Origin: a virus | Length of the DNA: 64,000 bases | Strand: one strand, 5' to 3' | Virus record (IMG/VR): IMGVR_UViG_3300045988_173726 | Coordinates: 1 to 64,000 of that record | Part shown: piece by piece, positions 1 to 64,000 of the stretch | Numbering within the stretch: position 1 is the stretch's first letter | How the letters are laid out: every line of letters starts with the position of its first letter | Notes under the pieces: generated by a model | The model's input: the letters and a program-made list of their open reading frames with translations, nothing else | What the model was told of the DNA's origin: nothing | Database searches by the model: none | Position numbers and translations under genes: made by a program

Positions 1-1
1 G

Positions 2-1060
2 TTAGAGCGAAAGATTAAATATCTTGAGAGTACAGTTATTCCTAAGTTAGTTGAGAAAAGGAATCAGAATTCAACTAAGCTTCAAGACGGAGTATACGTT
101 TCGTTGGTTCAACAAAGGAATCTAAGGTTAAGAGTAGTTGCAAAGAGGGCAAAACTAAACAGGCTAAAGCAGAGGCTTAGTAGCCTAAAGTACCAATTAA
201 AGACTGGAAAACTAAAACTGTGTTTTGGTACTAAGAGGTTGCTCAAGCAAGACTATAAGAAGTTTATTGAGCAACGAGATAGTCAAATGACTTTCATAGG
301 GGCTAGAGAGGAGACAGCATGTAATCAAGTTTTACAGTTGACTTACAATCGAAGAAGCAATCAGTTTTCGATTCGACTGCGTAAGGATTTTGGAGGATAC
401 AAGTCGGCTAAAGGTGACGATAGGTATGCTTATGGTAAAGTTTATTTCAATCATCACAAGGCACAAATCGTTTCAATTTTGAGATATAAGACTAGTCCTT
501 TATCTTATAGAATAATCAAAAGGAATGGGAGGTATTATCTCTACTGTACTTTTGAGTTTCAAGTGGAAAATGGTGATATAGTTACTCGTTCTTCTTATGG
601 GACGATAGGACTAGATTTTAACAAAGGTTTTGTGACCTTATCAGAGACGAATCAGTACGGTAATTTAGTAAAAACAAGGTTAATACCATATCGTTTTAAG
701 TCTGGATGTAAGACAAAAACAGACTTACAGGAGGTAGCAAATTATGCAGTTGGGTTAGCATTGAGGAGAGGTAAGGATGTTTGTATTGAGAATCTTGATT
801 TTAGAGCTACAAAAGCAAAAACAGAAACAAGGCTAGGAAGGAAATACAACGAGATGCTTCATTCATTAGCCTATCGGGAGTTTAGTAGTGCGCTGGAGAG
901 TGTAGCGTATAGAAACAGGGTTTGTTTAATCAAAGTCAAGCCAGCGTGGACATCTTGGTTAGCAGAGAAGATTTACTGTAAACCTATGAAGTTAAATATT
1001 CATGTAGGAGCTTCATATGTGATAGCAAGGCGTGGACAAGGGTATAAAGAAGTCGTGTAA
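2..1060 (+). CDS. TnpB-like (IS200/IS605 OrfB-type) protein, copy 1, 5' end cut by the window edge
   Basis: The frame is open from nt 2; LERKIKYLESTVIPKLVEKR aligns to about residue 92 onward of the 443-aa copy. Motifs in order: GLDFNKGFVTLSE (RuvC-I-like), CIENLDFR (RuvC-II-like), KPAWTSW (TnpB xPxYTSQ-like). There is no Asp after ENLDF and no CxxC pairs. Confidence 0.8.
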   Translation, partial: LERKIKYLESTVIPKLVEKRNQNSTKLQDGVYVSLVQQRNLRLRVVAKRAKLNRLKQRLSSLKYQLKTGKLKLCFGTKRLLKQDYKKFIEQRDSQMTFIGAREETACNQVLQLTYNRRSNQFSIRLRKDFGGYKSAKGDDRYAYGKVYFNHHKAQIVSILRYKTSPLSYRIIKRNGRYYLYCTFEFQVENGDIVTRSSYGTIGLDFNKGFVTLSETNQYGNLVKTRLIPYRFKSGCKTKTDLQEVANYAVGLALRRGKDVCIENLDFRATKAKTETRLGRKYNEMLHSLAYREFSSALESVAYRNRVCLIKVKPAWTSWLAEKIYCKPMKLNIHVGASYVIARRGQGYKEVV

Positions 1061-1287
1061 AGTCTTTAATAACAGTCCTATATAGATGTATTCAACGCAA
1101 GACAGTTGAGCATCTCCCTGTAGGACGGAGTTTACTAGAAATTCTGACAATAATTTTCATTGTGTGGCTACGGTTGAAATGAGATGAGTTAGGATGGAAT
1201 AGGTTAACCGTAAGACCTTGAGTTGAAAAACTCTAAAATTGAGCTAGAGATGCGAATTTCTTAAAGTTCGCATTTTCTAGTTACGGT
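1061..1287 (+). ncRNA. omega-RNA-like conserved 3' tail of element copy 1
   Basis: About 230 nt are conserved in all three copies. Shared hairpins are GATGTATTCAAC-GCAAGACA-GTTGAGCATC and GAGTT-loop-AACTC, plus a terminal hairpin ATGCGAA/TTCGCAT (1250-1273) followed by TTTTC. Conservation ends at 1287. The RNA start is unknown and may overlap the CDS. Confidence 0.55.
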
Positions 1288-1472
1288 TAACGATTGATTT
1301 AACTGCGGTAAGGCGTGTAAGCGAGGTAGTTATTGAAGATGGGATTTATTTTGGGGGCGGGAAGTTTCCGAAGTTAACGAGGGTTAGGATTCTTGGAGTT
1401 ACGGATAAGCAACTTCGTGGGATTACGTTTCCGAGCGGTTGTGAGATAGGAGGGGGCAGTGAAGGTAGATAA
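1281..1472 (+). pseudogene. C-terminal remnant of an array LRR paralog severed by element copy 1
   Basis: The frame after the element reads LTIDLTAVRRVSEVVIEDGIYFGGGKFPKLTRVRILGVTDKQLRGITFPSGCEIGGGSEGR*. This matches paralog C-termini (LTIDARY...FPNLVELTLIG...KVPKGCKV). The stop at 1470-1472 overlaps the next gene's GTG start, as elsewhere in the array. Confidence 0.7.
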
Positions 1473-2949
1473 GAGTATTCCTTGGGTGAGGTTTTTGTTT
1501 ACAGGCTACAGAGAACATAGTAACGGAGCTATAAGCCATTATTGTTTTACGACTGTGACTTATAATCCAGCTAGTAAGGCTAAGATTTCCGATGGGAATA
1601 ACATAGTAGTGCCTCGTGAGAAGCTAAGTGCGTTTCTTTCAGTGAATAGCGGTGCAATTCTAGGTAATCCAGATTTTGATGACGGGAAGGTTAGGCGATT
1701 TAGTTGTCAGAGACAGGATGTCTTAGGCAATAATTACAATAGGAAGGGATTAGAGCTAGTATTTTATTTTGAAGAGGACAGTAATAATCTCTGGTATGTG
1801 ACTAGCAAAGGAGAAGTATTTGTTACATTGGGTTTTGAGGAAGTCTACGAAAAGTATCAAGGTATACTAAGCGGAGAGGTAGTCTTGCTTGAGAGTGATT
1901 TATTTTCTCCAAATTTTAAGACAGTAATTGAAGCCACAGAGGGGATGATTGAGCGTCTTAAATTGATAGAGGGGAGAAGCCGAATTACTGGGCAAGACTT
2001 AGCTAAGCTTAGGGTGTCTGGGTATGACTCTTCGGAAGGTGAAGTGCTTGTAGAGGCTGACGGGCTAATTGGGGAGAGTAAGACTGGGGTAAATGTTTAT
2101 CCAGAGGTTGTGAGTGAGGTAACAGTTTCGGAAGAGGATATGATAACCTCTCTGGTAAAGGTTTTTGATTTGTCTAGGTGTAGCTCGTTAAGGAATTTTG
2201 AGATAGGGAATACAAGGTATGCCCGTGTCGCTTTTAACGAGTCTATATCGCTTATATTTTCTGGGTCAGCACAGCGTATGGCATACGGTAGTTTCTATCC
2301 AAAAGCCAAGGAAGTTCGGGTAGTCGGGACGAGAGATGTATTATTTAAGGAGTTTATCTCGGTAGACGGGCATGTAACGCTTGACGGAGATATTTATGCA
2401 GAGCGGCTAACACTTAAAGAGTGTACAGGTTTATCTACGCTTAAAGTCTATGCTTGTCATGGAGAGGATGGTTATTACTGCCATAGAGAAGATGTCGGCT
2501 ATACTAAGAGTAAGATAGAGTTAGCACGCTTAGATACCGAGCATCTTGAGGTTCATAATTTGCAACTTAGTCTTGAGGATGAGTTAGAGATTTCGGGATG
2601 CAAGGACTTAAAGTATCTCACACTATCGTTTATTGAGCTTCCAGAGGAAGCTGTTCCGTTTAATCTTACTGATTTCTTGTCTGGATACGGTAGCATAAGA
2701 GGATTTGGTTTAGAGGGTCTTGAGCGCCTTACGATAGACGCAAGGTACTCTGGCTATTGTCTTTCGGATGGTGTAATAACGCATTTTGATACTGAATTTC
2801 CGAATCTGGTTGAGCTTACGCTTATCGGCATATTAACGAATAAGCTGAATAAGCGGTTAGAGTTTGATTGTAAACTAAAAGTCCCGAAAGGTTGTAAGGT
2901 AAATTGTGGAGATGAGGAGTTAGCGAGAGAGTTTATTTTTCATGATTGA
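1459..2949 (+). CDS. Array paralog 1: N-module + LTGxD core + cysteine-containing LRR protein, function unknown
   Basis: 496-aa ORF. Motifs: RITGQDL, GVNVYPEVVSEVTV, VKVFDLSRCSSLRNFEI, LEISGCKDLKYLTL, and C-terminal FPNLVELTLIG...KVPKGCKV. Confidence 0.85.
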   Translation: MKVDKSIPWVRFLFTGYREHSNGAISHYCFTTVTYNPASKAKISDGNNIVVPREKLSAFLSVNSGAILGNPDFDDGKVRRFSCQRQDVLGNNYNRKGLELVFYFEEDSNNLWYVTSKGEVFVTLGFEEVYEKYQGILSGEVVLLESDLFSPNFKTVIEATEGMIERLKLIEGRSRITGQDLAKLRVSGYDSSEGEVLVEADGLIGESKTGVNVYPEVVSEVTVSEEDMITSLVKVFDLSRCSSLRNFEIGNTRYARVAFNESISLIFSGSAQRMAYGSFYPKAKEVRVVGTRDVLFKEFISVDGHVTLDGDIYAERLTLKECTGLSTLKVYACHGEDGYYCHREDVGYTKSKIELARLDTEHLEVHNLQLSLEDELEISGCKDLKYLTLSFIELPEEAVPFNLTDFLSGYGSIRGFGLEGLERLTIDARYSGYCLSDGVITHFDTEFPNLVELTLIGILTNKLNKRLEFDCKLKVPKGCKVNCGDEELAREFIFHD

Positions 2950-2957
2950 GGTAAAGT

Positions 2958-4212
2958 ATGAATATAGAGATGCCAGCGGTACGGCTTTTGTTTAGCGGTC
3001 GGGACGCTGCGGGTAAGTATATTTTTACAGTTCTCTCGTATCGTCCAGACACATACGGACTGTTTATAGGGGATAACGCTCTTAGTGTAACAGCGGATAT
3101 GTTAGAGGGGTTTTTATCAGAAAATAAGGGGATAATTATTGGGGATATAGGGCTTAACTTAAAGGAAGGAGACGCGGTTGCTTTTGCTTATATAGAGGAT
3201 GTTTTGTTCTACTTAGAGAACGGTACCATATCAAGGGCATTCGAGAGTAGGTTAACGAATCTTCTCAAGCGTATTTGCCGAGGTGAGGCATATCTTTTTG
3301 ACAGTGGGTGGGTTACCAAGGAGATTTATCAGAAATTAGCTGTTATTAAGGGAGCAGAGGAAACACTTTTTAAGGCAACTGCGAGGAATAGCCTAACTAG
3401 GGCAGATTTATCACATGTAGACATAGATGAAGTTGTAGACGGAGAAGTTAGCTTTTCAGCTACAGGCTTGAGGGGGACAAATAGCGGAGTTACGATTTAT
3501 TCGGATATAGTTAGTAAGGTTACAGTTAAAACAGCAGACATTGAGAATTCTGGCGTGAGTGTGCTTGACATGTCGAATTGTAATAGACTTAGAGAGTTTG
3601 TAATTGGTGATAGCATACGATTTGCCAAGGGTTCCTCGAAGTCTGTTGCTGTTATTTTTCCGAGTGTAACCGAGATAAACCCTTATGGGAAGTTAGTATT
3701 TCCTGCGAGAGAGATAAAGCTTTTCGGTAGATGGAGCGCTTAGTGTTGAATCTTGTAATATTGTGGATTGCTCGTGTGGAGCAGAGCTTTGTTTACGGGT
3801 GATTGATAGTGGGCGCAGTGGTTATGATAATATCAAAGTTGGAGTGTCTGATATAGAGAAGCTTTCCATTAGAGCTGATAGGTATGATGACTGGAGAAGA
3901 AAGTGTTTTTTTCTCGGAGAGTGTGCTGGTCTGCGTGAGATTTGTATAGATGTTTCGGTAGGTGGAAAGGCAGTTTGGTTCGGGGAGTTTATCGACTACA
4001 TATTTGCATCTGGTTTAACGAAATCTTTTGTCTGTGTTTCTGAGATTACGGTTAAGCTTTCTGGCGGTGTATACATGATTGGGGACAAAGAGTATCTAAT
4101 GAAAGACATCTTTCCGAACCTTAAGAGGCTAACGATTTGCGGTAGAAAGACAGCGGGAGACGATAGAAACTTGATTGTACCTGAAGGTTGCAAGATAGTT
4201 TATAAGGAGTGA
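2958..4212 (+). pseudogene. Array paralog 2, split by a frameshift into ORFs 2958-3743 and 3763-4212
   Basis: The first ORF holds the N-module and core (LTRADLS, GVTIYSDIVSKVTV, VSVLDMSNCNRLREFVI). The second holds the LRR tail (FPNLKRLTICG...IVPEGCKIVY). The second frame is already open from 3718. Removing one T from TTTT at 3721-3724 fuses them as ...EIKLSVDGALSVESCNIVDC..., which matches sibling ...FISVDGHVTLDG.... Confidence 0.65.
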
Positions 4213-4216
4213 GTTT

Positions 4217-5656
4217 ATGGGCGGGGTATTCAAGTTACGGATTGTGCTTTCTGGGCGGTTGGATTCAGAGGAGACAGTCTATAGGTTTTCTGTTTTGCAG
4301 GGGATGGGTGGGTTAGATGGCGAAATTTCGGCAGTTTATGTAAAGGAAGAAGAGCTTGAGGCATTCCTACTTGAAAATAAGAGTCGGGTGCTTGCTCTGG
4401 AAGGTATGAAAGAGAGGGCAAAGTATTTGCCTGTATTTCCAGAGAAGGTGAAGTCAAAGACGGATAGTAGCTGTGTAAAGAGCGGTAAGTCGCAGTTAGT
4501 ATCCTGTGCAAAAGAAGATGGTGTGTATCGGGTAGGGTTTTTTAATAGGCGCGGTGAGTTTCTATCGGAATACGGGGATGGTGTGTTAAGTCGTCTGTTG
4601 GGCGATGTATTTTGTGGGAAAGCGATTCTGCTCAAGAGTGAGTTGATTGATAGTTCAGTGTATGAGCTGTTGTCTGGGATGTCCGACAAGATGAGCGAGG
4701 TACTTAACGACTTATCGCGTGGTAAACTAACAGGTGGCGACCTGTCGGAGTCCTCGATTAACGGTATTTTCGGGGCTAGTCCTACTGTTAAGTCCGAAGG
4801 TCTTAAGGGGGTCGGAAACGGAGTAAATATCTACTCAAAGTATGCTTCCAGTGTTTCGGTGGAAGCAAGTGAGATTCAAGCTACAGGAACAGTGATATTA
4901 GATATGTCAAAGTGTAGTTTGCTTTCAGAGTTTAGCTTATATGATGAATGTGACGATGATGACCTTCCAGAAACTTGCCTAGATAAGCTAACTTTGATTT
5001 TTCCGAGTGGGGTAGGGAATTTAAGAGGAGACTCGTTTACGGTTAGAGCAGAGGAGCTTTGTATCCAGAATTTAGAGGTTCTGGGGTCTTTTAACGAGGT
5101 TGCGCTTTATGACGCAGAGCTTTCGGGTGTAAACGAGATAACGGCAGAGTACATTGTTATTGACGGCTGTAGTGGGATTGATAAATTAACTATTTCAGCT
5201 CCGTGGTACAGCAAAAATCTTGGAGATATAACATTGTGCGATTTGCCTACGCTTTCGGAGCTTACGGTGAACAGATTTCAAGTTGCGGTTAATGCTAAGA
5301 CAGTGTTAATTATTGAGGACTGCCAGAAACTACGCAAGGTTTATTTGAATTGTGTTGCAACGAATCTTTCTTGTGCGCTTGATTTAGCGAGGTTTGGCGG
5401 GGATACGGAAGAGGGAGGCAGATTGTTTTCTCAAGCGGACACAAGTATTAGGGAGTTAAGTGTCGAGTGTAGCTGGTTTTCCTGTAGTGAGCGCATGGTT
5501 GACATTACACGGGAGTTTCCAGATTTAGAGAAGCTGTGTTTAACAGGGAACCTAGAGATAAATCAATCAGATTTTATATTAGTTGTTCCGAGAGGCTGTA
5601 CGGTAGATTGTAGTGACCGTAGGCTTCGGTCTAAGGTAGTGTCGCGACAGGAATAA
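4217..5656 (+). CDS. Array paralog 3 (N-module + LTGxD core + LRR)
   Basis: 479-aa ORF. Motifs: KLTGGDLS, GVNIYSKYASSVSV, VILDMSKCSLLSEFSL, FPDLEKLCLTG...VVPRGCTVDC. Confidence 0.85.
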   Translation: MGGVFKLRIVLSGRLDSEETVYRFSVLQGMGGLDGEISAVYVKEEELEAFLLENKSRVLALEGMKERAKYLPVFPEKVKSKTDSSCVKSGKSQLVSCAKEDGVYRVGFFNRRGEFLSEYGDGVLSRLLGDVFCGKAILLKSELIDSSVYELLSGMSDKMSEVLNDLSRGKLTGGDLSESSINGIFGASPTVKSEGLKGVGNGVNIYSKYASSVSVEASEIQATGTVILDMSKCSLLSEFSLYDECDDDDLPETCLDKLTLIFPSGVGNLRGDSFTVRAEELCIQNLEVLGSFNEVALYDAELSGVNEITAEYIVIDGCSGIDKLTISAPWYSKNLGDITLCDLPTLSELTVNRFQVAVNAKTVLIIEDCQKLRKVYLNCVATNLSCALDLARFGGDTEEGGRLFSQADTSIRELSVECSWFSCSERMVDITREFPDLEKLCLTGNLEINQSDFILVVPRGCTVDCSDRRLRSKVVSRQE

Positions 5657-5679
5657 GTTTATTTTATGAGGGGGCAGAG

Positions 5680-7146
5680 ATGAAGCATAAGTTTGACACA
5701 TTGTCAGAGGCTTGGTATGCGGTAGCTTTAACTGGGTATTACTGCGAGAGCGGGGATATAGCTTCTCACTATGTATTTACAGTTCTTAAGGTATATGGGA
5801 GTTTTTCAGAGCTTGATAAGGTAGATGTAGAGGGTTTTAGCGTTTTAGAGCGGATTTTCGTCAAGAAAGATAGGCTTAAAAGGTTTTTAACAAGCGGGCA
5901 TGGGGCGATTTTAGGTGCAGTTAAGGAGCATAGTACTCCTGTAAGTGTAGAAGGTATCAACTATGTAGACAAGCTAGCAGAGTATAGCAAAGACGGAACT
6001 GTTATCAAGAGCGGTGTCATGATTCAAGTTCTTACGATTAAGAAGTCTGGGGCTATCGTTTATCTAAACGAGTTAGGCGAGGTAGCGGAGACTGGAGATA
6101 AGGAGTATTTGGTAGATTGTCTCTTAAACAGTAGGGTAGTCTCACTTTATTGTCGTTCTGGTCGCCCTTTGGAATTTGAAAGGAGAGTTGCATCTGTTTT
6201 TGACCGTATCTTATCTAGCTATTCTGACTATGTTCTAAGGAATGCTCGTGATAGTTTTCTTCGTTCAGATTGTTCAAAGACAGATGTTCGTATCGGGAGT
6301 GATTTAGTGCTGGAAGTAACGGCTTCTGGTCTTAGCGGTAACGGTTGCGGGGTGAACAAGTACGGAGACTGGGTAAGTACTGTGATTGTAAGCACGGATG
6401 ATTTGCATGCTACTAATAATTCCGTTTTAGATATGGAAGATTGTGTGCATTTATCTAGGTTTGAATTAGACTGTGGAAGTGCAAATGCTTTTCCGCATTT
6501 ATCAATTATATTTCCAAAGGGCATATCAAAGTTAAGTGTAGATAGATTTTGGATTAACACAGGGAAGCTACACCTATTAAATCTTCCGAAGAATATTTCT
6601 TATGGGGATGTTTCTATAACTGGTGCAAGGATAGAGGGTCATACTGGTGAGTTTATTACGAATAGGCTTAGTTTGCGTGGGATAAGCGGGTTAAGCGCTG
6701 TGTCTTTGCATCAGCTAAGAAGAGACAGGGATGCAGAGACAGAGATTAGCGGTTGCAGTGATTTAAGGCGGATTAGTCTGTATTTTGATTTGGACGAAAG
6801 GGGTTATAGATATTTTTCTCTTAAGATAGCTGGGTGTGTGGAGTTAGAGGAGCTTCTTATAGAGATAAACAAACAAGAGCCATTGGAACTAGCTGTATTC
6901 TGTGGCGCTCATTTACTTAGTATGGCTGGAACTCCGAAGTTAAGTAGCCTAACGATACGGTGCGACGCAGGATTTATCTTTAGTCCGATAGAGGGTTGGG
7001 AGTTCTTAGACTTTTCAAGGTGTTTTCCGAGTCTTAGAGAGTTTTGTTTAATCGGGGAGTTTAGTGGTGAAAGTGCTGGCGGTAAGATTATAGTGCCAAG
7101 AGGCTGTAAGGTAAGCGGATGGGGGTTAGAGATAGAGGAGGCATAA
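5680..7146 (+). CDS. Array paralog 4
   Basis: 488-aa ORF. Motifs: LRSDCS, GVNKYGDWVSTVIV, SVLDMEDCVHLSRFEL, EISGCSDLRRISL, FPSLREFCLIG...IVPRGCKVSG. Confidence 0.85.
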   Translation: MKHKFDTLSEAWYAVALTGYYCESGDIASHYVFTVLKVYGSFSELDKVDVEGFSVLERIFVKKDRLKRFLTSGHGAILGAVKEHSTPVSVEGINYVDKLAEYSKDGTVIKSGVMIQVLTIKKSGAIVYLNELGEVAETGDKEYLVDCLLNSRVVSLYCRSGRPLEFERRVASVFDRILSSYSDYVLRNARDSFLRSDCSKTDVRIGSDLVLEVTASGLSGNGCGVNKYGDWVSTVIVSTDDLHATNNSVLDMEDCVHLSRFELDCGSANAFPHLSIIFPKGISKLSVDRFWINTGKLHLLNLPKNISYGDVSITGARIEGHTGEFITNRLSLRGISGLSAVSLHQLRRDRDAETEISGCSDLRRISLYFDLDERGYRYFSLKIAGCVELEELLIEINKQEPLELAVFCGAHLLSMAGTPKLSSLTIRCDAGFIFSPIEGWEFLDFSRCFPSLREFCLIGEFSGESAGGKIIVPRGCKVSGWGLEIEEA

Positions 7147-8559
7147 GTGGATAGGTGCTATGTTCTGTCTGGTATTCTTTTAGACGATAACGGGGAAGAG
7201 GTAGGAATTCGGTATCAAGAGCTTGATTCTTCTATAACGGTGATATGTAAGAAAGATGAGGTCAATGACTTTCTTTTAAGTCATGAGGTCTACGGCGGCG
7301 GGGATTTTTGTGTAGCGCGGGTGGATGCCACGACAGGAGAGGTAATAAAGAAGGGTCATATTAAGTTAATTAGCATTGTTTGGTTTCGTGATACTGCTAA
7401 AGGTGTGAATCTAAGGTTTCGACTTCGTTACCTAGACAGTAGTGGAGAGTATAAAGACAAAATTTTATCGCTTGATGAATGCTTAGATACCCTGCATCGC
7501 CTAGAGGGGGAAGGGGCTACAGTGGTAGACGAATACCCGAAAAGTGATAGCCTTAAGCCTTATCTATTGTTTATGTGCGGGATTCTTTATAGCGAGGCAT
7601 ATCAACTTGAGCGGAGCAGGGCGCGGCTTACGAGAGAGGATTGCTCTAAGGTTTCCGTTTATTATGACGAAGATACAAGGCGCTTAGGGTTACAAGCTAT
7701 CGGTATGGTGGGACAGTCAAACGGAGTAAATAGATATTCTGCGTTTGTAAATCGGATAGAGGTGAGTAGTGATGATTTAGCGCGGGCTTTGGTAAAGGTG
7801 GTAGATTTAAGTCGTTGCGATAGGCTTAGAGAACTTAGCTATAGTGCTTCGTTGAATCATGTAAGTTCCGATAATTCGATGGTTATGGTATTTCCGAAGT
7901 GGGCAAGTAAGGTGATGGACGAGCGGAGTCTTGTTATCGAGAAATTAACGATTGGCAAAGGTCGGTTTGAGTTTCGTAATTTCCCCTCTGGAGCGGTATT
8001 TAAGAAGCTTACAGTAGTCAGCGGAGCAGAGTTAGCGGGAGACATTGGTTGCTTTAGGGCAGAGACAGCGGTTTTAGGGGCTGTTTCAAAATACGGCACG
8101 CTAAGAGGTCTTAAACACTTGTTTATCCGAGTTCCGTTATCTAATGATACAAACATTTTTGTATGTGACACAGATTCAGAGGAGATAAGTATAGAGTATG
8201 AAGCTGGGTTTTATAAAAACACTCTTTCGATTTTGAACTGTAAAGTGCTTAAAAAGGTAACGATAGTGAATCATGAGGTTATCGACTTAGTTAGGGTGTT
8301 GAAAGGTATAAAGAACTGTGAGGCGCTTACAGAGCTTACAATCGTGGCAGAATATTACAAGTCGCGCGTTGAAATGGGAGCAGGAAAGCTATTGCATGTT
8401 CTTGGATGTGACGGATACAAGAACCTAAAGGTGTTACGAATAATAAAGAAAGGGAATAAGGAAGATGAGATGCAACCAAACGCCATGTTTCAAGTACCGA
8501 AAGGTTGCGTTGTTATGTGTAACAGTAGTGAAGTGGGACGCTTCATCGCATACAGGTAA
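7147..8559 (+). CDS. Array paralog 5
   Basis: 470-aa ORF whose GTG start abuts the upstream stop. Motifs: RLTREDCS, GVNRYSAFVNRIEV, VKVVDLSRCDRLRELSY, ILNCKVLKKVTI, QVPKGCVVMC. Confidence 0.85.
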   Translation: MDRCYVLSGILLDDNGEEVGIRYQELDSSITVICKKDEVNDFLLSHEVYGGGDFCVARVDATTGEVIKKGHIKLISIVWFRDTAKGVNLRFRLRYLDSSGEYKDKILSLDECLDTLHRLEGEGATVVDEYPKSDSLKPYLLFMCGILYSEAYQLERSRARLTREDCSKVSVYYDEDTRRLGLQAIGMVGQSNGVNRYSAFVNRIEVSSDDLARALVKVVDLSRCDRLRELSYSASLNHVSSDNSMVMVFPKWASKVMDERSLVIEKLTIGKGRFEFRNFPSGAVFKKLTVVSGAELAGDIGCFRAETAVLGAVSKYGTLRGLKHLFIRVPLSNDTNIFVCDTDSEEISIEYEAGFYKNTLSILNCKVLKKVTIVNHEVIDLVRVLKGIKNCEALTELTIVAEYYKSRVEMGAGKLLHVLGCDGYKNLKVLRIIKKGNKEDEMQPNAMFQVPKGCVVMCNSSEVGRFIAYR

Positions 8560-8570
8560 GAGGAGTTTAT

Positions 8571-10061
8571 ATGGATTATAATAGAGACCCTATGGATTTT
8601 AGCCGTCATGAAGATAAAGCCTATTTTATGATAGGGAATCTTGTATCTATTGGAGAGGTTGTAGGCAAGAGGTTTATAGGGTTGCCGTGATTTGCAGAAA
8701 AGATTTGTCTTGGTGGAGTTTTGCCAGAGACAGTGGATGTGAAGATGGAAGATATGGACGATTTCTGTAATCAGCACATCACTTACGGGGTGTTCGGGAA
8801 TAAGGAGCTAAATGAAGTTTCCTTTGAGAGTAGGGAGGTAATAGATGAGGTCAGTAATCGTCTCTTGCAGTTAGACTTGCACGAGTATCCGCATAAGCTT
8901 GAGAGTGAGAGGATTGTTTACGAGATTCACTATATTGATGCGGTAGGCTTGTATCGGTCAAGGATGTTAAATAGCTTAGAGGCAGTTTTAGATACACTAC
9001 AGGGGCTAAACGCGGTAATGTTTGAGAGTTTTCCACAGAGCAAGAAGTTTCTCCCGTATTTAGAGTTTAATCGAAGGGGGCATCTACAGGAGATTAAGAA
9101 TGGAAGGGCTGTAAGCGGGGATTGTTCGGGGGTAAGTCCTTATATGGACAAGAAGGCAGGGAAGATTAAGCTTTTCGCTTATGGGTTTCTGGGTAATTCT
9201 ACAAATGGTGTCTGTCGGTTTTCAAAGTTTATCAGTAAGGCTAGGGTAGAGGATGATGGCGCACGGGTAAGTGATGTTCGTGTTTTAGATTTTAGTCAGT
9301 GTAGTCGTCTTTCTAGCATAGTTTACAATCACCTAATAGACGAGCAGAAGTATTATTCAGAGAATATGTCGATAGTGTTTCCGAAGTTTGTAGTTAAGAG
9401 TGATAGGTGTTTGTGCGCAGAAGAGTTTAATATAAGCGCCAGAAAGTTTCAGTTTGTAAATTTTTCAGAGAATGTAATATTTGAGCGACTTAGAATATTG
9501 GGTGGTGTAGAGATTGTAGGCGCAGATGACTTTTTCACGGTAGCGCATGGGTTTATCGGGGACGGGAAGGAGACTGTTACAGGGCTTAAAGAGTTAAAGG
9601 TAGGCAATGCGCTAGATAGGACTGTTGGTAGAGACTCGTCTTTGCATATTATAGACACAGATTCCGAGGAGATAACACTTGTATTATACCGTGTCGCTTT
9701 TCCAGAAGAGGATAGGAAGTATTTTGAGATAAAGAACTGTAAGGAGCTTAGAAAGCTTACCGTAATTTGCCCCTTTGGGCTTGATTTAGGCGTGATATTG
9801 CGTGGAATAGAGGGTTGTGACGCACTTACGGAGATTGTAATTAGTGCAAATGTTTTTCGTGGAGCATCCGTAAGTACGGCGAACAGAAAACGGTTCGGGT
9901 TTGCGGAGGAAATCGGATATAAAAACTTAAAACGGCTTGAGCTTAAAGGTCTAGGCTGGGAAGAGTTGGATAGGCAGTTTAATGTATCTGTACCTAATGG
10001 TTGCGAAGTGGTATGTAACAATAAGAAGTTAGCGAGTCGAATTATAAAAGAAAAGGAGTAA
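8571..10061 (+). pseudogene. Array paralog 6 with a single in-frame TGA at 8688-8690
   Basis: ATG 8571 (RBS AGAGGAG) opens MDYNRDPMDFSRHEDKAYFMIGNLVSIGEVVGKRFIGLP*. The same frame then continues FAEKICLGGVLPETVDVKMEDMDDF... into the 8721-10061 ORF. The interrupted part aligns to the N-module of paralog 5. Downstream motifs: SGDCS, GVCRFSKF, VRVLDFSQCSRLSSI, IKNCKELRKLTV, SVPNGCEVVC. Confidence 0.6.
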
Positions 10062-10066
10062 GGGAT

Positions 10067-11761
10067 ATGTCTGACGCAAAGCGGGTTTATATGGTAGTCG
10101 GAGAGCTGGTAGGAGAGGACGATAAGCACTTAGGGGTGTGCGTTGACGAGATGATTTTAACGCAGAGGAAGCTTGAGTTTTCAGAGAGGAAAGACCTGTC
10201 AGACGAAGAGTTTCGGAAGTTCTTGATAGAGCATGGAAGTGATACGCTTGATTTTTCGGATGGTGCGCTTCGGGTGCGGCTTTCGGAGCTTCCGAAGGTG
10301 ATGCTTGACTCTAGGGGCTATTATCGTTGCAGGAAGCGCGGTGTTCAGCAGTTTATATGGGATTCTGCGGGGATTTTATACTACATAAATGACTCGGGTG
10401 ACTTCTGCACTGTCTCAATTAAGGTCGGGGAGTCGATGCGCAAGGTGTTAAACGCGCCCTGTCGGTTTGTAGAGGGCTTTCCGCGTGTAGGCAAGTTTAT
10501 TAAGACTTTACGGGAAAGCAAGAAGCAGTCAAATGCGAAAGTGGGGGAGAGAAGTCGCAGTAAGTTAACGGGAAGCGATTGTTCGTTAAAAGAGCAGAGA
10601 GTAGTAGACGGAAAATTAGAGTTAGTTGTTAGCGGGTTTAGTGAGTCCCGTAATGGTGTTTGCAAGGTAGATAGTGCTGTTACGATGGTCGATGTTCATT
10701 GGGGAGACATCGTGTACGGTAATGTGCGGGTGCTTGATTTAAGCGCCTGCGCGTGGCTCCATGAGGTAAAGGTGCAGGCTAACGTAACGGGTAGAGACAG
10801 TAAGGTAACGGAGTCGTTTGCTTTGGTTTTGCCGAAAGTAGAGACAGAGGTTTCTGTTTCTTTAGCCGCGAATACGAAGCGTGCTGACTTTAGGCTAGCC
10901 GAGTCTGCGAGGTTTAAGTCCTTGGAGTTATCGAAATGCGAGGTACTAGGGCTTGACGGGGAGAGAAGCATATGGTATGGAAGCTTTTTACACTGCACAG
11001 GTCTTAAGAGTCTTAGATTAGGCAGTGTTACGGGGGGTAATGGAATTTATCTAAATGACTGTGACACAGAAGAGGTAACGCTTAAGGGTTGGAGTGGAGT
11101 AAAGGAGATACGAAACTGCACGAAGCTAAAGAGAGCAGTAATCATGTGCGAGTCGATAGATGTCTCTGATTTGCTTAATCTTGTAAAGGATTGCAGGAGT
11201 TTAGAGCGAGTATACTTGCACATTGGGTATTTAATAGGAGAGGGAGAGTTTTATAATAGGTATAAGGACGCCTTGGCTATTCTAAACTTTGGTTCTTCCA
11301 AGTTAAAGAGTGTTCGGATAGACATTAGAGACGGAATTAGGCTTAAGGATTCACTTTGTGTGATGTATGACAGCAAGGTAGAGTTTAGTAGTAACAGTAA
11401 AGAGTTGGAATCTCATTTTAAGGCAGTGAATTTAAGCACTGAAATGAGAGATTTCGCTACACTCTTAGCGTATTTTCCGCTTAGAGTTATAGATGATAAG
11501 CTAAATTGTTGTATAGAGGTACAGCGCGGGGATTGGATAAGGCTACAAGAGGCAGAAGGTAACAGCGTTTATAGTAGGGAGACTCTTATATTACCAGACA
11601 AAATCGAGCGGGTAGTAGGGTTGTCAGAGTTTTACGGAAGTAAGGATAGCGGTGTAGCCTTAAAGAAGCTTGTGGTTAGGCATCCTGTTGAGATAAGCAA
11701 GACAGTGTATGAGAGTATCGGAGAAATCGAGGGGAAAGAGAATTTAAGAATCGTGGGATAA
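10067..11761 (+). CDS. Array paralog 7 with an extra C-terminal extension
   Basis: 564-aa ORF. Motifs: KLTGSDCS, GVCKVDSAVTMVDV, VRVLDLSACAWLHEVKV, IRNCTKLKRAVI. The last ~120 aa (LILPDKIERVVGLSEFYGSKDSG...) are absent from the siblings. Confidence 0.85.
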   Translation: MSDAKRVYMVVGELVGEDDKHLGVCVDEMILTQRKLEFSERKDLSDEEFRKFLIEHGSDTLDFSDGALRVRLSELPKVMLDSRGYYRCRKRGVQQFIWDSAGILYYINDSGDFCTVSIKVGESMRKVLNAPCRFVEGFPRVGKFIKTLRESKKQSNAKVGERSRSKLTGSDCSLKEQRVVDGKLELVVSGFSESRNGVCKVDSAVTMVDVHWGDIVYGNVRVLDLSACAWLHEVKVQANVTGRDSKVTESFALVLPKVETEVSVSLAANTKRADFRLAESARFKSLELSKCEVLGLDGERSIWYGSFLHCTGLKSLRLGSVTGGNGIYLNDCDTEEVTLKGWSGVKEIRNCTKLKRAVIMCESIDVSDLLNLVKDCRSLERVYLHIGYLIGEGEFYNRYKDALAILNFGSSKLKSVRIDIRDGIRLKDSLCVMYDSKVEFSSNSKELESHFKAVNLSTEMRDFATLLAYFPLRVIDDKLNCCIEVQRGDWIRLQEAEGNSVYSRETLILPDKIERVVGLSEFYGSKDSGVALKKLVVRHPVEISKTVYESIGEIEGKENLRIVG

Positions 11762-11812
11762 GGCTGTTTCTTTAGCAAAGATATAGACAGTGAGTAGAGC
11801 AATGTGTTAAAA

Positions 11813-11865
11813 TAGAGCCGATGTGGAGAGGTAGCAAGTTTCCTGTCGGCTCTAGTCGTTTATTT
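11813..11865 (+). terminator. Hairpin plus T-rich tract ending the first array operon
   Basis: TAGAGCCGA (11813-11821) pairs with TCGGCTCTA (11846-11854) around a 24-nt loop, followed by GTCGTTTATTT. Confidence 0.45.
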
Positions 11866-12034
11866 GGGGGTCGTGGAGACAGGGGCAGTCGGGCTTCTCA
11901 AAAAGCGCAGAAAAATTTCGGTGAAAATTAGGGTTAATACCAGTTGGTAAAAACTAGTAAGACCTATAGCAAAATTTTTAAGCACCTAGTGGTAGCTTTT
12001 GTACTTTAGAAACAAAAATTAGGCTCGTGAAGGG
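11855..12034 (+). repeat. Conserved intergenic module, member A
   Basis: GTCGTTTATTTGGGGGTCGTGG, then GCGCAGAAAAATTTCGG, AAAATTAGGG, an A/T-rich middle, and TTGTAC-N17-GGCTCGTG. It shares the exact 13-mer TTTGGGGGTCGTG (11863-11875) with 28628-28640 and further blocks with members B, C and D. Confidence 0.6.
11999..12029 (+). promoter_or_regulatory. TTGTAC-N17-GGCTCGTG box (twin of 52463-52493)
   Basis: TTGTAC (11999-12004), a 17-nt A-rich spacer, then GGCTCGTG (12022-12029). 26 of 31 positions are identical to the box at 52463-52493, with identical spacing. It ends 5 nt before the 12035 ORF. Confidence 0.4.
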
Positions 12035-13021
12035 TTGGTAGGTCGGAGGCTATTAAATAGTGCTAGAATAAGAATCGGGTTGGGCAGGGGGGAAGAAGTG
12101 ATAGAGGACAAGTCTTTTAAGCAGAGTGTCGAGTATGCCCGAGGTAAGTTTACGGGGATGGATTGCGGAGTTTACGATGAGAGGGGAACGAGCCTTTCTG
12201 TAATCGGTCTTGAGCGGTCGGTAACAGGAGTTTATGTGCTTCCGAGTGCCGTGACGGGAGTTTTTCTTAACAGGGAGGCTATAGCGAAGAGTGGTATTAA
12301 GGTGCTGTCGCTTGAGAATTGTAGTAATCTTCGTAAGTTTGAGATACAAAACCCAACAAATCCTATGGTAGAGAGTCCGCTTTGGGAGCTGACGCTTGTT
12401 TTACCAAAGGAAGCGCCATGTCTAAGTAAGGTGGCAGTTAACTTAATATGTCATAAGTTCCGTTTAATTGGGGAATGCAATGGGATTGATTTGTCGCTCT
12501 ATTTGTGCAGTGAGTTAGAAATAAACAAGTCTGTTATGGACAATGCAAAGTCTCTATACTTCTCAAGTTGTAGCGGCATCGCGCGTATTTGTTTACCTGA
12601 AACTAACATAGCTGATTCGGTTTATCTGGTAAACACTGCTACTGAGCATCTTTCCTGTCATTTACGCAGTAATGGGCTAGGGATTACAAACTGTTGTAAG
12701 CTAAAGGTTATGTCAGTGTGGTTTGAGCGACTTGACGCACACTTGTTTTCGGGCTATACGCGCCGTAGAATTATTAGCTTAGAGGAGATTCATATAAAGG
12801 TTTCGAGGTTGTTCTTTTCAGAGATATGCCTTAGTCATGAGCGAGTAATAGATTTCTCATATGTTTCAAGAGTTCTTAAAACGATTAGTTTTACGACAGC
12901 GGATGGGTTTCGGGCAAGCAACTTCGATTCTGATAAGAGGTATAAGCTAATCGTGCCTAGTAAAGCGGAGTTTACAATGAGCAATGAGCTAGAGCCTTAT
13001 TTTGAGGTGGTTAGAAAGTAG
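12035..13021 (+). CDS. Array paralog 8, naturally lacking the N-terminal module (start codon uncertain)
   Basis: 328-aa ORF. KFTGMDC is already at about residue 38, followed by GVYVLPSAVTGVFL, IKVLSLENCSNLRKFEI and C-terminal LIVPSKAEFTMSNELEPYFEVVRK. The TTG start is taken from the track and there is no clear RBS. Confidence 0.7.
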   Translation: MVGRRLLNSARIRIGLGRGEEVIEDKSFKQSVEYARGKFTGMDCGVYDERGTSLSVIGLERSVTGVYVLPSAVTGVFLNREAIAKSGIKVLSLENCSNLRKFEIQNPTNPMVESPLWELTLVLPKEAPCLSKVAVNLICHKFRLIGECNGIDLSLYLCSELEINKSVMDNAKSLYFSSCSGIARICLPETNIADSVYLVNTATEHLSCHLRSNGLGITNCCKLKVMSVWFERLDAHLFSGYTRRRIISLEEIHIKVSRLFFSEICLSHERVIDFSYVSRVLKTISFTTADGFRASNFDSDKRYKLIVPSKAEFTMSNELEPYFEVVRK

Positions 13022-13023
13022 GG
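12986..13023 (+). repeat. 38-nt near-identical direct repeat at paralog 3' ends (partner 14455-14492)
   Basis: GAGCTAGAGCCTTATTTTGAGGTGGTTAGAAAGTAGGG versus GAGCTAGAGCGGTATTTTGAGGTGGTTAGAAAGTAGGG is 36/38 identical, while the gene bodies are strongly diverged. Confidence 0.8.
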
Positions 13024-13026
13024 GAC

Positions 13027-14490
13027 ATGAAGGCACATGAGTTTATCGCGTGTCCGCGTGAGCGGTATAAGCAAGGAGATACTGACAGAGACGGCTTTAG
13101 TTATATAAATGGTGTAGTCAGTAACGAGCAGGGGGAGACTCGGTATTGGGTTACTGAGTGCTATCGTGGCGGGCTACAAAGCGGGAGTGTAGCGCCTATC
13201 TCGTACATGTTTAGTGTAGATGAGCTTTCAGCGTATGTTATAGAGGTTGGTTCGCGGATGGTTGACTATAGTTTTCGCGCGAATTTCGAGCCTTCTAAGG
13301 ACGGTTATTACCTTCGTGATTATACTGATATTAAAGGCAGGATTCCTGTTTATGAGGAGCGCGGTGGTGAGCTTATACTAAAGAAAGAGGGTAGCCCTCG
13401 TAGAGTAACGTATGGTGATAGAAAGACATTTCTTTGCATTGACTCATTAGGTGAGATTAAGGAAGTGCCGAAAGTGGAGTTGAACAAGATTGGTGGCGAG
13501 TTTAACTCTTGTAAATTGAAATCAGCTAGTCAATATGACATACTGTGGGAGTTAGATTTACTTGCCTTTCGTGACAGCGATGAGTTTAAGCTTGCAGAGG
13601 CTAGAAACAAACTAACTGGGGCAGACTGCGCAGAGTATTACGATGAGCAATCTGATATTGCTGGTGGTCTTTCTGTGGTTGGCTTTGGCAGGAGTGCCAC
13701 AGGAGTTTGCCGTGTATCTGGGGCTACAACTAGAGTTAATTGTAGCGATGAGAGTTTTAGCAAGAGTGGCGTTGAGGTATTGTCACTGGAGGATTGCAAG
13801 TATATTAAATCTTTTGCTATTAAGCATAAGGATGGGGTTAGATTGAAACGGCTTTCAGTGATATTTCCAAATAATCCAATCAAATTTCCTTATTTTTTAA
13901 TAATTAGATTTAATTATATCGAGGAAGTGAAGTTAATTGGTGAGTTACCTAACCTTAGCTTAGATATGTCAAATAATAGGCTTAACATCAGTGACTATAT
14001 TATGCAGAATGCGCACAGTTTAAGATTTAACGGTTGCAGTGGGATTCCAAAGGTAACCTGTAGTCCGTTTGTTCTCAAGCTTTGCGACACAGATACCGAG
14101 TATGTATCTTGTTCTTTACGACATACTAAAGGAAGCCCGTTTAGTTATGCTTATATTAAGGGTTGTAATTCGTTAAGGTATGTAAGAATTGACTACAGCA
14201 GGTTTTCCATTAGAGAATTTAATGCCTCTATCCAAGATTGTCCTTGTTTAGAGGAGTTATGTGTCACAATGAAAGAGATTTATCTGCACTATCATGAAAC
14301 AGATAGTCGCGTGATTGACTTGCTTGCTTCATTTCCGAAGCTTAAGAAGATAATTTTTTCAGCGCCTTGGCTCTTTAATGTGATAGATGAGCGTTACGCA
14401 CTGGGTACGTGGAAGTTAATTGTGCCAACCGAGGCAGAGGTTATGCTTAGTGGGGAGCTAGAGCGGTATTTTGAGGTGGTTAGAAAGTAG
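13027..14490 (+). CDS. Array paralog 9
   Basis: 487-aa ORF. Motifs: KLTGADC, GVCRVSGATTRVNC, VEVLSLEDCKYIKSFAI, IKGCNSLRYVRI, LIVPTEAEVMLSGELERYFEVVRK. Confidence 0.85.
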   Translation: MKAHEFIACPRERYKQGDTDRDGFSYINGVVSNEQGETRYWVTECYRGGLQSGSVAPISYMFSVDELSAYVIEVGSRMVDYSFRANFEPSKDGYYLRDYTDIKGRIPVYEERGGELILKKEGSPRRVTYGDRKTFLCIDSLGEIKEVPKVELNKIGGEFNSCKLKSASQYDILWELDLLAFRDSDEFKLAEARNKLTGADCAEYYDEQSDIAGGLSVVGFGRSATGVCRVSGATTRVNCSDESFSKSGVEVLSLEDCKYIKSFAIKHKDGVRLKRLSVIFPNNPIKFPYFLIIRFNYIEEVKLIGELPNLSLDMSNNRLNISDYIMQNAHSLRFNGCSGIPKVTCSPFVLKLCDTDTEYVSCSLRHTKGSPFSYAYIKGCNSLRYVRIDYSRFSIREFNASIQDCPCLEELCVTMKEIYLHYHETDSRVIDLLASFPKLKKIIFSAPWLFNVIDERYALGTWKLIVPTEAEVMLSGELERYFEVVRK

Positions 14491-14492
14491 GG
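14455..14492 (+). repeat. Partner of the 38-nt repeat at 12986-13023
   Basis: See 12986-13023. Confidence 0.8.
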
Positions 14493-14498
14493 AACGGT

Positions 14499-15950
14499 AT
14501 GCCAAAGTTTATCGAGGGGAAAGCGCCGCTAGTGATTAGGAAAAAGCGGGTTGGAAGAGAGGCGGCTGGAGTTTACTTTGTCATAAAGGGTATCGTCGTA
14601 GACTGTGCAGGGGAGATAGTAGAATATCTTGTGACTCGGTTTCGGATAGACAATACTAATAGGTTAGCCGAGACAGAGAGTAGGACTGACGAATACAGTG
14701 AAGAAGAGTTTATAACGCTGGTTTCAGAGTTCGGGCATTTGTTTGCGGATTACAGGCTTGATGGAAATGAATATAAGCTTCGGTATACAGAGTTTCCAGT
14801 TTATCAGATGTTTGATGGTGCAGTAAGAGAATTGAAGTTGTTCAAATATAGTAAAGAGAGATTCTTAGCTTGTCTTGCAGATGACGAAATACTATTTGTA
14901 GATAGCATGGGTGAACTTATGCGCGGAAGTGTGTCGACTCTTTTAAGTGTCAGCATTTCACCTTCGGAAATGTTGGTTGGTAGCCTTGGAAAAAGGGTTG
15001 ACCGTAGGTATTTTACATTTGTTCGCGATTATAGGAAAAGCGATGCTTATATAAAGGAGTCAGCTAGGCGTAGGATGGTTGGTGATAGCTGTTGTTGTCT
15101 CATTCCGAGCAGTGAGCAGTTTTCGTTGTCGTATGTTGCAAGGCTAAAGGGAGTTAGTCATACAGGGGTATGCAGTGTTCCGTCTCTTGCGACCGTGTTC
15201 TACTGTTTTGGCAATGATTTAGATGAGAGCGGGGTTAAAGTAATTTCGTTTGAGAAATGCCTAGGGCTACGGAATATTAATATGAAATGCGGCAATGATT
15301 TTAGGGATAGAATAGCCGTAGTTTTGCCAAGCAGGAGTTTGTTTGGCGCTCCAAAAGTTTATATTGGGGCGTGTTGCAAAGAGTTTAGACTGGATGGATA
15401 TTGTAAACGGATTGAGCTATCTCTAACTAGGGTAGAGCATTTTGAGATAGACCCGAAGAGTTTATCTAACGCAAAGCAAGTGTATTTTGCGGTATGCAGG
15501 GGATTAAAGTCTTTGACCTTTAATAGAATAAGTGGCGTAATGCTGTACGATACAGACACAGAAGAAATTTTCTGTCGTGTTCCACTCGGAGTAAACGGGT
15601 TTCATAGAGGGATTAGGATAGAGAAATGTCTAGCGTTAAAACTCGTGAGGTTAAGTTCGGATAAGTTTAATCCAAGTGTGGTTGGAGGAATTTTTAAGGA
15701 GTGTGATAACTTGGAGGAGCTTTCTATCGAGGCTGACAGTTTGGTTCGTGACAGTTTGGTTATAGACCTTTGTAGCATCTCAAAGAAGTTGAAGCGATTT
15801 AGCCTAACACTTACTTCTAGGTTTAGCCGCGATAAAGCTATTTTAGGTGGCGCAGAGGGATGCGAGATTATTGCGCCTAGGGGAGCGGAGGTTAAGTTAG
15901 AGGGGAACGGAGTAGATTTAAGTAAGTATTTTACGGTGACATATAAGTGA
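14499..15950 (+). CDS. Array paralog 10
   Basis: 483-aa ORF. Motifs: MVGDSCCC, GVCSVPSLATVFYC, VKVISFEKCLGLRNINM, IEKCLALKLVRL, IIAPRGAEVKLEGNGVDLSKYFTVTYK. Confidence 0.85.
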   Translation: MPKFIEGKAPLVIRKKRVGREAAGVYFVIKGIVVDCAGEIVEYLVTRFRIDNTNRLAETESRTDEYSEEEFITLVSEFGHLFADYRLDGNEYKLRYTEFPVYQMFDGAVRELKLFKYSKERFLACLADDEILFVDSMGELMRGSVSTLLSVSISPSEMLVGSLGKRVDRRYFTFVRDYRKSDAYIKESARRRMVGDSCCCLIPSSEQFSLSYVARLKGVSHTGVCSVPSLATVFYCFGNDLDESGVKVISFEKCLGLRNINMKCGNDFRDRIAVVLPSRSLFGAPKVYIGACCKEFRLDGYCKRIELSLTRVEHFEIDPKSLSNAKQVYFAVCRGLKSLTFNRISGVMLYDTDTEEIFCRVPLGVNGFHRGIRIEKCLALKLVRLSSDKFNPSVVGGIFKECDNLEELSIEADSLVRDSLVIDLCSISKKLKRFSLTLTSRFSRDKAILGGAEGCEIIAPRGAEVKLEGNGVDLSKYFTVTYK

Positions 15951-15994
15951 AGTATACCCAGTTAGGCTAGTAAAATTATGACAGGAGGGGAAGT

Positions 15995-16795
15995 ATGTAT
16001 AACATCGAGGTTCGGCACAGGTTTCGTGTTTATGACAGATTACTTGATAGTTATTCTCCGTATTTTAGTACACGGGTGGAAGCGCTAAACTTTGCCGCAA
16101 CGCTAATACGGCTAGACCCTCGGTATCGTCATCGGGTAAATCCCGCAGATTTAATCTTTGGCGGTTCTGGCGTGTCAAAGTATCGGTTTAAGCGGTATGA
16201 GATTACGAGTAAAGGTTTATCGCTTGAGGAGCATTGTTACGAAAAGCGTTGTCATATCGAGCGTGACGGTGTTATAATGTCTGTAGAGTCGATACTGAAA
16301 GGTTTCCGTTACGACTGGTATCGACAGGCGTTTATTCCGTACAAGGAGAGACGGCGTAGCCTTCCCTATGGGGCGGCAGTCCCGAAGTTAAGGAAGCGGG
16401 GCGGTCATTACGGTAGGCGCATACGCTATAAGGGAACTCTGGTAGCTCTTGATTGTGACGTATGCCGTGAGTATGTGGTAAAAACGCGGGTACGGACTCG
16501 GCGGGATGCATGGGATTTAGAGTCGGTCGCGGATATGTCACGGAGCTGGAAAGATAACGTGCGTTGTAAAAAGAGTTATCTAAAGCATAAGGGTCATAAA
16601 GACGGCATAGCGGTCGGAAAGCACGGCAAGGTAGTGACTATACGGCGTTACGGAGCGTATAACATGGCGTTTACAGATATTTGGGAAGCCTATGTCGTGT
16701 TTGACGAAAGCCCCATGAGGAATCAATATATGAGGCGGTTTCGCAGGAAAGAGAAGCAGAGGCAGAAGTTACGGAGACAGATGAGGGAAGAGTAA
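15995..16795 (+). CDS. Hypothetical Arg/Lys-rich protein
   Basis: 266-aa ORF with RBS GGAGGGG upstream. It has a basic C-terminal tail RRFRRKEKQRQKLRRQMREE. I recognise no family. Confidence 0.6.
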   Translation: MYNIEVRHRFRVYDRLLDSYSPYFSTRVEALNFAATLIRLDPRYRHRVNPADLIFGGSGVSKYRFKRYEITSKGLSLEEHCYEKRCHIERDGVIMSVESILKGFRYDWYRQAFIPYKERRRSLPYGAAVPKLRKRGGHYGRRIRYKGTLVALDCDVCREYVVKTRVRTRRDAWDLESVADMSRSWKDNVRCKKSYLKHKGHKDGIAVGKHGKVVTIRRYGAYNMAFTDIWEAYVVFDESPMRNQYMRRFRRKEKQRQKLRRQMREE

Positions 16796-17370
16796 TGTCG
16801 GGAAAATTGTTTATTTTAACGGGAAAGTCATCTACGGGAAAAGATACGCTGTTAAATCAGCTTGTGACGAGCGGTAATAATATCGCTCGTCTTGTTCCGT
16901 ATACGACCCGTCCGAAGCGGGACGGTGAGGAAGAGGGCAGGGAATATCATTTTGTGAAGAGCATAAAGGGCATTCACGGGGCGATAGACGTGAGGACTTA
17001 TCACACAATCGAGGGGGATTGGAGCTACGCAGTGGCGGTGAGTGCGGTTGACTTAGAGGACGGTCATAAGATAGTGATAGGGACGCTTGAGACAGTGGTT
17101 CGTGCGAGAGAGGTTTTAGGGAATGCACGGGTCGTTCCGATTTATCTGGAGGTATCGGATAGAGTTCGCTTAGTCCGTGCTATTTCTAGGGAAGAGCTGT
17201 TGAGTAAACCAAATTACTACGAGGTTTGCAGGAGGTTTCTTGACGAGAAGGACGCATACTCGGATGACAAGCTGATTATGAGTGGAATCATGCGAAAGCA
17301 TAGGTTCTATAACGATAATCTTGCAAGCACGCTACACGAGGTAGAGAGGTTTATCAAAGAAAATGGGTAA
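16795..17370 (+). CDS. Guanylate kinase-like (nucleoside monophosphate kinase) protein
   Basis: P-loop GKSSTGKDTL and the guanylate-kinase signature PYTTRPKRDGEEEGREYHFV. The start overlaps the upstream stop (TAATG). Confidence 0.7.
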   Translation: MSGKLFILTGKSSTGKDTLLNQLVTSGNNIARLVPYTTRPKRDGEEEGREYHFVKSIKGIHGAIDVRTYHTIEGDWSYAVAVSAVDLEDGHKIVIGTLETVVRAREVLGNARVVPIYLEVSDRVRLVRAISREELLSKPNYYEVCRRFLDEKDAYSDDKLIMSGIMRKHRFYNDNLASTLHEVERFIKENG

Positions 17371-18724
17371 GGCAGTAGAGTTAGAGGATTTTGTAGCGCT
17401 TACAAACGACCAAGCTAGCTGTTTAAGTGCGTTAAAGAGTGGGACAAACGCACTTGTAACGGGAAGTGCGGGGACGGGTAAGAGCTTTGTAATCAGTGAG
17501 TTTATACGGTGGTGTGGTAGCACGGGAAAGAATGTGATGGTGACAGCGCCGACAGGAATTGCGGCGTTAAATATCGGTGGAACAACTTTGCACCGTGCAT
17601 TTCGCGTGCCGCTTGAGGTGCTGAATCTTGATTATCCGACTCTTAGTGCTGTCTTTAACGGGTGTGATGAGATAGTGCGAAGCCTTCCGAGGAATGGAGG
17701 GGAGCGGGAGGAGAGTGCGCTTCTTCATACAGACGTGCTTATCATTGATGAGATAAGTATGTGCCGTATCGACCTGTTTGATTATATTGCGGTTCGGGTG
17801 CTTGCGCTTAATTTTTATCGGCAGAGAGTTGGGAAGCAGGCGATACAAGTCGTTTTGGTAGGGGATTTCTTGCAGTTGCCACCTGTAGTTCTGCCGAGGG
17901 ACAAAGAGGTGCTAAATCATATTTACGGTGGAGATTGCGGGAAAGGTTATGCGTTTCAGTCACGGTTTTACGGGGAGTTTGGGTTTAAGTGCTTAACGCT
18001 TCGAGAGGTTGTGCGGCAAAAGGACGCAGAGTTTAGCAGGAAGTTGCGGGATGCTCGGGTCGGGTTTACCGCTTCTTTGCAGTATTTTGCGGATAAGCAG
18101 TCAAGTGATGTTATAAAGGGCGGTATTACGCTTACGGGAAAGAATAATACAGCGTTTGAGTATAACAGTCGCGAGCTTGCAAAGATAAAGGGTAAAGAGG
18201 TCGTGTATACGGCGCGTGAGACGGGGACAGTGAAGCAGAGTGACAAGGCAAATACGGACACAGTTTCGCTAAAGGTCGGGGCGCGTGTTATGTCGCTTGT
18301 GAATGGGGATAAGTATAGTAACGGTTCGCTCGGGACGGTAATCGGAATCAAAGATAATACGAATCGGACAGTCGTTGTAGAGTTTGACAGCGGGGAGAGT
18401 GCAGAAATCGAGCCGTATGACTGGGAAGTTTATTCGTATGAGTACGACAAAGAAGAGAAAGCATTTAAGAAAATCGTGGTCGGAACATTTACGCAGATAC
18501 CGCTAAAGTTAGGCTACGCGATTACGATTCATAAGAGCCAAGGTCAGACATATGACAGTGTAAACATTGACCCTGTGTGCTGGGAGTATGGACAGCTATA
18601 TACAGCACTTTCTCGGTGTAAGAGCGTGGATAAGATGCACTTTTTATCTCCGCTAAAGTATTATTACTTAAAAGCCGCTCCAGAGGTAGTGAAGTATTAT
18701 CTAAGCTTTCGTGAAAAGGGGTAA
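17363..18724 (+). CDS. Pif1/RecD-family (SF1B) DNA helicase
   Basis: Motifs: GSAGTGKSF (Walker A), APTGIAALNIGGTTLHRAF, LIIDEISM (Walker B), VGDFLQLPPV, YAITIHKSQGQTYD. Confidence 0.85.
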   Translation: MGKAVELEDFVALTNDQASCLSALKSGTNALVTGSAGTGKSFVISEFIRWCGSTGKNVMVTAPTGIAALNIGGTTLHRAFRVPLEVLNLDYPTLSAVFNGCDEIVRSLPRNGGEREESALLHTDVLIIDEISMCRIDLFDYIAVRVLALNFYRQRVGKQAIQVVLVGDFLQLPPVVLPRDKEVLNHIYGGDCGKGYAFQSRFYGEFGFKCLTLREVVRQKDAEFSRKLRDARVGFTASLQYFADKQSSDVIKGGITLTGKNNTAFEYNSRELAKIKGKEVVYTARETGTVKQSDKANTDTVSLKVGARVMSLVNGDKYSNGSLGTVIGIKDNTNRTVVVEFDSGESAEIEPYDWEVYSYEYDKEEKAFKKIVVGTFTQIPLKLGYAITIHKSQGQTYDSVNIDPVCWEYGQLYTALSRCKSVDKMHFLSPLKYYYLKAAPEVVKYYLSFREKG

Positions 18725-18727
18725 GTA

Positions 18728-19231
18728 ATGTGGATTATTGCGGTAATACTTGTGATAGCCCTGCTTGTCGGTGGTTCAGCTTACGCCTATAAAGCCTACA
18801 TAGATAAGAGTGATAGAGAGCTTTTGGAGGAGAGTAGAGAGGGACACTGGCTTTGGTACGGACGAGAGGTCGGGATGCTTGGGCTAATGCCGCATTGTCG
18901 AGTGTTTATCCTAACGGGAGACCGTTTGCTTTTGCAGGAGGCGAGTCCGATTAGGACGAGTGAGACAGAGTATCGGTTGTTTAACGCGAGAGAGGTATCG
19001 GTTTCGATAGGGTTTATGCAATCGGTGATGTCGGTCGGGACGATACGGATTCGGTTTAGTCAGCAGGGGACGGTAAGTATGACGGTTTGCGGAGGAAGTA
19101 AGTCGCTTCTTCGCGTGAAGAATCTTATATCAGAGCAAGTTTCAAGGAATATCGAGAGATACCGTAGCGGAATAGGAGTAGTTTTTAATGATTCCGACTG
19201 TAGCAATCAGACAACTAGGGAGAACAGATAA
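18728..19231 (+). CDS. Small membrane-anchored protein, possibly with a bacterial PH-like domain
   Basis: N-terminal TM helix WIIAVILVIALLVGGSAYAY. The remainder (VFILTGDRLLLQE...) is only weakly suggestive of YdbT-type PH domains. Confidence 0.5.
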   Translation: MWIIAVILVIALLVGGSAYAYKAYIDKSDRELLEESREGHWLWYGREVGMLGLMPHCRVFILTGDRLLLQEASPIRTSETEYRLFNAREVSVSIGFMQSVMSVGTIRIRFSQQGTVSMTVCGGSKSLLRVKNLISEQVSRNIERYRSGIGVVFNDSDCSNQTTRENR

Positions 19232-19233
19232 TA

Positions 19234-19638
19234 ATGCTAAAGATATACGGGATTAGTGGAGATAATAGAGAAGATTACGCGCTTGCTTTGTCGGACGGCA
19301 CAAGTTTATTAGAGTCAAAGCTTTATGCGGCGCTGTCTAATGGGAGTGCAGAGGACTCGGACGGAACAGTGGGTCTTTTGTCGTATACGAAAGAGCTTTC
19401 TCTTAACGGGAGAAGTCCCGCGTTGTTTCGGGATTTAATATTAGATAGAGTGAGTGAGTATGTAGATTCTGAAAAGATGCCAGAGTTTTCGGTTAGTTTT
19501 CCGATAGACAGGGCTTTGTTTATGAGCGAGAGTAAGAATAAAGGAGTAATTGTCTTTACGGCGTATAGCTCTCGTCTTAGCGAGGTCGAGTTTATGGAGC
19601 TAATGGAGTCTGTGCTTAAGGGAGCGTTAGAGCAGTAA
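19234..19638 (+). CDS. Hypothetical protein
   Basis: 134-aa ORF, tightly packed after the previous gene. No recognisable motif. Confidence 0.55.
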   Translation: MLKIYGISGDNREDYALALSDGTSLLESKLYAALSNGSAEDSDGTVGLLSYTKELSLNGRSPALFRDLILDRVSEYVDSEKMPEFSVSFPIDRALFMSESKNKGVIVFTAYSSRLSEVEFMELMESVLKGALEQ

Positions 19639-19707
19639 ATTGCAAGATACCAGCCCATGAACCCTAGGCTGTTTGGTGCATAAATAAATTTACGGAGGAA
19701 TCTCACT

Positions 19708-20550
19708 ATGATGTATGTGGTTGCAGTAGTTAAGAATGATGCTGATGAGGCGGTCGCGTATCGTGTTCTTGACATTGAGAAGCGTGCTTGTAAGGCGGTG
19801 TCTAAGGAGGCGGTGATTCGTGCTTCGATGCAGAATCCGAAGGCGTTTATGAATGTGGCGGCAGAGGGCAAAGAGCTTGTCGGCACAAACGGTTCGCTTT
19901 CACGGTATGCTGTAGTGTCGATGAAGAACGAGCTTGTCAGTAAGAGTGCGCCTGTTGTGGTGCTTGCGCGTTTAGGTAACGAGGGCTTTGTGCTTTCGGA
20001 TTACGCGGGTAACATGACGAAGATTAAGAGTGACGAGGCAGTAGGTTACGCGACAAAGTTCGGCATTGCGAACGGTAAGATTGTGGAGCGTGACGGTAAG
20101 AAGCTGATTTCGGCAATTAGCGGCGAGTATCCGTTAATCGAGAAGAAGAAGGTCGAGACAGCGGCGAAGGCTAAGTTTATTGCGGTGAACGATGATGACT
20201 CGGTAGCAACGCTGGTGCAGAAGGTAAATGACTATATTGCGCATCCAGACGAGAAGCTTATCGGTAAGCTTGGAGACGAGAAGAGTGATTTGCTGTTTGC
20301 AAAGCTGATTGTGGATTTAGGCATACCTGCGGCGGCGAATGAGCCAGCAAAGGCGCTTCCGCTCTTAAAGGAGTTTTCAACGAAGTATTTTGAGCCGTTA
20401 AAGATGATTTGCAGTAAGGATAAGATTATCTATCACTCTAAGGGCTTAAAGGAGCTTTATAAGGACTTAAAGGGCGGTGCAACTGACTTGCTTGATAGAG
20501 CGATAAGGGAGCTTGCAGAGGAGCGAGTGGACATCAGAGAGACGCTTTGA
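19708..20550 (+). CDS. Protein made of two tandem copies of the recurrent N-module plus a helical tail
   Basis: RBS GGAGGAA. Module 1: MYVVAVVKNDADEAVAYRVLDIEKRACKAVSKEAVIRASMQNPKAFMNVAAEGKELVGTNGSLSRYAVV. Module 2: VVVLARLGNEGFVLSDYAGNMTKIKSDEAVGYATKFGIANGKIVERDGKKLISAISGEYPLI. It is followed by the strongest terminator in the window. Confidence 0.8.
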   Translation: MMYVVAVVKNDADEAVAYRVLDIEKRACKAVSKEAVIRASMQNPKAFMNVAAEGKELVGTNGSLSRYAVVSMKNELVSKSAPVVVLARLGNEGFVLSDYAGNMTKIKSDEAVGYATKFGIANGKIVERDGKKLISAISGEYPLIEKKKVETAAKAKFIAVNDDDSVATLVQKVNDYIAHPDEKLIGKLGDEKSDLLFAKLIVDLGIPAAANEPAKALPLLKEFSTKYFEPLKMICSKDKIIYHSKGLKELYKDLKGGATDLLDRAIRELAEERVDIRETL

Positions 20551-20566
20551 GGTTTGGGAGCGAAAA

Positions 20567-20593
20567 AGCGGGGGCAAAAGCCCCTGCTTTTTT
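20567..20593 (+). terminator. Rho-independent terminator
   Basis: AGCGGGGG(C) pairs with (G)CCCCTGCT around an AAAA loop, followed by a T-run to 20593. Confidence 0.85.
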
Positions 20594-20655
20594 CTAGTCA
20601 ATCTATAGGTTTATAGGGGGTGCTATAAAAGTAGCGGCGAGCAGTCAAGATAATA

Positions 20656-20684
20656 TAGTCAAATGGTTTTGGCTGTGTTATAAT
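20656..20684 (+). promoter_or_regulatory. Sigma-70-type promoter with extended -10
   Basis: TAGTCA (20656-20661), a 17-nt spacer, then TGtTATAAT (20676-20684), upstream of the 20782 operon. Confidence 0.45.
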
Positions 20685-20781
20685 AAATCCCAAAGGATTT
20701 CGGTAGTAAAAGATACCTGTTCTAAGGTATGAGTACACAGCGCTTCGGTTAAGTAGTTTATCATAAAGGAGTTTTCTGTTT

Positions 20782-21003
20782 ATGCGAAAGTTATTTGATG
20801 TTTACGGGCTTTATATAGCTGTGGGTTTAATTTGCGGAGTGCTTTCTGGGGCAATCATAGGAGCTTCTGTCAGTGAGCGGATTCGAGTAAAGGATAGTTC
20901 CTGTGTGGTAACAGAGAGCGGCGGTTGTGGATGCGGCTGTGGGGGCGGGAATGCTTGTCACTGCGGGAATGCAGAGAGCTGTGCAGTAAGTTCGGAGAAG
21001 TAA
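20782..21003 (+). CDS. Small membrane peptide with a Cys/Gly-rich tail
   Basis: 73 aa with RBS AAGGAG. TM helix LYIAVGLICGVLSGAIIGASV, then SSCVVTESGGCGCGCGGGNACHCGNAESC. Confidence 0.55.
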   Translation: MRKLFDVYGLYIAVGLICGVLSGAIIGASVSERIRVKDSSCVVTESGGCGCGCGGGNACHCGNAESCAVSSEK

Positions 21004-21015
21004 GGAGAATTATAG

Positions 21016-22074
21016 ATGGGAAATGAAGAGGTTACGCTGTCTCGGCAGTCGGTAAAGGGTATATACAGCGCAATGTCCGAGTCACTAAAGACTCTTGACA
21101 CGGTAGGTGTTACGGTAAGGACAGATAACGGAGAGTACACGGATAAAGATGTTTATGTCGAGGGAAGTGAGCGGTATACGCTTGCGGACTTTAGTAAAGA
21201 CTGCTTTGGAGTAACTTTTGAGCGTCTTGACATCAATATGGACAACGCGCATCAGTTTATTTTAGTAGGGGTCCCGGGAACAGGTAAGACTACCGTAGCG
21301 TTAGCGTATGTTAGAGCAAAGACTGGGTTTGTGCGGTCGAAGTATTACGAGCTTATCACATTCGGTAAAGACTGGGGTCGTTCGGACTTTACAGGCGGTA
21401 CGATAAATGTAGACGGAATCTGGCGTAAACAGCGTGGAATACTCATGAAGATGTGCGACAGAGCGTTAAGTGACAAGGAGCATAACTACTATCTAATCAT
21501 AGACGAGATAAACCGAGGCGACACAGCGGCGATTATGGCAGATGCGTTTACGGGTTTATCGCAGAGAGGTGTAGAGTATAGGACGCAGTTAGGGGATTAT
21601 ATACAACTTCCAGAGAACCTCTACATTATCGGCACGATGAATGCGTTTGATAAGAGTATTGCAGACCTAGACATGGCTATGAAGAACAGATTTCCGATTA
21701 TAGAGTTACAGCCAGTGTGGAATGACAAAGCTTTTGTAAGGTCTTTGCCGCGTATTATCGGGGCAGAGGAGTTTGGATGGTCGGATAATTGGCTAAGTAA
21801 GATACTAGATAGGATGTCTGGGGCGGTAGCGGAGTTAAATGAGGTGATAGTGTCGCAGGGAGACATAGGAAACGCCTCGGTAGTCGGAGTTCGTTCGATT
21901 TGCAAGAAGTTTAAGAGCCTAGCGCATTTCAGAGAGGCGTATAATAACGAGTTGTTGTATACGATTCGGGATAATGTCGAGTTTATCAAGGATGTGCCAG
22001 AGGTAGCGGAGCAGTTAGAGGAGTTTTCTAGGATTCTGACCGACATAGACAGGCGAATTGAGCGGGAGAGCTAA
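21016..22074 (+). CDS. mcrB: McrB-like AAA+ (AAA_5) GTPase subunit of a type IV restriction system
   Basis: Motifs: FILVGVPGTGKTT (Walker A), YYLIIDEINRGD (Walker B of the McrB/MoxR type), LYIIGTMNAFDKSIADLDMAMKNRFPIIEL. It has a short N-terminal region and sits next to a McrC-sized gene. Confidence 0.75.
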   Translation: MGNEEVTLSRQSVKGIYSAMSESLKTLDTVGVTVRTDNGEYTDKDVYVEGSERYTLADFSKDCFGVTFERLDINMDNAHQFILVGVPGTGKTTVALAYVRAKTGFVRSKYYELITFGKDWGRSDFTGGTINVDGIWRKQRGILMKMCDRALSDKEHNYYLIIDEINRGDTAAIMADAFTGLSQRGVEYRTQLGDYIQLPENLYIIGTMNAFDKSIADLDMAMKNRFPIIELQPVWNDKAFVRSLPRIIGAEEFGWSDNWLSKILDRMSGAVAELNEVIVSQGDIGNASVVGVRSICKKFKSLAHFREAYNNELLYTIRDNVEFIKDVPEVAEQLEEFSRILTDIDRRIERES

Positions 22075-22086
22075 AGGGGGTAGGTA

Positions 22087-23142
22087 GTGCCTAGAGGAAT
22101 AGACTTAAACAGCTATGTTTATCGGCTTATCTCGGTAGTCAACCGAATAGACCTGCCATATAGCAAGATAAATGACGGGGATATACATAATCTAACCGAC
22201 ATTTTAGCCTCGCTTTTGCTTATTGGGATGCAGGATGTGACGAAGTACGGGTTAAAGCGGGCATATGACATTGAGACAGTGACGGTGAATAAGGTTCGTG
22301 GGAAGATTTTGTTTGGGAAGTCGGTAAGCACGGGTGCTTTAGCGCGGGGGCAGTTAGTTTGCGAGGTAAATCAGCTTAGAGACGATAATGTGTTTAATCA
22401 GACGCTAAAGTATGCGATAACGCTTTTGCTTAGACCGAGTAAGCGGGACAGGGAGAGTTGTAGGCTTTCTAGCGTAAAGGCAGGAAAGCTATCGTATTAT
22501 CGGCAGAGCTTGCACGAGGTACGGGATAGCTCAAGGGTAAGCGGCAGAGAGTTTATTCTTCGGAAAGCGCCGTTTTACTATCAGTTTGCGCTTCGGGTAG
22601 CGTTTTTGATTATAGACCTGTATACGGGGTTTTCAAAAGACGGGAGAGCAAGGCTTTCGTCACTCGGAGAGTATGAGCGTTGTACGGTGGTGTTTGAGAA
22701 GTATATTAGATATATGCTAGGGTTACCTACAGGTGCAAAGCGGGCGCATTTAAGCTATGAGGACGAGGACGGGATAGAGTGCTTTTATCCCGACATGGTA
22801 TTGTATCGGCACGAAGAGAACAAGGCGATAGCGTTAGATGTGAGTTGGGTAGACAAGAGCCGCAGGGTAAACATACGGAGAGGGCATCAGTATAATACGC
22901 TACATTATGAGGAGCTTGTGAATCGGGAGTATCCAGACTACAAGGTAGCGAGAGCGATAGTGTTTGCGGACTTGTTTGGAGAGAGCGAGTATAGTGAGTA
23001 TAGCTCCGACCATAAGTATAACAGCCTAACGGGGACGCACGAGTTCTATCTGTACTTAAACAATCGTGACGAGACGATACAGAAAACGCTTGCTAGGATG
23101 ATAGACGGGCTATTCGATGACATGAATCGGCGCGGTTATTAA
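22087..23142 (+). CDS. McrC-like nuclease subunit
   Basis: 351 aa, immediately downstream of the McrB-like gene. It has a PD-(D/E)xK-like pattern FYPDMVLYRHEENKAIALDVSWVDK near the C-terminal third. Confidence 0.55.
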   Translation: MPRGIDLNSYVYRLISVVNRIDLPYSKINDGDIHNLTDILASLLLIGMQDVTKYGLKRAYDIETVTVNKVRGKILFGKSVSTGALARGQLVCEVNQLRDDNVFNQTLKYAITLLLRPSKRDRESCRLSSVKAGKLSYYRQSLHEVRDSSRVSGREFILRKAPFYYQFALRVAFLIIDLYTGFSKDGRARLSSLGEYERCTVVFEKYIRYMLGLPTGAKRAHLSYEDEDGIECFYPDMVLYRHEENKAIALDVSWVDKSRRVNIRRGHQYNTLHYEELVNREYPDYKVARAIVFADLFGESEYSEYSSDHKYNSLTGTHEFYLYLNNRDETIQKTLARMIDGLFDDMNRRGY

Positions 23143-23158
23143 GTATTAAGGGGGTTTT

Positions 23159-23683
23159 ATGGGCTTACTGGACGAGCATTTTTTAGGGATAGTCGGGCAG
23201 TATAGGGCAAGGCTTGAGAAGCTGATTGAGGAGTGTTTATCAAAGAGTAAAACAACGGCAGAGGCGTATGAGCGGATGACGAAAGGTTTAGAGGCTTCTG
23301 GCTTTCGTTATGAAGAGACGACAGGCGGTAGGATGGCACGGGATAAGCGGAAGTTCTTTAACGGGGAAATCTCATTTATGGTTTCGCTTGTCTCAATGAG
23401 CAAGAATTCCGAATACATCTCCTTAGACAAGCATATCAGTCTAAATCTAAGGGTAACGCAGGAGATGAAAGAGATGCGGAAAGCGATAGAGAAGTTTCCG
23501 TATCGGTTTGAGTTTATACGGCGCAATGATAACGGGGATTTAGTCTACTGGATGCCGATGTTTGACTGGTCTAAGGTACTGTCTGGGAATGTAGTATCAA
23601 AAGACGGTGTAAAGGGTCGAGACGGAAAGAAAGTAGATACATATACAAATCCCTCAATGAGACGGCGAGTAGAGAAGCATTAA
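23159..23683 (+). CDS. Hypothetical protein
   Basis: 174-aa ORF with RBS AAGGGGG. No recognisable motif. Confidence 0.55.
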   Translation: MGLLDEHFLGIVGQYRARLEKLIEECLSKSKTTAEAYERMTKGLEASGFRYEETTGGRMARDKRKFFNGEISFMVSLVSMSKNSEYISLDKHISLNLRVTQEMKEMRKAIEKFPYRFEFIRRNDNGDLVYWMPMFDWSKVLSGNVVSKDGVKGRDGKKVDTYTNPSMRRRVEKH

Positions 23684-23708
23684 TAGCTTAAGCTTATAGG
23701 GGGAGCAT

Positions 23709-24578
23709 ATGGGTAGAAACCTCATAGACATAATGTCTAAAGAGGACAGGGAGCGGTATGGCGATTTAATCATGCCCGTAGACACGGACATAAGCATAGA
23801 TAAAGTCATATTAAGTGACGAGAATAAGGCAAAGTTAGACGAGTTTCTTAAAGAGTATAAGTTTCGAGAGAAGCTAATGAAGTACAATCTGCGCCCGATG
23901 AACAGGCTTTTGTTTTACGGGGCTTCTGGAACAGGAAAGACTTTTCTAACGAAGGCTCTAAGCAACTATATGGGCATGTATATGCTTTATGTAGACATTG
24001 CGAAGAGTTTGTCGGAGGATACGGTAGCGGATAACATATCGAACATCTTTGCGGTAGCGGATAAGTATAAGAACTGCATTATTTTCTTTGACGAGTGCGA
24101 TAGTATTGCATGGAACAGAGACAGTAAGGACAATGAGAGCGGAACGAGGCGGCGAGCAACGAATAGTATCTTTCAGCAGTTAGACCAGATGAGTTTCGAC
24201 AATATTTTCGTTTCTTGCACTAATATGATACGGCGATTAGACCCTGCTTTTGAGCGGCGCTTTGATATGAAGTTTGAGTTTAGGAGACCAGACAAAGATA
24301 TAAAGGAAATCATTTATAAGTTTCTGTTTGACGACTTTCTATTAGATGAGGATGTTAGCGAGCGGGATTATCAAGCGGTGCAGAAGCGGTCTACGCTGTC
24401 ATATTACGAGTATCAGATAATCGTAGAGAGGAATATGAAGAAAGCTGTAATGGATGATAACTTTGCGATAAAGCTATCAGACATATTAAATGACATATCT
24501 ATCACGATAGGCAGTAAGCGGAGATTTGGTACGGATGTAGATGATGAGGCTACATTCAAGTCGGGAGGGGAGTTATGA
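23709..24578 (+). CDS. Classical-clade AAA+ ATPase
   Basis: Motifs: LLFYGASGTGKTFL (Walker A), CIIFFDECDS (Walker B), VSCTN (sensor 1), DPAFERRFD (Arg finger region). Confidence 0.8.
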   Translation: MGRNLIDIMSKEDRERYGDLIMPVDTDISIDKVILSDENKAKLDEFLKEYKFREKLMKYNLRPMNRLLFYGASGTGKTFLTKALSNYMGMYMLYVDIAKSLSEDTVADNISNIFAVADKYKNCIIFFDECDSIAWNRDSKDNESGTRRRATNSIFQQLDQMSFDNIFVSCTNMIRRLDPAFERRFDMKFEFRRPDKDIKEIIYKFLFDDFLLDEDVSERDYQAVQKRSTLSYYEYQIIVERNMKKAVMDDNFAIKLSDILNDISITIGSKRRFGTDVDDEATFKSGGEL

Positions 24579-25108
24579 TTACGATAGAGCAGTTTATTGA
24601 CACGCCGAGTAACTGGGCTAGGGCTAAGAGAAAGCCGTGTGTGGTAAAATTTTATATACCAACGCTAGGAACGGTAGTTTATAACAAGTTTGACGAGGCA
24701 TATTACAAGACTTCGGAGGATAAGGTCGGGATTTTGCTTGACTCTATGGGTGGCGAGCGGACGATAAGTGTGAAAGAGGTCTGTAAGGATTATCGGTTTA
24801 TTGACGGGTGCGTAATTTCTGCACCAGAGCTTTCGAGGATGACGGTAAACGGGAAGTTGTCACCGATAAACATTGTCCCAAAGGGAGAGATGGAGTTGTT
24901 TGGAGCGATTCGGATTCCCGTTCGTGAGTTTCGGGACATGCACTATGACGCGATAACAGGGGAGCGGTATTCGATAAATCATAGCGGGATTGAGCATGGC
25001 ATGGGGGATGTTGTGATGTGTAGGCTTAATCTTCGAGGTATGCCAGATTTAAGTGACCTGTGGGTTGTGAACGGGATGGTTTTTGACGCAGAGTATGCGC
25101 TTGTATAA
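24575..25108 (+). CDS. Hypothetical protein, translationally coupled to the AAA+ gene
   Basis: 177-aa ORF whose start overlaps the AAA+ stop (ATGA). No recognisable motif. Confidence 0.55.
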   Translation: MITIEQFIDTPSNWARAKRKPCVVKFYIPTLGTVVYNKFDEAYYKTSEDKVGILLDSMGGERTISVKEVCKDYRFIDGCVISAPELSRMTVNGKLSPINIVPKGEMELFGAIRIPVREFRDMHYDAITGERYSINHSGIEHGMGDVVMCRLNLRGMPDLSDLWVVNGMVFDAEYALV

Positions 25109-25147
25109 AGGGTAGAGAGATAGCGAAGAGCTAAGACAGGGGACAAG

Positions 25148-27988
25148 ATGAGAGTATTACTGGCTGTTAGGCGGGCAGTAGGCAAGGTAATGAAATTTAT
25201 TTTCGGGTTTATACGGGGAGTATTAACTCTGCTAACGATTGTGCTGATTCTTTGCGGGGTCGTGGGTTACGGAGCATATCTAAAGTTCGGAGGGCAGTTA
25301 AAGGACGCGAGAGAGGCAGTCTACGACAAGATGTCAAAGATGGACGAAAACACTTTCTCGATGCTTTCCGACACAGAGGTTTACGACAAGGATGGAAACA
25401 AGATAGGCACGATAAACGCGGGTCACTACGAGTATACGCCGATAACGGAGATAAGTTCGTATATCCAGAACGGGTATATTGCGGTAGAGGATAAGCGGTT
25501 TAAGAGTCACTTTGGAGTAGACATAAAGGGAACTGTGCGGGCGGCGGTATCGTTGGTTAAGCATCGGGGAGCGATTCATCAAGGCGGGTCAACGATAGCG
25601 CAACAGGTCGTAAAGAATACGATGCTCGGGCAGAAGCGGACATTCAGTAGAAAAATAGAGGAGATGCTGATTGCGCCGTATGTGGATGCTAGGTACGGTA
25701 AGGACAAGGTAATGGAGTTCTACTGTAACACGAATTTCTACGGGCATCGGTGTTACGGAGTCGGGTCAGCGAGTAAGTATTATTTTGGGAAATCGGCAAA
25801 GGATTTAAGTTTGTCGGAGGCGGCATTGCTTGTCCGAATCAGTAACAGTCCAAGTAAGTATGACCCTGTTAAGAATCCAGACAAGGCATTAGCGGGTAGG
25901 AATTTCGTTTTGCATGAGATGCTTGCGTCTGGGTTTATCACAGATGAGGAGTGTAATGCGGCGATAGCCGAGCCGTTAGCGGTAATACAGAACACAACGG
26001 AGTCAACGAACGAGAATTATCAGACTTCTTACGCGATACACTGTGCGGCGCTTGAGCTTATGAAGATGGATGGCTTTAAGTTTAAGTATACCTTTAATGA
26101 CAAGGCAGATTATGACAGCTATATGTCAGAATATACGAGCGTTTATTCCGACAAGTCCGAATCAATACGCGCGGGCGGGTATGTAATAAGCACTAGCCTA
26201 GACAGTGCAATGCAGGGTATCGTGCAGAATAGGCTAGACAGTAATCTTGCAAAGTTTAAGGATATAGACCAAGAGACAGGGAAGTATGAGTTGCAGGGAG
26301 CGGCGGTTGTAGTAAACAACGAGACAAATTATGTGGTAGCTATCGTAGGCGGCAGAGGAACAGACGACCAGTTTAACAGAGGCTATTTATCCTACAGACA
26401 GCCAGGTTCTACTATAAAGCCGTTGCTAGATTACGCGCCAGCGTTTGATACCGGAGAGTTCAGCCCGTCTACTTATGTAGACGACCACAAGTTTGAGGGT
26501 TCGCCCGATAATTCGGGTGGTCGGTATTACGGCAGGATAACGATTCGGGAGGCGTTAAATCGCTCATTAAACACAGTCGCATGGCAGTTGTTGCAGGCGG
26601 TCGGAGTCAATAAGGGATTGTCGTATCTCGGTAACATGCGGTTTATGGGAATCTCGTATATAGATAACGGGGTAATGGCGACTAGCATTGGCGGTTTTAC
26701 GAATGGACTACGGGTAGTAGACATGGCGAAAGGCTATTCAACGCTTGCAAACGGCGGTATTTACAGCGATAAGACCTGTATCACGGGGATTAAGTTTAAG
26801 GGAGAGGACATCTTCACGGATAACAGTAAGAGTGTACGGGTCTATCAAGCGGATTCAGCGTATATGGTGACGGATGTGCTAAAGGGGACATTGGATACGC
26901 CGTATGGCACAGGCTATGGACTGGGAATTGAGGGTCAGATAGCGGCAGGCAAGACGGGAACAACGAACAGCTCAAAAGATGCTTGGTTTTGTGGGTATAC
27001 AAAGTATTACACGACAGCGGTGTTTATGGGGTATGACAATCCAAAGCCGATGGAGGGTGTATATGGCGCAACTTATTCGGGCAAGATATGGCACGACATT
27101 ATGACAGACATTCATAACGGGCTTCCGATGGCAGATTTCGACCGTCCAGATACGATATACGAGGCAAGCTATGACGGAAACGGCAGAGAGGTAGCGGGAG
27201 ACACGGGGAATCGCGACTTGTTTAGTGCTACAGCGAAGGAGAGAGCGGCGGTAGCGCGTGACGAGGCAATAAGCCGTAAGCGTTATGAGGCGGTAAAGAC
27301 AGAGGTAGACGCATATGAGAGTTGGTTTATCAACAGTGCCGAGGATGCAGAGAGCGTAGAGAATCGGTATCGAGAGATTCTAGGTAAGATAAGCAGAATT
27401 TCTGACGAAGAGCTTAGAAATGAGCTACTTACCAGAGCGGCGAGACATAACGATGCACTAGTAGAGAAGTTACCAGAGTGGGCAGACACGGTAGCAGAGT
27501 ATGAAAAGACTAAAGCAGAGGAGCAGGAGAAAGCTAAGATAGCAGAGAGCGAAAAGGCAGAGGAGAGTCGGAAGAGTGCCGAGAAAGCGAGAGATATACG
27601 GGAGTTTAATCGGGCATTGGCGGTCTTAACGGGGATGCAGTATAAGGATGACAGCGCATACGGGAAGGCGGTCGCAGATATAGACAGCGGTCTTAAGCGT
27701 TTAACAGAGTATCCAGAGTATAACGACTTTGCAAAGCAGTATAGCGCGGCGATAGAGGCTTACGGGAAGCTCCCGACATATGCAGAGTGGCAGGAGGCAG
27801 AGAGAAAGAAAGCCGAGGCGAGCAGTATTGCAGAGAGTGAGCGTGAGAGCGTTGCAGAGAGCTTGTCAGCGAAAGCGAGAGAGGCTACGCGGGCTACAGT
27901 ATCTCCAAGTGAGACCTTAGCGCCGAGTAGTACGGACATAAGCAATGCGGCGGTTCACAGTAACAGTGGGCGGATTATCGTGAGATGA
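25148..27988 (+). CDS. Class A penicillin-binding protein (GT51 glycosyltransferase + transpeptidase) with a long charged C-terminal tail
   Basis: N-terminal TM anchor. GT51 motifs: AVEDKRF, GGSTIAQQVVKN, RKIEE. Transpeptidase motifs: PGSTIKP (SxxK), SLN (SxN), GKTGTT (KTG). The last ~280 aa are E/A/K-rich and look coiled-coil. Confidence 0.9.
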   Translation: MRVLLAVRRAVGKVMKFIFGFIRGVLTLLTIVLILCGVVGYGAYLKFGGQLKDAREAVYDKMSKMDENTFSMLSDTEVYDKDGNKIGTINAGHYEYTPITEISSYIQNGYIAVEDKRFKSHFGVDIKGTVRAAVSLVKHRGAIHQGGSTIAQQVVKNTMLGQKRTFSRKIEEMLIAPYVDARYGKDKVMEFYCNTNFYGHRCYGVGSASKYYFGKSAKDLSLSEAALLVRISNSPSKYDPVKNPDKALAGRNFVLHEMLASGFITDEECNAAIAEPLAVIQNTTESTNENYQTSYAIHCAALELMKMDGFKFKYTFNDKADYDSYMSEYTSVYSDKSESIRAGGYVISTSLDSAMQGIVQNRLDSNLAKFKDIDQETGKYELQGAAVVVNNETNYVVAIVGGRGTDDQFNRGYLSYRQPGSTIKPLLDYAPAFDTGEFSPSTYVDDHKFEGSPDNSGGRYYGRITIREALNRSLNTVAWQLLQAVGVNKGLSYLGNMRFMGISYIDNGVMATSIGGFTNGLRVVDMAKGYSTLANGGIYSDKTCITGIKFKGEDIFTDNSKSVRVYQADSAYMVTDVLKGTLDTPYGTGYGLGIEGQIAAGKTGTTNSSKDAWFCGYTKYYTTAVFMGYDNPKPMEGVYGATYSGKIWHDIMTDIHNGLPMADFDRPDTIYEASYDGNGREVAGDTGNRDLFSATAKERAAVARDEAISRKRYEAVKTEVDAYESWFINSAEDAESVENRYREILGKISRISDEELRNELLTRAARHNDALVEKLPEWADTVAEYEKTKAEEQEKAKIAESEKAEESRKSAEKARDIREFNRALAVLTGMQYKDDSAYGKAVADIDSGLKRLTEYPEYNDFAKQYSAAIEAYGKLPTYAEWQEAERKKAEASSIAESERESVAESLSAKAREATRATVSPSETLAPSSTDISNAAVHSNSGRIIVR

Positions 27989-28001
27989 GAAAGGAGCGGG
28001 C

Positions 28002-28565
28002 TTGAGAAAGATAGCGGGGTTTCTTTTAGGGTTTGGGCTATCGGTGATAGCGGGGGCGTTAAGTAGCGCTCCCGCCTACGGAAAGACGCTGAATGTCGAT
28101 AGCATAGCGTTTATACGGGATAGCGGGGAAGTGATAGCAGATGAGAGCCGCTACGCGGGAACGAACACATTTTACGGGACAGCGATAAAGGCTTGCGGAT
28201 TAGAGGCAGAGTATAAGCGGAATAAGACGGGGTTATATCATTCACCGAGGCTTGTGCATGTAGACGGTGAGATAAAGCTGATTTCGGAGTTTAGCAACGA
28301 GTATCTGACAAAGACATGGTTTATGGACACGGATGGTCGGTGGTATGCGTTTGACAGGCAGGGGAATATGTTGCACGGGCTAATCGTAGACAGCACGCGA
28401 AATAATACGACATATATCCTAAGTCCAGAGCGAGCGGATTACGGGGCGCTTTGTCACACGAACGGGGTTTATAAGCTAAATGGGAAGCTTGTGTATCTGA
28501 TGTTCAATAACGTGCATGACGGTAGCTTTGGGGCGGTAATAACGGATTTGCGGGATAAGCTTTGA
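28002..28565 (+). CDS. Secreted protein with a cell-wall-binding-type repeat
   Basis: Signal peptide MRKIAGFLLGFGLSVIAGALSSAPAYG. WFMDTDGRWYAFDRQGNMLHGL resembles clostridial/choline-binding wall repeats. Confidence 0.55.
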   Translation: MRKIAGFLLGFGLSVIAGALSSAPAYGKTLNVDSIAFIRDSGEVIADESRYAGTNTFYGTAIKACGLEAEYKRNKTGLYHSPRLVHVDGEIKLISEFSNEYLTKTWFMDTDGRWYAFDRQGNMLHGLIVDSTRNNTTYILSPERADYGALCHTNGVYKLNGKLVYLMFNNVHDGSFGAVITDLRDKL

Positions 28566-28606
28566 GGTAGGGGCTTTAGGGGCGAGCGAGGGAATTTTGA
28601 TTTGAA

Positions 28607-28740
28607 GGGTGGGTCTGGGGGTCGGTTTTTGGGGGTCGTGCAAAGCACACGCGCAAAAATTTTTGCGGATTTTCAAAATTACTTGTAAAAATTTCAGCAT
28701 AACCATAGGAGTTTTTCGACAGTACTTTGACACCGAAAAA
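28607..28740 (+). repeat. Conserved intergenic module, member B
   Basis: GGGTGGGTCTGGGGGTCGGTTTTTGGGGGTCGTGC, then GCGCAAAAATTTTTGCGG, AAAATTAC, GTAAAAA and AGTACTTTGACAC. It is collinear with member A (11855-12010). The ORFs drawn through it lack an RBS. Confidence 0.6.
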
Positions 28741-28852
28741 TCGCCCATGAAGAGGTGTAGGCGGGGCTTGGCTAAATTTTTTACTCTTAGAAAATCGGGT
28801 ATAAGCAAGCCTTTGTCGGAGAGATAGACTAAGATTTCGGAGGATAACATTT

Positions 28853-29659
28853 ATGAAGAAGAAAGCATTTGTTTTAGCAGTTTCGGCGTGTGCGGTTCTT
28901 AGCCTTTCGGCGTGTGGCAGTAGGGCACGCGGGAAAGCGGAGACTACAAAGGCTACGGCGGGGGTTACAGTGAGTAGCGCGGCTTCAAGCGAAGTAGAGC
29001 AGGGAGAGAGCAGTTTATCGGAGAGCGAGAGTGTAAGTAGCGATACTACTGCGGTAGAGCAGGAAACGGTAGCAGAGACACAGGGAGCAATCACGAACAT
29101 GAGCGCCTTAGAGATGGCGGTTGGGTTTTCGGTAAACGATATAGAGTTTGACGACTTGAGTCGTAGGTATTTTAAGACGGAGAACGGCAATCTTGCGGAG
29201 ATATATCGCACAGGAGAGGGTCTTGCGGACGGAGAGGGCGTTTATATCCGAAAAGCGAAGGTTTCTGGTGCAGACATATCGGGTGATAGAGAAGAGTATT
29301 CGTTTTCCTCGGAGGATAAGTTTGGTAAGAGCGGGGTGACTGTGCGAGAGTATGGAGATGCCGAGGACCAGTATAACAAAGTGATTTGGCATATCGGGGG
29401 TTACAGCTATTCGATTACGCTAAAGGGTTTGTCGTTTAGTAATAGCCTGTTGCATTCGTATCTGGACAGCTATATTGACCGAGAGGTAGAGGCGGTAAAG
29501 ACAGATACGGAGCGGGATGAAGAGAAGAGAGCGGCAGGGGAGTCGAGCAGTGAAGAGGCGGCGCGTGGAGAAGAGGGAGTTAGTGGTTTATCCGAGAATC
29601 CGCTCATCACTACGATAGGCGGTGAGATTTCCGAGGAGACTTCGGGAGCAGAAAATTAA
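28853..29659 (+). CDS. Lipoprotein
   Basis: MKKKAFVLAVSACAVLSLSACGS carries a signal peptide with lipobox LSAC. It has S/E-rich linkers. RBS GGAGGA. Confidence 0.75.
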   Translation: MKKKAFVLAVSACAVLSLSACGSRARGKAETTKATAGVTVSSAASSEVEQGESSLSESESVSSDTTAVEQETVAETQGAITNMSALEMAVGFSVNDIEFDDLSRRYFKTENGNLAEIYRTGEGLADGEGVYIRKAKVSGADISGDREEYSFSSEDKFGKSGVTVREYGDAEDQYNKVIWHIGGYSYSITLKGLSFSNSLLHSYLDSYIDREVEAVKTDTERDEEKRAAGESSSEEAARGEEGVSGLSENPLITTIGGEISEETSGAEN

Positions 29660-29699
29660 AGGTTGAGTTTTGGGGCGCTTGCTAACAGTAAAATATCTG

Positions 29700-29728
29700 T
29701 TGACAGGCGCTCTATTAAATGCTAATAT
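29700..29728 (+). promoter_or_regulatory. Sigma-70-type promoter TTGACA-17-TAATAT
   Basis: TTGACA (29700-29705), a 17-nt spacer, then TAATAT (29723-29728). Confidence 0.7.
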
Positions 29729-29776
29729 TTAGATAGTTCGTTGGGTATTCTAGTAATAATAAGAGGAGATTTGGAG

Positions 29777-30277
29777 ATGAAGGGGACTAAGATGTATACG
29801 AAGCGGGAGAGACTGGAGTTTTCGGAGTTTCTTAAGACGCCGAGCGTTATGATTTCAAAGCGAGTTGAGAAGTACGCGGCGAGTGTCAAAGAGGCAGAGA
29901 GCTTTGTTGCGTTTGGAAGAGGTGTTTATAACGAGCTTTACGAGAAGTACGGTATGTTTGTTAGCTGTGACGTAAAGGAGTTAGTGACTCGTAGTTTTTC
30001 GGTTGTTCCGCAGGACATTGCGCTGGATATTGGGGCTTTGCGGTTTGTTTCGGGTGCGGTTGGGGAGCTTGGCTATCTGTGCTATGACCGTTCGATTGCG
30101 TGCCGTAAGGCAAAGGATGTGGAAGGGATGAAGGCTTACGCTGTGGTGAGTGCAAAGGCGACCGAGCTTGCGTATGACTTGCGTTCGCTTCTTTCGGATG
30201 TGAGAGAACTCTATGCCCGTGTAAAGCGTCTGTATGTGTTAAAGGCAGGACTTAACTTGAGCGAATTAGAGGTCTAA
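29777..30277 (+). CDS. Hypothetical protein (start moved to ATG 29777)
   Basis: ATG 29777 is in frame with the track ORF 29741-30277 and is preceded by AAGAGGAG (29761-29768). The promoter -10 ends at 29728, so the TTG at 29741 is unlikely. Confidence 0.6.
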   Translation: MKGTKMYTKRERLEFSEFLKTPSVMISKRVEKYAASVKEAESFVAFGRGVYNELYEKYGMFVSCDVKELVTRSFSVVPQDIALDIGALRFVSGAVGELGYLCYDRSIACRKAKDVEGMKAYAVVSAKATELAYDLRSLLSDVRELYARVKRLYVLKAGLNLSELEV

Positions 30278-30294
30278 GGTTATGGGGGTCGTTT

Positions 30295-30648
30295 ATGAGT
30301 GAGCAGGACATAAAACTTATTAAGCAGTTTTTACTGTATCGGGAGTATTTGTCACAGGTTAGTCGTAAGGAAGCAGAGCAGATTCTTCGGCGTAGCGGTA
30401 ACTTAATGGGGATTATAGCTAACGCCTATCTTCAAGTGGAAGCCTATAATAAGATGGGTCGTCCCGTGCAGATGGGGGTTGTTCTGACTGCGCTAAAGGA
30501 GTGTAAGCGGGTGATACACCGTGACAGGGTGATAGCGTATCGTAACGAGTTAATAAGGACAGAGTATATGCGCGGGGCAAGTAAGCAGAGCCTTGCGGCT
30601 AAGTACGGTATCACTTCGATGACGGTTAAAACAGCGCTCGGGGGCTAA
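30295..30648 (+). CDS. Small HTH protein resembling sigma-70 region 4
   Basis: C-terminal RNELIRTEYMRGASKQSLAAKYGITSMTVKTALGG has the layout of a region-4 / LuxR-type helix-turn-helix. Confidence 0.45.
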   Translation: MSEQDIKLIKQFLLYREYLSQVSRKEAEQILRRSGNLMGIIANAYLQVEAYNKMGRPVQMGVVLTALKECKRVIHRDRVIAYRNELIRTEYMRGASKQSLAAKYGITSMTVKTALGG

Positions 30649-30652
30649 GTTT

Positions 30653-31267
30653 ATGGGTCGCTTTGACGAGAGGCGGGAGCGGGTAAGGAGTATTCCGATT
30701 CCAGATTATGTGGAGAAGGTAATAGTTCCCGAGATGCCGTGGTATTTTTCGGATTATACGGTGGACTTTGAGGTGCGTCCTGTCATTAAATGCCCGCTTC
30801 ACGGAGAGGATACGCCGTCATTTCGGTGGTATTCCGACACGAACACTTTTTACTGCTTCGGTTGCGGTAAAGGTGGGGACATAGTAAGCCTAGATATAGA
30901 GTTTCGCGGTCAGTCTGGTGATAAGATAACGCTTTCTGATTCGCTGGATTTCTTAGAGTCGGTCTTTTCGATAGACGGAGCAGTAGCTACGAGTCCAGTT
31001 AAGAATACGACAAAGATAGCGAGTAAGGGTAAGGTAGCCAGACTAAACGAGCAAAGCAATATAGAGCTTCTAAAGTTTAGCCGAGTCTATGGGGAGATAG
31101 ACAAGGCGGTAATAAAGAGTGACTTGCCGTTTACGGTTAGAGCGACTTTATATAAGTGTCTGGATGACGCAGGGAGACTCGTAAAGGATAATTTGGTAAG
31201 TGCTACGGACGCATTAGAGTATATCCGAGAGGTTTATCGGGAGTTAAGTGATGGCAGAGGTGAGTAG
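30653..31267 (+). CDS. Stand-alone primase CHC2 zinc-finger protein
   Basis: CPLHGEDTPSFRWYSDTNTFYCFGCGKGGDIVSL matches the DnaG-type zf-CHC2 signature. No Toprim or RNA-polymerase domain follows within its 204 aa. Confidence 0.75.
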   Translation: MGRFDERRERVRSIPIPDYVEKVIVPEMPWYFSDYTVDFEVRPVIKCPLHGEDTPSFRWYSDTNTFYCFGCGKGGDIVSLDIEFRGQSGDKITLSDSLDFLESVFSIDGAVATSPVKNTTKIASKGKVARLNEQSNIELLKFSRVYGEIDKAVIKSDLPFTVRATLYKCLDDAGRLVKDNLVSATDALEYIREVYRELSDGRGE

Positions 31268-32180
31268 TTGCATACGGTATGCAGGGAGTAAGAGCAGGGT
31301 TGCGGATTTAATCATGGACAGGCTTCCAGACGGGATAGAGGATTGGAGAGAGCCGTTTTTTGGGAGTGGTGCTGTTACGATTCGGTTTTTGCAGGATGCA
31401 AGAAAGTCGGCAAAGTGTAAGAGAATCGTGGTAAACGACCTGTATTACGAAGTATATGCGCTCTGGAAGTGTGTACAGGAGAATCCGAGTAAGCTTGTAG
31501 AGACAGTAGTCGGGTTTATGGAGAAGTTTTGTCCGAAACAGCGGGAGCTTACGGAGAGACTGCTTTCGGGCGCGGAAGAGGAAGCCGCTATCGAGGACGG
31601 TCGGACACTCTGGGCATGGGCTAGAGAGCGGGAGACGATAGAGAGTCTTTCTTTTTATGAGAGAGCGGCAAGGTTTTATATCGTGAATCACATCTCGTTT
31701 AGCGCTCTGGGCGACAGTGCTTCATTTAGTGCGCCGATGCTAAAGAAATTTAATTTAGGCTTGACACAACAGATATTTGATGTGAGCAAAATATTACAGA
31801 GAGCCGAGATATATAACGAGAGTTTTGAAAGTGTCCTAAAGGATACGAACGATAATAGCTTTACTTTCCTTGACCCGCCTTATTTTTCGCAGGAAACGGT
31901 AGCTCCTATGTACGGTTTTCGCGGTAGTATGCACGCAGGGTTTCGGCATGAGGATTTTCTTCGTGTGTGCAAAGAGATTAAAGGTAAGTTTCTAATCACA
32001 TATGACGATAGTTTACAGGTTAGGCGGTTGTTTAAGGAATCTGGATTTTATATTGAGCCTTATAGTATGACTTATACGATTGCGGTTAAGAGCGTAGAGA
32101 CAGCGCTTGCGGGGGAGGAATTGTTTATTTCAAACTACAAAGCGAAGTCTACGGTTCTTTTGGATGACGATATTCTTTGA
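31248..32180 (+). CDS. dam: Dam-type (D12 class) N6-adenine DNA methyltransferase
   Basis: Motifs: RYAGSKSR, EPFFGSGAV (SAM-binding FxGxG), FLDPPYF (DPPY catalytic motif). Confidence 0.8.
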   Translation: MMAEVSSCIRYAGSKSRVADLIMDRLPDGIEDWREPFFGSGAVTIRFLQDARKSAKCKRIVVNDLYYEVYALWKCVQENPSKLVETVVGFMEKFCPKQRELTERLLSGAEEEAAIEDGRTLWAWARERETIESLSFYERAARFYIVNHISFSALGDSASFSAPMLKKFNLGLTQQIFDVSKILQRAEIYNESFESVLKDTNDNSFTFLDPPYFSQETVAPMYGFRGSMHAGFRHEDFLRVCKEIKGKFLITYDDSLQVRRLFKESGFYIEPYSMTYTIAVKSVETALAGEELFISNYKAKSTVLLDDDIL

Positions 32181-32196
32181 AGGAGAAGAGAAGAAA

Positions 32197-33810
32197 ATGC
32201 TTGCTATTAGAGAAGTAATTTTAGACGAGAAGTTAAATGAGGTTGCCTATGTAGTAAGTGGCACGATGCAGGAGTTTGGGGATGGAGAGTCTTGTAAAGA
32301 GACGCGGCGCGTCCTTAATGTCGATGATTTGGTTAAGAATCACAAAGATGTGACCCCGTTTGTTTCTTATGCGTCTGGAAAGCTTGAGTTTCCGATTGTT
32401 AGGGGTTCTCATTATAGGAGAGTGGTCGAGCATGTTTATGTGACGAGTCACGATGGTATTAAAGAGATAAAGGCAGAGATTAAGATTATCGGGCGGTTAA
32501 AGAAGAGGACAGGCACATTTAGTAATCCGCGACTGTCTAATCCCATAGGCTATAGGATTGAAGTTGAGGGAAAGGTAACTGATGTTGCAGGCGCAGACCT
32601 TTTTCGACTTAGCCGTTGGATGCCGATTGCGGGTGGTTTGCAAGTGATATGCGTGCAGAAAATCGGGGGATTTTATTATTCCGTGAATGGCGCGGTAGAT
32701 AATATTATCGTAGGGGACGGCGATGTGGCTTATGATAGTAACATAGTCGTAGAAGATACGGGCAGTATCGGGGAGTTCATTAAGTTTATCGCGTCACAGA
32801 ACGGAACGATTGCGGTAAAGCGTCCGTTTGATACGGGGTCGTTATCAGATAGTCTTGTTGTAGAGGGCATTTCGGAGTATGAAATCGCAGAGCCGAAGCT
32901 TGTTTGCGCTCTGGACAGAATGACTTTATCGTTAAAGACAAAGCGTTCTATTAATGTACGGTTTTCGGATGGTTGTAAAGTTTACCCGTTAAATATTAGC
33001 GGTGAGTTTACACTGGTTAAGGATGGAGAGCTTGTAGTTAGGAATATGCTTGTTATTTTCCCGAAGAAAGACGCAATCCGTGCGATTACAGAGAAGTACG
33101 GAAAGTATCTGCTGATTCAGCCTGTCAAGGGAAGTAAGCTGGTAGGCGGTGAGGTTTATAGTATTGGTATTTTCGGCATTGCGGTAACAAACGGCTTGGC
33201 TAGTTACAGTAAGATTAGACCTGTTACGGTTGCGAAGTATTGTGCGGAGAAGCATAAGGTATCCACGCAGATGACTGCTGTTAAGCTGGAGATTTGCGAG
33301 GCAAGCCCTGTTAGAAGTGCTGTGATTCCGTATGACGGTGGAAATGATGCAGAGTTGTCGCGCCTTAGAGGTGTGGGTGTCGATACGATGTCTGGAAATC
33401 TTAAAGTGACGGGCGAGGCAGAGAAGAGTGGTGTCGGAGTTCGGTTTGAGTATGAGGCAGAGAATGTATCTGTTCCCGAAGCGGTAAAGAGTGGCAGTCT
33501 TAAAGAGCTTGAGGCTCGGTATGAAGAGCTTTCAAAGCAGTATGCAGAGCTTGAGCTTACGCTTTGGCTGATTGCGCACAGTCGTTTTGCGTCTGGTAGT
33601 GCGGGTAAGTATGCCAGCTTTTATGCGCCGTCATGGGGCTTAAAGTATGTCGGGGAAGAGCGTAGTATGCACGCCTATGAGACGAACGAGGAAGGCTTTA
33701 GACTATTAATTAACGGGGAGGTTGTGACGGAGGATAGAGCAGTTTTAGCGGCTCGTAAGGGTAAAGGCAGAAAGCGTGGTAGACCGAGAAAGGACGCGGT
33801 ATTAGCTTAA
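32197..33810 (+). CDS. N-module protein, paralog of 34123-35778, with a C-terminal AT-hook (start moved to ATG 32197)
   Basis: RBS AAGGAGAAGAG directly after the dam stop. The N-terminus MLAIREVILDEKLNEVAYVVSG... is module-like. Shared blocks with the paralog include MLVIFPKKDAIRAITEKYGKYLLIQPVK versus FSVAFPKESGAKFAEYYKGVLTLTPVK. The tail is GRKRGRPRK (33766-33792). Confidence 0.75.
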   Translation: MLAIREVILDEKLNEVAYVVSGTMQEFGDGESCKETRRVLNVDDLVKNHKDVTPFVSYASGKLEFPIVRGSHYRRVVEHVYVTSHDGIKEIKAEIKIIGRLKKRTGTFSNPRLSNPIGYRIEVEGKVTDVAGADLFRLSRWMPIAGGLQVICVQKIGGFYYSVNGAVDNIIVGDGDVAYDSNIVVEDTGSIGEFIKFIASQNGTIAVKRPFDTGSLSDSLVVEGISEYEIAEPKLVCALDRMTLSLKTKRSINVRFSDGCKVYPLNISGEFTLVKDGELVVRNMLVIFPKKDAIRAITEKYGKYLLIQPVKGSKLVGGEVYSIGIFGIAVTNGLASYSKIRPVTVAKYCAEKHKVSTQMTAVKLEICEASPVRSAVIPYDGGNDAELSRLRGVGVDTMSGNLKVTGEAEKSGVGVRFEYEAENVSVPEAVKSGSLKELEARYEELSKQYAELELTLWLIAHSRFASGSAGKYASFYAPSWGLKYVGEERSMHAYETNEEGFRLLINGEVVTEDRAVLAARKGKGRKRGRPRKDAVLA

Positions 33811-33962
33811 GGAATAGCTGTGAGTGATTTCGTGAAAAGTCTAGCAGAGAAGAAGTAAGACGATGGGGCAAGTGTATTTGCCCCTCAAATCGCCCGTTTA
33901 AGACGCATTAGGCTGTAGGATGGTATCTTGTAGCCTAGTCGCCTTTCAGTTCGTTTCTGGGC

Positions 33963-34086
33963 GGTCTGGTGGCTCACAGGGCATCTCTAGGGACGCGAGG
34001 TTCAGGTCGGTTTTAGCGGGGTCAGCGGTCTAAAGTTTCCCGAGGCAGACGCTTTTTTGTACCAAATCCTGTTTATCGGGTATAAA
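33963..34086 (+). repeat. Conserved intergenic module, member D (includes a promoter)
   Basis: GGTCTGGTGG (33963-33972) and GGTCGGTTTTAGCGGGGTCAGCGG (34005-34028) resemble GGTCTGGGGGTCGGTTTTTGGGGGTCGTGC of member B. The module ends in TTGTAC-18-TATAAA. Confidence 0.5.
34057..34086 (+). promoter_or_regulatory. Promoter with a GTAC-type -35: TTGTAC-18-TATAAA
   Basis: TTGTAC (34057-34062), an 18-nt spacer, then TATAAA (34081-34086). The gene start at 34123 is preceded by GGAGGT. Confidence 0.55.
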
Positions 34087-34122
34087 TTTTGGCACAGGTT
34101 TAGAAGTACGGAGGTATTGGAG

Positions 34123-35778
34123 ATGTCAGATAAAGTTAGGCTGTCGGCAACTGGGGTTGTTGTCAATGGGACAGGAAATCTTCTCGGGTTTATGGTGACG
34201 GATGGGAAGGCTACGCAGGCTGTACCGCTTGATTCGCTTAGAAGAAATGGAGTCGTTTTAGCGGGTCAGATAGACTTTAGAGGCGGTAAGTTTAGGCTTA
34301 TGACAGGGTTTAGCCTAAAGGATTTGCCTATGCTTCGGCTTGGAAAAGACGGCACGACACAGTTTGTGGATAATACGATGCGTGTTGTGGCTCGTATTAC
34401 GGAGAACGGAGAGTTAAAGGGGTATCGTGTATCGTATCTGGATGTAACGCTTAATTTAGCTATGTCGGATTTGCGGAGGCTTGCGAGTTGGTTTAGACTT
34501 GATGGGTATGCGGTTCGTAAGGGCGATGAGGGGTATCATCTGGTAGGTTTAAGTGGAAACTCGGTGCTTAAGCTTAGAGAGATAGCGCTTAATGCAAAGA
34601 AAGACGCGCGGGAGAACGCTCCTGTAAAGGGTAGCGCGGTAAGTATCGTAGAAATTATCCGAAAGGTAAATGATTTTGGCGGTAAGGTCGTGTTGTTTAA
34701 CAGTGACGAGAAACCGACTATTGGAGAGATACGGGCTACTACGGCGAGCGGGTTTACTTCGTTAAAGCTTGGCGAGGTAGGTTCTTCTTCCTTGCAGTAT
34801 TCGGAGCATAAGTTAAATGCTTCTATCCTGTTTCGGGAGTATGGCATTGTAACGGTAGAGATTAAGGAAGAGGGCAGGGTGTTGCAAGTACCTGCATATA
34901 AGCTTAGAAGCAGGGTCATCTTAAAGGACGGCAAGATAAACATACCCAAGTTTTCCGTGGCGTTTCCGAAAGAGAGCGGAGCAAAGTTTGCGGAGTATTA
35001 TAAGGGAGTGCTTACGCTAACGCCAGTCAAGTCAACGCCTATGGAGAGTGCGTTAGGTAGCGAGTTTAGCTGTATGTATCAGATAGATACAGGGGAGCTT
35101 ACGCTTGTCACGCAGGAGAAGATTAAGCGGGAAATTCTAAGTGTGTCGGATGTAGCAAACATGGCGAAGGCTTTGATTTGCACAAAGGCGGCGATTTCGT
35201 ATCTGAACGCAAGGGTTTATGAGGTAGCAGGCGAGCAGGAAGAGGGGCTTTACGCGCCGTATCGGAAGTATTCCGAGGTAGAGAGGAACTATATCGGAGC
35301 GGCTGGGGTGAATTTAAGCACAGGCGCATATACGGCAACGGAGGCTTTAACTACGGTAATTCCCGCGAAGGAGAGCATTTTTGTGGAGTATTCGGTAGCG
35401 GGGTTTAAGAGTGCGCCGAGCGCGTCACAGATAGCGAGCGGTAAAGCGGAGAAGTTTATTACGCCAGAGTTTAGGGAAGTGATAAACGAGTATGAGCGCC
35501 TAAAGGGGAATCCTTTTGAAGAGCCTAGACCGGAGGTATTAGAGTATCTAAAGAAGAAGCTAGCTTTCTTTAAGAAGAGAAAAGAGGGATATATCAAGTA
35601 TCTTTGGGAGCATAACACAGCAATGTTTGCAAACGGAGACTATAAACTGCTACGCGGTGACGGTTTTTCTGGCTTAAAGGCGGTAAAGACTGGGGAGACG
35701 AAAGCGGGAAAGTATACCGAGTATAGCGATAGCGAGACAGGTTTAAGCGTAAAGGTATTTAATACAGTCCTAGGCTAA
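34123..35778 (+). CDS. Protein with two tandem N-modules, paralog of 32197-33810 (start moved to ATG 34123)
   Basis: Module 1: LSATGVVVNGTGNLLGFMVTDGKATQAVPLDSLRRNGVVLAGQIDFRGGKFRLMTGFSLKDLPML. Module 2: VVARITENGELKGYRVSYLDVTLNLAMSDLRRLASWFRLDGYAV. Confidence 0.75.
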   Translation: MSDKVRLSATGVVVNGTGNLLGFMVTDGKATQAVPLDSLRRNGVVLAGQIDFRGGKFRLMTGFSLKDLPMLRLGKDGTTQFVDNTMRVVARITENGELKGYRVSYLDVTLNLAMSDLRRLASWFRLDGYAVRKGDEGYHLVGLSGNSVLKLREIALNAKKDARENAPVKGSAVSIVEIIRKVNDFGGKVVLFNSDEKPTIGEIRATTASGFTSLKLGEVGSSSLQYSEHKLNASILFREYGIVTVEIKEEGRVLQVPAYKLRSRVILKDGKINIPKFSVAFPKESGAKFAEYYKGVLTLTPVKSTPMESALGSEFSCMYQIDTGELTLVTQEKIKREILSVSDVANMAKALICTKAAISYLNARVYEVAGEQEEGLYAPYRKYSEVERNYIGAAGVNLSTGAYTATEALTTVIPAKESIFVEYSVAGFKSAPSASQIASGKAEKFITPEFREVINEYERLKGNPFEEPRPEVLEYLKKKLAFFKKRKEGYIKYLWEHNTAMFANGDYKLLRGDGFSGLKAVKTGETKAGKYTEYSDSETGLSVKVFNTVLG

Positions 35779-35842
35779 GAGGAGCAACGAACAAAGGCAT
35801 AACAAACATATGTGCAATAAACATAGGCGTGACAAACGGGTG

Positions 35843-35876
35843 GCTGTCTGGCTTTAATTGAGCCAGACAGCTATTT
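35843..35876 (+). terminator. Hairpin terminator candidate
   Basis: GCTGTCTGGCT pairs with AGCCAGACAGC around a 7-nt loop, followed by TATTTAAG (a weak T tract). Confidence 0.5.
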
Positions 35877-35894
35877 AAGACGGAGTAGACGAAG

Positions 35895-37094
35895 ATGGTC
35901 TATAGATTTAGCGAGATGCTTGGCGATGAGGTTTATAAGAATCGGGTGATATTCCTGTTAGGGGAGCATTCGTTCTTTAATAACATAGTCATTGACAGAG
36001 TTAGGGACATTGCGATTCCGAGGGAAGAGGTAAATGCAGAGCAAGTTCTGGATTTAATGTCGGAGTTCGGTGTAACTTCGGATAAAGAGGTTTCTCGCGG
36101 AAACAGTGTAGGGTTTGATGAGTTTCTGGACAGTACGAGTAGCTATCCGATGCGAGGTTTCTGGTATTGTAGCGTAGAGTATTCAGAGCTAACGGATAAA
36201 CAGAGGGAGCGGCTTGGTGTTTATATGAAGTCACCGCAGGAGACTGGGTATCTGGTTATAACGGTCAAGGACTTTCGGAAGCATAGGGAAATTCTTCGTA
36301 ATAATCTGGTAGCTAGGGGTTCGAGCGTTTGTGCGGTGCGACTTAGCTTTCCAGATAGAGCGTCATTAACAGAGATAGTCAAGGGGAAGCTAAGTGACGG
36401 CGGGGTTAAAGTAGACGAGAGAGGCATACAGCTATTTATTTTGCGCTTAAGTAACGCTTATAACGAGTATAGTGACTGCCTATCATCTATTATCACAATG
36501 TATTCTGGGAAGAGCATCGGGTATGGAGAGGTGCTTGATGCGTTACAGGGGACAGAGAATTACGCGGTAGATGATTTTGTTTATGCTTTGTTAAATCCGA
36601 TGGGAAGCGGAAAGGTTATAAAGCGCAGGAAGATATATCGGATTTACGGGAGCTTGATACAGAGTATGAGCGCGGAGAGGCTTCTTAATACGCTGTTAAA
36701 TAAGATTGACATTTTTATTTCGTTTCGTAGGCTTATCAACAACGGAGATTTGCCCGTGTCTGTAGCGTATAGCGCAACAGAAGTGCAGGATAAGCTTCCA
36801 GAGGATAGCCGTCTAAAGACATATAGTGCCTATGTGTTTAAGCGTATGGCACGGATAGCGTCTATGGCATCTCTTGGGGACTGGCTCAATATGCGGCTAA
36901 TGCTTAGTGAGGCAAAGAGGTCGGGGAAGATAGGGCTTGAGGATAGGTGTGAGAAGGCGCTGTTTTCCATGATGCATCGTAGCGTGCTTGGGGACGAGCG
37001 GTTTTTTAATGATTCGGGGTTTATAAGCACTGTGGGGGATGGTGAGCTTTATAGCCTAAATACGGTATTCTTTCGAGTAACTAGCAGTTTCTAA
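35895..37094 (+). CDS. Possible DNA polymerase III delta (HolA)-like clamp-loader subunit; 3' end supplied by the IS left end
   Basis: The N-terminus NRVIFLLGEHSFFNNIVIDRVRDI resembles the HolA N-terminal pattern, and the 399-aa size fits. The family call is weak. The stop at 37092-37094 lies inside element copy 2. Confidence 0.3.
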   Translation: MVYRFSEMLGDEVYKNRVIFLLGEHSFFNNIVIDRVRDIAIPREEVNAEQVLDLMSEFGVTSDKEVSRGNSVGFDEFLDSTSSYPMRGFWYCSVEYSELTDKQRERLGVYMKSPQETGYLVITVKDFRKHREILRNNLVARGSSVCAVRLSFPDRASLTEIVKGKLSDGGVKVDERGIQLFILRLSNAYNEYSDCLSSIITMYSGKSIGYGEVLDALQGTENYAVDDFVYALLNPMGSGKVIKRRKIYRIYGSLIQSMSAERLLNTLLNKIDIFISFRRLINNGDLPVSVAYSATEVQDKLPEDSRLKTYSAYVFKRMARIASMASLGDWLNMRLMLSEAKRSGKIGLEDRCEKALFSMMHRSVLGDERFFNDSGFISTVGDGELYSLNTVFFRVTSSF

Positions 37095-37173
37095 CAATGT
37101 AGAAGAAGCAGGAATTATTTTTCGATTTTCTATGTGTTAGTTAAGGTTTTCATTAGGAGCGTGGTGAGTTGTA

Positions 37174-38505
37174 ATGCAGAAACTAAAGTTGACTATAGTA
37201 GCACAGCTACACGAGTGGAGTAACCGATGTTTAATTGAATATATGGAAGCTTCTCGTAGAGATTACGGTAAAGCATTGCGAGAAGCTTTCTACGCAATAA
37301 AACGAGGAGGAATAGATAAGTCAAAGTACAACACATACCTCCAGTATAAATACGGAATTTCTAATCGAACTGCAAATTCTATCATTCTTGACGCTCAAGG
37401 ACGATTTAACGCCCTAAAGGAGTTAAAGGAGTATGAAAGGAAGCAGTTAGAAAGAAAAATTAAGTATCTTGAAAACACAGTCATTCCTAAGTTAGTTGAG
37501 AAAAGGAAGCAGAACTCAATTAAGCTTCAAGACGGAGTATCTGTTTCGTTGGTTCAACAACGGAATCTACGGTTAAGAGTAGTTTCAAAGAAGGCTAAAC
37601 TAAACAGGTTGAAGCAGAAGCTTGCGGTGTTAAAGTATCAATTAGAAACAGGAAGGTTAAAGCTTTGTTTTGGAACGACAAGGTTGCTCAAGCAAGACCA
37701 TGATAAGTTTATTGAACATCGAGATAGTCAAATGACTTTCATAGGAGATAAAGAGAAAACAGCATGTAATCAAGTTTTACAGTTGACCTACAATCGAAGA
37801 AGCAATCAGTTTTTGATTCGACTGCGAAAAGATTTCGGAGGATACAAGTCTGCTAAAGGTGACAATAGATATGCTTACGGTAGAGCTTATTTCAATCATC
37901 ATAAGGCACAGCTTGTTTCAATTTTAAGGTTTAAGACCAGTCCTCTATCTTATAGGATAATCAAGAGGAATGGCAGATATTACCTATATTGTGTATTTGA
38001 GTTTCAAGTAAGGGATGGCGATGTAGTTACTCGTTCTTCTTATGGAACTATTGGATTAGATTTTAACAAAGGTTTTGTGACCTTATCAGAGACGAATCAG
38101 TACGGACATTTAGTAAAGACACAGTGTATGCCGTATCGTTTTAAGTCTGGAAACAAGACAAAGACTGACCTACAAGGAGTAGCAAATCATGTAGTTAAGC
38201 TAGCATTGCAGACAGGTAAAGATGTTTGCATAGAAAATTTAGATTTTAGAGTAACGAAATCTAAAACAGAAGCAAAAATGGGAAAGAAGTACAACGATAT
38301 GCTTCATTCTCTAGCATATCGTGAGTTTAGTGACACGATGGAGCGTGTAACTTATAGACACAGAGTAGGATTAAACAAAGTCAACCCTGCATGGACATCA
38401 TGGCTGGCAGAGAAGATTTATTGCAAGCCTATGAAGTTGAATATACATACAGGAGCTTCATATGTAATAGCAAGGTGCGGGCAAGGATATAAGGACGCTG
38501 TGTAA
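37174..38505 (+). CDS. TnpB-like protein, copy 2 (443 aa), lacking RuvC-III Asp and zinc finger
   Basis: Motifs in order: ISNRTANSIILDAQGRFNALKE, YRIIKRNGRYYLYCVFEFQ, GLDFNKGFVTLSE, CIENLDFR, KYNDMLHSLAYREF, VNPAWTSW, then WLAEKIYCKPMKLNIHTGASYVIARCGQGYKDAV. Confidence 0.85.
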   Translation: MQKLKLTIVAQLHEWSNRCLIEYMEASRRDYGKALREAFYAIKRGGIDKSKYNTYLQYKYGISNRTANSIILDAQGRFNALKELKEYERKQLERKIKYLENTVIPKLVEKRKQNSIKLQDGVSVSLVQQRNLRLRVVSKKAKLNRLKQKLAVLKYQLETGRLKLCFGTTRLLKQDHDKFIEHRDSQMTFIGDKEKTACNQVLQLTYNRRSNQFLIRLRKDFGGYKSAKGDNRYAYGRAYFNHHKAQLVSILRFKTSPLSYRIIKRNGRYYLYCVFEFQVRDGDVVTRSSYGTIGLDFNKGFVTLSETNQYGHLVKTQCMPYRFKSGNKTKTDLQGVANHVVKLALQTGKDVCIENLDFRVTKSKTEAKMGKKYNDMLHSLAYREFSDTMERVTYRHRVGLNKVNPAWTSWLAEKIYCKPMKLNIHTGASYVIARCGQGYKDAV

Positions 38506-38743
38506 AGAGTGTTTCAAAGATAGCCTTATCCTATATAGATGTATCAACGCAAGACAGTTGAGCATCTCCCTGTAGGATGAAGTTTAATAGAAGCTCTGAC
38601 AACAATTCTTATTGTGTGGCTACGGTCGAAATGAGATGAGTTAGGGTGGAATAGGTTAACCGTAAGACCTTGAGTTGTAAAACTCTAAAATTGAGCTAGA
38701 GATGTGAATTTCCTAATTTATTTTCTCATTTTCTAGTTACGGT
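38506..38743 (+). ncRNA. omega-RNA-like conserved 3' tail of element copy 2
   Basis: Hairpins at 38538-38566, 38672-38685 and 38702-38729. AACCGTAA (38658-38665) is complementary to both CTACGGT (38620-38626) and the terminal TTACGGTT (38737-38744). Confidence 0.55.
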
Positions 38744-38826
38744 TTGAGCTAGCAGAGCTTCCGAAAGATGTAGTTGTTTATCGGGATGGAGTTCGTGTGG
38801 ACGATAAAGTGCTTACGTTTCAGTAA
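38737..38826 (+). pseudogene. Displaced 3' end of the HolA-like gene (candidate)
   Basis: An open frame runs from just after the element's TAG to TAA at 38824-38826. Deleting 37087-38743 joins the 35895 ORF in frame to IELAELPKDVVVYRDGVRVDDKVLTFQ*. It ends 11 nt before the next ATG. Confidence 0.4.
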
Positions 38827-38837
38827 GGGGAGGAAAG

Positions 38838-39647
38838 ATGACGCGGGTAGTTGCGAATTTAGTTTTGACTGGGATTTTCACGGTAGATACGAAGAAGAAG
38901 AAGGTGGTTGTTGGGGGGTATGAGGTCTTTCTTACAGACATTCCGTTTATAAGGTATCGTTTTAAGCGGTTTGACGAGGGGTGTGACGAGTATATTCTTT
39001 CGATGTGCGAGAAGTTTAAGACAGCGACTCCATTAGCCGAGGTAACGCTATATGAGAAGTGCCAAGAAGATATAGCGAGGCTAAGTAGCAAGATACCAAA
39101 CCTTGCGGTAATGCTTTATATTCCGATAGACGATTCGGATGTAGAGAAATCCGACATAAGCGAAGAGAGTAAGGCGTTATTACAGGAAGTCGTAAATAGC
39201 GGTGTAGCATATGACAGGATTATGATAAAGGACAACAGCAATACGCTGTTTACAGTCTCGTTTAACAGTATGCGAGCGAGTATTCAGCGTATTACTGGGT
39301 GCGAAGTTGGGAAAGTAGGAGTTTGCAAGAGTCCTTTGTCGGCATATAACAATAATGCTTGCATTCCCGCAATCGTAGCGCGGGAGATTTTAGTAAATCA
39401 CGACAGTAAGAGTAATACGACTCCGACTGCAAGGATGGAGTGCAGGAACGGTGGAAAGTGTTGTTGTATTCGGAATATCGTGATAGATAGGGACATTTTG
39501 CTTAGTCGTCCTTATGTAGAGAAAGCTTCGGGTGAGAGTTTATTTACTGGGATGCCGAAGCCAAGCCCTGTAAAGCGAGAGCGGAGAGAGAGAAAAGTAA
39601 AACAGCACTTGATAGGGAACATGGTAGACGGGAAACTCAAGTGGTGA
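38838..39647 (+). CDS. Hypothetical protein
   Basis: 269-aa ORF with RBS AAGGGGAGGAAAG. It has a Cys-rich patch ECRNGGKCCCIRN and a basic tail KRERRERKVKQH. Confidence 0.6.
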   Translation: MTRVVANLVLTGIFTVDTKKKKVVVGGYEVFLTDIPFIRYRFKRFDEGCDEYILSMCEKFKTATPLAEVTLYEKCQEDIARLSSKIPNLAVMLYIPIDDSDVEKSDISEESKALLQEVVNSGVAYDRIMIKDNSNTLFTVSFNSMRASIQRITGCEVGKVGVCKSPLSAYNNNACIPAIVAREILVNHDSKSNTTPTARMECRNGGKCCCIRNIVIDRDILLSRPYVEKASGESLFTGMPKPSPVKRERRERKVKQHLIGNMVDGKLKW

Positions 39648-39759
39648 AGTATAGCGGGAGAGCTTCAATACTTTTAAGAAAAATCAAATCTTAAGAAAAG
39701 GTTGACTAAAAGGTATTTATTCTAAGTCTATTCTTATGCAATTATCCTAGGATAGTAGG

Positions 39760-39788
39760 TTGACAAAGGGAGCAGAAACAGCTAATAT
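39760..39788 (+). promoter_or_regulatory. Sigma-70-type promoter TTGACA-17-TAATAT
   Basis: TTGACA (39760-39765), a 17-nt spacer, then TAATAT (39783-39788). Confidence 0.7.
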
Positions 39789-39871
39789 ATCTAAAGAAAA
39801 TATTACGAAGTCCTAAAGGTTTCAGTTGGGATGGCTGTTTGTCTGCTTCTACAGCAGTGGAGGAAATCGGG

Positions 39872-40573
39872 ATGGCGACTTTTCGCAGATGGTGTATGTC
39901 GGCAAAGCTGTTTGAGCCAGAGAGTACGCACGAGGCGAGTGCGTATATCGCGAAGAATTACAATAAGCTGGTAAGCTACGCGAGGGGTCAAGGTATAGAC
40001 CCTGCGAAGGCAGAGGATTTGATTGTGGATGTAACGATTTCGGTGTGCCGTGCGGAGTGGCTGGGCGAGTGGGTAACTGCGGTAGAGTGCGGGTATATGC
40101 AGATAGAGCAGTATATCTACGGGAAAATCAAGAAGTACGCGATGTTTCCAGCCTATAGGCGGGCAAGCACGGGGGCGTGGGTTCGTAAGAAAGCAGACGG
40201 CAAAGAGGTTTATATGCAAGTCGAGATACCTTCCTGTGGGGCAGAGGATGCCGAGGAAGGTAGTATGCCAGACTATCAGCTAGCATATATGAATCTATCG
40301 ACATACGATAATCTGGAGACAGTCGAGGCAGAGGAGTCGTTTGAAGAGGAGCTAGCATATGTTTTAAGCTTTGACGAGATGAGTAACGGCTTAATCAGCA
40401 GGATTTTACGGAATCTGGACTACTACAAAGCGAACGCGAGTTTTCTGGTGAGTAGCGGGGTTTCGGAGATGTTTAACAGTTTCGGGGAAGCGTTTGCGGA
40501 AGCGTTTGAGGATATAGTTAAAACGACCGCTAGGGATGACAGCAAATTGATAAGAGCGCTTAGAAAGGCGTAG
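39872..40573 (+). CDS. Sigma-factor-like protein (region-2-like N-terminus); start moved to ATG 39872
   Basis: RBS GGAGGA 8 nt upstream. YIAKNYNKLVSYARGQGIDPAKAEDLIVDVTISVCRAEW resembles sigma-70/ECF region 2 (..AEDLvQdv..). The rest is not clearly assignable. Confidence 0.35.
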   Translation: MATFRRWCMSAKLFEPESTHEASAYIAKNYNKLVSYARGQGIDPAKAEDLIVDVTISVCRAEWLGEWVTAVECGYMQIEQYIYGKIKKYAMFPAYRRASTGAWVRKKADGKEVYMQVEIPSCGAEDAEEGSMPDYQLAYMNLSTYDNLETVEAEESFEEELAYVLSFDEMSNGLISRILRNLDYYKANASFLVSSGVSEMFNSFGEAFAEAFEDIVKTTARDDSKLIRALRKA

Positions 40574-40634
40574 GGGGAGCTTATTATAAGGGGATAATAC
40601 GGGGCAGGGCTTTACTTTCGGAGGTATCGTATAT

Positions 40635-41513
40635 ATGGGAAGGTTGCTTGACAGTAAGCTTGACGAGTTAGATGCAGAAATATCAGCGATAGAGCAAAAG
40701 AAGCGTGGGTATTTGTACGATTGTAGACTCTATGACGAAGATAACATCCTTTGCGGAAGTAGCCACTTTGACTTTTGGAAAGCCGCCGTACAAGAGTTTA
40801 TAGGAGAGGAAAAGCGAGCGCAAGAGAAAGCGCTTGAGCAATCAGACCGTATAGTAGGTGCTTGTGGGGAGTATGGTCGGTATCTCTGTAGTCATCTTAG
40901 GATTCATCCAGAGAGTCCAGAGTATGAAGAAGTTTATAGCGAGGCAGTAGATTATTTTGCGAAAGCGCGTGATATAAGCGAGTATCCCGTATGTAATCTT
41001 GAGAATCCGTTAAAGTCCTTTGTTTATAAAGGCTTAAAGAATGTGATTCGGCGGCACGCAACGAAGAAGAAGCGGGAAGCGGAGCGGTTTGTTTCATCCG
41101 AGTTAATAAATGATTCTGGGGAGACAACAGACATTTTTGACTTGATTCCCGACAGTCGGTCAGAGCAGGCATTAAGCCTAGTAGAAGATAACGAGCTGGT
41201 TTCTGCGGTAGAGATGCTTGCGTCTGATAGATATAGTGAGAGCGGGGTAGATTTGCTTTGTTTTTGCTATGTAGCGGTAAAGACGGGGTATCAGATAAAT
41301 GACGCACAGTTTACGGTCGAGTGTAGTTTGCTTGGGATAGATAGTCCGAAGGAGCTTGAAGAAGAGCTTAGGAGTAAGCCCGAGGCGCTAGAGGTGCTTC
41401 GTAACATTTCGATTTGCGGAGAAAGTTATCAAGACGCGAGCGAGTGTATTGCAGATGTTTTGCGAAGGTACCTGTATTGCGGCGAGGAGATAGACAAGAT
41501 GCTCTGCAAGTGA
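40635..41513 (+). CDS. Sigma-factor-like protein
   Basis: NPLKSFVYKGLKNVIRRHATKKKREAERFVSSELINDSGETTDIFDLIPD resembles the region 2.4/3 layout of sigma-70-family proteins. The call is weak. Confidence 0.3.
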   Translation: MGRLLDSKLDELDAEISAIEQKKRGYLYDCRLYDEDNILCGSSHFDFWKAAVQEFIGEEKRAQEKALEQSDRIVGACGEYGRYLCSHLRIHPESPEYEEVYSEAVDYFAKARDISEYPVCNLENPLKSFVYKGLKNVIRRHATKKKREAERFVSSELINDSGETTDIFDLIPDSRSEQALSLVEDNELVSAVEMLASDRYSESGVDLLCFCYVAVKTGYQINDAQFTVECSLLGIDSPKELEEELRSKPEALEVLRNISICGESYQDASECIADVLRRYLYCGEEIDKMLCK

Positions 41514-41530
41514 TTAAGTTTATGAGGTAG

Positions 41531-41558
41531 AGCGCACCTGCGGGTGCGCTTTTATTTT
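41531..41558 (+). terminator. Rho-independent terminator
   Basis: AGCGCACC-TGCG-GGTGCGCT followed by TTTTATTTT. Confidence 0.85.
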
Positions 41559-41591
41559 AGGGAATAATAGGCACATAGTTAGAAAACGAGC

Positions 41592-41620
41592 TGGTACACA
41601 AGACTTCCGTGTTGTATAAT
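41592..41620 (+). promoter_or_regulatory. Promoter with a GTAC-type -35: TGGTAC-17-TATAAT
   Basis: TGGTAC (41592-41597), a 17-nt spacer, then TATAAT (41615-41620), upstream of 41653. Confidence 0.55.
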
Positions 41621-41652
41621 TTTCTTATAGAAATTTTCTGCGGAGGGTCGGC

Positions 41653-42543
41653 ATGATAGAGATAAAGCATACGCGGGGCGAGGTCACGGATAGGCTTGTG
41701 ACTAGGCTAAAGCAACGGAAGTTTGAGACGCGGGTAGACAGTGACGCGATAGATAGCGAGGTAGTTCGGATAACGGAGAAGCCGTCAAGGGTAGCGGGGG
41801 AGGCGGCAGAGAGACTGCACGAGCAGAACGCGAAGGCGCTTTGTGATTATCTTTATGAGATAGAGGCAGTGTTTAATAAGTTAAAGAATAAGCAGGGTTT
41901 AATCCGTATCGAGTATAACGCGGTGGATTCTCTGGTAGTATCTCGTCCGATAAGTCTACGAAAAGTAGATATGTTTAGCTTTGAGACAACGGATGTGCTT
42001 GATATGTCGGGGTATAAGATGATACGGGTCGATTATACGCATCTCGTAAAGTGTATGCTGTTTAGCCTAGCGCATAAGGATTTAGGCTATTCGCATGACT
42101 TTATGGAGGAGTTTCTTTGCGGGAAGTCGAGCATGGCGTATAGCACGGACATATCGCTACTGGATAGGGTTTTAGAAGAGGTGTCGTTTAATAAAATCCG
42201 AAAGACAGCGATAGGGGACAGTTTGTATCATAGAGTGCATGGCGGGGTCATTGTCGGGTATTACGGGGATAAGATAGCGGCAAAGACTTATGACGAAGTG
42301 GCGGTGCATGATGGTAATAAGACGATGCAGAGGATATTGAACGAGGTTCTGGAAAGGTTTATAGACAGACGCAAGGACTTATCGCTTGCGGGGCTTTATA
42401 ACAGGGGATTTACATTGATTTGCAAAGAGGAAGCGACAAAGAAAGAAGTGTTAGAGGTTTTGTCGGAGGGTGTATGTGTAGAGCTGTTTGGCAGGAAGTT
42501 TGAGGCGCATCCGTTAATCACTTGTATAGACGCGAAAGGTTAA
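41653..42543 (+). CDS. Hypothetical protein
   Basis: 296-aa ORF with RBS GGAGGG. No recognisable motif. Confidence 0.6.
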   Translation: MIEIKHTRGEVTDRLVTRLKQRKFETRVDSDAIDSEVVRITEKPSRVAGEAAERLHEQNAKALCDYLYEIEAVFNKLKNKQGLIRIEYNAVDSLVVSRPISLRKVDMFSFETTDVLDMSGYKMIRVDYTHLVKCMLFSLAHKDLGYSHDFMEEFLCGKSSMAYSTDISLLDRVLEEVSFNKIRKTAIGDSLYHRVHGGVIVGYYGDKIAAKTYDEVAVHDGNKTMQRILNEVLERFIDRRKDLSLAGLYNRGFTLICKEEATKKEVLEVLSEGVCVELFGRKFEAHPLITCIDAKG

Positions 42544-42556
42544 GAGGGGAGGAAGT

Positions 42557-43159
42557 ATGGAGGGCAACAAAGTAGTTTATTGTCACTTTTCTTTTAGGCG
42601 ACCGAGGGGCGAGGGATACGGAATCTTCTCGTGTGCCTTGTATAACGATTATGACGGGACAGAGCCAGTAATCAAGCGGGTATGTATGGAGGAGTTATGG
42701 AAAGACCATCAGCATATCACGGCGATTCAAGCCTACAGGTTTGCGTTAGACAGTATATATAAGTGGCAGGCGCATTTACTTAGGTTTGGGGTAGTTGCGG
42801 TATTACTGGTTACGGACAATCAGAATTTAGCGGGATGGATATTAAATCCGAAGAAGGGCAGTTTTCGGGAGTATATGCGGAAAGCGTATCGTCCGTATCA
42901 GATAGGAACTAAGCGGCTCACAATCACGGTAGGGCTGTGTATTCCGAGGGATTACGAGAAGTCGCACAAGTTCTGCAAGTTAGAGTTTGTGGAGAACTAT
43001 GACGAGTTTATGCAGAAGGGAAAGCAGACTAAGTTAGAGCTTGGCGGTATGCGGTTAATGTCGGATGTGATAGCGGAGGATATACCCGAGGGTGTTTCGG
43101 AGTTCAAGCCAATAAGTTCAGAAGAGGCTTTGCGGAGTAATGACGAAGAGGAGCAGTAA
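42557..43159 (+). CDS. Hypothetical protein (only a weak RNase H-like pattern)
   Basis: 200-aa ORF with RBS GGGGAGGAAG. TAIQAYRFALDSI and LLVTDNQNLAGWI recall RNase HI blocks, but the first acidic residue is not evident. Confidence 0.55.
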   Translation: MEGNKVVYCHFSFRRPRGEGYGIFSCALYNDYDGTEPVIKRVCMEELWKDHQHITAIQAYRFALDSIYKWQAHLLRFGVVAVLLVTDNQNLAGWILNPKKGSFREYMRKAYRPYQIGTKRLTITVGLCIPRDYEKSHKFCKLEFVENYDEFMQKGKQTKLELGGMRLMSDVIAEDIPEGVSEFKPISSEEALRSNDEEEQ

Positions 43160-43211
43160 GCGACACGGCTGGTAAAAGAAACAAGGCTTAATCTAAGCCT
43201 AGAGGGAAGAT

Positions 43212-46200
43212 ATGCTTTGGACAACGGGGACATACACGGATAATCAGACTTATAGCGTGATAGCTTGCATAGATAAGCAGTATTCCGAGGTTATAATCGG
43301 GTTTAGCGGGAAGGTAATATCCGCGTATAAGCTGGAAGGTCTTAGGGACGAGTATTTAGCGGGAAGTCCGATGGCGAAAGAGGTTTATAAGACTTTGAAG
43401 CGCGGGATAGGCGGTTGTAAGTCAAGTAACGGAGTCCCTGTGCCGTTTCAGCTAGGGGCGTGTGTAGAGCATAGTTTTCAGAGGGCTGGGGTAGATTTTT
43501 CGATACGGCGGTTTAACAGTGGTTTATGCGGGGCGTATATAGCGTCCCGCAACTTTACGCTTGACTTAAGTTTAGCGAGTTCTGCGCCGAGTGGTCTTAA
43601 TTTGCCGTATGTGAAGTTAGCGAAAGAGGCGAGTGACGCAAGCTTTGACGCAAGTAGCACATATGTCCGTCCGCTTGAGGAGATAGGTTTATTTAAGGAC
43701 ATAAGTTGGCTAAAGGATAAGCGGTATAAGGTTGTAACGGACGAGCGGGAAGCGGAGGAGTTGTTTAGCCGCATTGAGGAGAAGATACGGACAAACCCGA
43801 ACACGCCGATAGCGTTTGATACGGAGACAACGGGCTTAAAGATAAATATGTTCGGGAAGATAGGCTCGGAGCAGGCAGAGGAGCTTAAGCGGTATAACGA
43901 GAGTGTAGGGAAGTCGAAGCAGAAAGGGGTAGATAAGCTAGTCGGGTTTATTTACTGCCTAGAGCCGAATGTGAGTTATTATTTCCCCGCAGGGAATAGG
44001 AAGTTTCATAACTTGTATTCTGACATAAACGCCCCTTTAACGAAACAGACAGCGGATAGGATAAAGGTAGATTATACGGTAGGAAGGTTTCGTAGTCGGG
44101 ATGACGACATGGCGAGGTATATCCGAAGGACTAGGGTAGAGGATTTCGGGTGTGATGTCATTTTGATGGAGCGAAACAGGGATATACTGGAGAAAGGGTA
44201 TTTAGTCGGACATAACGGCACATTCGATGCGAAGGTAGCCTATTTATACAGCATAGACATAAACTTCCGCGAAGATAGCATGATATTGCATCAGCTTGTT
44301 TACAAGTTCCGTTCTACGACAAGCAACCGAGGTGAGAGTTCTGCATTAAAGTACTTGGTAAAGCGGGAGTTTGGAGTAGACCAGCTTGAGCTTACAGACT
44401 TTTTCGACCCGAATGCGTATAGTACGACAAAGACAAAGAAGAAGGAGTTAGGGATTGACTTCTCGTATATGGATTTAGCGGGGTCAACAGCGTATGCGCC
44501 AGCAGACGGAGATTTTACGCTACAGTTGTTTATCAGATATAAGAGTGCGCTTCTTAGTAAGTTCAAATCACTTGAGTATATTTACTATGTGGAGGTGCTT
44601 GTAAGTCTCGCGATAGCGTATATGGAGTTTTACGGCTATCGTATAAACGAAGAGAAGATAGATGCGACTCGTGACAAGTATTTAGTGCAGAAAGCGGAGC
44701 TTGAGCATAAGATACGACAGATGGTAGGATATTCGACCGAGAAAGAGGAAGCGGTGTTTGCGTCTTTAGCGGGGGCGGCAGACAGAGAGGCGAAGATGGG
44801 GGTATTGCCAGAGGCTATAGCGGTTATGGCAGATAGTGAGAACGCCTTAAATTTGACTTCGCCTATAAAGGTAGCAGAGCTGTTTTATGATGTGCTTAAA
44901 ATGCCGATGGGGGAAAAGAAGTCAGTCAGTAAGACAGCGCTTGCGGGGCTAAGTAAGCAAGCGGGTAAGAACGGGGAGATAGTTCGGGTTTATCAAGAGT
45001 GGAAAGGCGTGGATACGCTCCTCACTAAGTTTTTCGGTAGGTTACAGGAGTTTATGTACCCGAACGGGTTTATTTTCTCGCATTTCGGTCAGATAAGTAC
45101 GGCGACAGGTCGAATGAGTTGCAGTAGCCCGAACGCACAGCAGTTTCCGAAGTCGATTACGGCGATAATCGAGCCGAGGAAAGATTGTGTAATGTTTGAC
45201 GCAGACTTTTCGCAGATAGAGTATCGGACGCTGGTTGCTCTTGCGGGTGAGGAATCGTTAAAGGAGAAGTTTAGAGACCCCGACATGGATTATCACACGA
45301 CTATGGCGAGTTTAATGTATGGGGTAGATTACGCTTCTGTTACACCGAAGCAGAGAGGCGAGGCGAAAGGCTTTAACTTTGGTATACCCTACGGCATGGG
45401 AATCACTTCTCTAACGATAAGGTTATTTGGAACAGCTACGAAGGAGAATATTGAGGCGGCGAAAGAGAAGTACGAGTTATATTTCAGAGACCAGCCGAAT
45501 GTCAGAAAGTTTTTTGCGAATGTCAAGGAGTCGGCGGAGGTTTACGGGTATACGGAGACGAAGTGGCACAGGAGGCGGTATTATTCGTTTAGGGATAAGG
45601 ACGGGAATTTAAGCAGTAAGGCAAAGGCTTCTGCGCTAAGGCAGGCAGGAAACGCGGTAATACAGGGAACGGCGGCAGATATATTCAAGATTTCGGTCGC
45701 TCGGAATTTCAGCTATATCCGTAGGAACGGGCTAATGGGGAAGCTGTTTATCGTGAATATGATACACGATGAGCAGTTAATGGAATGTAATGTAAAAGAG
45801 TTAAATCCGAAGCGTGTATTAGCGGATGTAGTGCAGAATATGGAGTTGAAGCTAGACGGATTCCCGCCGTTGTATGTAGGAGCGGGAGTAGGGTTATCTT
45901 GGAAAGACGCGAAGGGAAAGATGGCAGAGATACATCCCGACCTAGCGAACGAGTATATCGAAGAATCAAAGGGTACATCGATATTTAGAGGCGAGGATAG
46001 TGTATCGGAGAGTCCAGAAGATGTATTAAGCTACTTTAACGAGCGTGTAGTAGACTTTAGAGTACGGAAGATAACGAAGTATGTCTTAGACAAGGGGAAT
46101 TGGGGAAAGCCGATACATCCTGTCATCGGAAATTTGTTATCTTTGCAGTTTGACTACGGAGTAAACGAAGAGGTAGCGGCGAAGTATACAGAGGCAAACG

Positions 46201-46718
46201 GGTATACGAAAGACGAGATAGCGGAAGCGAAGAAGAACATCCCGACCGAGCAGTTAAAGCGGTTTATGGTAGATAAGGGGATAGCGGTAAATCCAGATAA
46301 CTTTAGGTCGGCAGAGGTAGAGCATGAGGTAGAGTCGGATAAAGTTTACGAGGACGAGAGCGAAGAAGAGGGCTTAGAGGAAGCCGAGGCAGAGGAGTAT
46401 AACGAGTTTAAGCTAATAGATGAGAGCAAGGCAGTGTTTGGGGTGGGTATTACGGAGTTGGTGAGTCGGTTCAAGGTCTTTGTTTCCGAGAGCCGAGGGA
46501 TATGCGGGATAGACAGTGAGTTTCTGCGAGGTCTTAAAGACAGAGAGGGTTTAATCGCCTATTTGAATGAGCATCTTTGCGAAAAGGGTGTGGACGGGAG
46601 CATGGAGCTTATGATGTTGGTAGGTGGGGGAGCTTTAACGCATTCTGGACAGTATATAAGAGGGGTAACGCGGGATGAGATGCTAAGAGTGGCGAGAGGG
46701 ACTGTGCGTACCGCTTAA
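43212..46718 (+). CDS. Family A DNA polymerase with 3'-5' exonuclease domain and long terminal extensions
   Basis: Exo motifs: AFDTETTGL, GHNGTFDAKV, YAPADGDFTLQL. Pol motifs: DADFSQIEYRTLVALAG (A), RGEAKGFNFGIPYGMG (B), VNMIHDEQL (C). About 190 aa precede the exo domain. About 280 aa follow the palm, including an acidic stretch ESDKVYEDESEEEGLEEAEAEEY. Confidence 0.9.
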   Translation: MLWTTGTYTDNQTYSVIACIDKQYSEVIIGFSGKVISAYKLEGLRDEYLAGSPMAKEVYKTLKRGIGGCKSSNGVPVPFQLGACVEHSFQRAGVDFSIRRFNSGLCGAYIASRNFTLDLSLASSAPSGLNLPYVKLAKEASDASFDASSTYVRPLEEIGLFKDISWLKDKRYKVVTDEREAEELFSRIEEKIRTNPNTPIAFDTETTGLKINMFGKIGSEQAEELKRYNESVGKSKQKGVDKLVGFIYCLEPNVSYYFPAGNRKFHNLYSDINAPLTKQTADRIKVDYTVGRFRSRDDDMARYIRRTRVEDFGCDVILMERNRDILEKGYLVGHNGTFDAKVAYLYSIDINFREDSMILHQLVYKFRSTTSNRGESSALKYLVKREFGVDQLELTDFFDPNAYSTTKTKKKELGIDFSYMDLAGSTAYAPADGDFTLQLFIRYKSALLSKFKSLEYIYYVEVLVSLAIAYMEFYGYRINEEKIDATRDKYLVQKAELEHKIRQMVGYSTEKEEAVFASLAGAADREAKMGVLPEAIAVMADSENALNLTSPIKVAELFYDVLKMPMGEKKSVSKTALAGLSKQAGKNGEIVRVYQEWKGVDTLLTKFFGRLQEFMYPNGFIFSHFGQISTATGRMSCSSPNAQQFPKSITAIIEPRKDCVMFDADFSQIEYRTLVALAGEESLKEKFRDPDMDYHTTMASLMYGVDYASVTPKQRGEAKGFNFGIPYGMGITSLTIRLFGTATKENIEAAKEKYELYFRDQPNVRKFFANVKESAEVYGYTETKWHRRRYYSFRDKDGNLSSKAKASALRQAGNAVIQGTAADIFKISVARNFSYIRRNGLMGKLFIVNMIHDEQLMECNVKELNPKRVLADVVQNMELKLDGFPPLYVGAGVGLSWKDAKGKMAEIHPDLANEYIEESKGTSIFRGEDSVSESPEDVLSYFNERVVDFRVRKITKYVLDKGNWGKPIHPVIGNLLSLQFDYGVNEEVAAKYTEANGYTKDEIAEAKKNIPTEQLKRFMVDKGIAVNPDNFRSAEVEHEVESDKVYEDESEEEGLEEAEAEEYNEFKLIDESKAVFGVGITELVSRFKVFVSESRGICGIDSEFLRGLKDREGLIAYLNEHLCEKGVDGSMELMMLVGGGALTHSGQYIRGVTRDEMLRVARGTVRTA

Positions 46719-46751
46719 GGTATAAAATAAACTTCTAGGAGGTAGTGGGAA

Positions 46752-48413
46752 ATGTCATCTGTGCGAGAGTTTTCATTTGACGAGAGTAGGCTTGGGGAGA
46801 GTAAGGGGTATGTATTAGCGGGGATTACAACAGACGCTAATAATAAGCTAAGTAGTGTGCTGTTGTATGACAGGGCTTCTACGGGAAGTCGATTGTTACA
46901 GCTTTCAGTGAATAACGGAGTGAAAGGGTATGAATTACCGTTACGCCATATAAAGTGGTTTGTGGATAATACAGACGGGCTTAAGATGAGCGAGAGCGAC
47001 GAGGTAGAGGTAGATGGCGATATATCTCGCTATCCGATTCTTGGGCGTTTACGGGAAGGCTGGAGCGAAGAGGGTGTTGTAATTTCTGGTGGAAACGCGA
47101 ACCTAGTAATTACAGAGAAGAGAGGTCATGAGTATAAGGGAGTTATTCTCGTTAATAAGGCTCCTACAAGTTATATTGCGGGAGTATCATTTAAGGATAA
47201 TGATTTAAGCAGTATAGGTGAGACATTTAAGCCTAAGAGTCCGTTTAGCAGTGCGCCGCCGTCCATTCCGAATAGCGTGCTTTGCGATATGTATGACCGA
47301 ATACAAGACATAGAGCATATTTTGGGATATAAGAGTTATGACGAGAATTTCTACTTAGATTTGTCTTACCAAGCAAAGCTGTTTGGTGTGAACTTTGAAG
47401 GTATCTATCCTATCGATTCATCTGTCAACAAGTTCGCAGAGTTTTCGTTTGCTGGGTTTTCTAAAAAGAGGGCTGTTAAGTTCAACTGGGATAAAATTAG
47501 TATCCTTGAGTGGGTGTCGCAGATAAATAGGGACTACGGTGCAGATTTGGGATTTGATAGCGAGCTTGGAGTATTATACCGTAACAACTTATCAAGTAGT
47601 AGGAAACCAAAAGTTCCGAGTATCACGACTTTAGAAATTCCAGAGGGAGTTCGAGCAATCGGTGGAGAGGCATTTAGTGGGTTTACCGAAATAGCTGGAG
47701 TTTATTTTCCAGATAGCTTGGTAGAGATAGGCGAGGATGCTTTTAGAGGCTGTGGTTTAACGGAGGCAAACTTTGGGTGTTCACTGATAACGATACGGAG
47801 CGGTGCATTTGCGGACAATAATCTTAGCAGAGTTATTCTTCCTCCGAGCCTAGTGAATGTAGGTAAGGGCGCGTTTAGTGGTAACAGTGAGATTAAACAG
47901 GCTATTATCTATAGGACAGGTCTTAGCGTTGCAACAGTCGGGGATGTGCAGAGGTTAATCCAGCTTAGAGGTGATAAAGAGGCAGTAAAGAGTTTAGCTG
48001 TTGCGGATGAGCTAGAGGGAGTGTATGTACAAAGTCCTTCGCACTTAATTGCGCTAGAGTCAGCATATAGAGACACAGTTCTTAAGAAAGTTCCAGAGCA
48101 GTATAGGGACGAGGCTATAAGGTATTTATCTGAGATAGCAAGTATGGAGTTGTGCGAGGAGTTAGGAATAAAGAAGTATAATCTAACGACTGCACAGGTC
48201 TTAGCAAGTGAAAGTGAAAAGGAACAGCGGGCTTGGAGTAAGTATACTGGAGCAAGTAAGCTGGGGGCTAAGAAATCAGAATCCTCGGGGGATAAGAAGA
48301 TGGAAGAGGTCTTGCAGGACTTAGAGGAGAAGTTTGGAACAAAGGGTTCAGCGGAGACTATAGCCTATCTAAAGAGTTTACTGGCAACGCTTACAGGAGA
48401 GAATCGCTACTAA
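46752..48413 (+). CDS. N-module + BspA-type leucine-rich-repeat protein
   Basis: N-terminus GYVLAGITTDANNKLSSVLLYD... is module-like. LEIPEGVRAIGGEAFSGFTEIAGVYFPDSLVEIGEDAFRGCGLTEANFGCSLITIRSGAFADNNLSRVILPPSLVNVGKGAFSGN matches BspA/LRR_5-type repeats. Confidence 0.75.
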   Translation: MSSVREFSFDESRLGESKGYVLAGITTDANNKLSSVLLYDRASTGSRLLQLSVNNGVKGYELPLRHIKWFVDNTDGLKMSESDEVEVDGDISRYPILGRLREGWSEEGVVISGGNANLVITEKRGHEYKGVILVNKAPTSYIAGVSFKDNDLSSIGETFKPKSPFSSAPPSIPNSVLCDMYDRIQDIEHILGYKSYDENFYLDLSYQAKLFGVNFEGIYPIDSSVNKFAEFSFAGFSKKRAVKFNWDKISILEWVSQINRDYGADLGFDSELGVLYRNNLSSSRKPKVPSITTLEIPEGVRAIGGEAFSGFTEIAGVYFPDSLVEIGEDAFRGCGLTEANFGCSLITIRSGAFADNNLSRVILPPSLVNVGKGAFSGNSEIKQAIIYRTGLSVATVGDVQRLIQLRGDKEAVKSLAVADELEGVYVQSPSHLIALESAYRDTVLKKVPEQYRDEAIRYLSEIASMELCEELGIKKYNLTTAQVLASESEKEQRAWSKYTGASKLGAKKSESSGDKKMEEVLQDLEEKFGTKGSAETIAYLKSLLATLTGENRY

Positions 48414-48472
48414 AGCGAGAGATGGCAAAGATATGGAGCTTTCTTAAAGGGAGCAAAAGAGAGGAGAATTAA

Positions 48473-48910
48473 ATGTCAGACATTTTAAGCCTCACATCGG
48501 AAATAGACATCGCGGAAGAGGTATCGAAGGAGCGGGTCGGGACAGCGGTCGTGCAGACAGCGGACGGTATCGTTTATCCGTGCCTAGTGATACGGGCAGA
48601 TAAGCCGAGTATGCGGGTAACGGAGGTAGCGATAGAGGGCTTGCTTGATTTAATTCATTCGTGTTGGTATACGGACGAGGATAAGGAGAACGGTCTTAAG
48701 GACGATAGCCTGAATGTTTATATAGCGACTCCGAGTGGAGCAGGGAAGCTCGGGCGCGGGTCGTTTGCGAAGTTGTATCGGTATTTGAACAGTTTTACGC
48801 ATAACTTAATCAGTGAGGCGGCGAGTGTTTATTATTTTGAGGCAGAGGGTAAGAAGGAGCGGATAGATAAGTTAAACGCGAAGTGTCCGAGAGTATGGTT
48901 GGATTTGTGA
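48473..48910 (+). CDS. Hypothetical protein
   Basis: 145-aa ORF with RBS AGAGGAGAA. No recognisable motif. Confidence 0.6.
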   Translation: MSDILSLTSEIDIAEEVSKERVGTAVVQTADGIVYPCLVIRADKPSMRVTEVAIEGLLDLIHSCWYTDEDKENGLKDDSLNVYIATPSGAGKLGRGSFAKLYRYLNSFTHNLISEAASVYYFEAEGKKERIDKLNAKCPRVWLDL

Positions 48911-48925
48911 GACAGGATTACAGGG

Positions 48926-48958
48926 ACGGGGTACGGCGAATGCCGCGCCCCGTTTTTA
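48926..48958 (+). terminator. Rho-independent terminator
   Basis: ACGGGG...CCCCGT is the outer stem with an inner GGC-GAAT-GCC, followed by TTTTT. Confidence 0.8.
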
Positions 48959-48981
48959 GTTTGCTTTTAGGTTGATTTAGC

Positions 48982-49010
48982 TTGACTAGTTGGTAACAGT
49001 AGGCTAAGAT
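48982..49010 (+). promoter_or_regulatory. Sigma-70-type promoter TTGACT-17-TAAGAT
   Basis: TTGACT (48982-48987), a 17-nt spacer, then TAAGAT (49005-49010). Confidence 0.65.
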
Positions 49011-49042
49011 GTAGTTAAAAGTATCTTTATAAGGAGGCAGGG

Positions 49043-49930
49043 ATGGGGAGAAAGTTAGACGAGAGGACAAGAGAGGTAACAGGACTGATTGCGGGGATTT
49101 CGTCCTGTGAGAAAGCGTTAGAGGATGCGGTAGCGCGGAGAGCGCCGTCTAATGAGGTGATACGGTGGTATAACGGTGCTATGACAGCTCCTAGAGCTAG
49201 GAAAGAGTATCTTCCTCGGGCTAGGAAGCAGTTGTCTTTGAGTGCAGTCGAGTTTATGGGTGCGCTTGTAGGAGATATTTCCGAGAAAGTAGACTTAAGC
49301 AAAGTTTTTACAGAATATGAGGCAGCAAAGATTATGGGAAACGCCTTGGGAGCTGTTTGCGGGACGATGACAGCGTTTATTAAGCAAAATCGCAAATATT
49401 ACTTAGGTATTTTAGGGGCTTTTGCTTTGATGCTGTTATACGGAGTATCAAGCAAGAGCTTTCTACTGCCACTGTCTGTCACCTATCTGGTAAGTCTTTT
49501 GATTATCGCACATTTTGTCTTAAATACGCTTTTTCGGTATACGAAAGAGAAAAGTCGTGTAGATAAGACTTTGTACTTGCAGGATAGAGTCGGGAGTGCG
49601 GTGTTTAATAGCTTAAGTGAGGAGCAGATAGGCATAGTAAGGTATCTGTATTCCGAGCGGGTTTTAGCAGAGCAGAATCTAACCGAAAGTATAATTGCAG
49701 TAACTAGACTTGAGGAATACGGGTATAGAAACGGAGACAGTATAGGCGGTTTTTCCGAGGAGTTAGACAGGGAGATTGAGGAAGCATTAGAAGAGCTTGC
49801 TGGCAAGTTTATCTGGAACACGGTTTTAAGCGTGTCTACAGGACGGTCAGCGGATTATCTTGATTGTATAAGAATCAAGAGGTGGTTTATAAAGGAGAGT
49901 GGTGAGAGTGGAGAAAGTGCTAACGCTTGA
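49043..49930 (+). CDS. Membrane protein 1 of 4 (soluble helical N-terminus + 2 TM)
   Basis: RBS AAGGAGG. TM segments YYLGILGAFALMLLYGV and LLPLSVTYLVSLLIIAHFVL. Confidence 0.7.
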   Translation: MGRKLDERTREVTGLIAGISSCEKALEDAVARRAPSNEVIRWYNGAMTAPRARKEYLPRARKQLSLSAVEFMGALVGDISEKVDLSKVFTEYEAAKIMGNALGAVCGTMTAFIKQNRKYYLGILGAFALMLLYGVSSKSFLLPLSVTYLVSLLIIAHFVLNTLFRYTKEKSRVDKTLYLQDRVGSAVFNSLSEEQIGIVRYLYSERVLAEQNLTESIIAVTRLEEYGYRNGDSIGGFSEELDREIEEALEELAGKFIWNTVLSVSTGRSADYLDCIRIKRWFIKESGESGESANA

Positions 49931-50909
49931 TAAAGACAATACAGCTGGGGTTTTCAGCGAATTATATGAGAAAAGAGAGGAAAAGGGAGAGAGCGCTAAA
50001 GAGGTTATAACAGAGCCTACGCTAGAAAGCCGAGCCGTAGCTTGTAAAGAGGCTCTAGCAGAGTATTTAACTCTTTCTAGAGGTCTTAACTCGGTATTTG
50101 TGCTGGATAGAGAGAAGTTCATAAAGTCAAGGCTTCGTCCCGCAGGGAAGGCGCTTTACGAGAGGGAGAAGGAGTTTCAGAGAGCGCTTCTTAACGATGC
50201 AGAAATAGGTATGAGTTTATTTAGCGAGACAGCGAGTGTTCCAAGTTACGAAGAAGTGGCGAGAGAGATGTGTGCGAAGTCGGTATCTCCGCTCCCGCAG
50301 ATAGTGCTAACGCTTGCGGTTTTAGTTGTAGCCTTTGTTGAGAGTTTTGTTAGCTTTAATACAGTAGACGCATCTGTGTTGAGTAGTTGTGTAGCTGGTG
50401 TTATTGCTTTTTCAACTTTCTTATTCTTAATCGGGTTGTTTGGTTCTAGGAGTGCATTAGATAGTATAGAGTCTACGCGAGTGTGTGAGGACGATGTTAG
50501 CAAGAGATATAACACAAAGTACAACTTAGCCAGAGGCACTGGAATCACGGAGAGCCTAAATAACTGTATTTCAGCAGAGGTGCGAGATACGATAAAGCGT
50601 TTAGTTGACGCAAATGAGTTTAAGTCATTAAGTTCGTTAGACGATTCCATATCTTACGAGGCGTTGGCAAGTTATGTGAAAGATAGAGCGCTGTGCGTGC
50701 GTTTATCTATGGAGGGCGGCAGTGGTTTAATTAAGAGGATTGAGAGTTATGCTCCCTATAAGCTTATATCAGCTCGGGAGCGGCTTACGGTATTGCAGAA
50801 TTACAGCAAAGGAAATTGTGATTACAGTCGTATAGGAAGTGGCGAAAGCTTATTTTCGCATATAGACCTCGTATCTGATGTAGTAGCGGTAAGAGAGGGG
50901 AGTAGATGA
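49899..50909 (+). CDS. Membrane protein 2 of 4
   Basis: Overlaps the upstream gene by 32 nt. TM segments IVLTLAVLVVAFVESFV and VAGVIAFSTFLFLIGLFG. Confidence 0.65.
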   Translation: MVRVEKVLTLDKDNTAGVFSELYEKREEKGESAKEVITEPTLESRAVACKEALAEYLTLSRGLNSVFVLDREKFIKSRLRPAGKALYEREKEFQRALLNDAEIGMSLFSETASVPSYEEVAREMCAKSVSPLPQIVLTLAVLVVAFVESFVSFNTVDASVLSSCVAGVIAFSTFLFLIGLFGSRSALDSIESTRVCEDDVSKRYNTKYNLARGTGITESLNNCISAEVRDTIKRLVDANEFKSLSSLDDSISYEALASYVKDRALCVRLSMEGGSGLIKRIESYAPYKLISARERLTVLQNYSKGNCDYSRIGSGESLFSHIDLVSDVVAVREGSR

Positions 50910-51850
50910 GTGTAATGGAGCTTACGAAGAACGCTCCGAAAGATGAAGAGAGTTCGGAGCGGGTAGGTCTTTTCAGCAGTTTATTTTCTGGAGATAACAG
51001 GGAAGAGTCACAGTATGGGTTAGCATTCTTAGAGAGTGAGCGGGAGCGGATAGATAGGCTAGCGAAGGTAGCAGAGGGCGAGTTAGACAGGCAGGGAAGC
51101 AGTATTGTGGAGCGGCATAAAGCGGCGAGTGCGCTCCTTAGTGATGTAATGGGGAGTAATGCGTTTAACTGGGGTTTAGTTAGTGCAGTAAAGGAGCTGT
51201 TAGCAGGAAATAACGAGAAAATAGCGCGGGATAAGAGCAAGATAGCGACTAGCATTAAAAATGATTATGTTAATATTGCCTTACTTGTAGTGGCAATGTT
51301 TTTAGTTGGTCTTGAACTTCTGGGTACGCCAGTTGGATTTGTTGTAGCAATAGTTTTGATTTATATTGCTTTGCTAAATAACTCAAAGAAGATTACTATA
51401 TCAAGAGTTCTGGGGTATCTAGTGATTTCAGTCACGCACGGTAGCGTTATTGTACCGATTTTAGCAAGTATTTTAGAAAGCAGTTGGAATATCACCGAAA
51501 TAGGTGTTCTTATATTGGTGCTTCTTTCTGCTATGTTTTGGCTCGGGTTGGTTTTGCCTTTAAGTGGAGTCATAGAAGATTCAGTACCGGTGGTAACCAA
51601 GCGAGAGCCGAGGCAGTGTTTAATAAACAAGGGAGTATCTGAATACGCTTTGTCTGTGATAAAGAGGTGTTTTGACGCTGGAGTGATTTCGGATAGTAGT
51701 TTTAGTGCAGAAGCCGAAGATACAGCGAGCGGTGACGATGTTTATAAAAGAGTTCCCGAGAGAGTTCGAGTAAGCGCGTTAATTGCAGTTTTGCATGGTG
51801 ATACAGGGAGTCTTTCGTTAAGAGCGCTTGAGCGAGGGGTCGGGGTATGA
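50906..51850 (+). CDS. Membrane protein 3 of 4 (about 4 TM)
   Basis: The start overlaps the upstream stop (ATGA). TM segments IALLVVAMFLVGLELL, FVVAIVLIYIALL, LVISVTHGSVIVPILASIL, GVLILVLLSAMFWLGLVL. Confidence 0.7.
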   Translation: MSVMELTKNAPKDEESSERVGLFSSLFSGDNREESQYGLAFLESERERIDRLAKVAEGELDRQGSSIVERHKAASALLSDVMGSNAFNWGLVSAVKELLAGNNEKIARDKSKIATSIKNDYVNIALLVVAMFLVGLELLGTPVGFVVAIVLIYIALLNNSKKITISRVLGYLVISVTHGSVIVPILASILESSWNITEIGVLILVLLSAMFWLGLVLPLSGVIEDSVPVVTKREPRQCLINKGVSEYALSVIKRCFDAGVISDSSFSAEAEDTASGDDVYKRVPERVRVSALIAVLHGDTGSLSLRALERGVGV

Positions 51851-51865
51851 AGCCGACCCCTTTTT
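51836..51865 (+). terminator. Rho-independent terminator overlapping the stop codon
   Basis: GGGGTCGG (51836-51843) pairs with CCGACCCC (51853-51860). The loop contains the TGA stop, and TTTTT follows. Confidence 0.8.
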
Positions 51866-51913
51866 GTATCGTCTAGCGGGGGACAGGGCGCGTTCTGTCC
51901 TGTATAATTTATG

Positions 51914-51942
51914 TTGACTGACTTTTAATTAGGTGGTAAGAT
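51914..51942 (+). promoter_or_regulatory. Sigma-70-type promoter TTGACT-17-TAAGAT
   Basis: TTGACT (51914-51919), a 17-nt spacer, then TAAGAT (51937-51942). These are the same hexamers as the promoter at 48982. Confidence 0.65.
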
Positions 51943-51962
51943 AGAGACAAGTTAGGTAGAGC

Positions 51963-52385
51963 ATGGGGCTTTTCCGAAAAGGGGGTACGGTCATGGCAGG
52001 AAAGCGGAGTGTAAGTTTATCGGAATCTGTTAAGAGAAGCGTAGCGGAGCAGAGATACCTTACAGTAAAAGGGGCGTTGTTCGAGATAGTTCGAGTGATA
52101 GAAGAAGGAAGTGCTACTGCTTTACGGGTTGCAGAGCTTATCGTGTCAGTGTTCCTATCGCTTGCGGTTTGTAATGTGGTGGGTGAGTTGAATCCCGATA
52201 AAAGCATATGGGTATATAACTGTATGTTTGGCTGTGCGTGGGTTTTAGCGGCGACGGCGGTGATGCCTTATGCGGTAATGGTGGTAGGGAATCTGTTTCG
52301 GGTTATAGGCGCTGTTTTGCGTGGTGTAGCTGTTTATGTTAGGCGTTTATTTGTCGCAGAGCGTAGAGAGTTTGACCGATATTAA
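51963..52385 (+). CDS. Membrane protein 4 of 4 (alternative start ATG 51993)
   Basis: TM segments AELIVSVFLSLAVCNVVG and FGCAWVLAATAVMPYAVMVVGNLF. The in-frame ATG at 51993 has the better RBS (AAGGGGG). Confidence 0.65.
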   Translation: MGLFRKGGTVMAGKRSVSLSESVKRSVAEQRYLTVKGALFEIVRVIEEGSATALRVAELIVSVFLSLAVCNVVGELNPDKSIWVYNCMFGCAWVLAATAVMPYAVMVVGNLFRVIGAVLRGVAVYVRRLFVAERREFDRY

Positions 52386-52410
52386 GGATATACCAGACAG
52401 ATTTCGAGGC

Positions 52411-52442
52411 GGGGCGGGAGCAAAAGACCCGTCCCGATTTTT
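52411..52442 (+). terminator. Rho-independent terminator
   Basis: GGGGCGGG pairs with CCCGTCCC (one G-T pair) around a 9-nt loop, followed by GATTTTT. Confidence 0.7.
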
Positions 52443-52444
52443 GT

Positions 52445-52730
52445 TTGTACTTTGAGCATGGTTTGTACTTCTGAAAAAGAAATTTGGCTCGTGTGAGAGA
52501 GTAGGTGAGGCTTTTCTATTTTATAGACTCTCTAAAATCACGGAAATACCATAGTGGATTTTATGGGTAGACCTATGGGTAAAAATGGCTATACCAGCCA
52601 CTAAAAATTTTGAGCTTGAAAAGCACAGGTTTTTTCGAGGGCGTCTTCTCGAACAGCCGTTTGGGTAGGGGGCTTGGGGCAGGGTTTTGCAAAAGGATTG
52701 CAAGTTCATAAAATTAGAGGGAGTTGAACA
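52445..52730 (+). repeat. Conserved intergenic module, member C (blocks in permuted order)
   Basis: It starts with two TTGTAC boxes and GGCTCGTG, which is the 3' block of member A. The middle shares words with A (GACCTAT, GGTAAAAA, ATACCAG, AAAATTTT, AGCAC). It ends with TTTGGGTAGGGGGCTTGGGGCAGGG...AAAATTAGAGGG, which is the 5' block of A. Confidence 0.5.
52463..52493 (+). promoter_or_regulatory. TTGTAC-N17-GGCTCGTG box (twin of 11999-12029)
   Basis: TTGTAC (52463-52468), a 17-nt spacer, then GGCTCGTG (52486-52493). See 11999-12029. Confidence 0.4.
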
Positions 52731-52802
52731 AAGCCTTCCAGACTGGGAAGAGCCTGTTTACCCGTCCGTGTTTATGGGAATAAAGTTTTTAGGAGGTGTG
52801 AA

Positions 52803-53720
52803 ATGATTTGGGCATTGGCGCGTTGCATTGAGAGAGGGAAGTTAGTCGGGTATTTGGTGTTTGATGACACAACTTCCGAGGCTCGTACAGCTTCTCTAGC
52901 GAGTGTAGAGGCAAATCTAGGTCTTATAGAAAACTTTGCCTATGGTATTCCGAATACAGACAAGTATCCTATCGTAACAGGCGGTAAGTTTATCGAGAGT
53001 GCGGTGGTAGCGAAGCGGAATCGGTATAATCTTGGCAGAGAGCGGGTAGCGATGTTTTGCACTGGGGTAGTAGACGAGACATATCGTATTGTGTTTATGC
53101 CTTACGGTGGTAGTTTAGATGATTTGAGTTACAAGGTGATAAGCCAGATAAATCTAAATAGGTGCATAAAGGAGTACGGGGAGCAGGCAATCTTTAACGC
53201 AGAGCGTGGCGAGGACGGAAGCTTGGTGTTTAAGAGCGCGATATGTGAATCGGTTAAAGCGCCGAGTAAGGTAAACGGTGCGAGGGCAGTATTTTTAGCG
53301 CGAGCGAGAGCCTTGGTCGGGGTAAGTCTTGGGGATGACGGTACGCTTAATCGTATACCTGCACATGAGACTCGTTCGTTTGAAGTTCCGCTCGGGACAT
53401 ATCATATCGGAGAGCGTTGTTTTGTAGGGGCGAGGGGAGCTATCATTGCTTTTCCGTCTACGGTTAGGAGTGTCGGGGAGTATGCATTTAGCGGGTGTGG
53501 CTTGGTAGAAGTAAGGCTAAATGACGGGCTTCGAGAGATAAAGCGGTGTGCTTTTGAGGATAACAGCTTTGAGGAAGTAACGCTTCCAGAGAGTGTAGAC
53601 ATAGTGCGCGGGCAAGCGTTTAGGGGTTGTTCAAAGTTAAAGCGGGTAAAGCTGTTTAGGCGGACGAAGGTCGAGAATATGGCATTTCCGAGGGCTGTAA
53701 AGTTTGTTTATCTGGGATAA
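52803..53720 (+). CDS. N-module + BspA-type leucine-rich-repeat protein
   Basis: RBS AGGAGG. N-terminus WALARCIERGKLVGYLVFDDTTSEARTASLASVEANLGLIENFAYG is module-like. VPLGTYHIGERCFVGARGAIIAFPSTVRSVGEYAFSGCGLVEVRLNDGLREIKRCAFEDNSFEEVTLPESVDIVRGQAFRGCSKLKRV matches BspA-type repeats. Confidence 0.75.
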   Translation: MIWALARCIERGKLVGYLVFDDTTSEARTASLASVEANLGLIENFAYGIPNTDKYPIVTGGKFIESAVVAKRNRYNLGRERVAMFCTGVVDETYRIVFMPYGGSLDDLSYKVISQINLNRCIKEYGEQAIFNAERGEDGSLVFKSAICESVKAPSKVNGARAVFLARARALVGVSLGDDGTLNRIPAHETRSFEVPLGTYHIGERCFVGARGAIIAFPSTVRSVGEYAFSGCGLVEVRLNDGLREIKRCAFEDNSFEEVTLPESVDIVRGQAFRGCSKLKRVKLFRRTKVENMAFPRAVKFVYLG

Positions 53721-53747
53721 GTAAAGGTTAAAGTCGTTCATTTTAGG

Positions 53748-53781
53748 GGCGAGGTAGCTATAATAGGCTACCTCGCCTTTT
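53748..53781 (+). terminator. Rho-independent terminator
   Basis: GGCGAGGTAGC-TATAATAG-GCTACCTCGCC followed by TTTT. Confidence 0.85.
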
Positions 53782-53881
53782 GAATTTGTCTCATGTGGTA
53801 TACTTATCTATAAACCCCTACTTGTTTTGCAAGTAGTTTTTAACGGAAATCGTTTGCCGAGAGGCAGAGAGGGGAATAGAG

Positions 53882-56866
53882 ATGGCAGATATAGTGATTA
53901 AGCGGACAGTGCCGCCAGAGGTGTATGCAATCGCTTTGGTAGTGGAGGGTAAGAAGGTAGTAGGGGTTCGGATGGTAGACGTGAGCCTAAAGCTCGGCTC
54001 GAAGGGGAGCTTGTTTGAATTTCCGCTTGGGGTTGTAGAGAAAGCTGTTCGGACGGACGCGAATCTGATACGGAATCTTGCATTTAACGGCAGTTTAAGG
54101 CTTATAAACGGAGACATACGGAAGTTTCCAGCGGTAGACAAGGCAGGAAAGCTACTTACGCCAGAGCGAGTTCATGTGTTAAATACGATTACGCAGGACG
54201 GACGGATAGTGGGGTATCGTATAGTAAATTATAAGGGCAAGACAGTTAGAGAGCGAGCGGATAAGGTAATTGCGGCGGTCGAGAAGTTTGGTTTATTAAA
54301 CGGAATCATACAGGAGAACAGCTACACGAAGGTCATCTCGGGGATAGAGCGTCCGATAGCGAATGTAGAGCTTTCAAAAGCGGCAGTGGCAGAGACAAAG
54401 AGCGGCAGTCGGAGGATAAGGGCGGCATCTTCGTTAGCTGAAAACGGGGTAGCTAGGAGAGAGGCTATTGATTTAGAGAATATTCTTGAGAAGAATGACG
54501 CATTTAAGTCATTAAACCACAGCCAAAAGACGGCTTTGCAGAAGTATTATATGTGGTATACGGTTGAGAAGTTTAACGGTTTGGCACAAGGAACAGTACT
54601 TGAAGCAAATCCTGTGAAGCTTGCAAAGCTTGCAGAGCTACGGGGTTATGACAAGTGGGTTTACGGTGGCTACATGGACTGTAGAGAAGTCGGAAAGGTT
54701 CATTGTGAGCTTGGTCATCCGTTGCGTCATGTGCATTATGCAAACGCGGTGGATAAGAGCGGGAAGGTCTTACGGACAATATGCTTTGGAGAGGATTGCT
54801 CGGCAGATTTTTTCAGTATTCCGAGGGAGAACATGGCAAAGCTTGCGAAAGTAAGACAGCAAGTATCTTCCGAGATAGACGAATTACTTGAAATCATGAA
54901 TAACCGAGACACAGCGAGCGAGGAAGATTTGCACCCCGTGCCTTTGTTTGAGAAGCTTGTATTTAGTCAGAAGGAAGCGGAGATAGTAAAGTTCTTCGGG
55001 CAGAAGTTAGGGACTAGTTTAATGGACTATAAAGCGACAGGGCTTCCGTTTCCGCAGAGTATGGTAGAGTTAGCTTGTCAGAAGATACAGGAAGAGGGTA
55101 GAGAGGGACTAAACTATCTCGGTAATGTAGCAAAGGAGTATCGAGACACGATAGAGCGGGTTTATGAGTCGCCGTACTATTACGGGATAATGACTGCCTT
55201 TAAGGATTATCTGAAATTCACGATGCAGAATACGATTGAAGGTAAATACCGCTACAATCCCTCTAAGAAGAACGACTACAACAAAGGCAAGGGCAGTTTT
55301 AGTAAGAAAGCCGTTTATGAGAGGCGGGTATTGCTGTATCGCTTTAGGGAGAGTTTAGGGGCTACGGCATTTACCTTTAAGGAGCTTGGTGAGTTACTGG
55401 GTATCTTTAAGACAAATCTCACACGGTCTGATGAAATCTGGGACGATTTTACGAAGGTTTGCGATAACATTTTACGCGAGAAGCCGTCTGACGAGGTTAA
55501 GAAGAAGTTAGTGCCTATTGTGCTTGCTTCAAGGCTTACAAGTAAGGTGTATAGAGCAAGGCTTTGTTCTTTGAAGCTTGACGGAGCTAGTCGGTATAGT
55601 TTCGGGATAACTGATTTTAAGAGTGTCTTTGATATAACTTCGATAGAGAATGTTGAGAGGTATGCAAAGTATTTAGCCGAGTCAACAGTGGCGTATCGAG
55701 AGGGTTTAGCAGAGTATAAGCGTTTATCTGGGGAGAAGCCCGTAGAGAAGCCTAGAGAGAGCCTAGGCGTTGCAGAGGCGAAGCGGCAGGGTCTTGAGAT
55801 AGTGAGCGGTTTAACGCGGATTTTGCCAGACTTAGATAAGCATATCGGGGCGGTGGTTTTTGATAGTCCAGAGGGTATTAAGCTTCAAGGAATAGACTAT
55901 GCAGGGGCAGAGAAAGAGGGCATGACGATTACGACAGAGAAGTTAGCTCTAGCCTATGCAATGACACCGAAGGGGAATAAGCTATACTTAAATTTAATCG
56001 CGAAGCTTAAGTTTATCACGGAGAACGAGAGCGAGTCAGCCTATGCAGTGAGTGAGGCGATGGTGCGTGTGAATCCAAAGAGCGGTGAGGCAGAGCCGCT
56101 TGAATTGAAGAGTTTAGGGGCAATTATCCTAGAGATAAATGAGGCTTGCGGGGTGTCGGAGCGTGCAAGAGAGCTTTTTAGCGCAGAGTATGCTACAGGG
56201 GAATACCTTGGAGCATTAAAGTGGCTCTTAGATAATCTTATCAACAGGAATCGACTCGGAAACGCAAGCACAGAGAGTGTAAAGGCTTTCTATAGCGCAT
56301 ATACAAAGGATTCTCTTACGGATAAGCACTACGAGGCGCTGTTTAGCGGTGATTCTTCTTCTTCTGGGGAAGCGGGAGCAGGAAGTAAGAAGTCTGACGA
56401 GGAGGTTCTTAAGGAGTATTCAAAGTCTCTTATCAAGGCGCTTCATGTGAAGAAAGGTAAGACGCAGGGATACAGTGTTTATCTGGTAAAGGGAAATCCG
56501 ATGATTGTAGCTTATAATCTGGATAATGATAATCGTTTAAGCGTCTTTACGGCGTTTTATAACCGTAAAAGATGGACTAGTAACATTTGGGACAGGGCAA
56601 AGCGTTGCGGGGACGCAGATTTAATATTCGGAGCGATGCTAAGTAGCGCTGTAAATGGAAAGGGCTTTGAGGATGCGCTAAAGCTGTTAAACGGAAAGAG
56701 GGCAGAAACGCTTAAACCTGTAGTGCTTGGTATGGTAACTGGCATCGAGGCTTTGAACGGTGGAATAGAGCCTATTAAGAGCAAGTATATGAGCGCAGAG
56801 GGAGATGAGATATTCAGTAAGGACGGAAATATCGACAACAAGGTTTACAAGGCGCTGTTAGAGTGA
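53882..56866 (+). CDS. Large (994 aa) protein with two N-modules and a Cys/His cluster, function unknown
   Basis: Module 1: VYAIALVVEGKKVVGVRMVDV...LIRNLAFNGSLRLINGDIRKFPAV. Module 2: VLNTITQDGRIVGYRIVNYKGKTVRERADKVIAAVEKFGLLNGII. Cys/His cluster: HCELGHPLRHVHYANAVDKSGKVLRTICFGEDC. Confidence 0.75.
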   Translation: MADIVIKRTVPPEVYAIALVVEGKKVVGVRMVDVSLKLGSKGSLFEFPLGVVEKAVRTDANLIRNLAFNGSLRLINGDIRKFPAVDKAGKLLTPERVHVLNTITQDGRIVGYRIVNYKGKTVRERADKVIAAVEKFGLLNGIIQENSYTKVISGIERPIANVELSKAAVAETKSGSRRIRAASSLAENGVARREAIDLENILEKNDAFKSLNHSQKTALQKYYMWYTVEKFNGLAQGTVLEANPVKLAKLAELRGYDKWVYGGYMDCREVGKVHCELGHPLRHVHYANAVDKSGKVLRTICFGEDCSADFFSIPRENMAKLAKVRQQVSSEIDELLEIMNNRDTASEEDLHPVPLFEKLVFSQKEAEIVKFFGQKLGTSLMDYKATGLPFPQSMVELACQKIQEEGREGLNYLGNVAKEYRDTIERVYESPYYYGIMTAFKDYLKFTMQNTIEGKYRYNPSKKNDYNKGKGSFSKKAVYERRVLLYRFRESLGATAFTFKELGELLGIFKTNLTRSDEIWDDFTKVCDNILREKPSDEVKKKLVPIVLASRLTSKVYRARLCSLKLDGASRYSFGITDFKSVFDITSIENVERYAKYLAESTVAYREGLAEYKRLSGEKPVEKPRESLGVAEAKRQGLEIVSGLTRILPDLDKHIGAVVFDSPEGIKLQGIDYAGAEKEGMTITTEKLALAYAMTPKGNKLYLNLIAKLKFITENESESAYAVSEAMVRVNPKSGEAEPLELKSLGAIILEINEACGVSERARELFSAEYATGEYLGALKWLLDNLINRNRLGNASTESVKAFYSAYTKDSLTDKHYEALFSGDSSSSGEAGAGSKKSDEEVLKEYSKSLIKALHVKKGKTQGYSVYLVKGNPMIVAYNLDNDNRLSVFTAFYNRKRWTSNIWDRAKRCGDADLIFGAMLSSAVNGKGFEDALKLLNGKRAETLKPVVLGMVTGIEALNGGIEPIKSKYMSAEGDEIFSKDGNIDNKVYKALLE

Positions 56867-56887
56867 TTTTAAGTAGCGTGGTGGTCT

Positions 56888-56918
56888 ACGGGGAGAGAAT
56901 GAATCTCTCCCCGTCTTT
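56888..56918 (+). terminator. Hairpin terminator candidate
   Basis: ACGGGGAGAG-AATGAAT-CTCTCCCCGT followed by CTTTAG (a weak T tract). Confidence 0.5.
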
Positions 56919-56939
56919 AGAGATAGAGAGGGGTAGCTT

Positions 56940-58904
56940 ATGGATAGCAAGCTAATTGCAAAGTATTTATCAAAAGGTGGGTTTAAGGAAACTAGCATTG
57001 TACTGGCTTCTGGCAGGGCGGAAAAGAACAGTGCTGTATCTGGGGTTAGGCGTAGTAAAGGTAGCCCTGTGCAGACTAGTAACGCTGTGGAGTCTGTTCG
57101 GACAGATGTAGCCGAAAATGGTAACGCTACAACAGCTACAGCTATGCCGTCTGACATTAAGAGCGCGAGTAAGGGGAGCGCAAAGGAATCTGGGGCAACT
57201 GTGGGAGAAATAATCAAGTTTTCTCCTACGGATGACTTTTCTTCGCTGTACAACAAGGTAAAGCTAGGTGGTAACGAGACTTCCCTTTCGGAGATTGGGA
57301 AGCGTATCTTTCAGAATGCGATTCAGTGCTTAGTTTCGGTCTTTCGGATTAGGAGTGTGCAGGGTGGAACAGTACATTGCGGGCTTCTAGGAGAGGATAT
57401 TGCGCTGGTTTATCATGTGCATCCAGACGGGGCATTTGTTGCGGAGAGAGTTTCATTTATAGAGGGTTCTCGTGCGGGGCATATGCTTTTATTTAAGGGT
57501 TTAGAGGGCGACAAGTTAATTACGAGCGGTATTTCCGAGTATCTTATGAACGGAAGTGTTGAGGAAACAGCGAAGAAGGTAAGTGAGGAAACTGCAAAGA
57601 ATGTGTTTGGAAAGGCGAAGGCGGTATTTGAGGATTATGCTGGGATTTCCACGGTTTTAAGCAGGATAGACGCAAATCTTATGCAGGAGTATCTAAGTGG
57701 GAAGTTGTCAGACGAGAAGCAGTTGATAACAAAGAGCGATGTGGTGCATAAGCGGTTTGACGGAATAAAGACGCATAGTCTAAATAGTAAATCAAGAGAT
57801 TTGGCGCTTGACTACGAGGATGCGGCGGTATTGCTTGTGCGTTTAGCTGGGGCTAGTTTAGACGGCTTAAAGTTTGAGGACGATTTGTTTGTAAGCCGAG
57901 CGACTTACGAGATTGATAACGGAATTGAGATGAGTAAGCGGTTTGGGCAGAGGGTTACGGTAGAGTTAGAGATAGATAAGAGAAGTTATCTATCGGATTT
58001 TAGGCTAAAGTTTGAGCCTAGCGGTAAAACGGTCAGCCTGTTTACTGCGCCGAGTGAAATCGGGAGTGTGAGTGGGGCAGGTGGCTGGGTTTTGAATGTC
58101 AAGGAGGGGTTAAGCGAGGCAGTAAGAAAAGTGCTTGGAGTTGCGGTATTTGAGCATCTTACGGGAGTTAGAGATTCGGAGCGAGTGATACAAGAGATAG
58201 CGGAAGTTCGTGGAGACGCGCTAAATAGTCATATGGCGGTATCGAAGGTACATGAGATGTGTTCAGTTTTGTTTGCAATATTGGGGACACAAGTTCCGAA
58301 GGCAGTTGAAAAGACTAGCATTACCGCGCTGAAAGCATGGGAAGCTTGGGCAGATGACGAGAAGAACAGAGAGTTTGTAAAAGAGTATTGCCAGAGAGCG
58401 ATTAAGTTTAGGGAGCGGCTATTAAGGTTTGCGGACAGGAACTTGGATAGTTCCGTTGCACTGTTTACGATGGATGAAGAGCATATGGACGATGACGGAG
58501 TTGCCTTTGCTATCGTTTATGATTTTCGGAAGTATTCCGCGACAAACGGGCTTTATTTAATCGTAGATAAGGACGGAGACGGGGATGTAGTAGAGGATTT
58601 GTATGATTATAGAGCTGGTGGAAGCGGAAGCGACCATGAGTTGCTAAATATAATCGCGCATTTTGACGAGACAGCGCCAGACGCATTGGTTCGGTATCTA
58701 ATGCGAGAGGGTAGGGATACGGCATCGTTGGCTTTTGACGCATTAGGGAAAGATATATACGGGACAACAAAGTTTATCGGGCAGATAGAGAGTAAGTTAG
58801 AGACGACAGACGGTATGCAAGACGCGGTAAGGGATTATTTGTACTGTAAGAAAGAAGGTATCGCAGTTCCAAAGAGGGTTCTTCGCGAGTTAGTGAGAGC
58901 ATAA
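56940..58904 (+). CDS. Hypothetical 654-aa protein
   Basis: Long uninterrupted ORF. No recognisable motif. Confidence 0.65.
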   Translation: MDSKLIAKYLSKGGFKETSIVLASGRAEKNSAVSGVRRSKGSPVQTSNAVESVRTDVAENGNATTATAMPSDIKSASKGSAKESGATVGEIIKFSPTDDFSSLYNKVKLGGNETSLSEIGKRIFQNAIQCLVSVFRIRSVQGGTVHCGLLGEDIALVYHVHPDGAFVAERVSFIEGSRAGHMLLFKGLEGDKLITSGISEYLMNGSVEETAKKVSEETAKNVFGKAKAVFEDYAGISTVLSRIDANLMQEYLSGKLSDEKQLITKSDVVHKRFDGIKTHSLNSKSRDLALDYEDAAVLLVRLAGASLDGLKFEDDLFVSRATYEIDNGIEMSKRFGQRVTVELEIDKRSYLSDFRLKFEPSGKTVSLFTAPSEIGSVSGAGGWVLNVKEGLSEAVRKVLGVAVFEHLTGVRDSERVIQEIAEVRGDALNSHMAVSKVHEMCSVLFAILGTQVPKAVEKTSITALKAWEAWADDEKNREFVKEYCQRAIKFRERLLRFADRNLDSSVALFTMDEEHMDDDGVAFAIVYDFRKYSATNGLYLIVDKDGDGDVVEDLYDYRAGGSGSDHELLNIIAHFDETAPDALVRYLMREGRDTASLAFDALGKDIYGTTKFIGQIESKLETTDGMQDAVRDYLYCKKEGIAVPKRVLRELVRA

Positions 58905-58928
58905 TAGGGGCTAAAGGATAAAAGTTAG

Positions 58929-58966
58929 CGGGTAGTAAGGAATTCCTACCCGTACTTTTAATTTTT
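58929..58966 (+). terminator. Rho-independent terminator candidate
   Basis: CGGGTAG pairs with CTACCCG around a 10-nt loop, followed by TACTTTTAATTTTT. Confidence 0.55.
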
Positions 58967-58987
58967 GAAGTACTATGAAAACACTGG

Positions 58988-59016
58988 CAGTACACAGGGG
59001 CTATGTGCAGTATGAT
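58988..59016 (+). promoter_or_regulatory. Promoter with a GTAC-type -35: CAGTAC-17-TATGAT
   Basis: CAGTAC (58988-58993), a 17-nt spacer, then TATGAT (59011-59016). Confidence 0.45.
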
Positions 59017-59060
59017 TTTTAAGTAAAATTTTGGGCAGTTACGGAAAAGGAGAGGAATGG

Positions 59061-60296
59061 ATGCTCCGAAACGGTAGAGGACAACAGGGGTTGGGCTATA
59101 TTCTGATATTGCTTTCGGCTTTGCTTTTGGGTAGTTACGGTGTTAGGCTTCGGGTAGCTGATAAAGTTTCGCATATCGAGTCGCAGGAAGCGGAGAGAGC
59201 GAGAGTTTATGATAGCGTAAAGGCGAGAGGCAAGGCATTGGAGACAAGCGCGGGCGAGACAGCAGAGGCGAGTGAAGCCGAGGACAGTGCATTTAGCGGG
59301 GTAGCGTTTACGAGCCTAATCGCGTATAATTCGAGCGTAACGCCAGAGGCGGATGTAAAGGGGAAGCGTAACGCGGGGGTTACCTATCGCGAGGGGGAGA
59401 ACGGAGAGGTCGTAGCCGAGGGAGAGACAGGCGCGACTGAGGAGAGCGTAGGTAGCGAGCGAGAGGATAACACATATATCGGGGTATATGTATCAGGCTA
59501 CTTAGATAATGACTTGTTGTCGGGGTTAGCCTATGAGGTCTACTATGACGGTGCTTCTATCGGGACAACGAACACGAATCTCCGTTTAACAGCCCTAAAG
59601 GGAGATAGTAAGTACGACCATAACAGGGTAGATTTAATCGAGATTAAGGGGACATATGACCCGACAAGGCTAAGTTATAAGGCGTATACGGATAAGAACG
59701 AGACAGAGGTCTTAGGGATTGCTTATAACGAGGTAAACGACACAAAGGACTACGCAATACGGAGTGTAGGCGGGGAGCGAGTCTTGGTAGTAAAAGAGCC
59801 GTCCATCAAGTATGCGGATAGGATAGAGGCGGTAAACGGGGGCGCGGCAGTCGAGAGTAGCGCAGAGCCAGAGAGCAGTGAGGCGGCAGAAAGTGTATCA
59901 GAGAGTAGCACAGATACAAGCGCGGAAAGCGGTACGATAGCCGAGCCTGTGGACGAGCTGTACATATTAAACTATCAGTACAGCTTCTTTGGGAGTGATA
60001 CAGCACTAAGCGCGTTGCAGGGTGGCGCGTTTACGGTGCGGGACAAGACAAGTAACGCCGAGTTTAACGGTATTTCCGACTTACAGACAAAGTTTAGTCG
60101 GTATAGTGACGGGTCGATAGATGTGCTGGGGGTAGCACTGAATGTGAAGGTGCTTAGAAGCGCGTTAAACAGCTTTACAGCAGATAACGGGCGAGAGGCG
60201 GTATCGACAAACAGCATTATGAGTATCAAAGCAGGGTTTAACGGTTTATTTTCGCTTCATTATGCGGGAGCGGCGGGCGAGTTCGACCTAGACTAA
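59061..60296 (+). CDS. Membrane-anchored or secreted protein (start moved to ATG 59061)
   Basis: RBS AAAGGAGAGG. N-terminal hydrophobic helix GLGYILILLSALLLGSYGV. It has acidic S/E-rich stretches. Confidence 0.65.
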   Translation: MLRNGRGQQGLGYILILLSALLLGSYGVRLRVADKVSHIESQEAERARVYDSVKARGKALETSAGETAEASEAEDSAFSGVAFTSLIAYNSSVTPEADVKGKRNAGVTYREGENGEVVAEGETGATEESVGSEREDNTYIGVYVSGYLDNDLLSGLAYEVYYDGASIGTTNTNLRLTALKGDSKYDHNRVDLIEIKGTYDPTRLSYKAYTDKNETEVLGIAYNEVNDTKDYAIRSVGGERVLVVKEPSIKYADRIEAVNGGAAVESSAEPESSEAAESVSESSTDTSAESGTIAEPVDELYILNYQYSFFGSDTALSALQGGAFTVRDKTSNAEFNGISDLQTKFSRYSDGSIDVLGVALNVKVLRSALNSFTADNGREAVSTNSIMSIKAGFNGLFSLHYAGAAGEFDLD

Positions 60297-60412
60297 TTGG
60301 TAAGTCAGTGGTTTCAAACAATATAGAAGAAAGTTGAAATAATTCTCGATTTACATGTTTTTCATTAAGGATGGTTTTGTTAGGATATGTCGTATTGTGG
60401 AGAGGAATTGAA

Positions 60413-61744
60413 ATGTGTAGTAGAAAGTTTACAGTAGTGACTCAACTACATGAGAGGAATAACAGGGGTGTAATTGAATACATTGAATCTTCCCGTAGAG
60501 ATTACGGGAAAGCAATGCGAGAGACTTTCTATGCAATCAAGCGTGGTGGTTTCAATAAGTCACGGTATAAGACCTATCTTCAAAATAAATACAAAATTGT
60601 TAGTCGGACTGCTAATTCTATTGTTTTTGACGCACAAGGGCGCTTTAATGCTCTAAAGGAGTTGAAAGAGTATGAGAGGAAGCAGCTGGAACAGAAGATT
60701 AAACACCTTGAAGATATAGTCATTCCTAAGTTAGTGGAGAAAAGGAATCAGAATTCAATTAAACTTCAAGACGGATTATCTGTCTCGTTGATTCAACAAA
60801 GGAATCTAAGATTAAAGGTGGTATCAAAGAAAGCAAAGTTAAACAGGTTGAAGCAGAAACTAGCCACACTAGAGTACCAATTAAAATCTGGAAAATTAAA
60901 CATTTGTTTTGGTACGAAAAGACTGCTCAAGCGAAGTTACAAGAAGTTTAGCGAGCAAAGAGATAGTCAAATGAGTTTTGTAGGAGCTAGGGCGGAGACA
61001 GCATGTAACCAAGTTTTACAGTTGACTTACAATCGAAGGAGTAATCAGTTTTTGATTCGGTTGCGTAAAGATTTTGGAGGGTACAAGTCTGCTAAAGGTG
61101 ATGCTAGATACGCTTACGGAAAAGTTTATTTCAATTATCATAAAGCACAAATTGTCTCAATTTTGAGGTCTAAGGCTAGTCCTTTAAGCTACAGAATAAT
61201 CAAAAAGAATTCCAGATATTATCTCTGTTGTGCTTTCGAGTTTCAAGTAGATAACGGTGAAGTTGTTACTCGCTCTAGCTACGGAACTGTTGGATTAGAT
61301 TTTAACAAAGGTTTTGTGACCTTATCAGAGACTAATCAGTACGGACATTTAGTGCAAACACAGTTTATGCCTTATCGTTTCAAGTCTGGAAACAAGACTA
61401 AGACAGATTTACAGGTGGTATCAAATTATGTGATTAAATTAGCATTGAGAAAAGGTAAAGACGTTTGTATTGAGAATCTTGACTTTAGAGCAAAGAAGTC
61501 TAAGATAGAGGCAAAGGTAGGGAAGAAATACAATGAGATGCTTCATTCATTAGCTTATCAAGAGTTTATTGAGGTGATTGAGAGCGTAGCCTATAGAAAC
61601 AGAGTTGGCTTAAACAAAGTCAATCCTGCGTGGACATCATGGTTAGCAGAGAGGATTTACTGTAATCCCATGAAGCTAAATATACATACAGGGGCTTCAT
61701 ATGTAATAGCAAGGCGTGGACAGGGGTATAAAGACGCGGCGTAA
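60413..61744 (+). CDS. TnpB-like protein, copy 3 (start moved to ATG 60413 to match copy 2)
   Basis: MCSRKFTVVTQLHERNNRGVIEY... aligns with MQKLKLTIVAQLHEWSNRCLIEY... of copy 2. It has the same GLDFNKG, CIENLDFR and NPAWTSW motifs and the C-terminus NIHTGASYVIARRGQGYKDAA. Confidence 0.85.
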   Translation: MCSRKFTVVTQLHERNNRGVIEYIESSRRDYGKAMRETFYAIKRGGFNKSRYKTYLQNKYKIVSRTANSIVFDAQGRFNALKELKEYERKQLEQKIKHLEDIVIPKLVEKRNQNSIKLQDGLSVSLIQQRNLRLKVVSKKAKLNRLKQKLATLEYQLKSGKLNICFGTKRLLKRSYKKFSEQRDSQMSFVGARAETACNQVLQLTYNRRSNQFLIRLRKDFGGYKSAKGDARYAYGKVYFNYHKAQIVSILRSKASPLSYRIIKKNSRYYLCCAFEFQVDNGEVVTRSSYGTVGLDFNKGFVTLSETNQYGHLVQTQFMPYRFKSGNKTKTDLQVVSNYVIKLALRKGKDVCIENLDFRAKKSKIEAKVGKKYNEMLHSLAYQEFIEVIESVAYRNRVGLNKVNPAWTSWLAERIYCNPMKLNIHTGASYVIARRGQGYKDAA

Positions 61745-61971
61745 AGTTTTTAACAGTCCTATACAGATGTATTCAACGCAAGACAGTTGAGCATCTCCCT
61801 TTAGGGCTAAGTTTATTATCAGAAGTTTTGACAACAATTCTCATTGTGTGGCTACGGTCGAAATGAGATGAGTCAGAGTGGAGTAGGTTAACCGTAAGAC
61901 CTTGAGTTGAAAAACTCTAAAATTGAGCTAGAGATGTGGATTTCTTAATTTTCGTGTTTTCTAGTTACGGT
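61745..61971 (+). ncRNA. omega-RNA-like conserved 3' tail of element copy 3
   Basis: It has the same conserved blocks as copies 1 and 2. The terminal hairpin is ATGTGGA/TTCGTGT (61934-61957, several G-U pairs). Confidence 0.5.
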
Positions 61972-62052
61972 CGAGGGAAGTAGTGTCGGCGGCGAGCGTA
62001 CCGGTGGGTTTAACAGCACTGTAGATAGATAAGAGAGGGAAGCGAGGTAGAG

Positions 62053-62433
62053 ATGAGCAATCTTGACAGGATATTAAAGAGTAAACTAAGCAGTTCGCCA
62101 AGTAAGATGCATGTGCTGTTTCGGAAGGTAGTTCGGACAGCAGATTATGAGACAGAGACGGTGGAGTTGTCGAGTGATATAGAGCTTGACAGCGAGGTAA
62201 GTGAGATAGAGAGAGCGGTTATATTCAATCTGCTTACGGCTTCTACGGAGTATACGCTGTTGTCGCACTTGTATGTTAAGGGGACGCTTAGTAAAGAGGA
62301 CTTTGTGTCTGGGAGAGACGGGTTAGAGAAGTCGTCCGAGGCGATACTTCGTAAGTACGAGTCGGTAACAGGTGAGAGCAGGGATAAAATTCTAGGAAGG
62401 CTGTCAGATGGAGGCGAAGAAGCTAGCGAGTGA
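62053..62433 (+). CDS. Hypothetical protein
   Basis: 126-aa ORF with RBS GAGGTAGAG. No recognisable motif. Confidence 0.55.
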   Translation: MSNLDRILKSKLSSSPSKMHVLFRKVVRTADYETETVELSSDIELDSEVSEIERAVIFNLLTASTEYTLLSHLYVKGTLSKEDFVSGRDGLEKSSEAILRKYESVTGESRDKILGRLSDGGEEASE

Positions 62434-62680
62434 TTGCATTAAGATATACGGAGACTGGATGTTTGACTATGTAGCGGGTATTGGTTACGAGGTATCGGGG
62501 AATAATAGCGAGTTACAGTTTATTCCGAGGTTCTGGGTATCAAAGCACGAGAGCGGAGATAGACTTCCAGATGGCTGTATCGAGATACCGAGTGACGAGT
62601 ACGGGTATAGTTGTAAAGGTAGCGTGCCGTTTGGTGTGATACGGAAGAGTATCGAGGTAATGCAAGCGAAAGGTAGATAG
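62408..62680 (+). CDS. Hypothetical protein
   Basis: 90-aa ORF overlapping the upstream gene by 26 nt. No recognisable motif. Confidence 0.5.
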   Translation: MEAKKLASDCIKIYGDWMFDYVAGIGYEVSGNNSELQFIPRFWVSKHESGDRLPDGCIEIPSDEYGYSCKGSVPFGVIRKSIEVMQAKGR

Positions 62681-62683
62681 TTT

Positions 62684-63499
62684 ATGAGCGGTGAGGCGTT
62701 AAGTGGTAGGGTAAAAGTCGAGAGTGTGCTAAGAGAGAGGCGTATTTTTCGACAGAGACTTACAGCTTATGTGCAGGAACTCATAAAGAACAGCGATACC
62801 TCTAAAATCGAAGAGTTTGCGAAACTTCGGAAGATGTACACAGGGGCTATCTACAGTGCAAATATTTTTTATATCAAGGATTATGTAGATTTGCTTTTGC
62901 CCGACTATCTGGATGATTTAGAGTCATTCGGGGTCATCTCGGCAAACGGGAAGCCAATCTATCATGAGCGTTGGATAATCCCGATATATGACAGTGAGGG
63001 GCTTGTGCAGGGGCTTGTAGGGTATAGTCCCGTATCGAACGAGCGCTATGTTTACGCGGTAACGGAGTATTATCTGCGCGGGGACACGCTTTGGGGCTTA
63101 GAGCGGTTAAATCGGGCATATGAACTCGGGTATGCAATCCTAACGGAGGGTATAACGGATGCCTTGCACATACGGTCATTGGGTTACGAGCCAGTATTTG
63201 CGATGTGTGGGACTCGGAAGAGTGCCATAAGTATGTTTGAGTTAAATAGGTGTAGATACGGGATAGTACGGATTCCCGACAGGGACATAGCGGGGATGAA
63301 AGCCGTTAGGTCTTGGGAGACGAATCGGTATGTAACGCTGACAACGCCTATTAACTATAAAGATGCAGATGAGACTTTGCGGGAAAGTGAGGACAACGGG
63401 GAATGCTTTAGAGGGTATTTAGACTTGTGTATCGGTTGGTTGATGGAAAAAGAGCATAAAGGAGAGAAGAGCGAGAAAGAGAAGATTTGTATGATTTGA
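62684..63499 (+). CDS. Stand-alone DnaG-type primase catalytic core (RNA-polymerase + Toprim domains, no zinc finger)
   Basis: Motifs: WIIPIYDSEGLVQGLVGYSP (DnaG RNA-polymerase-domain pattern), AILTEGITDALH (Toprim ExxxD), IPDRDIAGMKA (DxD). Confidence 0.7.
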   Translation: MSGEALSGRVKVESVLRERRIFRQRLTAYVQELIKNSDTSKIEEFAKLRKMYTGAIYSANIFYIKDYVDLLLPDYLDDLESFGVISANGKPIYHERWIIPIYDSEGLVQGLVGYSPVSNERYVYAVTEYYLRGDTLWGLERLNRAYELGYAILTEGITDALHIRSLGYEPVFAMCGTRKSAISMFELNRCRYGIVRIPDRDIAGMKAVRSWETNRYVTLTTPINYKDADETLRESEDNGECFRGYLDLCIGWLMEKEHKGEKSEKEKICMI

Positions 63500-63574
63500 G
63501 AGAGTAGAGAAGATTAAGTAGAGAGACTAAGAGTTTAACAGAGAGATTGATTTAGATTAAAGGAGAATAAGACC

Positions 63575-64000
63575 ATGAAGAACCCATTTCTTAAAGTAGC
63601 ATCCATGAGTAGCAACCTTCGTTCGTTCATTGACGACAATACCTACAACTCGCTCAAGTATTCTGGCGAGTCGGGTCTTGTAAATACGATTTATTTCCCG
63701 TATCACGAGGTACCTGACGCGGAGACAGGCGAGCTTAAGAAGGAGCTGATTGCTCTTTCTGCCAAGACGCATTCTTGGGAGAGCTATGACGCGACAGGTA
63801 AGAAGTCCTTCGGCTCAACGGTTTGTACGGAGGGCGCACCGATTATCACGGATGCAGAAGGTCATATCATGTCGGATGGTATTTGTCCGATTTGTGCTAG
63901 AGAGCGTGATAGCAGGGCTATCTTTGACTATCGCCGTGCGCTTCTGGACGGACAGTATGGCGGTGTTCCTGCGGAGGGTACAAAAGAGCGAAAGGATTAT
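63575..64000 (+). CDS. gp32-like single-stranded DNA-binding protein, 3' end beyond the window (not in the supplied ORF track)
   Basis: ATG 63575 is preceded by AAGGAG, and the frame stays open to nt 64000 (142 codons). The pattern H-x17-C-x20-C-x2-C (THSWESYDATGKKSFGSTVCTEG...DGICPIC) and VNTIYFPY recall the T4 gp32 zinc site and N-terminal strand. Confidence 0.45.
   Translation, partial: MKNPFLKVASMSSNLRSFIDDNTYNSLKYSGESGLVNTIYFPYHEVPDAETGELKKELIALSAKTHSWESYDATGKKSFGSTVCTEGAPIITDAEGHIMSDGICPICARERDSRAIFDYRRALLDGQYGGVPAEGTKERKDY

Follow-up and report, generated by a model that had tools for sequence, protein, structure and literature searches.

A tandem array of strongly diverged leucine-rich repeat genes in a phage-like element, probably of Clostridia

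The array and its members

The DNA analysed, a stretch of 64 kb here called the window, carries at 1288–15950 eleven paralogues of one family, 20–33% identical to each other and numbered M0 to M10, which follow the end of an insertion sequence (IS):

104–1060, + strand: 3' part of a TnpB-like (IS605 orfB) gene, an ORF truncated by the window start, with IS605-orfB-I RNA downstream
1075–1290, + strand: IS605-orfB-I (omega-type) RNA (Rfam RF03065, 196.7 bits, E 9e-47); right end of the IS at 1287
1288–1458, + strand: M0, IS-cut C-terminal remnant (last 56 codons), translation ...FPKLTRVRILGV...FPSGCEIGGG
1459–2949, + strand: M1, intact, 496 aa; family HMM E 2.5e-127; orthologues 70–88% identical; modelled with AlphaFold2 (AF2)
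2958–4212, + strand: M2, pseudogene in two pieces, 2958–3743 and 3763–4212, matching HMM positions 5–288 and 304–456
4217–5656, + strand: M3, intact, 479 aa; HMM E 1e-109; dN/dS 0.27–0.34
5680–7146, + strand: M4, intact, 488 aa; HMM E 3e-108; dN/dS 0.20–0.30
7147–8559, + strand: M5, intact, 470 aa, its start adjoining the M4 stop; HMM E 1e-106; dN/dS 0.25–0.29
8571–10061, + strand: M6, with an in-frame TGA at 8688–8690; longest ORF 8721–10061, true start at 8571 (frame translation)
10067–11761, + strand: M7, 564 aa, with a C-terminal tail at ~11429–11761; HMM E 7e-115
11762–12034, + strand: conserved intergenic region with a promoter-like site (11784–11813) and a hairpin (11813–11854)
12035–13021, + strand: M8, 328 aa, short form lacking the N-terminal region; HMM positions 157–468 only; dN/dS 0.16–0.29
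13027–14490, + strand: M9, intact, 487 aa; HMM E 8e-115; dN/dS 0.26–0.39
14499–15950, + strand: M10, intact, 483 aa, final member of the array; HMM E 1e-104

When the ten ORFs and fragments of the family in the window were compared, all were found to be mutually related (BLASTP best-HSP E 1e-54 to 1e-3) and each matches the family HMM (E 1e-22 to 1e-127). The alignment consensus returned the motifs listed in the initial annotation, RxRLTGxDCS, GLxGSxNGV, VKVLDLSxCxxL, IFP and VPxGCxV, together with the cysteine-containing repeats eiekCkkLkeltie and likgCpsLeelsi; the D and C of LTGxDC are not invariant and the C-terminal YFEVVRK is present in M8 and M9. In an NJ tree adjacent genes are the closest paralogues of one another, which points to tandem duplication. 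The three subfamilies proposed earlier were broadly recovered as (M1–M4), (M5, M6) and (M8–M10), but M7 attaches only loosely to M5/M6.

The window genome (W) was compared with six relatives (A–F, assemblies from IMG/VR and ENA). The same syntenic array was found in all six (five contigs from IMG/VR, one from ENA), where it reaches ~27–27.6 kb upstream of M1 and spans in full 34–38.5 kb with ~20–23 genes, so that the window covers only its 3' end, about the last third. The claim of at least 11 strongly diverged tandem paralogues thus holds and was an understatement, and a single conserved copy was not seen in any of the relatives compared.

All five irregular members described initially are real. 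The TnpB-like ORF before M0 is paralogous to TnpB ORFs at 37174–38505 and 60371–61744, each with the same RNA downstream, and the sequence common to all three IS copies of the window runs up to the right end ...AGTTACGGT, beyond which they diverge. Homology between M0 and an intact orthologue of 495 aa in L001 starts at 1288 (blastn), which upholds the IS-severed member and moves its beginning from 1281 to 1288. The frameshift in M2 is due to a 53-bp deletion near 3721 when compared with intact orthologues in genomes A, C and F, while the TGA in M6 replaces a Cys codon (compared with the intact relative P0037). The short form of M8, without N-module, is kept in five relatives (A, B, D, E and F), and the tail of M7 (110 aa) shows homology (E 9e-6) with the first part of the longer tails, bearing Pfam LRR_5, of upstream members.

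Turnover and selection

Each genome has its own set of lost, duplicated or damaged members, with ~13–27% of the members broken per genome. Genome B has lost five genes (M3–M7), M6 is present in C and D and missing from A and F, and genome D carries one extra copy. With a tree that groups adjacent genes, independent lesions, and gains as well as losses, the array is a birth-and-death multigene family, as had been proposed. The same cannot be said of the comparison with a gene accordion, a model known from poxvirus K3L in which near-identical tandem copies are amplified recently. Here no near-identical tandem copies were found; each paralogue has its own orthologue in other genomes, 46–98% identical, which in comparison with the low identity among paralogues shows that the duplications are old and that copy number changes as old, distinct members are lost or gained.

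Selection was estimated as dN/dS between orthologues. The array genes gave 0.16–0.40 compared with 0.01–0.21 for flanking genes, showing that they are under purifying but relaxed selection and that the family is fast-evolving relative to its neighbours, as first suggested. In pooled pairwise NG86 estimates scaffold columns of the alignment showed values of 0.08–0.16 and variable columns 0.33–0.35, the N-terminal module is among the least conserved parts of the proteins, and for M10 the orthologues are only 61–69% identical with dS 0.6–1.06. There was no sign of pervasive positive selection, since by this measure no region had a dN/dS near or above 1 and the highest windowed value was 0.55. At this resolution, therefore, the mark of an arms race that counter-defence binders should carry does not show.

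Protein architecture

The family proteins are ~330–790 aa long with 8–21 Cys each, and no transmembrane segment or signal peptide was found in them, features from which a cytoplasmic location is likely. The AF2 model of M1 (pLDDT 81.9, pTM 0.74) contains a beta-beta-beta-alpha unit (residues 9–62), a second alpha/beta unit (99–143), a helix (151–177) and, from residue 183 to 494, ~20 short strands spaced every 10–25 residues, and a separate model of residues 1–240 (pLDDT 82.5) gave the same secondary structure. Each protein is accordingly modelled as tripartite: ~170 aa of alpha/beta structure, specific to the family, at the N-terminus, then a long helix whose end is marked by R.LTGxDC, and lastly an LRR solenoid, predicted to be capped, irregular and cysteine-rich with ~ten turns and VPxGCxV at its end. 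The repeats are irregular, 11–33 residues long, and some members add a tail of BspA-type LRR_5 repeats.

A search of the family profile against PDB sequences returned LRR proteins only, the best being the F-box protein 9kkx_C (E 3.5e-10) and TIR1 (E 1.9e-5), with LGR4, NAIP5 and BRI1 lower; all matches lie within profile positions ~290–460 and the N-terminal half gave none. When 1.84 billion representatives were searched exhaustively with the HMM, the family appeared restricted to a clade, only 43 representatives scoring E < 1e-10, and the weak tail consisted of BspA-type LRR_5 surface proteins. These profile matches, to F-box/LRR and BspA-type LRR proteins, bear out the cysteine-containing LRRs noted at the outset; together with the strand pattern of the model they indicate tandem repeats forming a strand/turn solenoid, the defining trait of the LRR superfamily. 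The LTGxDC...GV core is not a functional domain of its own: in the models it corresponds to the helix end, the N-cap and the first LRR turns, and it is not an enzyme, because the profile searches match only LRR proteins.

The structure prediction and fold search proposed earlier thus yielded a solenoid model, for which Foldseek gave no significant match, even to LRR structures: the full model against PDB and BFVD, and the N-terminal 240 residues against PDB, returned nothing with E < 0.03 and TM-scores of at most ~0.3. The N-terminal alpha/beta region has no detectable relative and is a candidate for a new fold. The top BFVD hits, weak and non-significant, were entomopoxvirus LRR and F-box proteins.

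No window member matched Pfam or PHROGs, the family was not found in INPHARED phages, PLSDB, PDB or BFVD, a tblastn search with M9 against GenBank phages and PLSDB plasmids was negative, and literature searches found no description of the family. This agrees with the initial view that it is not a described phage system; nor did the profile searches place it in a known structural or enzymatic family, their matches being to LRR proteins only. The Pfam model PF13306 LRR_5 (gathering threshold 27.7 bits) matched none of ten window members at E <= 1, and 5 of 41 family members, through their C-terminal tails only. For the F-box, a three-helix Skp1-binding motif, no Pfam match was found in the family, whose N-terminal region is predicted as beta-beta-beta-alpha followed by alpha/beta, and Pfam likewise revealed neither an NTPase switch domain nor anything recognisable as an effector domain. 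Two further LRR_5 proteins are encoded in the window outside the array (46752–48413 and 52803–53720); the N-module was considered for both and rejected, as the N-module HMM found no other window protein.

The element, its host and the surroundings of the array

The carrier of the array is a phage-like element of ~260 kb, probably from gut or oral Clostridia, and the array, with >20 tandem, deeply diverged genes, makes up ~15% of its DNA. The element is classed as viral by IMG/VR, and the contigs of its relatives (five IMG/VR UViGs and one ENA contig) measure 214–268 kb. Among virion hallmark genes no capsid, portal, terminase or tail gene was found within the window, and PDB sequence searches with three large uncharacterised ORFs there, performed to see whether the element is a phage, gave no match; since the window holds no hallmark gene and three IS copies, the label phage rests on the IMG/VR classification. 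The PBP1A gene has its best cellular relatives in Hungatella (56–57%) and Jutongia (48%), which points to a host probably within Lachnospiraceae or a related group of Clostridia, and the TnpB gene, searched in GTDB genomes for a hint of the host, had no close relative there. A 270-kb jumbo prophage from saliva, assigned to Lachnospiraceae (PMC7782811), may be related to the element.

Nuclease, restriction, replication and helicase genes, and no structural genes, flank the array. A GmrSD_N+HNH gene lies upstream in the relatives; on the downstream side are a McrB-like gene, a McrC gene, a Dam methylase and, at a distance of 8 kb, a Cdc48-like AAA+ ATPase. As the GmrSD_N+HNH gene and the McrBC-like pair are both type IV restriction-like, the neighbourhood appears to be of a conflict type.

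Five genomes (W, A, D, E, F) share a conserved intergenic region between M7 and M8, including those in which M8 itself is only ~60% identical. Its promoter-like site has conserved hexamers, TAGACA and TA(A/G)AAT, separated by a spacer that varies, and could possibly be a promoter of host type before M8. The hairpin occurs once in the window; folding of the region gave a z-score of -0.6, with no global structure and only this one conserved hairpin, and promoter and terminator scans across the array found just as many sites as expected from shuffled sequence.

Possible function

The findings as a whole are best explained if the locus is the 3' third of an array of cytoplasmic, non-enzymatic LRR binders for host interaction or conflict. 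The analysis itself establishes the paralogy of the members, their architecture and LRR nature, how far the array extends, its turnover and the mode of selection; we infer the binding role, the site of action and the link to conflict, and give the reading as a whole a probability of about 0.5. Old tandem duplications produced the array, each copy then being kept under relaxed purifying selection and single copies being lost through IS insertion, deletion or nonsense mutation, or as part of a multi-gene deletion. The proteins would be made in the infected cell as binders without enzymatic activity, their conserved leucine/cysteine scaffold carrying a variable surface so that each paralogue may recognise a different partner, and jointly they could provide a repertoire that serves in host takeover, in counter-defence or in setting the host range.

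Unlikely, though worth weighing, is a reading of the proteins as adhesins or receptor-binding proteins (RBPs) displayed on the virion, a large set of alternative LRR fibres that would widen the host range or bind surfaces. BspA-type LRRs are typically extracellular adhesins, upstream members in the relatives bear BspA-type LRR_5 tails of which M7 retains a remnant, and the two further LRR_5 proteins of the window point the same way; virion proteins likewise have no signal peptide, and clusters of RBP genes, too, typically turn over by birth and death. However, the N-terminal module, the would-be anchor, is one of the parts least conserved, and no likeness to tail fibre, spike or baseplate proteins was found in PHROGs or, at significant level, with Foldseek in PDB and BFVD. 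The array moreover adjoins nuclease, restriction and replication genes rather than structural ones, the high Cys content suits a reducing compartment, and no virion is known to carry >20 different RBPs.

A programmable recognition repertoire of >20 LRR modules, in which a shared N-terminal domain would couple targets to one machine (the Cdc48-like AAA+ ATPase or a host protease) as an analogue of F-box/LRR substrate receptors, or in which an LRR sensor-effector set would act as phage-borne innate immunity, appears rather improbable. Equally doubtful is a phage-borne LRR sensor repertoire whose N-terminal effector, of no known fold, would protect the infected cell from phages or plasmids that compete with the element, in the manner of clustered immune-receptor genes. 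Such sensors would fit the position of the array between the GmrSD_N+HNH gene and the McrBC-like pair, birth-and-death evolution in tandem clusters being a hallmark of LRR immune-receptor loci, and an N-terminal region without known relative leaves room for an effector role. The link to sensors nevertheless comes from neighbouring genes, no NTPase switch or recognisable effector domain accompanies it, and M8 is conserved under purifying selection without the N-terminal region.

That the array is decaying, functionally dispensable DNA, a neutral remnant of past amplification, is very improbable: the broken members and the loss of whole blocks, such as M3–M7 in B, would suit it, but intact members combine their dN/dS of 0.16–0.40 with dS up to ~1.0, scaffold positions lie lower still, and orthologues are kept in synteny across six assemblies, so that values well below 1 largely refute it. 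An assembly artefact from collapsed or expanded repeats, raised in the initial annotation, found no support and has a negligible chance, as six independent IMG/VR and ENA assemblies show the same gene order and copies only 20–33% identical exclude confusion by the assembler.

Comparison with known systems

The closest match to the solenoid is given by the FBXL-type F-box/LRR proteins (TIR1, MAX2/D3, PDB 9kkx), which like the present family are Cys-rich, have CxxLxxL-type repeats and place an N-terminal non-repeat module before an LRR binder, and which are intracellular, as is likely for the family too. The family differs in its irregular repeats, in having no F-box and in an N-terminal region that is rich in beta strands and without relative; bacteria, as far as we know, have no SCF ubiquitin ligase. 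BspA-type LRR proteins (PF13306 LRR_5; Bacteroidota, Bacillota and Trichomonas) share true LRR_5 repeats with the tails of upstream members, whereas the main solenoid does not reach the LRR_5 model and the family has no signal peptide, anchor or sorting domain. Trichomonas, too, has a vast BspA-like expansion (PMC2843621).

Among multi-gene clusters of phages the array resembles, in its ten or more tandem paralogues, those of the jumbo Klebsiella phages PhiK64-1 and RaK2. In these multi-RBP clusters ~ten or more tandem paralogues have a shared N-terminal and a variable binding part, but the proteins are trimeric beta-helix depolymerases with conserved anchors, while the array encodes LRR solenoids whose N-module is poorly conserved and which resemble no fibre protein in the PHROGs and Foldseek searches. 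The LRR domains of YopM and IpaH/SspH are binders that act inside the target cell without signal peptide; the present family differs from them in lacking both a secretion signal and an effector domain, NEL or other, and no sequence match was found.

For the array of cytoplasmic LRR binders that we favour, a further parallel is offered by multigene families of large eukaryotic DNA viruses, such as the poxvirus ankyrin/PRANC host-range genes, ASFV MGF360/505 and the repeat-protein expansions of entomopoxviruses and mimiviruses, which show lineage-specific tandem expansion, birth-and-death turnover between strains and a large genome share. The array shares with them tandem repeat-protein binders, turnover and genome share, and differs in its bacterial host, in the lack of sequence homology and in the age of its copies, which are neither near-identical nor recently amplified. 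In giant eukaryotic viruses large, lineage-specific expansions of such binders are a hallmark of host manipulation, and from phages they have hardly been documented; here >20 such genes are kept under selection across strains of a phage-like element, probably of human-associated Clostridia, which would imply a substantial layer of protein-protein interplay with host or competitors. The family also provides a candidate for a new N-terminal fold and a natural library of LRR binders, and the pattern of losses from strain to strain gives a direct handle to link single paralogues to host genotypes.

The array in the window

All-against-all BLASTP of the tandem array (1288–15950, + strand; members M0 to M10 in order) joins every member to the others at 20–33% identity, with E-values down to 9e-54, and the motifs proposed in the initial annotation were recovered in a MAFFT consensus, so that its description of tandem paralogs with low identity holds. 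All plausible ORFs of at least 60 aa in 1459–15950 are located on the + strand and closely packed, with intergenic gaps of 0–23 nt, the exception being 273 nt ahead of M8. When the window was searched with a family HMM, matches were found in ten ORFs or fragments 3' of the IS-cut remnant M0 and nowhere else.

The five irregular members reported earlier were all confirmed. M0 is cut by an IS605-type element, recognised by its TnpB ORF and an Rfam IS605-orfB-I RNA (196.7 bits), whose right end lies at 1287 while homology of M0 to an intact ortholog begins at 1288. M2 is frameshifted by a 53-bp deletion, M6 contains an in-frame TGA at 8688–8690 where an intact relative has Cys, M7 carries an added tail of 110 aa, and M8 is a short form in which the N-terminal region is missing.

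The gap between M7 and M8 (11762–12034) is conserved in five genomes. Within it the hexamers TAGACA and TA(A/G)AAT (-35/-10-like, 11784–11813) are conserved and the 18-nt spacer between them varies; 3' of the hexamers follows a conserved hairpin (11813–11854) with a 9-bp stem, unique in the window. Judged from these elements, the gap is a plausible candidate for a host-type promoter of M8–M10.

The array in related genomes

A locus walk, with loci stitched, was performed through five IMG/VR UViGs (214–268 kb) and one ENA contig that carry a syntenic array (genomes A–F); contigs carrying M1 orthologs are 209–266 kb. Metagenomic variants of the family number more than 100, the clusters P0001 and P0017 comprising 149 and 143 sequences. 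In the relatives the family starts ~27.6 kb upstream of M1, so while the paralogs of the window stand, the proposed extent of 15 kb does not, the array being much larger: 38.5 kb and about 23 genes in genome A, corresponding to 15% of its 259 kb, and 34.4 kb and about 20 genes in genome B. Two small ORFs outside the family, of 233 and 101 aa and with no Pfam match, interrupt the upstream array part in relatives (L010 5815–6815, also L009).

Gene order is syntenic between the genomes but gene content is not. M3–M7 are missing from genome B and M6 from genomes A and F, genome D has one additional M8-like copy, and the split members differ from genome to genome; these differences in members lost, gained or split bear out the birth-and-death signs first seen in the window. 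A 22-bp tandem duplication together with a 1-bp insertion disrupts M2 of genome D; this lesion is independent of the 53-bp deletion in the window, and lesions of this type are not homopolymer errors. An assembly artefact as the source of the array is effectively refuted. In an NJ tree adjacent genes cluster together, the pattern expected from tandem duplication, and since orthologs share 46–98% identity whereas paralogs share 20–33%, the duplications are far older than the divergence of these genomes.

Rates of evolution

Pairwise Nei-Gojobori comparisons of the window with the six relatives gave dN/dS values of 0.16–0.40 for the array members (dS 0.03 to 1.06) and 0.01–0.21 for eleven flanking genes, indicating that the array genes have a function and that, in line with the fast evolution supposed for the family, they change several times as fast as the genes around them; neutral decay of the array is effectively refuted. 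By alignment column, the ratio is 0.08–0.16 in the scaffold and 0.33–0.35 at variable positions. Along the family HMM the ratio is flat (0.13–0.55), and at pairwise resolution no region approached neutrality or positive selection. Values of dS are close to 1.0 in M10 and in the M8 of genomes D and E, compared with about 0.2–0.3 in their neighbours, which hints at exchange of divergent alleles.

Sequence searches and predicted structure

No window member matched Pfam or PHROGs, the family is absent from the INPHARED phage genomes and PLSDB plasmids, and no description was found in the literature searched. When 1.84 billion representative proteins were searched exhaustively with the HMM, 123 matched with E <= 1e-3, 43 of them below 1e-10. 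Those strong matches that were aligned or inspected belong to the family, as members or fragments, and the weak tail, as sampled, consists of long multi-repeat surface proteins, 8 of the 10 scanned containing Pfam LRR_5 above threshold. Against PDB sequences the family profile found LRR proteins only (top match F-box protein 9kkx_C, E 3.5e-10; TIR1, E 1.9e-5), all confined to profile positions about 290–460.

An AlphaFold2 model of M1, built from a 41-sequence family alignment (pLDDT 81.9, pTM 0.74), predicts the following layout.

M1 residues 9–19, 25–35 and 43–52: strands, followed by a helix at 53–62; together the N-terminal ~70-aa module (N-module) of the initial annotation
M1 residues 99–143: a second small alpha/beta unit
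M1 residues 151–177: a long helix with R.LTGxDC at its end
M1, from this helix to the C-terminus: short strands

According to this model the LTGxDC...GV segment, earlier regarded as a conserved core, is instead a helix end, an N-cap hairpin and the first LRR turn (VKVLDLSxCxxL). In the alignment its D and C vary, with DL in M1, M2 and M3, making an active site at this position unlikely. For the N-terminal half, neither a Foldseek search of PDB, run on residues 1–240 modelled separately (pLDDT 82.5), nor a profile search of PDB sequences gave a match, and the full model found nothing significant in BFVD. As no LRR structure was a significant Foldseek match to the complete model, the predicted assignment to the LRR proteins rests on sequence profiles and strand pattern. 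No transmembrane segments or signal peptides were found in the family proteins, each of which contains 8–21 cysteines.

Genome context

Every substantial ORF of the window is on the + strand and the GC skew is near +0.33 (each 2-kb bin of 1–64000 lies between +0.26 and +0.38), an extreme and uniform strand asymmetry. The following features were identified.

Downstream of the array, +: guanylate kinase
Downstream of the array, +: PIF1-type helicase
21016–23142, +: adjacent McrB-like AAA_5 ATPase and McrC-family protein
23709–24578, +: single-domain classical AAA+ ATPase, Cdc48-like
25148–27988, +: full class A penicillin-binding protein (PBP; transglycosylase and transpeptidase)
30653–32180, +: adjacent DnaG-type CHC2 zinc-finger protein and D12-class N6-adenine DNA methyltransferase (Dam)
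Downstream of the array, +: PolA
46752–48413 and 52803–53720, +: two LRR_5 proteins
104–1290, 37174–38746 and 60371–61974: IS605-family element, TnpB ORF followed by Rfam IS605-orfB-I RNA (192–197 bits)
L010 1013–2197 and 2145–2387 (IMGVR_UViG_3300007316_000160): GmrSD_N+HNH endonuclease and small ribbon-helix-helix (RHH) protein, directly upstream of the first array member in relatives

The McrB-like/McrC pair is type IV restriction-like and element-borne, 98–99% conserved in the relatives with dN/dS of 0.01–0.04. The AAA+ ATPase is nearest to the Cdc48/p97/VAT D2 domains (E 2e-33 against PDB) and likewise 98–99% conserved. The nearest cellular relatives of the PBP are in Lachnospiraceae (Hungatella 56–57%, Jutongia 48%), a mere hint at the host. 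Relatives of the PIF1-type helicase, ~39% identical, occur on some 75 UViGs (L017–L091, IMG/VR, mostly 3300045988) of 11–48 kb, mostly about 45 kb, suggesting that it is shared with a widespread family of much smaller phages. The two LRR_5 proteins lack signal peptides and have BspA-type repeats (E about 1e-18); they show similarity to one another (E 6e-14) and, weakly, to tails found on array members further upstream, showing that LRR_5 modules are scattered over the genome. The three IS605 copies, with the common right end ...AGTTACGGT, are an unusual load for a phage genome. Since no virion hallmark gene was recognised within the 64-kb window, the designation as phage rests on the IMG/VR classification.

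Possible function

Most safely, the array is read as an LRR multigene family, so far undescribed and restricted to one clade, under birth-and-death evolution. A conserved hydrophobic and cysteine scaffold with variable exposed positions, and neither catalytic motif nor export signal, points to non-enzymatic binding proteins that would act in the infected cell, and the surrounding genes, rich in nuclease and restriction functions, suggest that they take part in conflict with the host or between elements; we give this combined reading a probability of about 0.5. The main alternative, that the genes encode a range of adhesins or RBPs displayed on the virion, is favoured by the BspA-type tails, but the proteins lack any fibre similarity, their N-module is poorly conserved and the neighbourhood is non-structural, leaving it rather improbable. 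A substrate-adaptor role, like a sensor-effector set of "immune receptors", is a possible but unlikely reading. Both LRR binders and viral multigene families are already known; what is new is a tandem LRR array of >20 genes that takes up 15% of a phage-like genome and has a new N-terminal domain.

What the first reader, a model, noticed from the sequence alone, without database searches (positions are those of the whole stretch)
19708..20150. One ~65-aa module recurs at the N-terminus of about 18 proteins in this window, sometimes in tandem
The pattern is a hydrophobic strand, then x-G-x-(V/L)-(V/L)-G-(Y/F)-x-V-x-D, then a short variable segment, then a helix-like stretch ending in ...(N/G)(A/G/L)..., then G.....(L/F)P.

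It appears twice in 19708-20550, twice in 34123-35778 and twice in 53882-56866. It appears once in 32197-33810, 46752-48413 and 52803-53720. It also heads nearly every array paralog, for example LSGILLDDNGEEVGIRYQELDSSITVICKKDEVNDFLLSHEVYGG.

The downstream domains are unrelated: two LRR classes, an AT-hook protein and a 994-aa giant. The module therefore behaves like a common handle. Candidate roles are virion packaging or ejection, localisation, oligomerisation, or binding to DNA or a partner. I cannot assign it to a named family.
Basis: partly seen in the sequence, partly recalled or inferred. Interest (0 to 1): 0.7.

Follow-up and report, generated by a model that had tools for sequence, protein, structure and literature searches.

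The report
Unnamed shared N-terminal domain of huge phages
The repeated pattern is real: it is half of a roughly 150-residue, two-repeat N-terminal domain with no name in any library searched, which huge phages of guts and digesters attach to many otherwise unrelated proteins, although only about six proteins in this window demonstrably or probably carry it, not eighteen.

Summary
The pattern at 19708-20150 is real and not chance. The unit is not a free 65-aa module. It is a ~150-aa domain made of two related repeats, each strand-strand-strand-helix-strand-strand (AlphaFold2 pLDDT 93).

A profile of the two clear copies (ORFs 19708 and 53882) finds 647 protein clusters (E<=1e-3) among 1.84 billion. 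The domain almost always starts at residue 2-5, in proteins of 170-1336 aa. The C-termini vary: BspA-type and other LRRs, DUF2201 metallopeptidase+VWA, a Zn-ribbon-like giant, or short tails.

In 40 metagenome loci (contigs up to 496 kb) these genes mostly sit in clusters of up to six same-strand paralogs. The loci that were annotated place them among DNA-metabolism genes, as in this window.

No match was found in Pfam, PHROGs, NCBIfam, PDB or BFVD.

Within the window:
- Two copies are certain.
- ORF 34123 is a solid remote homologue (hhalign P=7e-7).
- ORFs 32197 and 52803 are probable.
- ORF 46752 is weak.
- The eight LRR-array paralogs are unproven (P=0.065).

The "common handle" reading is supported. 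What the handle binds is unknown. I favour an intracellular docking role near DNA. Virion anchoring, as shown for DUF7941 in chimalliviruses, is the main rival.

The parts
19708..19920 (+). Repeat 1 of the N-terminal domain (aa 1-71) of the 280-aa protein
   Evidence: AlphaFold2 model with pLDDT 93.4: strands 2-9, 15-22, 27-32, helix 33-42, strands 50-53, 56-59. External family profile E=6e-48 over aa 1-156.
19945..20148 (+). Repeat 2 of the N-terminal domain (aa 80-147), the better conserved half. It carries the family's G-I-A-N-G-K and I-S-x-I-x-G-x-Y motifs.
   Evidence: AF2 strands 83-88, 93-97, 103-107, helix 108-118, strands 123-128, 131-136. Conserved columns in alignment A4. Repeat 1 versus repeat 2 hhalign P=1.7e-4. 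Among 117 strain variants only 1 of 12 polymorphic domain positions lies in repeat 2.
20149..20550 (+). Variable C-terminal tail of the 280-aa protein (no recognised domain)
   Evidence: No Pfam, PHROG or NCBIfam match. Full-length relatives of ~275-291 aa exist in other phages.
53921..54406 (+). Two-repeat N-terminal domain of the 994-aa 'giant' (aa 14-175)
   Evidence: phmmer against ORF 19708 iE 1e-6. External profile E=2e-27. Most of the best external hits are full-length relatives of this protein, with a conserved Cys/His-rich stretch after the domain.
34123..34581 (+). Remote version of the two-repeat domain at the N-terminus of the 551-aa protein (aa 1-153)
   Evidence: Homologues of this protein lie next to domain-gene clusters in loci L012, L013, L014 and L021. 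Family N-terminus versus domain profile: hhalign prob 91.8%, P=7.3e-7, 144 collinear columns.
32197..32634 (+). Probable divergent two-repeat domain at the N-terminus of the AT-hook protein (aa 1-146)
   Evidence: hhalign versus the 34123 family P=7.4e-4, 119 collinear columns. BLASTP of the repeat-2 strand+helix against ORF 34123 E=0.013. Not detected directly by the main family profile (P=0.08).
52803..52997 (+). Repeat 1 (aa 1-65) of a degenerate domain in the 305-aa BspA-LRR protein. The rest of the domain (to about aa 165) is eroded.
   Evidence: hhalign versus family P=8e-4, 64 columns. Full-length collinear with the domain+LRR_5 ~304-aa subfamily, P=5e-18. Same position upstream of the giant as in L001. 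LRR_5 at aa 201-295.
46803..47081 (+). Possible single, weak copy (aa 18-110) in the 553-aa BspA-LRR protein
   Evidence: External profile rank 3 of 263 ORFs but E=0.14. hhalign P=0.004. Best phmmer hits are family members in register (E~1e-3 in a 412-sequence set). Not significant on its own.
1459..15086 (+). N-terminal ~150-195 aa of eight LRR-array paralogs (1459-2013, 2958-3392, 4217-4726, 5680-6270, 7147-7626, 10067-10564, 13027-13611, 14499-15086). The resemblance to the domain is claimed but unproven.
   Evidence: Paralogs are homologous to each other mainly through their middle and C-terminal parts. N-terminal profile versus domain family: P=0.32 and P=0.065 with a collinear 164-column alignment. 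AF2 pLDDT 54.6, but the element order bbb-a-bb-bbb-a-b matches the domain.

Best explanation
What it is (shown). The pattern is a genuine protein domain with no match in any library searched. It is about 150 residues long and built from two diverged repeats, each strand-strand-strand-helix-strand-strand. It forms the constant N-terminal end of a multigene family in a lineage of huge phages from guts, digesters and bioreactors. Family members keep this end and differ in the C-terminal part. The C-terminal parts seen are protein-binding LRR solenoids, a zincin-like peptidase plus VWA domain, a ~800-aa Cys/His-rich region, a ~400-aa domain with or without an AT-hook, or a short helical tail.

How it most likely works (inferred). 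The domain is a docking end that brings these different working parts to one common partner or place. Repeat 2 is the most conserved part and is probably the binding surface.

My best guess for the target is an intracellular one, tied to DNA or to the replication and modification machinery of the infected cell, rather than the virion.

Approximate sub-confidences:
- Real homologous domain used as a shared N-terminal handle: 0.85.
- Intracellular, DNA-associated target: 0.35-0.4.
For: Domain and family:
- 647 clusters at E<=1e-3 and 283 at E<=1e-10; the match begins at residue 2-5 in nearly all of the 150 best, whose lengths span 81-1336 aa.
- Strongly conserved alignment.
- AF2 pLDDT 93.4, pTM 0.83.
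- Internal repeat P=1.7e-4.

Handle behaviour:
- Variable C-termini.
- Most of the 40 loci carry two to six adjacent same-strand paralogs.
- One protein has two copies of the whole domain (P0132).

Intracellular, DNA-linked context:
- In the window the carriers sit among a PIF1/RecD-like helicase, an McrB-like AAA_5 plus McrC pair, a D12 methyltransferase, a DnaG zinc ribbon, holA, DNA polymerase I and a Toprim protein.
- The same neighbours (AAA_5, McrC, D12 methyltransferase, 34123-like gene) recur in the 221-kb bioreactor phage L014. ParB-HNH and AAA_5 genes occur in the 465-kb gut contig L001. A DNA polymerase lies next to the domain genes in L038 and L040.
- No Pfam-recognisable virion protein appeared among the window and locus proteins that were scanned.
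- The domain is basic (median pI 8.9; +6.6 and +8.8 net charge in ORFs 34123 and 53882), while the C-terminal remainders are acidic (median pI 6.0).
- One carrier ends in an AT-hook-like GRP motif, below the Pfam cut-off.
- The order of elements b1-b2-b3-a-b4-b5 is that of an OB fold (the OB topology is from my own knowledge). The faint structural and sequence echoes are to small nucleic-acid-binding barrels: uL24 E=0.006, Spt5 KOW, EF-P, S1/CSD.
Against: - No direct evidence of DNA binding or of any partner.
- Foldseek gives no credible match. The best PDB hit has E=0.24 and TM about 0.13, so an OB or KOW relationship is not supported.
- The uL24 hit fades with a deeper profile.
- The charge excess is modest for the canonical family (+2.5).
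- Gene order in huge phages is scrambled, so neighbourhood is weak evidence.
- Only 64 kb of a ~265-kb genome is visible, and only +/-10 kb around each related locus.
- The best-documented analogue is a shared N-terminal module followed by LRR, glycosidase or carbohydrate-binding parts in chimalliviruses. That module is a virion filament component (bioRxiv 10.64898/2026.04.21.720040).
- BspA-type LRRs are typical of adhesins (NCBIfam HupY/LrrG similarity).
Confidence: 0.45

Rival explanations
1. Virion module. The domain anchors or polymerises its carriers on the particle. This could work like DUF7941 filaments on the chimallivirus baseplate, like conserved N-terminal anchors of multi-receptor-binding-protein phages, or like a signal that loads cargo into the capsid for injection. 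The LRR and VWA/peptidase ends would then act in host recognition or in early take-over.
For: - Close analogy. Goslar has 10 DUF7941 proteins, three of them with the N-terminal module followed by carbohydrate-binding, glycoside hydrolase or LRR parts. gp22 and gp23 are present at ~580 and ~2140 copies per virion, and gp22 forms filaments.
- C-terminal partners here are dominated by LRR-type solenoids, with adhesin-like similarity.
- Multi-paralog clusters with variable ends are typical of host-range genes.
- The strict N-terminal position suits an assembly signal.
Against: - Not a DUF7941 member. PF25613 is in the library and finds Goslar gp22, gp23, gp31 and gp33 at E 1e-20 to 1e-56, but none of the carriers. 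hhalign of DUF7941 versus the domain gives P=0.46.
- Carriers lie among replication and modification genes in the window and in divergent relatives, not among recognisable structural genes.
- A Cys/His-rich giant, an AT-hook protein and a VWA-peptidase beside an AAA_5 ATPase gene are not typical fibre proteins.
Confidence: 0.3
2. Self-association hub. The domain makes the paralogs bind each other (homo- or hetero-oligomers), or bind the AAA_5 ATPase encoded beside the domain+DUF2201/VWA gene. The varied C-termini would then be assembled into one multi-subunit machine.
For: - Several paralogs are always co-encoded and co-oriented.
- A ~390-aa gene family, weakly AAA_5, is the commonest non-domain neighbour (11 loci; L001).
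- A two-repeat beta-rich domain could pair head to tail.
Against: - The window's phage has domain carriers but no domain+DUF2201 gene and no member of that ATPase family.
- No complex prediction could be run.
Confidence: 0.15
3. Narrow version of the observation. Only the six non-array proteins carry the domain. The resemblance at the head of the LRR-array paralogs would be a generic hairpin-plus-helix pattern, not homology.
For: - Profile-profile P=0.32 and 0.065.
- Iterative searches never recruit them.
- No array-like relatives occur in 40 related loci beyond generic LRR similarity.
Against: - The non-significant alignment is collinear over both repeats.
- The AF2 element order matches, although at pLDDT 54.6.
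- Domain+LRR is a common architecture in the family.
- The array's LRR profile hits a domain-bearing LRR protein at E=1e-4.
Confidence: 0.4

Closest known systems
DUF7941 (PF25613) module of Chimalliviridae (Goslar gp22/gp23 and eight paralogues)
   Same: A lineage-restricted module shared by about ten paralogues of a jumbo phage. It is N-terminal where other domains follow, and those include LRR/beta-helix and carbohydrate-active parts. It had no structural match when described.
   Different: No sequence relationship: no Pfam hit and hhalign P=0.46. DUF7941 genes lie in the structural region of Goslar and are proven virion filament proteins. The present carriers lie among DNA-metabolism genes and have no proteomic data.
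PF12699 'inner body' paralogue family of phiKZ-like phages, and the T4 capsid-targeting sequence of internal proteins (own knowledge for T4)
   Same: One recognisable element marks a set of different phage proteins for a common destination (capsid interior and injection).
   Different: PF12699 is not matched. The T4 signal is a short cleaved peptide, not a folded 150-aa domain. No protease site or virion evidence was found here.
Small nucleic-acid-binding beta-barrels (OB fold; KOW/SH3-like of uL24 and Spt5)
   Same: Element order b1-b2-b3-helix-b4-b5 per repeat, tandem arrangement, basic charge, and faint profile hits to uL24 and Spt5 KOW.
   Different: No significant Foldseek match to any such structure (best E=0.24, TM<=0.19). 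Sequence hits are not significant with the deeper profile.
F-box/PRANC plus repeat proteins of poxviruses and giant viruses (own knowledge)
   Same: A constant small docking domain joined to variable repeat solenoids, expanded into multigene families in large viruses.
   Different: Different fold, eukaryotic ubiquitin machinery and a different position in the protein. This is an analogy of logic only.

Membership tests
The new two-repeat N-terminal domain family (defined here by the profile of 145 external sequences) | Significant match of the whole ~150-aa profile at the protein's N-terminus | tested here: met
   ORF 19708 E=6e-48 and ORF 53882 E=2e-27. ORF 34123 is met only at profile-profile level (P=7.3e-7). 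ORFs 32197, 52803 and 46752 reach P=7e-4 to 4e-3. Array paralogs are not met (P=0.065).
The new two-repeat N-terminal domain family | Fold of two b-b-b-a-b-b repeats | tested here: met
   AF2 of ORF 19708 aa 1-165: pLDDT 93.4, pTM 0.83. For the array paralog 10067 the same order appears, but at pLDDT 54.6, which is inconclusive.
DUF7941 (PF25613) | Pfam model match above the gathering score | tested here: not met
   The model is in the library and scores Goslar gp22, gp23, gp31 and gp33 at 72-192 bits. No hit for window carriers or for 66 external members. hhalign P=0.46.
PF12699 (phiKZ inner-body family) | Pfam model match | tested here: not met
   No hit. The presence of this model in the library copy was not separately verified.
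OB fold | Element order b1-b2-b3-a-b4-b5 | tested here: met
   DSSP string of the model, for both repeats.
OB fold | Closed five-stranded barrel superposable on known OB domains | tested here: inconclusive
   Foldseek versus PDB lists EF-P, proteasomal ATPase OB rings and S1/CSD proteins only at E>0.5, probability <=0.15 and rmsd about 10 A. Coordinates could not be inspected.
KOW / SH3-like (uL24, Spt5) | Significant sequence-profile match | tested here: not met
   uL24 E=0.006 with the 2-sequence profile. With the 40-sequence profile it falls to Spt5 E=0.75 and no uL24 hit.
BspA-type LRR (PF13306 LRR_5), for the C-terminal parts of ORFs 46752 and 52803 | Pfam match above the gathering score | tested here: met
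   67.6 and 68.0 bits against a cut-off of 27.7.
T4-type capsid targeting signal | N-terminal element removed by the prohead protease, with the protein found in capsids | not testable with these tools
   The residues after the domain show only a loose Y-x-x-(I/V)-(E/K)-(I/L/V) preference. No proteomics is available.

The most novel reading that the evidence does not exclude
The domain is the address tag of a previously unrecognised effector-sorting system of huge phages. A folded two-repeat N-terminal signal would direct a changeable set of effectors to one destination. The effectors would be LRR binders, a VWA-peptidase, a Zn-ribbon giant and DNA-binding proteins. The destination would be either the capsid, for co-injection with the genome, or the phage's own DNA or replication compartment. 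A new fold would be doing the recognition.
Probability: 0.25. Interest if true: 0.8.

Novelty: new variant of a known kind. Interest (0 to 1): 0.6.

Why it matters
Huge phages carry hundreds of genes with no known function. This result ties a sizeable group of them together: at least 647 clusters at 50% identity, with several genes per genome. They share one constant domain that has no Pfam, PHROG, NCBIfam, PDB or BFVD counterpart.

If the partner of the domain were found, it would give a first functional foothold for all of these proteins at once. That includes LRR proteins that look like candidates for host interaction or counter-defence.

It would also add a second case, independent of DUF7941 in chimalliviruses, of jumbo phages building multigene families around a private N-terminal module. 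That would suggest a general design rule.

The high-confidence model and the profile are ready for a Pfam entry and for pull-down or structural work.

Tried and rejected
- Pairwise and iterative searches inside the window stall at two members. Iteration over the window plus 40 loci plus 149 representatives also converges without recruiting the weak copies.
- Two of the three large homology searches returned only near-identical orthologues of the same phage (97-100% identity). They gave no diversity.
- The third such search was left unused, because the same saturation was expected.
- tblastn of a typical domain against 50,697 deposited phage genomes: no match. The same for ORF 34123.
- Pattern-seeded scans of IMG/VR and of 185,579 species genomes: no relatives. 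These scans depend on two short peptide patterns, so absence is not proven.
- Foldseek against PDB and BFVD: nothing at E<=0.001. The many ASKHA (Hsp70, YgjD, PPX) hits have TM about 0.13 and are rejected. The best BFVD hit is an uncharacterised 92-aa Bacillus phage protein (E=0.015).
- The idea of a protease cleavage site after the domain found no clear motif.
- Strain polymorphism does not separate the domain from the tail in ORF 19708: 8.2 versus 8.3 polymorphic sites per 100 aa.
- A chimallin identity for the 34123 family was considered, but no evidence was obtained. PHROG 2426 has unknown function and there was no PDB sequence hit.
- Literature searches found no description of this domain.

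Full report
**Setting.** All substantial ORFs of the 64-kb window lie on the + strand, and GC skew is about +0.33 throughout. The 280-aa product of 19708-20550 occurs, 97-100% identical, on metagenome contigs of up to 272 kb. One source names it 'MAG TPA: hypothetical protein [Caudoviricetes sp.]'. The window is therefore part of an uncultured jumbo phage of about 265 kb. Recognisable genes in the window are mostly for DNA metabolism:
- PIF1/RecD-like helicase, guanylate kinase, D12 methyltransferase, DnaG zinc ribbon and Toprim.
- An AAA_5 plus McrC pair.
- A holA-like clamp-loader subunit.
- DNA polymerase I.
- A class A penicillin-binding protein is also present.

- Pairwise, only the N-termini of ORF 19708 (aa 11-159) and ORF 53882 (aa 30-185 of the stop-to-stop frame) are significantly and collinearly similar (iE 1e-6). 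Iteration stops at these two.
- I cut ten instances by hand and ran a leave-one-protein-out test. The omitted protein ranked first of 263 ORFs in four of six trials, but only through the first hairpin (iE 0.02-0.5).
- A loose hairpin pattern is about three-fold enriched over shuffles.

**The decisive evidence comes from outside the window.** A profile of the two clear N-termini (A2) was scored against 1.84 billion representative proteins.
- It found 647 proteins at E<=1e-3 and 283 at E<=1e-10.
- In nearly all of the best 150, the match covers the whole ~150-aa profile and starts at residue 2-5. Those proteins range from 81 to 1336 aa.
- The family alignment is strongly conserved. Its consensus is roughly: M..hIA.I....hGYRLLD...K.DVP....VL..G..I.NL...G.LVGTNGSIDRYP......L.GKSPLVILNQIGD.GYTV.DYKG.I.K....DVI.YAK..GIANGKVV.KDG.EFISSI.G.Y
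- A profile built from 145 of these external sequences, excluding this phage, scores ORF 19708 at 6e-48 and ORF 53882 at 2e-27.

**Anatomy.** AlphaFold2 on ORF 19708 aa 1-165, with 40 family sequences, gives pLDDT 93.4 and pTM 0.83. The model shows two repeats with the same order of elements: three strands, a helix, two strands. The two halves of the external alignment match each other in register (hhalign P=1.7e-4). Repeat 2 is the better conserved half, both across the family and among 117 strain variants. In those variants it holds 1 of the 12 polymorphic domain positions.

**Which window proteins carry it?**
- *ORFs 19708 and 53882:* certain.
- *ORF 34123:* homologues of this 551-aa protein lie beside domain-gene clusters in loci L012, L013, L014 and L021. 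The N-termini of this small family align to the domain profile over 144 collinear columns (probability 91.8%, P=7.3e-7). This is a solid remote homologue with both repeats.
- *ORF 32197 (the AT-hook protein):* it aligns to the 34123 family over 119 columns covering both repeats (P=7.4e-4). Its repeat-2 strand and helix match ORF 34123 by BLASTP (E=0.013). Probable.
- *ORF 52803:* it matches repeat 1 (P=8e-4). As a whole it is collinear with a subfamily of ~304-aa proteins that have a canonical domain followed by LRR_5 (P=5e-18). It lies directly upstream of the giant, exactly as that subfamily's member does in L001. It is probably an orthologue whose domain has eroded.
- *ORF 46752:* ranks third of 263 with the external profile but at E=0.14, and hhalign gives P=0.004. 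Weak.
- *Taken together:* after the two certain proteins, the next-ranked + strand ORFs with the independent external profile are exactly these four. In hhalign, 34123, 46752 and 52803 again rank directly after the two certain proteins, while 32197 does not. This agreement would be hard to get by chance.
- *Array paralogs 1459-15950:* eight have a full N-terminus, 8721 and 12035 are truncated, and 2958 plus 3763 look like one split gene. They are homologous to one another mainly downstream of the N-terminus. Their N-terminal profile does not significantly match the domain (P=0.32). Relaxed settings give P=0.065 with a collinear 164-column alignment. AF2 on paralog 10067 is of low confidence (pLDDT 54.6), though the order of elements is the same. 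Their LRR profile touches a domain-bearing LRR protein at E=1e-4. I class them as suggestive but unproven.

**Handle behaviour.** Pfam on 66 full-length external members finds nothing on the N-terminal domain. On the C-terminal parts it finds LRR_5 (6 members), LRR_8 (4), DUF2201_N plus DUF2201/VWA (3), DUF285, FNIP and LRR_4. Most of the best hits are full-length relatives of the 994-aa giant, with a conserved Cys/His-rich stretch after the domain.

In 40 metagenome loci, most carry two to six adjacent same-strand ORFs of 80-1037 aa, each headed by the domain. The loci come from contigs of up to 465 and 497 kb (one from a human gut metagenome), a 221-kb bioreactor contig and several others. 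One representative protein carries the whole domain twice.

The lineage is related to the window's phage. L014 repeats the window's order: AAA_5, McrC, D12 methyltransferase, domain genes, 34123-like gene, and an IS605 OrfB-type transposase gene where the window has its three-copy ORF. L038 and L040 have the polymerase next to domain genes. L001 has domain+LRR_5, domain+giant, domain+DUF2201 and an AAA_5 ATPase in a row.

**Is it known?** No family matched.
- Nothing in Pfam, PHROGs or NCBIfam.
- No PDB sequence match with the deep profile (best E=0.1).
- No Foldseek match at E<=0.001 in PDB or BFVD.
- No tblastn match in 50,697 deposited phage genomes.
- Pattern-seeded scans of IMG/VR and of one genome per 185,579 species found no relatives. 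That absence is provisional because the scans rely on short patterns.

**Closest analogue.** The closest documented analogue is DUF7941 of chimalliviruses. It is a private module present in ten Goslar proteins. In three of them it is N-terminal to carbohydrate-binding, glycosidase or LRR parts. The module polymerises into filaments on the baseplate (bioRxiv 10.64898/2026.04.21.720040). I checked that PF25613 is in the library (it finds Goslar gp22, gp23, gp31 and gp33). The present domain is unrelated to it (hhalign P=0.46).

**Mechanism.** The following is shown: a constant, folded, strictly N-terminal domain joined to interchangeable C-termini, several per genome, clustered, and lineage-restricted. 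From this I infer a docking or targeting role.

For the target, I weigh the following in favour of an intracellular, DNA-associated site:
- The conserved neighbourhood of replication and modification genes in divergent relatives.
- The basic charge of the domain against acidic remainders.
- The AT-hook-like tail of one carrier, which is below the Pfam cut-off.
- The Cys/His-rich stretch in another carrier.
- The OB-like order of elements.

All of these are weak, and Foldseek does not support an OB or KOW relationship. The virion reading is backed by the DUF7941 precedent and by the adhesin-like LRRs. It remains a serious rival. A hub with the neighbouring AAA_5 ATPase is a third option.

**Verdict.** The 'common handle' interpretation is supported and its role is unresolved. 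The domain is a new family, and probably a new fold, playing a part already known from other jumbo-phage families.

Noticed in passing
window 104-1060, 37174-38505, 60371-61744: Three near-identical copies of a ~440-aa ORF (phmmer E down to 1e-239); the first is only a 318-aa ORF, and its open frame runs back to the window's start. The DNA after two of the copies also looks alike by eye (TTTTCTAGTTACGG...). It looks like a mobile element inside the phage genome. By eye it resembles TnpB (CIENLDF motif), but Pfam gave only a weak DUF7307 hit and no OrfB_IS605. The relative L014 has a true HTH_OrfB_IS605/OrfB_IS605 gene at the matching place.
   Followed up: partly
window 21016-23142: A phage-encoded McrBC-like pair: an AAA_5 ATPase (E=2.6e-11) followed by an McrC-family protein (E=1.3e-14). 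It is conserved next to a D12 methyltransferase in the relative L014. This is an odd thing for a phage to carry, and might act against competing phages or modified DNA.
   Followed up: partly
window 25148-27988: A 946-aa class A penicillin-binding protein (Transgly E=4e-56, Transpeptidase E=1e-24) with a long charged C-terminal extension, encoded by the phage. A protein with a signal-peptide-like start (28002) and a lipoprotein-like protein (28853, LSACGS lipobox by eye) follow it.
   Followed up: partly
window 1-64000: Extreme and uniform GC skew (+0.26 to +0.38 in every 2-kb window), with every substantial gene on the + strand. Because of this, the - strand shows many long spurious ORFs (193 versus 70 stop-to-stop frames of >=60 aa).
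   Followed up: no
window 2958-3743 and 3763-4212: These two ORFs look like the N-terminal and C-terminal halves of one LRR-array paralog split by a stop or frameshift. ORF 2958 aligns to aa 9-293 of ORF 1459, and ORF 3763 aligns to the C-terminal ~120 aa of ORF 5680. ORFs 8721 and 12035 lack the N-terminal part that the other paralogs have.
   Followed up: partly
window intergenic regions before 29741, 39839, 49043, 51963 versus before 19708, 34123, 52803: Classic TTGACA-17-TAATAT-type promoters precede 29741, 39839, 49043 and 51963. Three domain-carrier genes are instead preceded, about 25-35 nt upstream, by an ATAAAT/TATAAAT-like element without a -35 box (read by eye). This may be a phage-specific promoter class. 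No statistics were run.
   Followed up: no
window 33760-33810 (C-terminus of ORF 32197): The protein ends in KGKGRKRGRPRKDAVLA, an AT-hook-like GRP motif (Pfam AT_hook E=0.0093, 16.2 bits against a cut-off of 17.4).
   Followed up: partly
L001 12776-16390; L014 8566-12079; 11 loci in all: In relatives, one domain carrier is a DUF2201_N zincin-like peptidase plus VWA protein. It sits beside a ~390-aa gene of a family that is the commonest non-domain neighbour (11 loci; weak AAA_5 match in L001, none in L014). This looks like a MoxR-VWA type pair recruited by huge phages. The window itself has no such pair.
   Followed up: partly
window 34123-35778 and loci L012, L013, L014, L021: The ~550-600-aa family of ORF 34123 has a C-terminal ~400-aa part matching only PHROG 2426 (unknown function, E=8e-6). 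It has no PDB or deposited-phage relative. It is conserved beside the domain-gene clusters.
   Followed up: partly
BFVD entry M4HNK7 (Bacillus phage vB_BceM_Bc431v3, 92 aa): This is the only structural neighbour with a high Foldseek probability (1.00; E=0.015; TM 0.56 on the target, 92 columns). It is an uncharacterised small protein that may be a single-repeat relative in a cultured phage.
   Followed up: no

Follow-up and report, generated by a model that had tools for sequence, protein, structure and literature searches.

TnpB proteins comprise five major clades, one of which, RIIIr-4, combines replacement of the RuvC-III Asp by His with loss of the C4 zinc finger; this clade is represented, and indeed enriched, in viruses, and its authors infer that its members are catalytically active (Altae-Tran et al. 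2023, PNAS, PMC10691335). One RIIIr-4 protein, orthologue 39, has a clear ωRNA processing site but scored as inactive in a TAM screen on dsDNA. The same screen was negative for 32 of the 59 orthologues of all clades (54%), and its authors raise the possibility that TnpBs of this sort act on substrates of another kind (Nety et al. 2023, PMC10278001). We found no later literature on RIIIr-4, and in the literature that we found DNA cleavage by any RIIIr-4 protein is not reported. In AmaTnpB, ωRNA processing needs RuvC.

Here we analyse three copies of a tnpB element in a phage genome, within a stretch of 64,000 nucleotides (positions 1 to 64,000 of IMG/VR virus record IMGVR_UViG_3300045988_173726), referred to below as the window. 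The copies are an already-described variant of TnpB; what is new is that they are members from gut jumbo phages, are shorter and have an RF03065 ωRNA. The features discussed below are collected in Table 1.

Table 1 Features of the three tnpB copies and of empty target sites in the window
Feature	Position	Strand	Remarks
Copy 1, truncated at the start of the window	1..1286	+	5'-truncated ORF 2-1060, corresponding to aa 92-443
Copy 1 ωRNA	1075-1286	+	RF03065
Copy 1 putative guide	1287-1306	+	Right flank
Empty target for the element of locus L022	30647..30670	+	Insertion point 30657/30658, between TTTATGGG and TCGC; exact, no target duplication
Left flank triplet of copy 2, candidate TAM	37075..37077	+	GAG here; GGG in related loci L002-L005
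Copy 2 element, complete, tnpB-only	37078..38742	+	1665 bp; left end, ORF and ωRNA scaffold
Copy 2 tnpB ORF, RIIIr-4 type	37174..38505	+	443 aa
Copy 2 codon of D296	38059-38061		RuvC-I
Copy 2 codon of E354	38233-38235		RuvC-II
Copy 2 codon of H425	38446-38448		Third position of the triad
Copy 2 codon of D441	38494-38496		Conserved acidic residue
Copy 2 ωRNA scaffold	38528..38742	+	RF03065, cmscan 197 bits, E 7.6e-47; ends ...UUUUCUAGUUACGG
Copy 2 putative guide	38743..38762	+	TTTGAGCTAGCAGAGCTTCC; right flank, a small-ORF remnant
Empty target for the element of loci L004/L019	40568..40602	+	16 bp replaced in L004/L019
Copy 3 element, complete	60301..61970	+	1670 bp; ORF 60413-61744 (443 aa)
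Copy 3 ωRNA	61756-61970	+	RF03065
Copy 3 putative guide	61971..61990	+	TCGAGGGAAGTAGTGTCGGC

Three tnpB copies and their predicted fold

In an ungapped alignment, the other two copies are 79% and 83% identical to copy 2, close to the divergence of one residue in five that had been estimated by eye in an earlier reading of this DNA (the sequence-only reading), and every TnpB hallmark motif quoted there is found in the copies. The ORFs are intact and of equal length in all copies. All three proteins end in KLNIH(T/V)GASYVIAR(R/C)GQGYK(D/E), and a CxxC pair is absent after NPAWTSW in each of them. The neighbouring genes are not the same between copies.

The AF2 model of the 443-aa protein (pLDDT 94.3) has a clear TnpB/Cas12f fold, with a predicted RuvC (RNase H-like) lobe and a WED/REC architecture. 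Its best Foldseek matches in the PDB are Cas12f (E 7e-9), Cas12m, CasX, Cas-lambda, Fanzor2 and RuvC, and viral TnpB-like proteins are also matched. By sequence, the similarity to TnpB appears real but weak. The NCBIfam model guided_TnpB matches aa 327-409 alone (E 4.7e-9, 36 bits versus a cutoff of 100), TIGR01766 reaches 28 bits versus a cutoff of 32, and the Pfam models OrfB_IS605 and OrfB_Zn_ribbon do not match the protein. When the PDB was searched with the single protein sequence, nothing but coiled-coil noise was returned, and the family profile matched only Cas12m there, from RuvC-II to the xPxxTS strand (E 3e-4). The identification as a TnpB relative in the sequence-only reading is borne out by the fold and the Foldseek matches, although the profile similarity stays below the curated cutoffs. 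A PHROGs search was uninformative, and GenBank phage sequences gave no blastn match to the element. While the type V CRISPR effectors Cas12f and Cas12m are the closest structural matches, the copies differ from them in that no direct-repeat CRISPR array was found near any copy and the guide would come from a transposon-end ωRNA.

A D-E-H arrangement of the RuvC site

An hhalign comparison with a profile of 35 ISDra2-type TnpB sequences places D296 on D191 and E354 on E278 (E 4e-4, probability 34%); the comparison with the single ISDra2 sequence was too weak for use. Because the profile alignment stops at the zinc finger, the RuvC-III register was scored separately. In an ungapped profile scan, H425 on ISDra2 D361 was the best register with a weak score (z about 2.4), and this placement rests on that z, on motif and secondary-structure logic, and on the published statement about RIIIr-4. 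The RuvC-I Asp and RuvC-II Glu are kept, while the canonical D-E-D triad is missing its third carboxylate, the third position being His425, as the sequence-only reading had it, and the family has no further invariant acidic residue.

This arrangement is strongly conserved. Within the family, the Asp is found in 66/67, the Glu in 67/67, the His in 66/67 and N298 in 66/67 sequences, and wider surveys of the C-terminal motif found the His in all 118 close homologues and in 121 of the 122 representatives. Two CxxC motifs occur in none of the 240 family sequences, and in the AF2 model a 13-residue helix is all that separates NPAWTS from the last helix. D441, the Asp that the sequence-only reading had noticed just before the C-terminus (three residues from it), is not incidental, because its column, which holds Glu in copy 1, is acidic in 60/63 family members; an acidic residue also lies at +14 to +18 from the His in 108/115 representatives. 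Relocation of the catalytic residue to D441 was considered, and is argued against by its location 16 residues C-terminal to His425, past the point where the predicted helix ends.

Among the copies, dN/dS is 0.11-0.14, with dS of 0.7-1.1. These values, together with the near-invariant residues, indicate that the His state is kept by selection, as had been supposed from the shared C-terminus. We give practically no credence to the copies being decaying, inactive relics whose protein is dead and unselected: such relics would account for the missing D-E-D triad and zinc finger and for the lack of a Pfam OrfB match, but they are refuted by the dN/dS values at dS of about 1, and the intact ORFs, a motif invariant in hundreds of relatives and an intact structured RNA also speak against them. 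A His works in the sites of related RNase H-fold nucleases, namely H983 of Cas9 RuvC, H143 of Tth RuvC and the DEDH site of Argonaute. A 'dead' nuclease is unlikely, because the D, E and H are near-invariant and a dead site should drift. Moreover, the processed ωRNA of the RIIIr-4 orthologue, taken with the need for RuvC in AmaTnpB processing, argues against a dead site.

Assignment to clade RIIIr-4

The family profile matches the labelled RIIIr-4 orthologue 39 with an hhalign probability of 99.15% (E 3.8e-19), compared with 34% (E 4e-4) for the canonical TnpB profile, and a tree representative has a matching C-terminal motif, VHEAAAYVxGRRGxGYKE. Judged by this profile comparison and by the two defining features, both of which are found, the three copies are new members of the published RIIIr-4 clade. 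They have in common with it the His in place of the RuvC-III Asp, the lack of a C4 zinc finger, a long 3' ωRNA and occurrence in viruses, and no clade-defining feature separates them from it. They differ in size, the gut jumbo-phage proteins having 443 aa versus 529 aa for orthologue 39, and their RF03065 ωRNA having about 215 nt versus the 466-nt scaffold of the Nocardiopsis orthologue. The suggestion of a new system in the sequence-only reading is not supported, since the His and the loss of the zinc finger already define RIIIr-4 (PMC10691335).

ωRNA and putative guides

RF03065 (IS605-orfB-I) was found 3' of all three ORFs with 197, 196.7 and 192.3 bits versus a gathering threshold of 94.2, and the matches cover the full model (positions 1-214 of 214). 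The conserved ends noticed earlier are real, but they correspond to this full-length Rfam RNA, and it is borne out that the element is present in several copies inside a phage genome, each with a guide RNA at its 3' side. The scaffold is 90-92% identical between copies, compared with 80-83% for the ORF. For the copy 2 unit, inter-copy conservation begins at TAACTAGCAGTTTC, ends after GTTACGG and falls sharply at 38743, the first position of the putative guide. The ωRNA ends in ...GUUACGG and adjoins unique flank, the right end (RE) TTTCT[AG]GTTACGG is invariant, and at least 55 distinct right flanks follow it. Subterminal hairpins, as in IS200/IS605-type elements, were sought at both ends. The RE hairpin, at most 10 nt from the end, belongs to the RF03065 structure, whereas the folds of the left end (LE) do not surpass those of shuffled sequence (z -0.6 and +0.8). 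A promoter scan of the + strand gave nothing above expectation. Within the protein family RF03065 is not a general feature: of 20 bacterial loci, only 1 has it.

From the position of this boundary, we infer that the right flank of the element serves as the guide, with a length of 20 nt taken as an assumption. Each putative guide has a single match within the window, which is the right flank itself. The copy 2 guide sequence is also found in empty alleles, and elsewhere in the window nothing matches it with at most 2 mismatches over 16 nt.

Insertion sites and mobility

The roughly 1.67-kb units are mobile. Five related phages with 93-97% identity in the flanks lack the stretch of copy 2, and at least six copies are present in one 272-kb phage contig. 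In the genomes of Halolactibacillus, Caldanaerobacter and Thermovorax the family is multi-copy (at least 10), its units being tnpB-only and 1.6-2.0 kb long. Four insertions are exact and lie directly after GGG with no target duplication. GGG is found at 18 of the 23 distinct left junctions (background 0.022 per position; binomial P 4e-26) and is a candidate TAM on this basis, and the self junction, at which CGG precedes the guide, is unlike it. A different TAM guess, ATAAG..., had come from the sequence directly 5' of the guide match in empty alleles; it was dropped because, in a larger sample, only about half of these neighbouring sequences were GGG, while the left flanks were consistently GGG. 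A Y1 (HUH) TnpA was searched for by tblastn with IS608 TnpA, a query checked against the PDB, and none was found in the window or in 160 loci (953 kb), with the one exception of a 44-aa HUH-like fragment upstream of a Lachnospiraceae homologue. The elements therefore appear to be non-autonomous.

The insertions disrupt phage genes, including a dUTPase-like gene, a small ORF and the start of ORF 30653, and most of them are not simple. In 8-10 of the 12-14 insertions, 16-1590 bp of target are gone beside the right end, and in these the guide neighbour in the empty allele is not GGG. Copy 3, for example, replaces about 490 bp with a dUTPase-like gene in it. The element of locus L006 shares the left junction of copy 3, whereas its right junction is another one, 243 bp upstream. 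This loss of target at the right end is not accounted for by plain TAM-guided homing. Two nearby insertions followed by recombination between copies were rejected as its source because the downstream junctions are without GGG, and self-cleavage with a subsequent deletion was likewise discarded, as no stretch of 15-20 nt remains of the old flank.

Exaptation of these genes by the phage for anti-host, anti-competitor or regulatory roles would be consistent with the strong selection on both protein and RNA, with the several copies per phage genome and with the viral enrichment noted for RIIIr-4 (PMC10691335). Against such a domesticated function, copy positions differ among phages that are 93-97% identical, the insertions destroy phage genes, the guides are whatever adjoins the right end, the same family is a multi-copy IS in bacterial chromosomes, and PADLOC gave no hit. 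We consider this explanation most unlikely.

Cleavage, binding or regulation

TldRs are nuclease-dead, TnpB-like repressors, and the copies resemble them in being TnpB-derived, in having a changed RuvC-III region and in lying next to a guide RNA. Some TldRs are reportedly found in prophages, but they are said to be immobile and tied to fliC or oppF-type genes, and their guides reportedly match a promoter elsewhere while their catalytic residues are said to be degenerate. Unlike these, the copies are mobile and multi-copy at polymorphic sites, their D/E/H is invariant, and their putative guide is the flank. The TldR-like or dead state proposed in the sequence-only reading is not supported, and is argued against by the near-invariance of D296, E354 and H425, by the mobility of the elements and by the guide being the right flank.

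It is possible, though we think it unlikely, that, in a milder version of the sequence-only reading, the copies are RNA-guided binders or nickases which make no double-strand breaks and have kept the D-E-H site for maturing ωRNA or for cutting RNA or ssDNA. The RNP would then act at GGG-flanked targets via R-loop-stimulated recombination, blocking of competitor phages or regulation. Indeed, the whole family lacks both the third carboxylate and the zinc finger, and the sole RIIIr-4 orthologue assayed processed its ωRNA yet showed no activity in the TAM screen on dsDNA (PMC10278001). However, one negative is weak where 54% of the orthologues failed, and elements that move with exact ends and whose guide is always the flank fit the logic of a selfish nuclease. 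In addition, no conserved external target or fixed neighbour gene was seen, unlike in TldR, and RNase H-fold relatives with a His in the site are functional. We regard as distinctly improbable a bolder proposal, that the D-E-H proteins of RIIIr-4 make no double-strand breaks at all, that their RuvC matures ωRNA or nicks, and that the elements spread among jumbo phages via R-loop- or nick-stimulated recombination. If it were true, the loss of target at the right end would reflect a built-in re-programming of the guide, or could even reflect strand transfer by the RNase H-fold protein itself, which would explain the absence of TnpA.

The explanation that we favour, with moderate confidence, is a non-autonomous, tnpB-only IS200/IS605-type element, in which a RIIIr-4 TnpB with a rearranged rather than dead site acts with its ωRNA in RNA-guided homing or retention. 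The element, about 1.67 kb in length, would consist of a short left end, the 443-aa RIIIr-4 TnpB and the roughly 215-nt ωRNA. The rearranged D296/E354/H425 site most likely matures the ωRNA, and the resulting RNP most likely recognises GGG and the sequence to the right of the element, that is, the uninterrupted allele, which would sit in a co-infecting or sister genome. This allele would preferably be read as being cut or nicked, after which recombinational repair would copy the element into it. RNA-guided homing or retention has been shown for canonical TnpB, and free-standing homing endonucleases of T4-like phages spread in a comparable way.

The copies have in common with canonical TnpB (ISDra2, PDB 8EXA/8H1J) the WED/REC/RuvC architecture and the aligned RuvC-I Asp and RuvC-II Glu, and likewise a 3' ωRNA with a putative right-flank guide and insertion beside a short motif without target duplication. 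They are unlike ISDra2 in having His for D361, and the stretch that joins the xPxxTS strand to the last helix has no zinc finger in them. Moreover, compared with canonical TnpB, their N-terminal half is long and helical, their candidate TAM is GGG rather than TTGAT, and TnpA was not found. The free-standing homing endonuclease genes of T4-like phages (Seg/Mob) are selfish and scattered between and within phage genes (PMC13565253). The copies resemble them in presence/absence polymorphism among close relatives and in the replacement of neighbouring DNA, and differ in that the nuclease family is unrelated and that, if they do home, an RNA would specify the target.

The gut jumbo-phage copies provide a compact (443 aa), well-modelled RIIIr-4 member with a defined ωRNA and an exact boundary between scaffold and guide, the latter beginning directly after …GUUACGG. 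Filled and empty natural alleles supply both a candidate TAM (GGG) and real targets, so that it can be tested directly whether DNA is cut by a D-E-H RuvC site, and which substrate such a site prefers. The answer bears on the evolution of the TnpB/Cas12 active site, and such a protein may be of use as a zinc-finger-free editor with a G-rich TAM. In the phage itself, the elements are active remodellers of the genome, in which they have removed the dUTPase-like gene and truncated other ORFs.

Proteins of the element copies adopt a TnpB-type fold with a histidine at the third RuvC position

The proteins of copies 1 and 3 of the element align without gaps with that of copy 2 (79% and 83% identity, respectively), and all the motifs quoted in the sequence-only reading were found in the three ORFs. 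Sequence models detect their TnpB kinship only weakly: the copy-2 protein matched NCBIfam guided_TnpB at E 4.7e-9 and 36 bits (cutoff 100) over residues 327-409 only, and Pfam OrfB models gave no match to it. The structure prediction proposed earlier was carried out as an AlphaFold2 model built from a 67-sequence alignment of relatives 23-60% identical (mean pLDDT 94.3, pTM 0.86). The model has a TnpB/Cas12-type fold, with best PDB matches to Cas12f (E 7e-9), then Cas12m, CasX, Cas-lambda, Fanzor2 and RuvC, and its matches among viral models were TnpB/Fanzor-like 'transposases' of phages and giant viruses. The predicted structure identifies the protein unambiguously as a TnpB relative. The long N-terminal helices (aa 79-147 of copy 2, window 37408-37614) gave a weak, below-cutoff Pfam match (E 6e-4) to DUF7307, 'Pam3 gp33-like protein', which probably reflects coiled-coil composition and not homology.

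The sequence of ISDra2 TnpB was checked against PDB 8BF8/8EXA before profile alignment. Alignment of the family profile with the ISDra2-type TnpB profile (hhalign, E 4e-4, probability 34%) placed D296 of copy 2 on D191, E354 on E278 and NPAWTS on SPYFPS, and ended at the position of the canonical TnpB zinc finger. In the AlphaFold2 model, a 13-residue helix (408-420) stands in for the zinc finger, and the final helix begins at I424-H425. When this helix was scanned without gaps against the ISDra2-type profile, the best register set H425 on D361 (N-I-H-T-G-A-S-Y-V-I against D-R-D-E-N-A-A-L-N-I), by a modest margin (score -5.3 against a mean of -20.3, sd 6.2). Fold and profile alignment together confirm the earlier description of a TnpB-like protein with the RuvC-I Asp and RuvC-II Glu, a His at the position of the third Asp and no zinc finger. 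An Asp three residues from the C-terminus, noted earlier, is indeed present in copies 2 and 3, but copy 1 has Glu there and the acidic position is conserved, both near the C-terminus (60/63 family members) and at +14 to +18 from the His (108/115 representatives). Because it lies 16 residues past His425, outside the predicted end of the helix, we do not think that it substitutes for the catalytic Asp.

The D-E-H site is conserved family-wide, and the proteins match the RIIIr-4 clade

Among 1.84 billion cluster representatives, 1329 relatives passed E<1e-3, of which 660 also passed E<1e-10. The survey of the C-terminal motif suggested earlier found the His in 121 of the 122 representatives that cover the C-terminal helix and the two CxxC motifs in none of them. 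All 67 sequences of the family alignment have E354, and D296, N298 and H425 are each found in 66. Judged from these alignments, D-E-H without a zinc finger is a family-wide trait, and in proteins that are only 23-60% identical overall, D, E and H would not have stayed fixed if the site had lost its function. The window copies have dS values of 0.7-1.1 and dN/dS ratios of 0.11-0.14, which, together with the near-invariant His, bear out the view that the C-terminal state is maintained rather than decaying.

Altae-Tran et al. 2023 defined five major TnpB clades; in one of them, RIIIr-4, the RuvC-III Asp is replaced by His and the C4 zinc finger is lost. They counted this clade with those 'specifically represented in viruses' and inferred from conservation that it is catalytically active (PMC10691335). 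Nety et al. 2023 (PMC10278001) assayed one member of the clade, orthologue 39 (Nocardiopsis dassonvillei). Our family profile matched the available 399 residues of orthologue 39 with a probability of 99.15% and E 3.8e-19 (hhalign), far better than it matched typical TnpB, and a representative from the tree of Nety et al. shares the C-terminus of copy 2, to which it is similar at E 8e-22. On this profile match and shared C-terminus, we file the window proteins as new members of RIIIr-4. The proposal of a new system therefore falls, since the clade is already published; a literature search found no later papers on RIIIr-4.

The presumptive guide of each copy is its right flank

Rfam RF03065 (IS605-orfB-I RNA) matched at full length directly 3' of each of the three stop codons (192-197 bits, gathering score 94); among family loci, it goes only with the sub-branch near the phage copies. 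Between copies, the scaffold is 90-92% identical and the ORFs 80-83%, and conservation stops abruptly after ...TTTTCTAGTTACGG, the field's usual criterion for the scaffold/guide boundary. This break suggests that each ωRNA takes its own right flank as guide. No second target of the three guides was found in the window at <=2 mismatches in 16 nt.

The elements are mobile and insert mostly 3' of GGG

Copy 2 is absent from five IMG/VR jumbo-phage contigs with flanks 93-97% identical to the window, and copy 3 from four of these five; the window itself has two empty sites for elements present elsewhere (see table). In a junction survey of 80 phage-derived loci, the right end (RE) was invariant and then gave way to 55 different flanks, and one 272-kb contig carried at least six copies. 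Left junctions read ...GGG|TAAxTCAGCAGTTTC. GGG ends 18 of the 23 distinct left flanks (background 0.022 per position, P about 4e-26) and is target sequence wherever an empty allele was available. Four insertions were exact and without target duplication, namely TTTATGGG|TCGC, ATATGGG|TTTTCG, GGCGGG|TTTAAT and GAGGGG|GCTTGAG. The self junction is CGG|, one base off GGG|, and this difference might shield the occupied allele. Insertion 3' of a short motif, absence of duplication and a guide equal to the right flank match the logic of IS200/IS605 elements.

Searches of the window and of 953 kb of loci found no Y1 transposase apart from one HUH-like fragment. This fragment, a 44-aa ORF (locus L036, 714-848) that carries an HUH-type motif (YSLQYHLVWCTK), sits directly upstream of a homologue from Lachnospiraceae. 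It could be what is left of a Y1 TnpA and is the sole hint of a transposase partner for the family. Bacterial tnpB-only units of 1.6-2.0 kb occur in at least 10 copies each in Halolactibacillus miurensis, Caldanaerobacter subterraneus and Thermovorax subterraneus, and single copies in Lachnospiraceae, Megasphaera, Enterococcus and others. In bacteria, too, the family has the character of a tnpB-only insertion sequence. Shorter His-motif relatives, 87-95% identical and in at least 10 copies per genome, were seen in H. miurensis (L061-L064, L068, L071, L076) and C. subterraneus (L069, L074, L079-L081).

Positions of features encoded or located in the window
Feature	Position	Strand	Remark
tnpB ORF, copy 1	2-1060	+	5'-cut
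tnpB ORF, copy 2	37174-38505	+	
tnpB ORF, copy 3	60413-61744	+	
Empty site	30657|30658		element present elsewhere
Empty site	40568-40602		element present elsewhere
Family A DNA polymerase (PolA)	43212-46718	+	
Toprim protein			
Class A PBP-like gene	25148-27988	+	946 aa; transglycosylase (E 4e-56) and transpeptidase (E 1e-24) domains

Target sequence is lost beside the right end

Of the 12-14 sites for which an empty allele was available, 8-10 have the usual junction of GGG with the left end (LE) but have lost target sequence, from 16 to about 1590 bp, beside an intact RE (for example, window copy 3 against L006, L012 against L027, L016, L017, L121, L122 and L156). Copy 3 and L006 share a left junction and differ in the right one, as do L012 and L027. 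In the cases of loss, the 5' neighbour of the guide in the empty allele is not GGG. Each such loss gives the ωRNA a new guide, and plain TAM-guided homing does not account for it. Three explanations were weighed and do not fit the junction sequences: recombination of two insertions close to each other, deletion after self-cleavage, and inherited gene-content differences.

Where copy 2 now stands, the stop codon of the gene upstream has been replaced, together with the RBS and the initial ~55 codons of a small ORF (MRRMSLILVHCG...; 38743-38826, about 7185-7370 in L001-L005), and the upstream ORF (35895-37094) now stops four codons later, within the LE. Copy 3 removed nearly all of a dUTPase-like gene of ~165 codons (end ...GERTGGFNSTG), which related phages carry at this site (L007-L010, about 7270-7760) and of which only the last ~20 codons remain in the window (61971-62040). 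Three different right junctions lie within this gene (window, L006 and L126), which suggests an insertion hot spot. Separately, the first 37 nt of the L016/L026 right flank, TATTTTAATTTAACTGGTAAGTCATATTACGGGAAAAG, hold an LE-like start (GGTAAGTCA) and, a few bases on, an RE-like end (TTACGG), and the left flank of this element also contains GTTACGGGG; an element that suffered an internal deletion may have left this flank as its scar.

Probable selfish elements with a rearranged RuvC site

The evidence best supports selfish elements, each made of an RIIIr-4 TnpB and its ωRNA, in which the RuvC site is rearranged but functional. This site likely processes the ωRNA; in AmaTnpB, the RuvC site is needed for RNA processing. 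GGG-flanked empty alleles are likely recognised by RNA guidance, and a DNA cut leading to homing or retention is plausible. A non-cutting or nicking mode is less likely but has one weak experimental hint in its favour: orthologue 39 had a clear site of ωRNA 5' processing (Y) and gave no activity in a dsDNA TAM screen (N), a screen in which 32 of the 59 orthologues, taken from all clades, were negative (PMC10278001). The analogy drawn earlier with TldR, the nuclease-dead TnpB-like repressors, fails on mobility, target logic and catalytic-residue conservation, as the sites here are polymorphic, the guide is the flank and D/E/H are kept. These loci contribute a small and clearly delimited system for testing, whose targets are natural and whose candidate TAM is G-rich.

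Genome setting

The window looks like a piece of a phage genome. Its + strand holds all long ORFs and is strongly skewed in composition (G 29.7%, C 14.9%), and no tRNAs were found in it. No close relative was found among GenBank phages, where PolA reaches at most 30% identity to anything. Exact or near-exact relatives of the copy-2 protein lie on 240-275 kb contigs, assigned to Caudoviricetes where the source names them. A class A penicillin-binding-protein-like gene sits inside this phage-like genome. A series of paralogous genes, each of ~450-560 aa, occupies 1459-15950, and the sequences at their junctions recur (direct repeats D5 and D6); in L017 an element takes the place of ~1.6 kb of this array.
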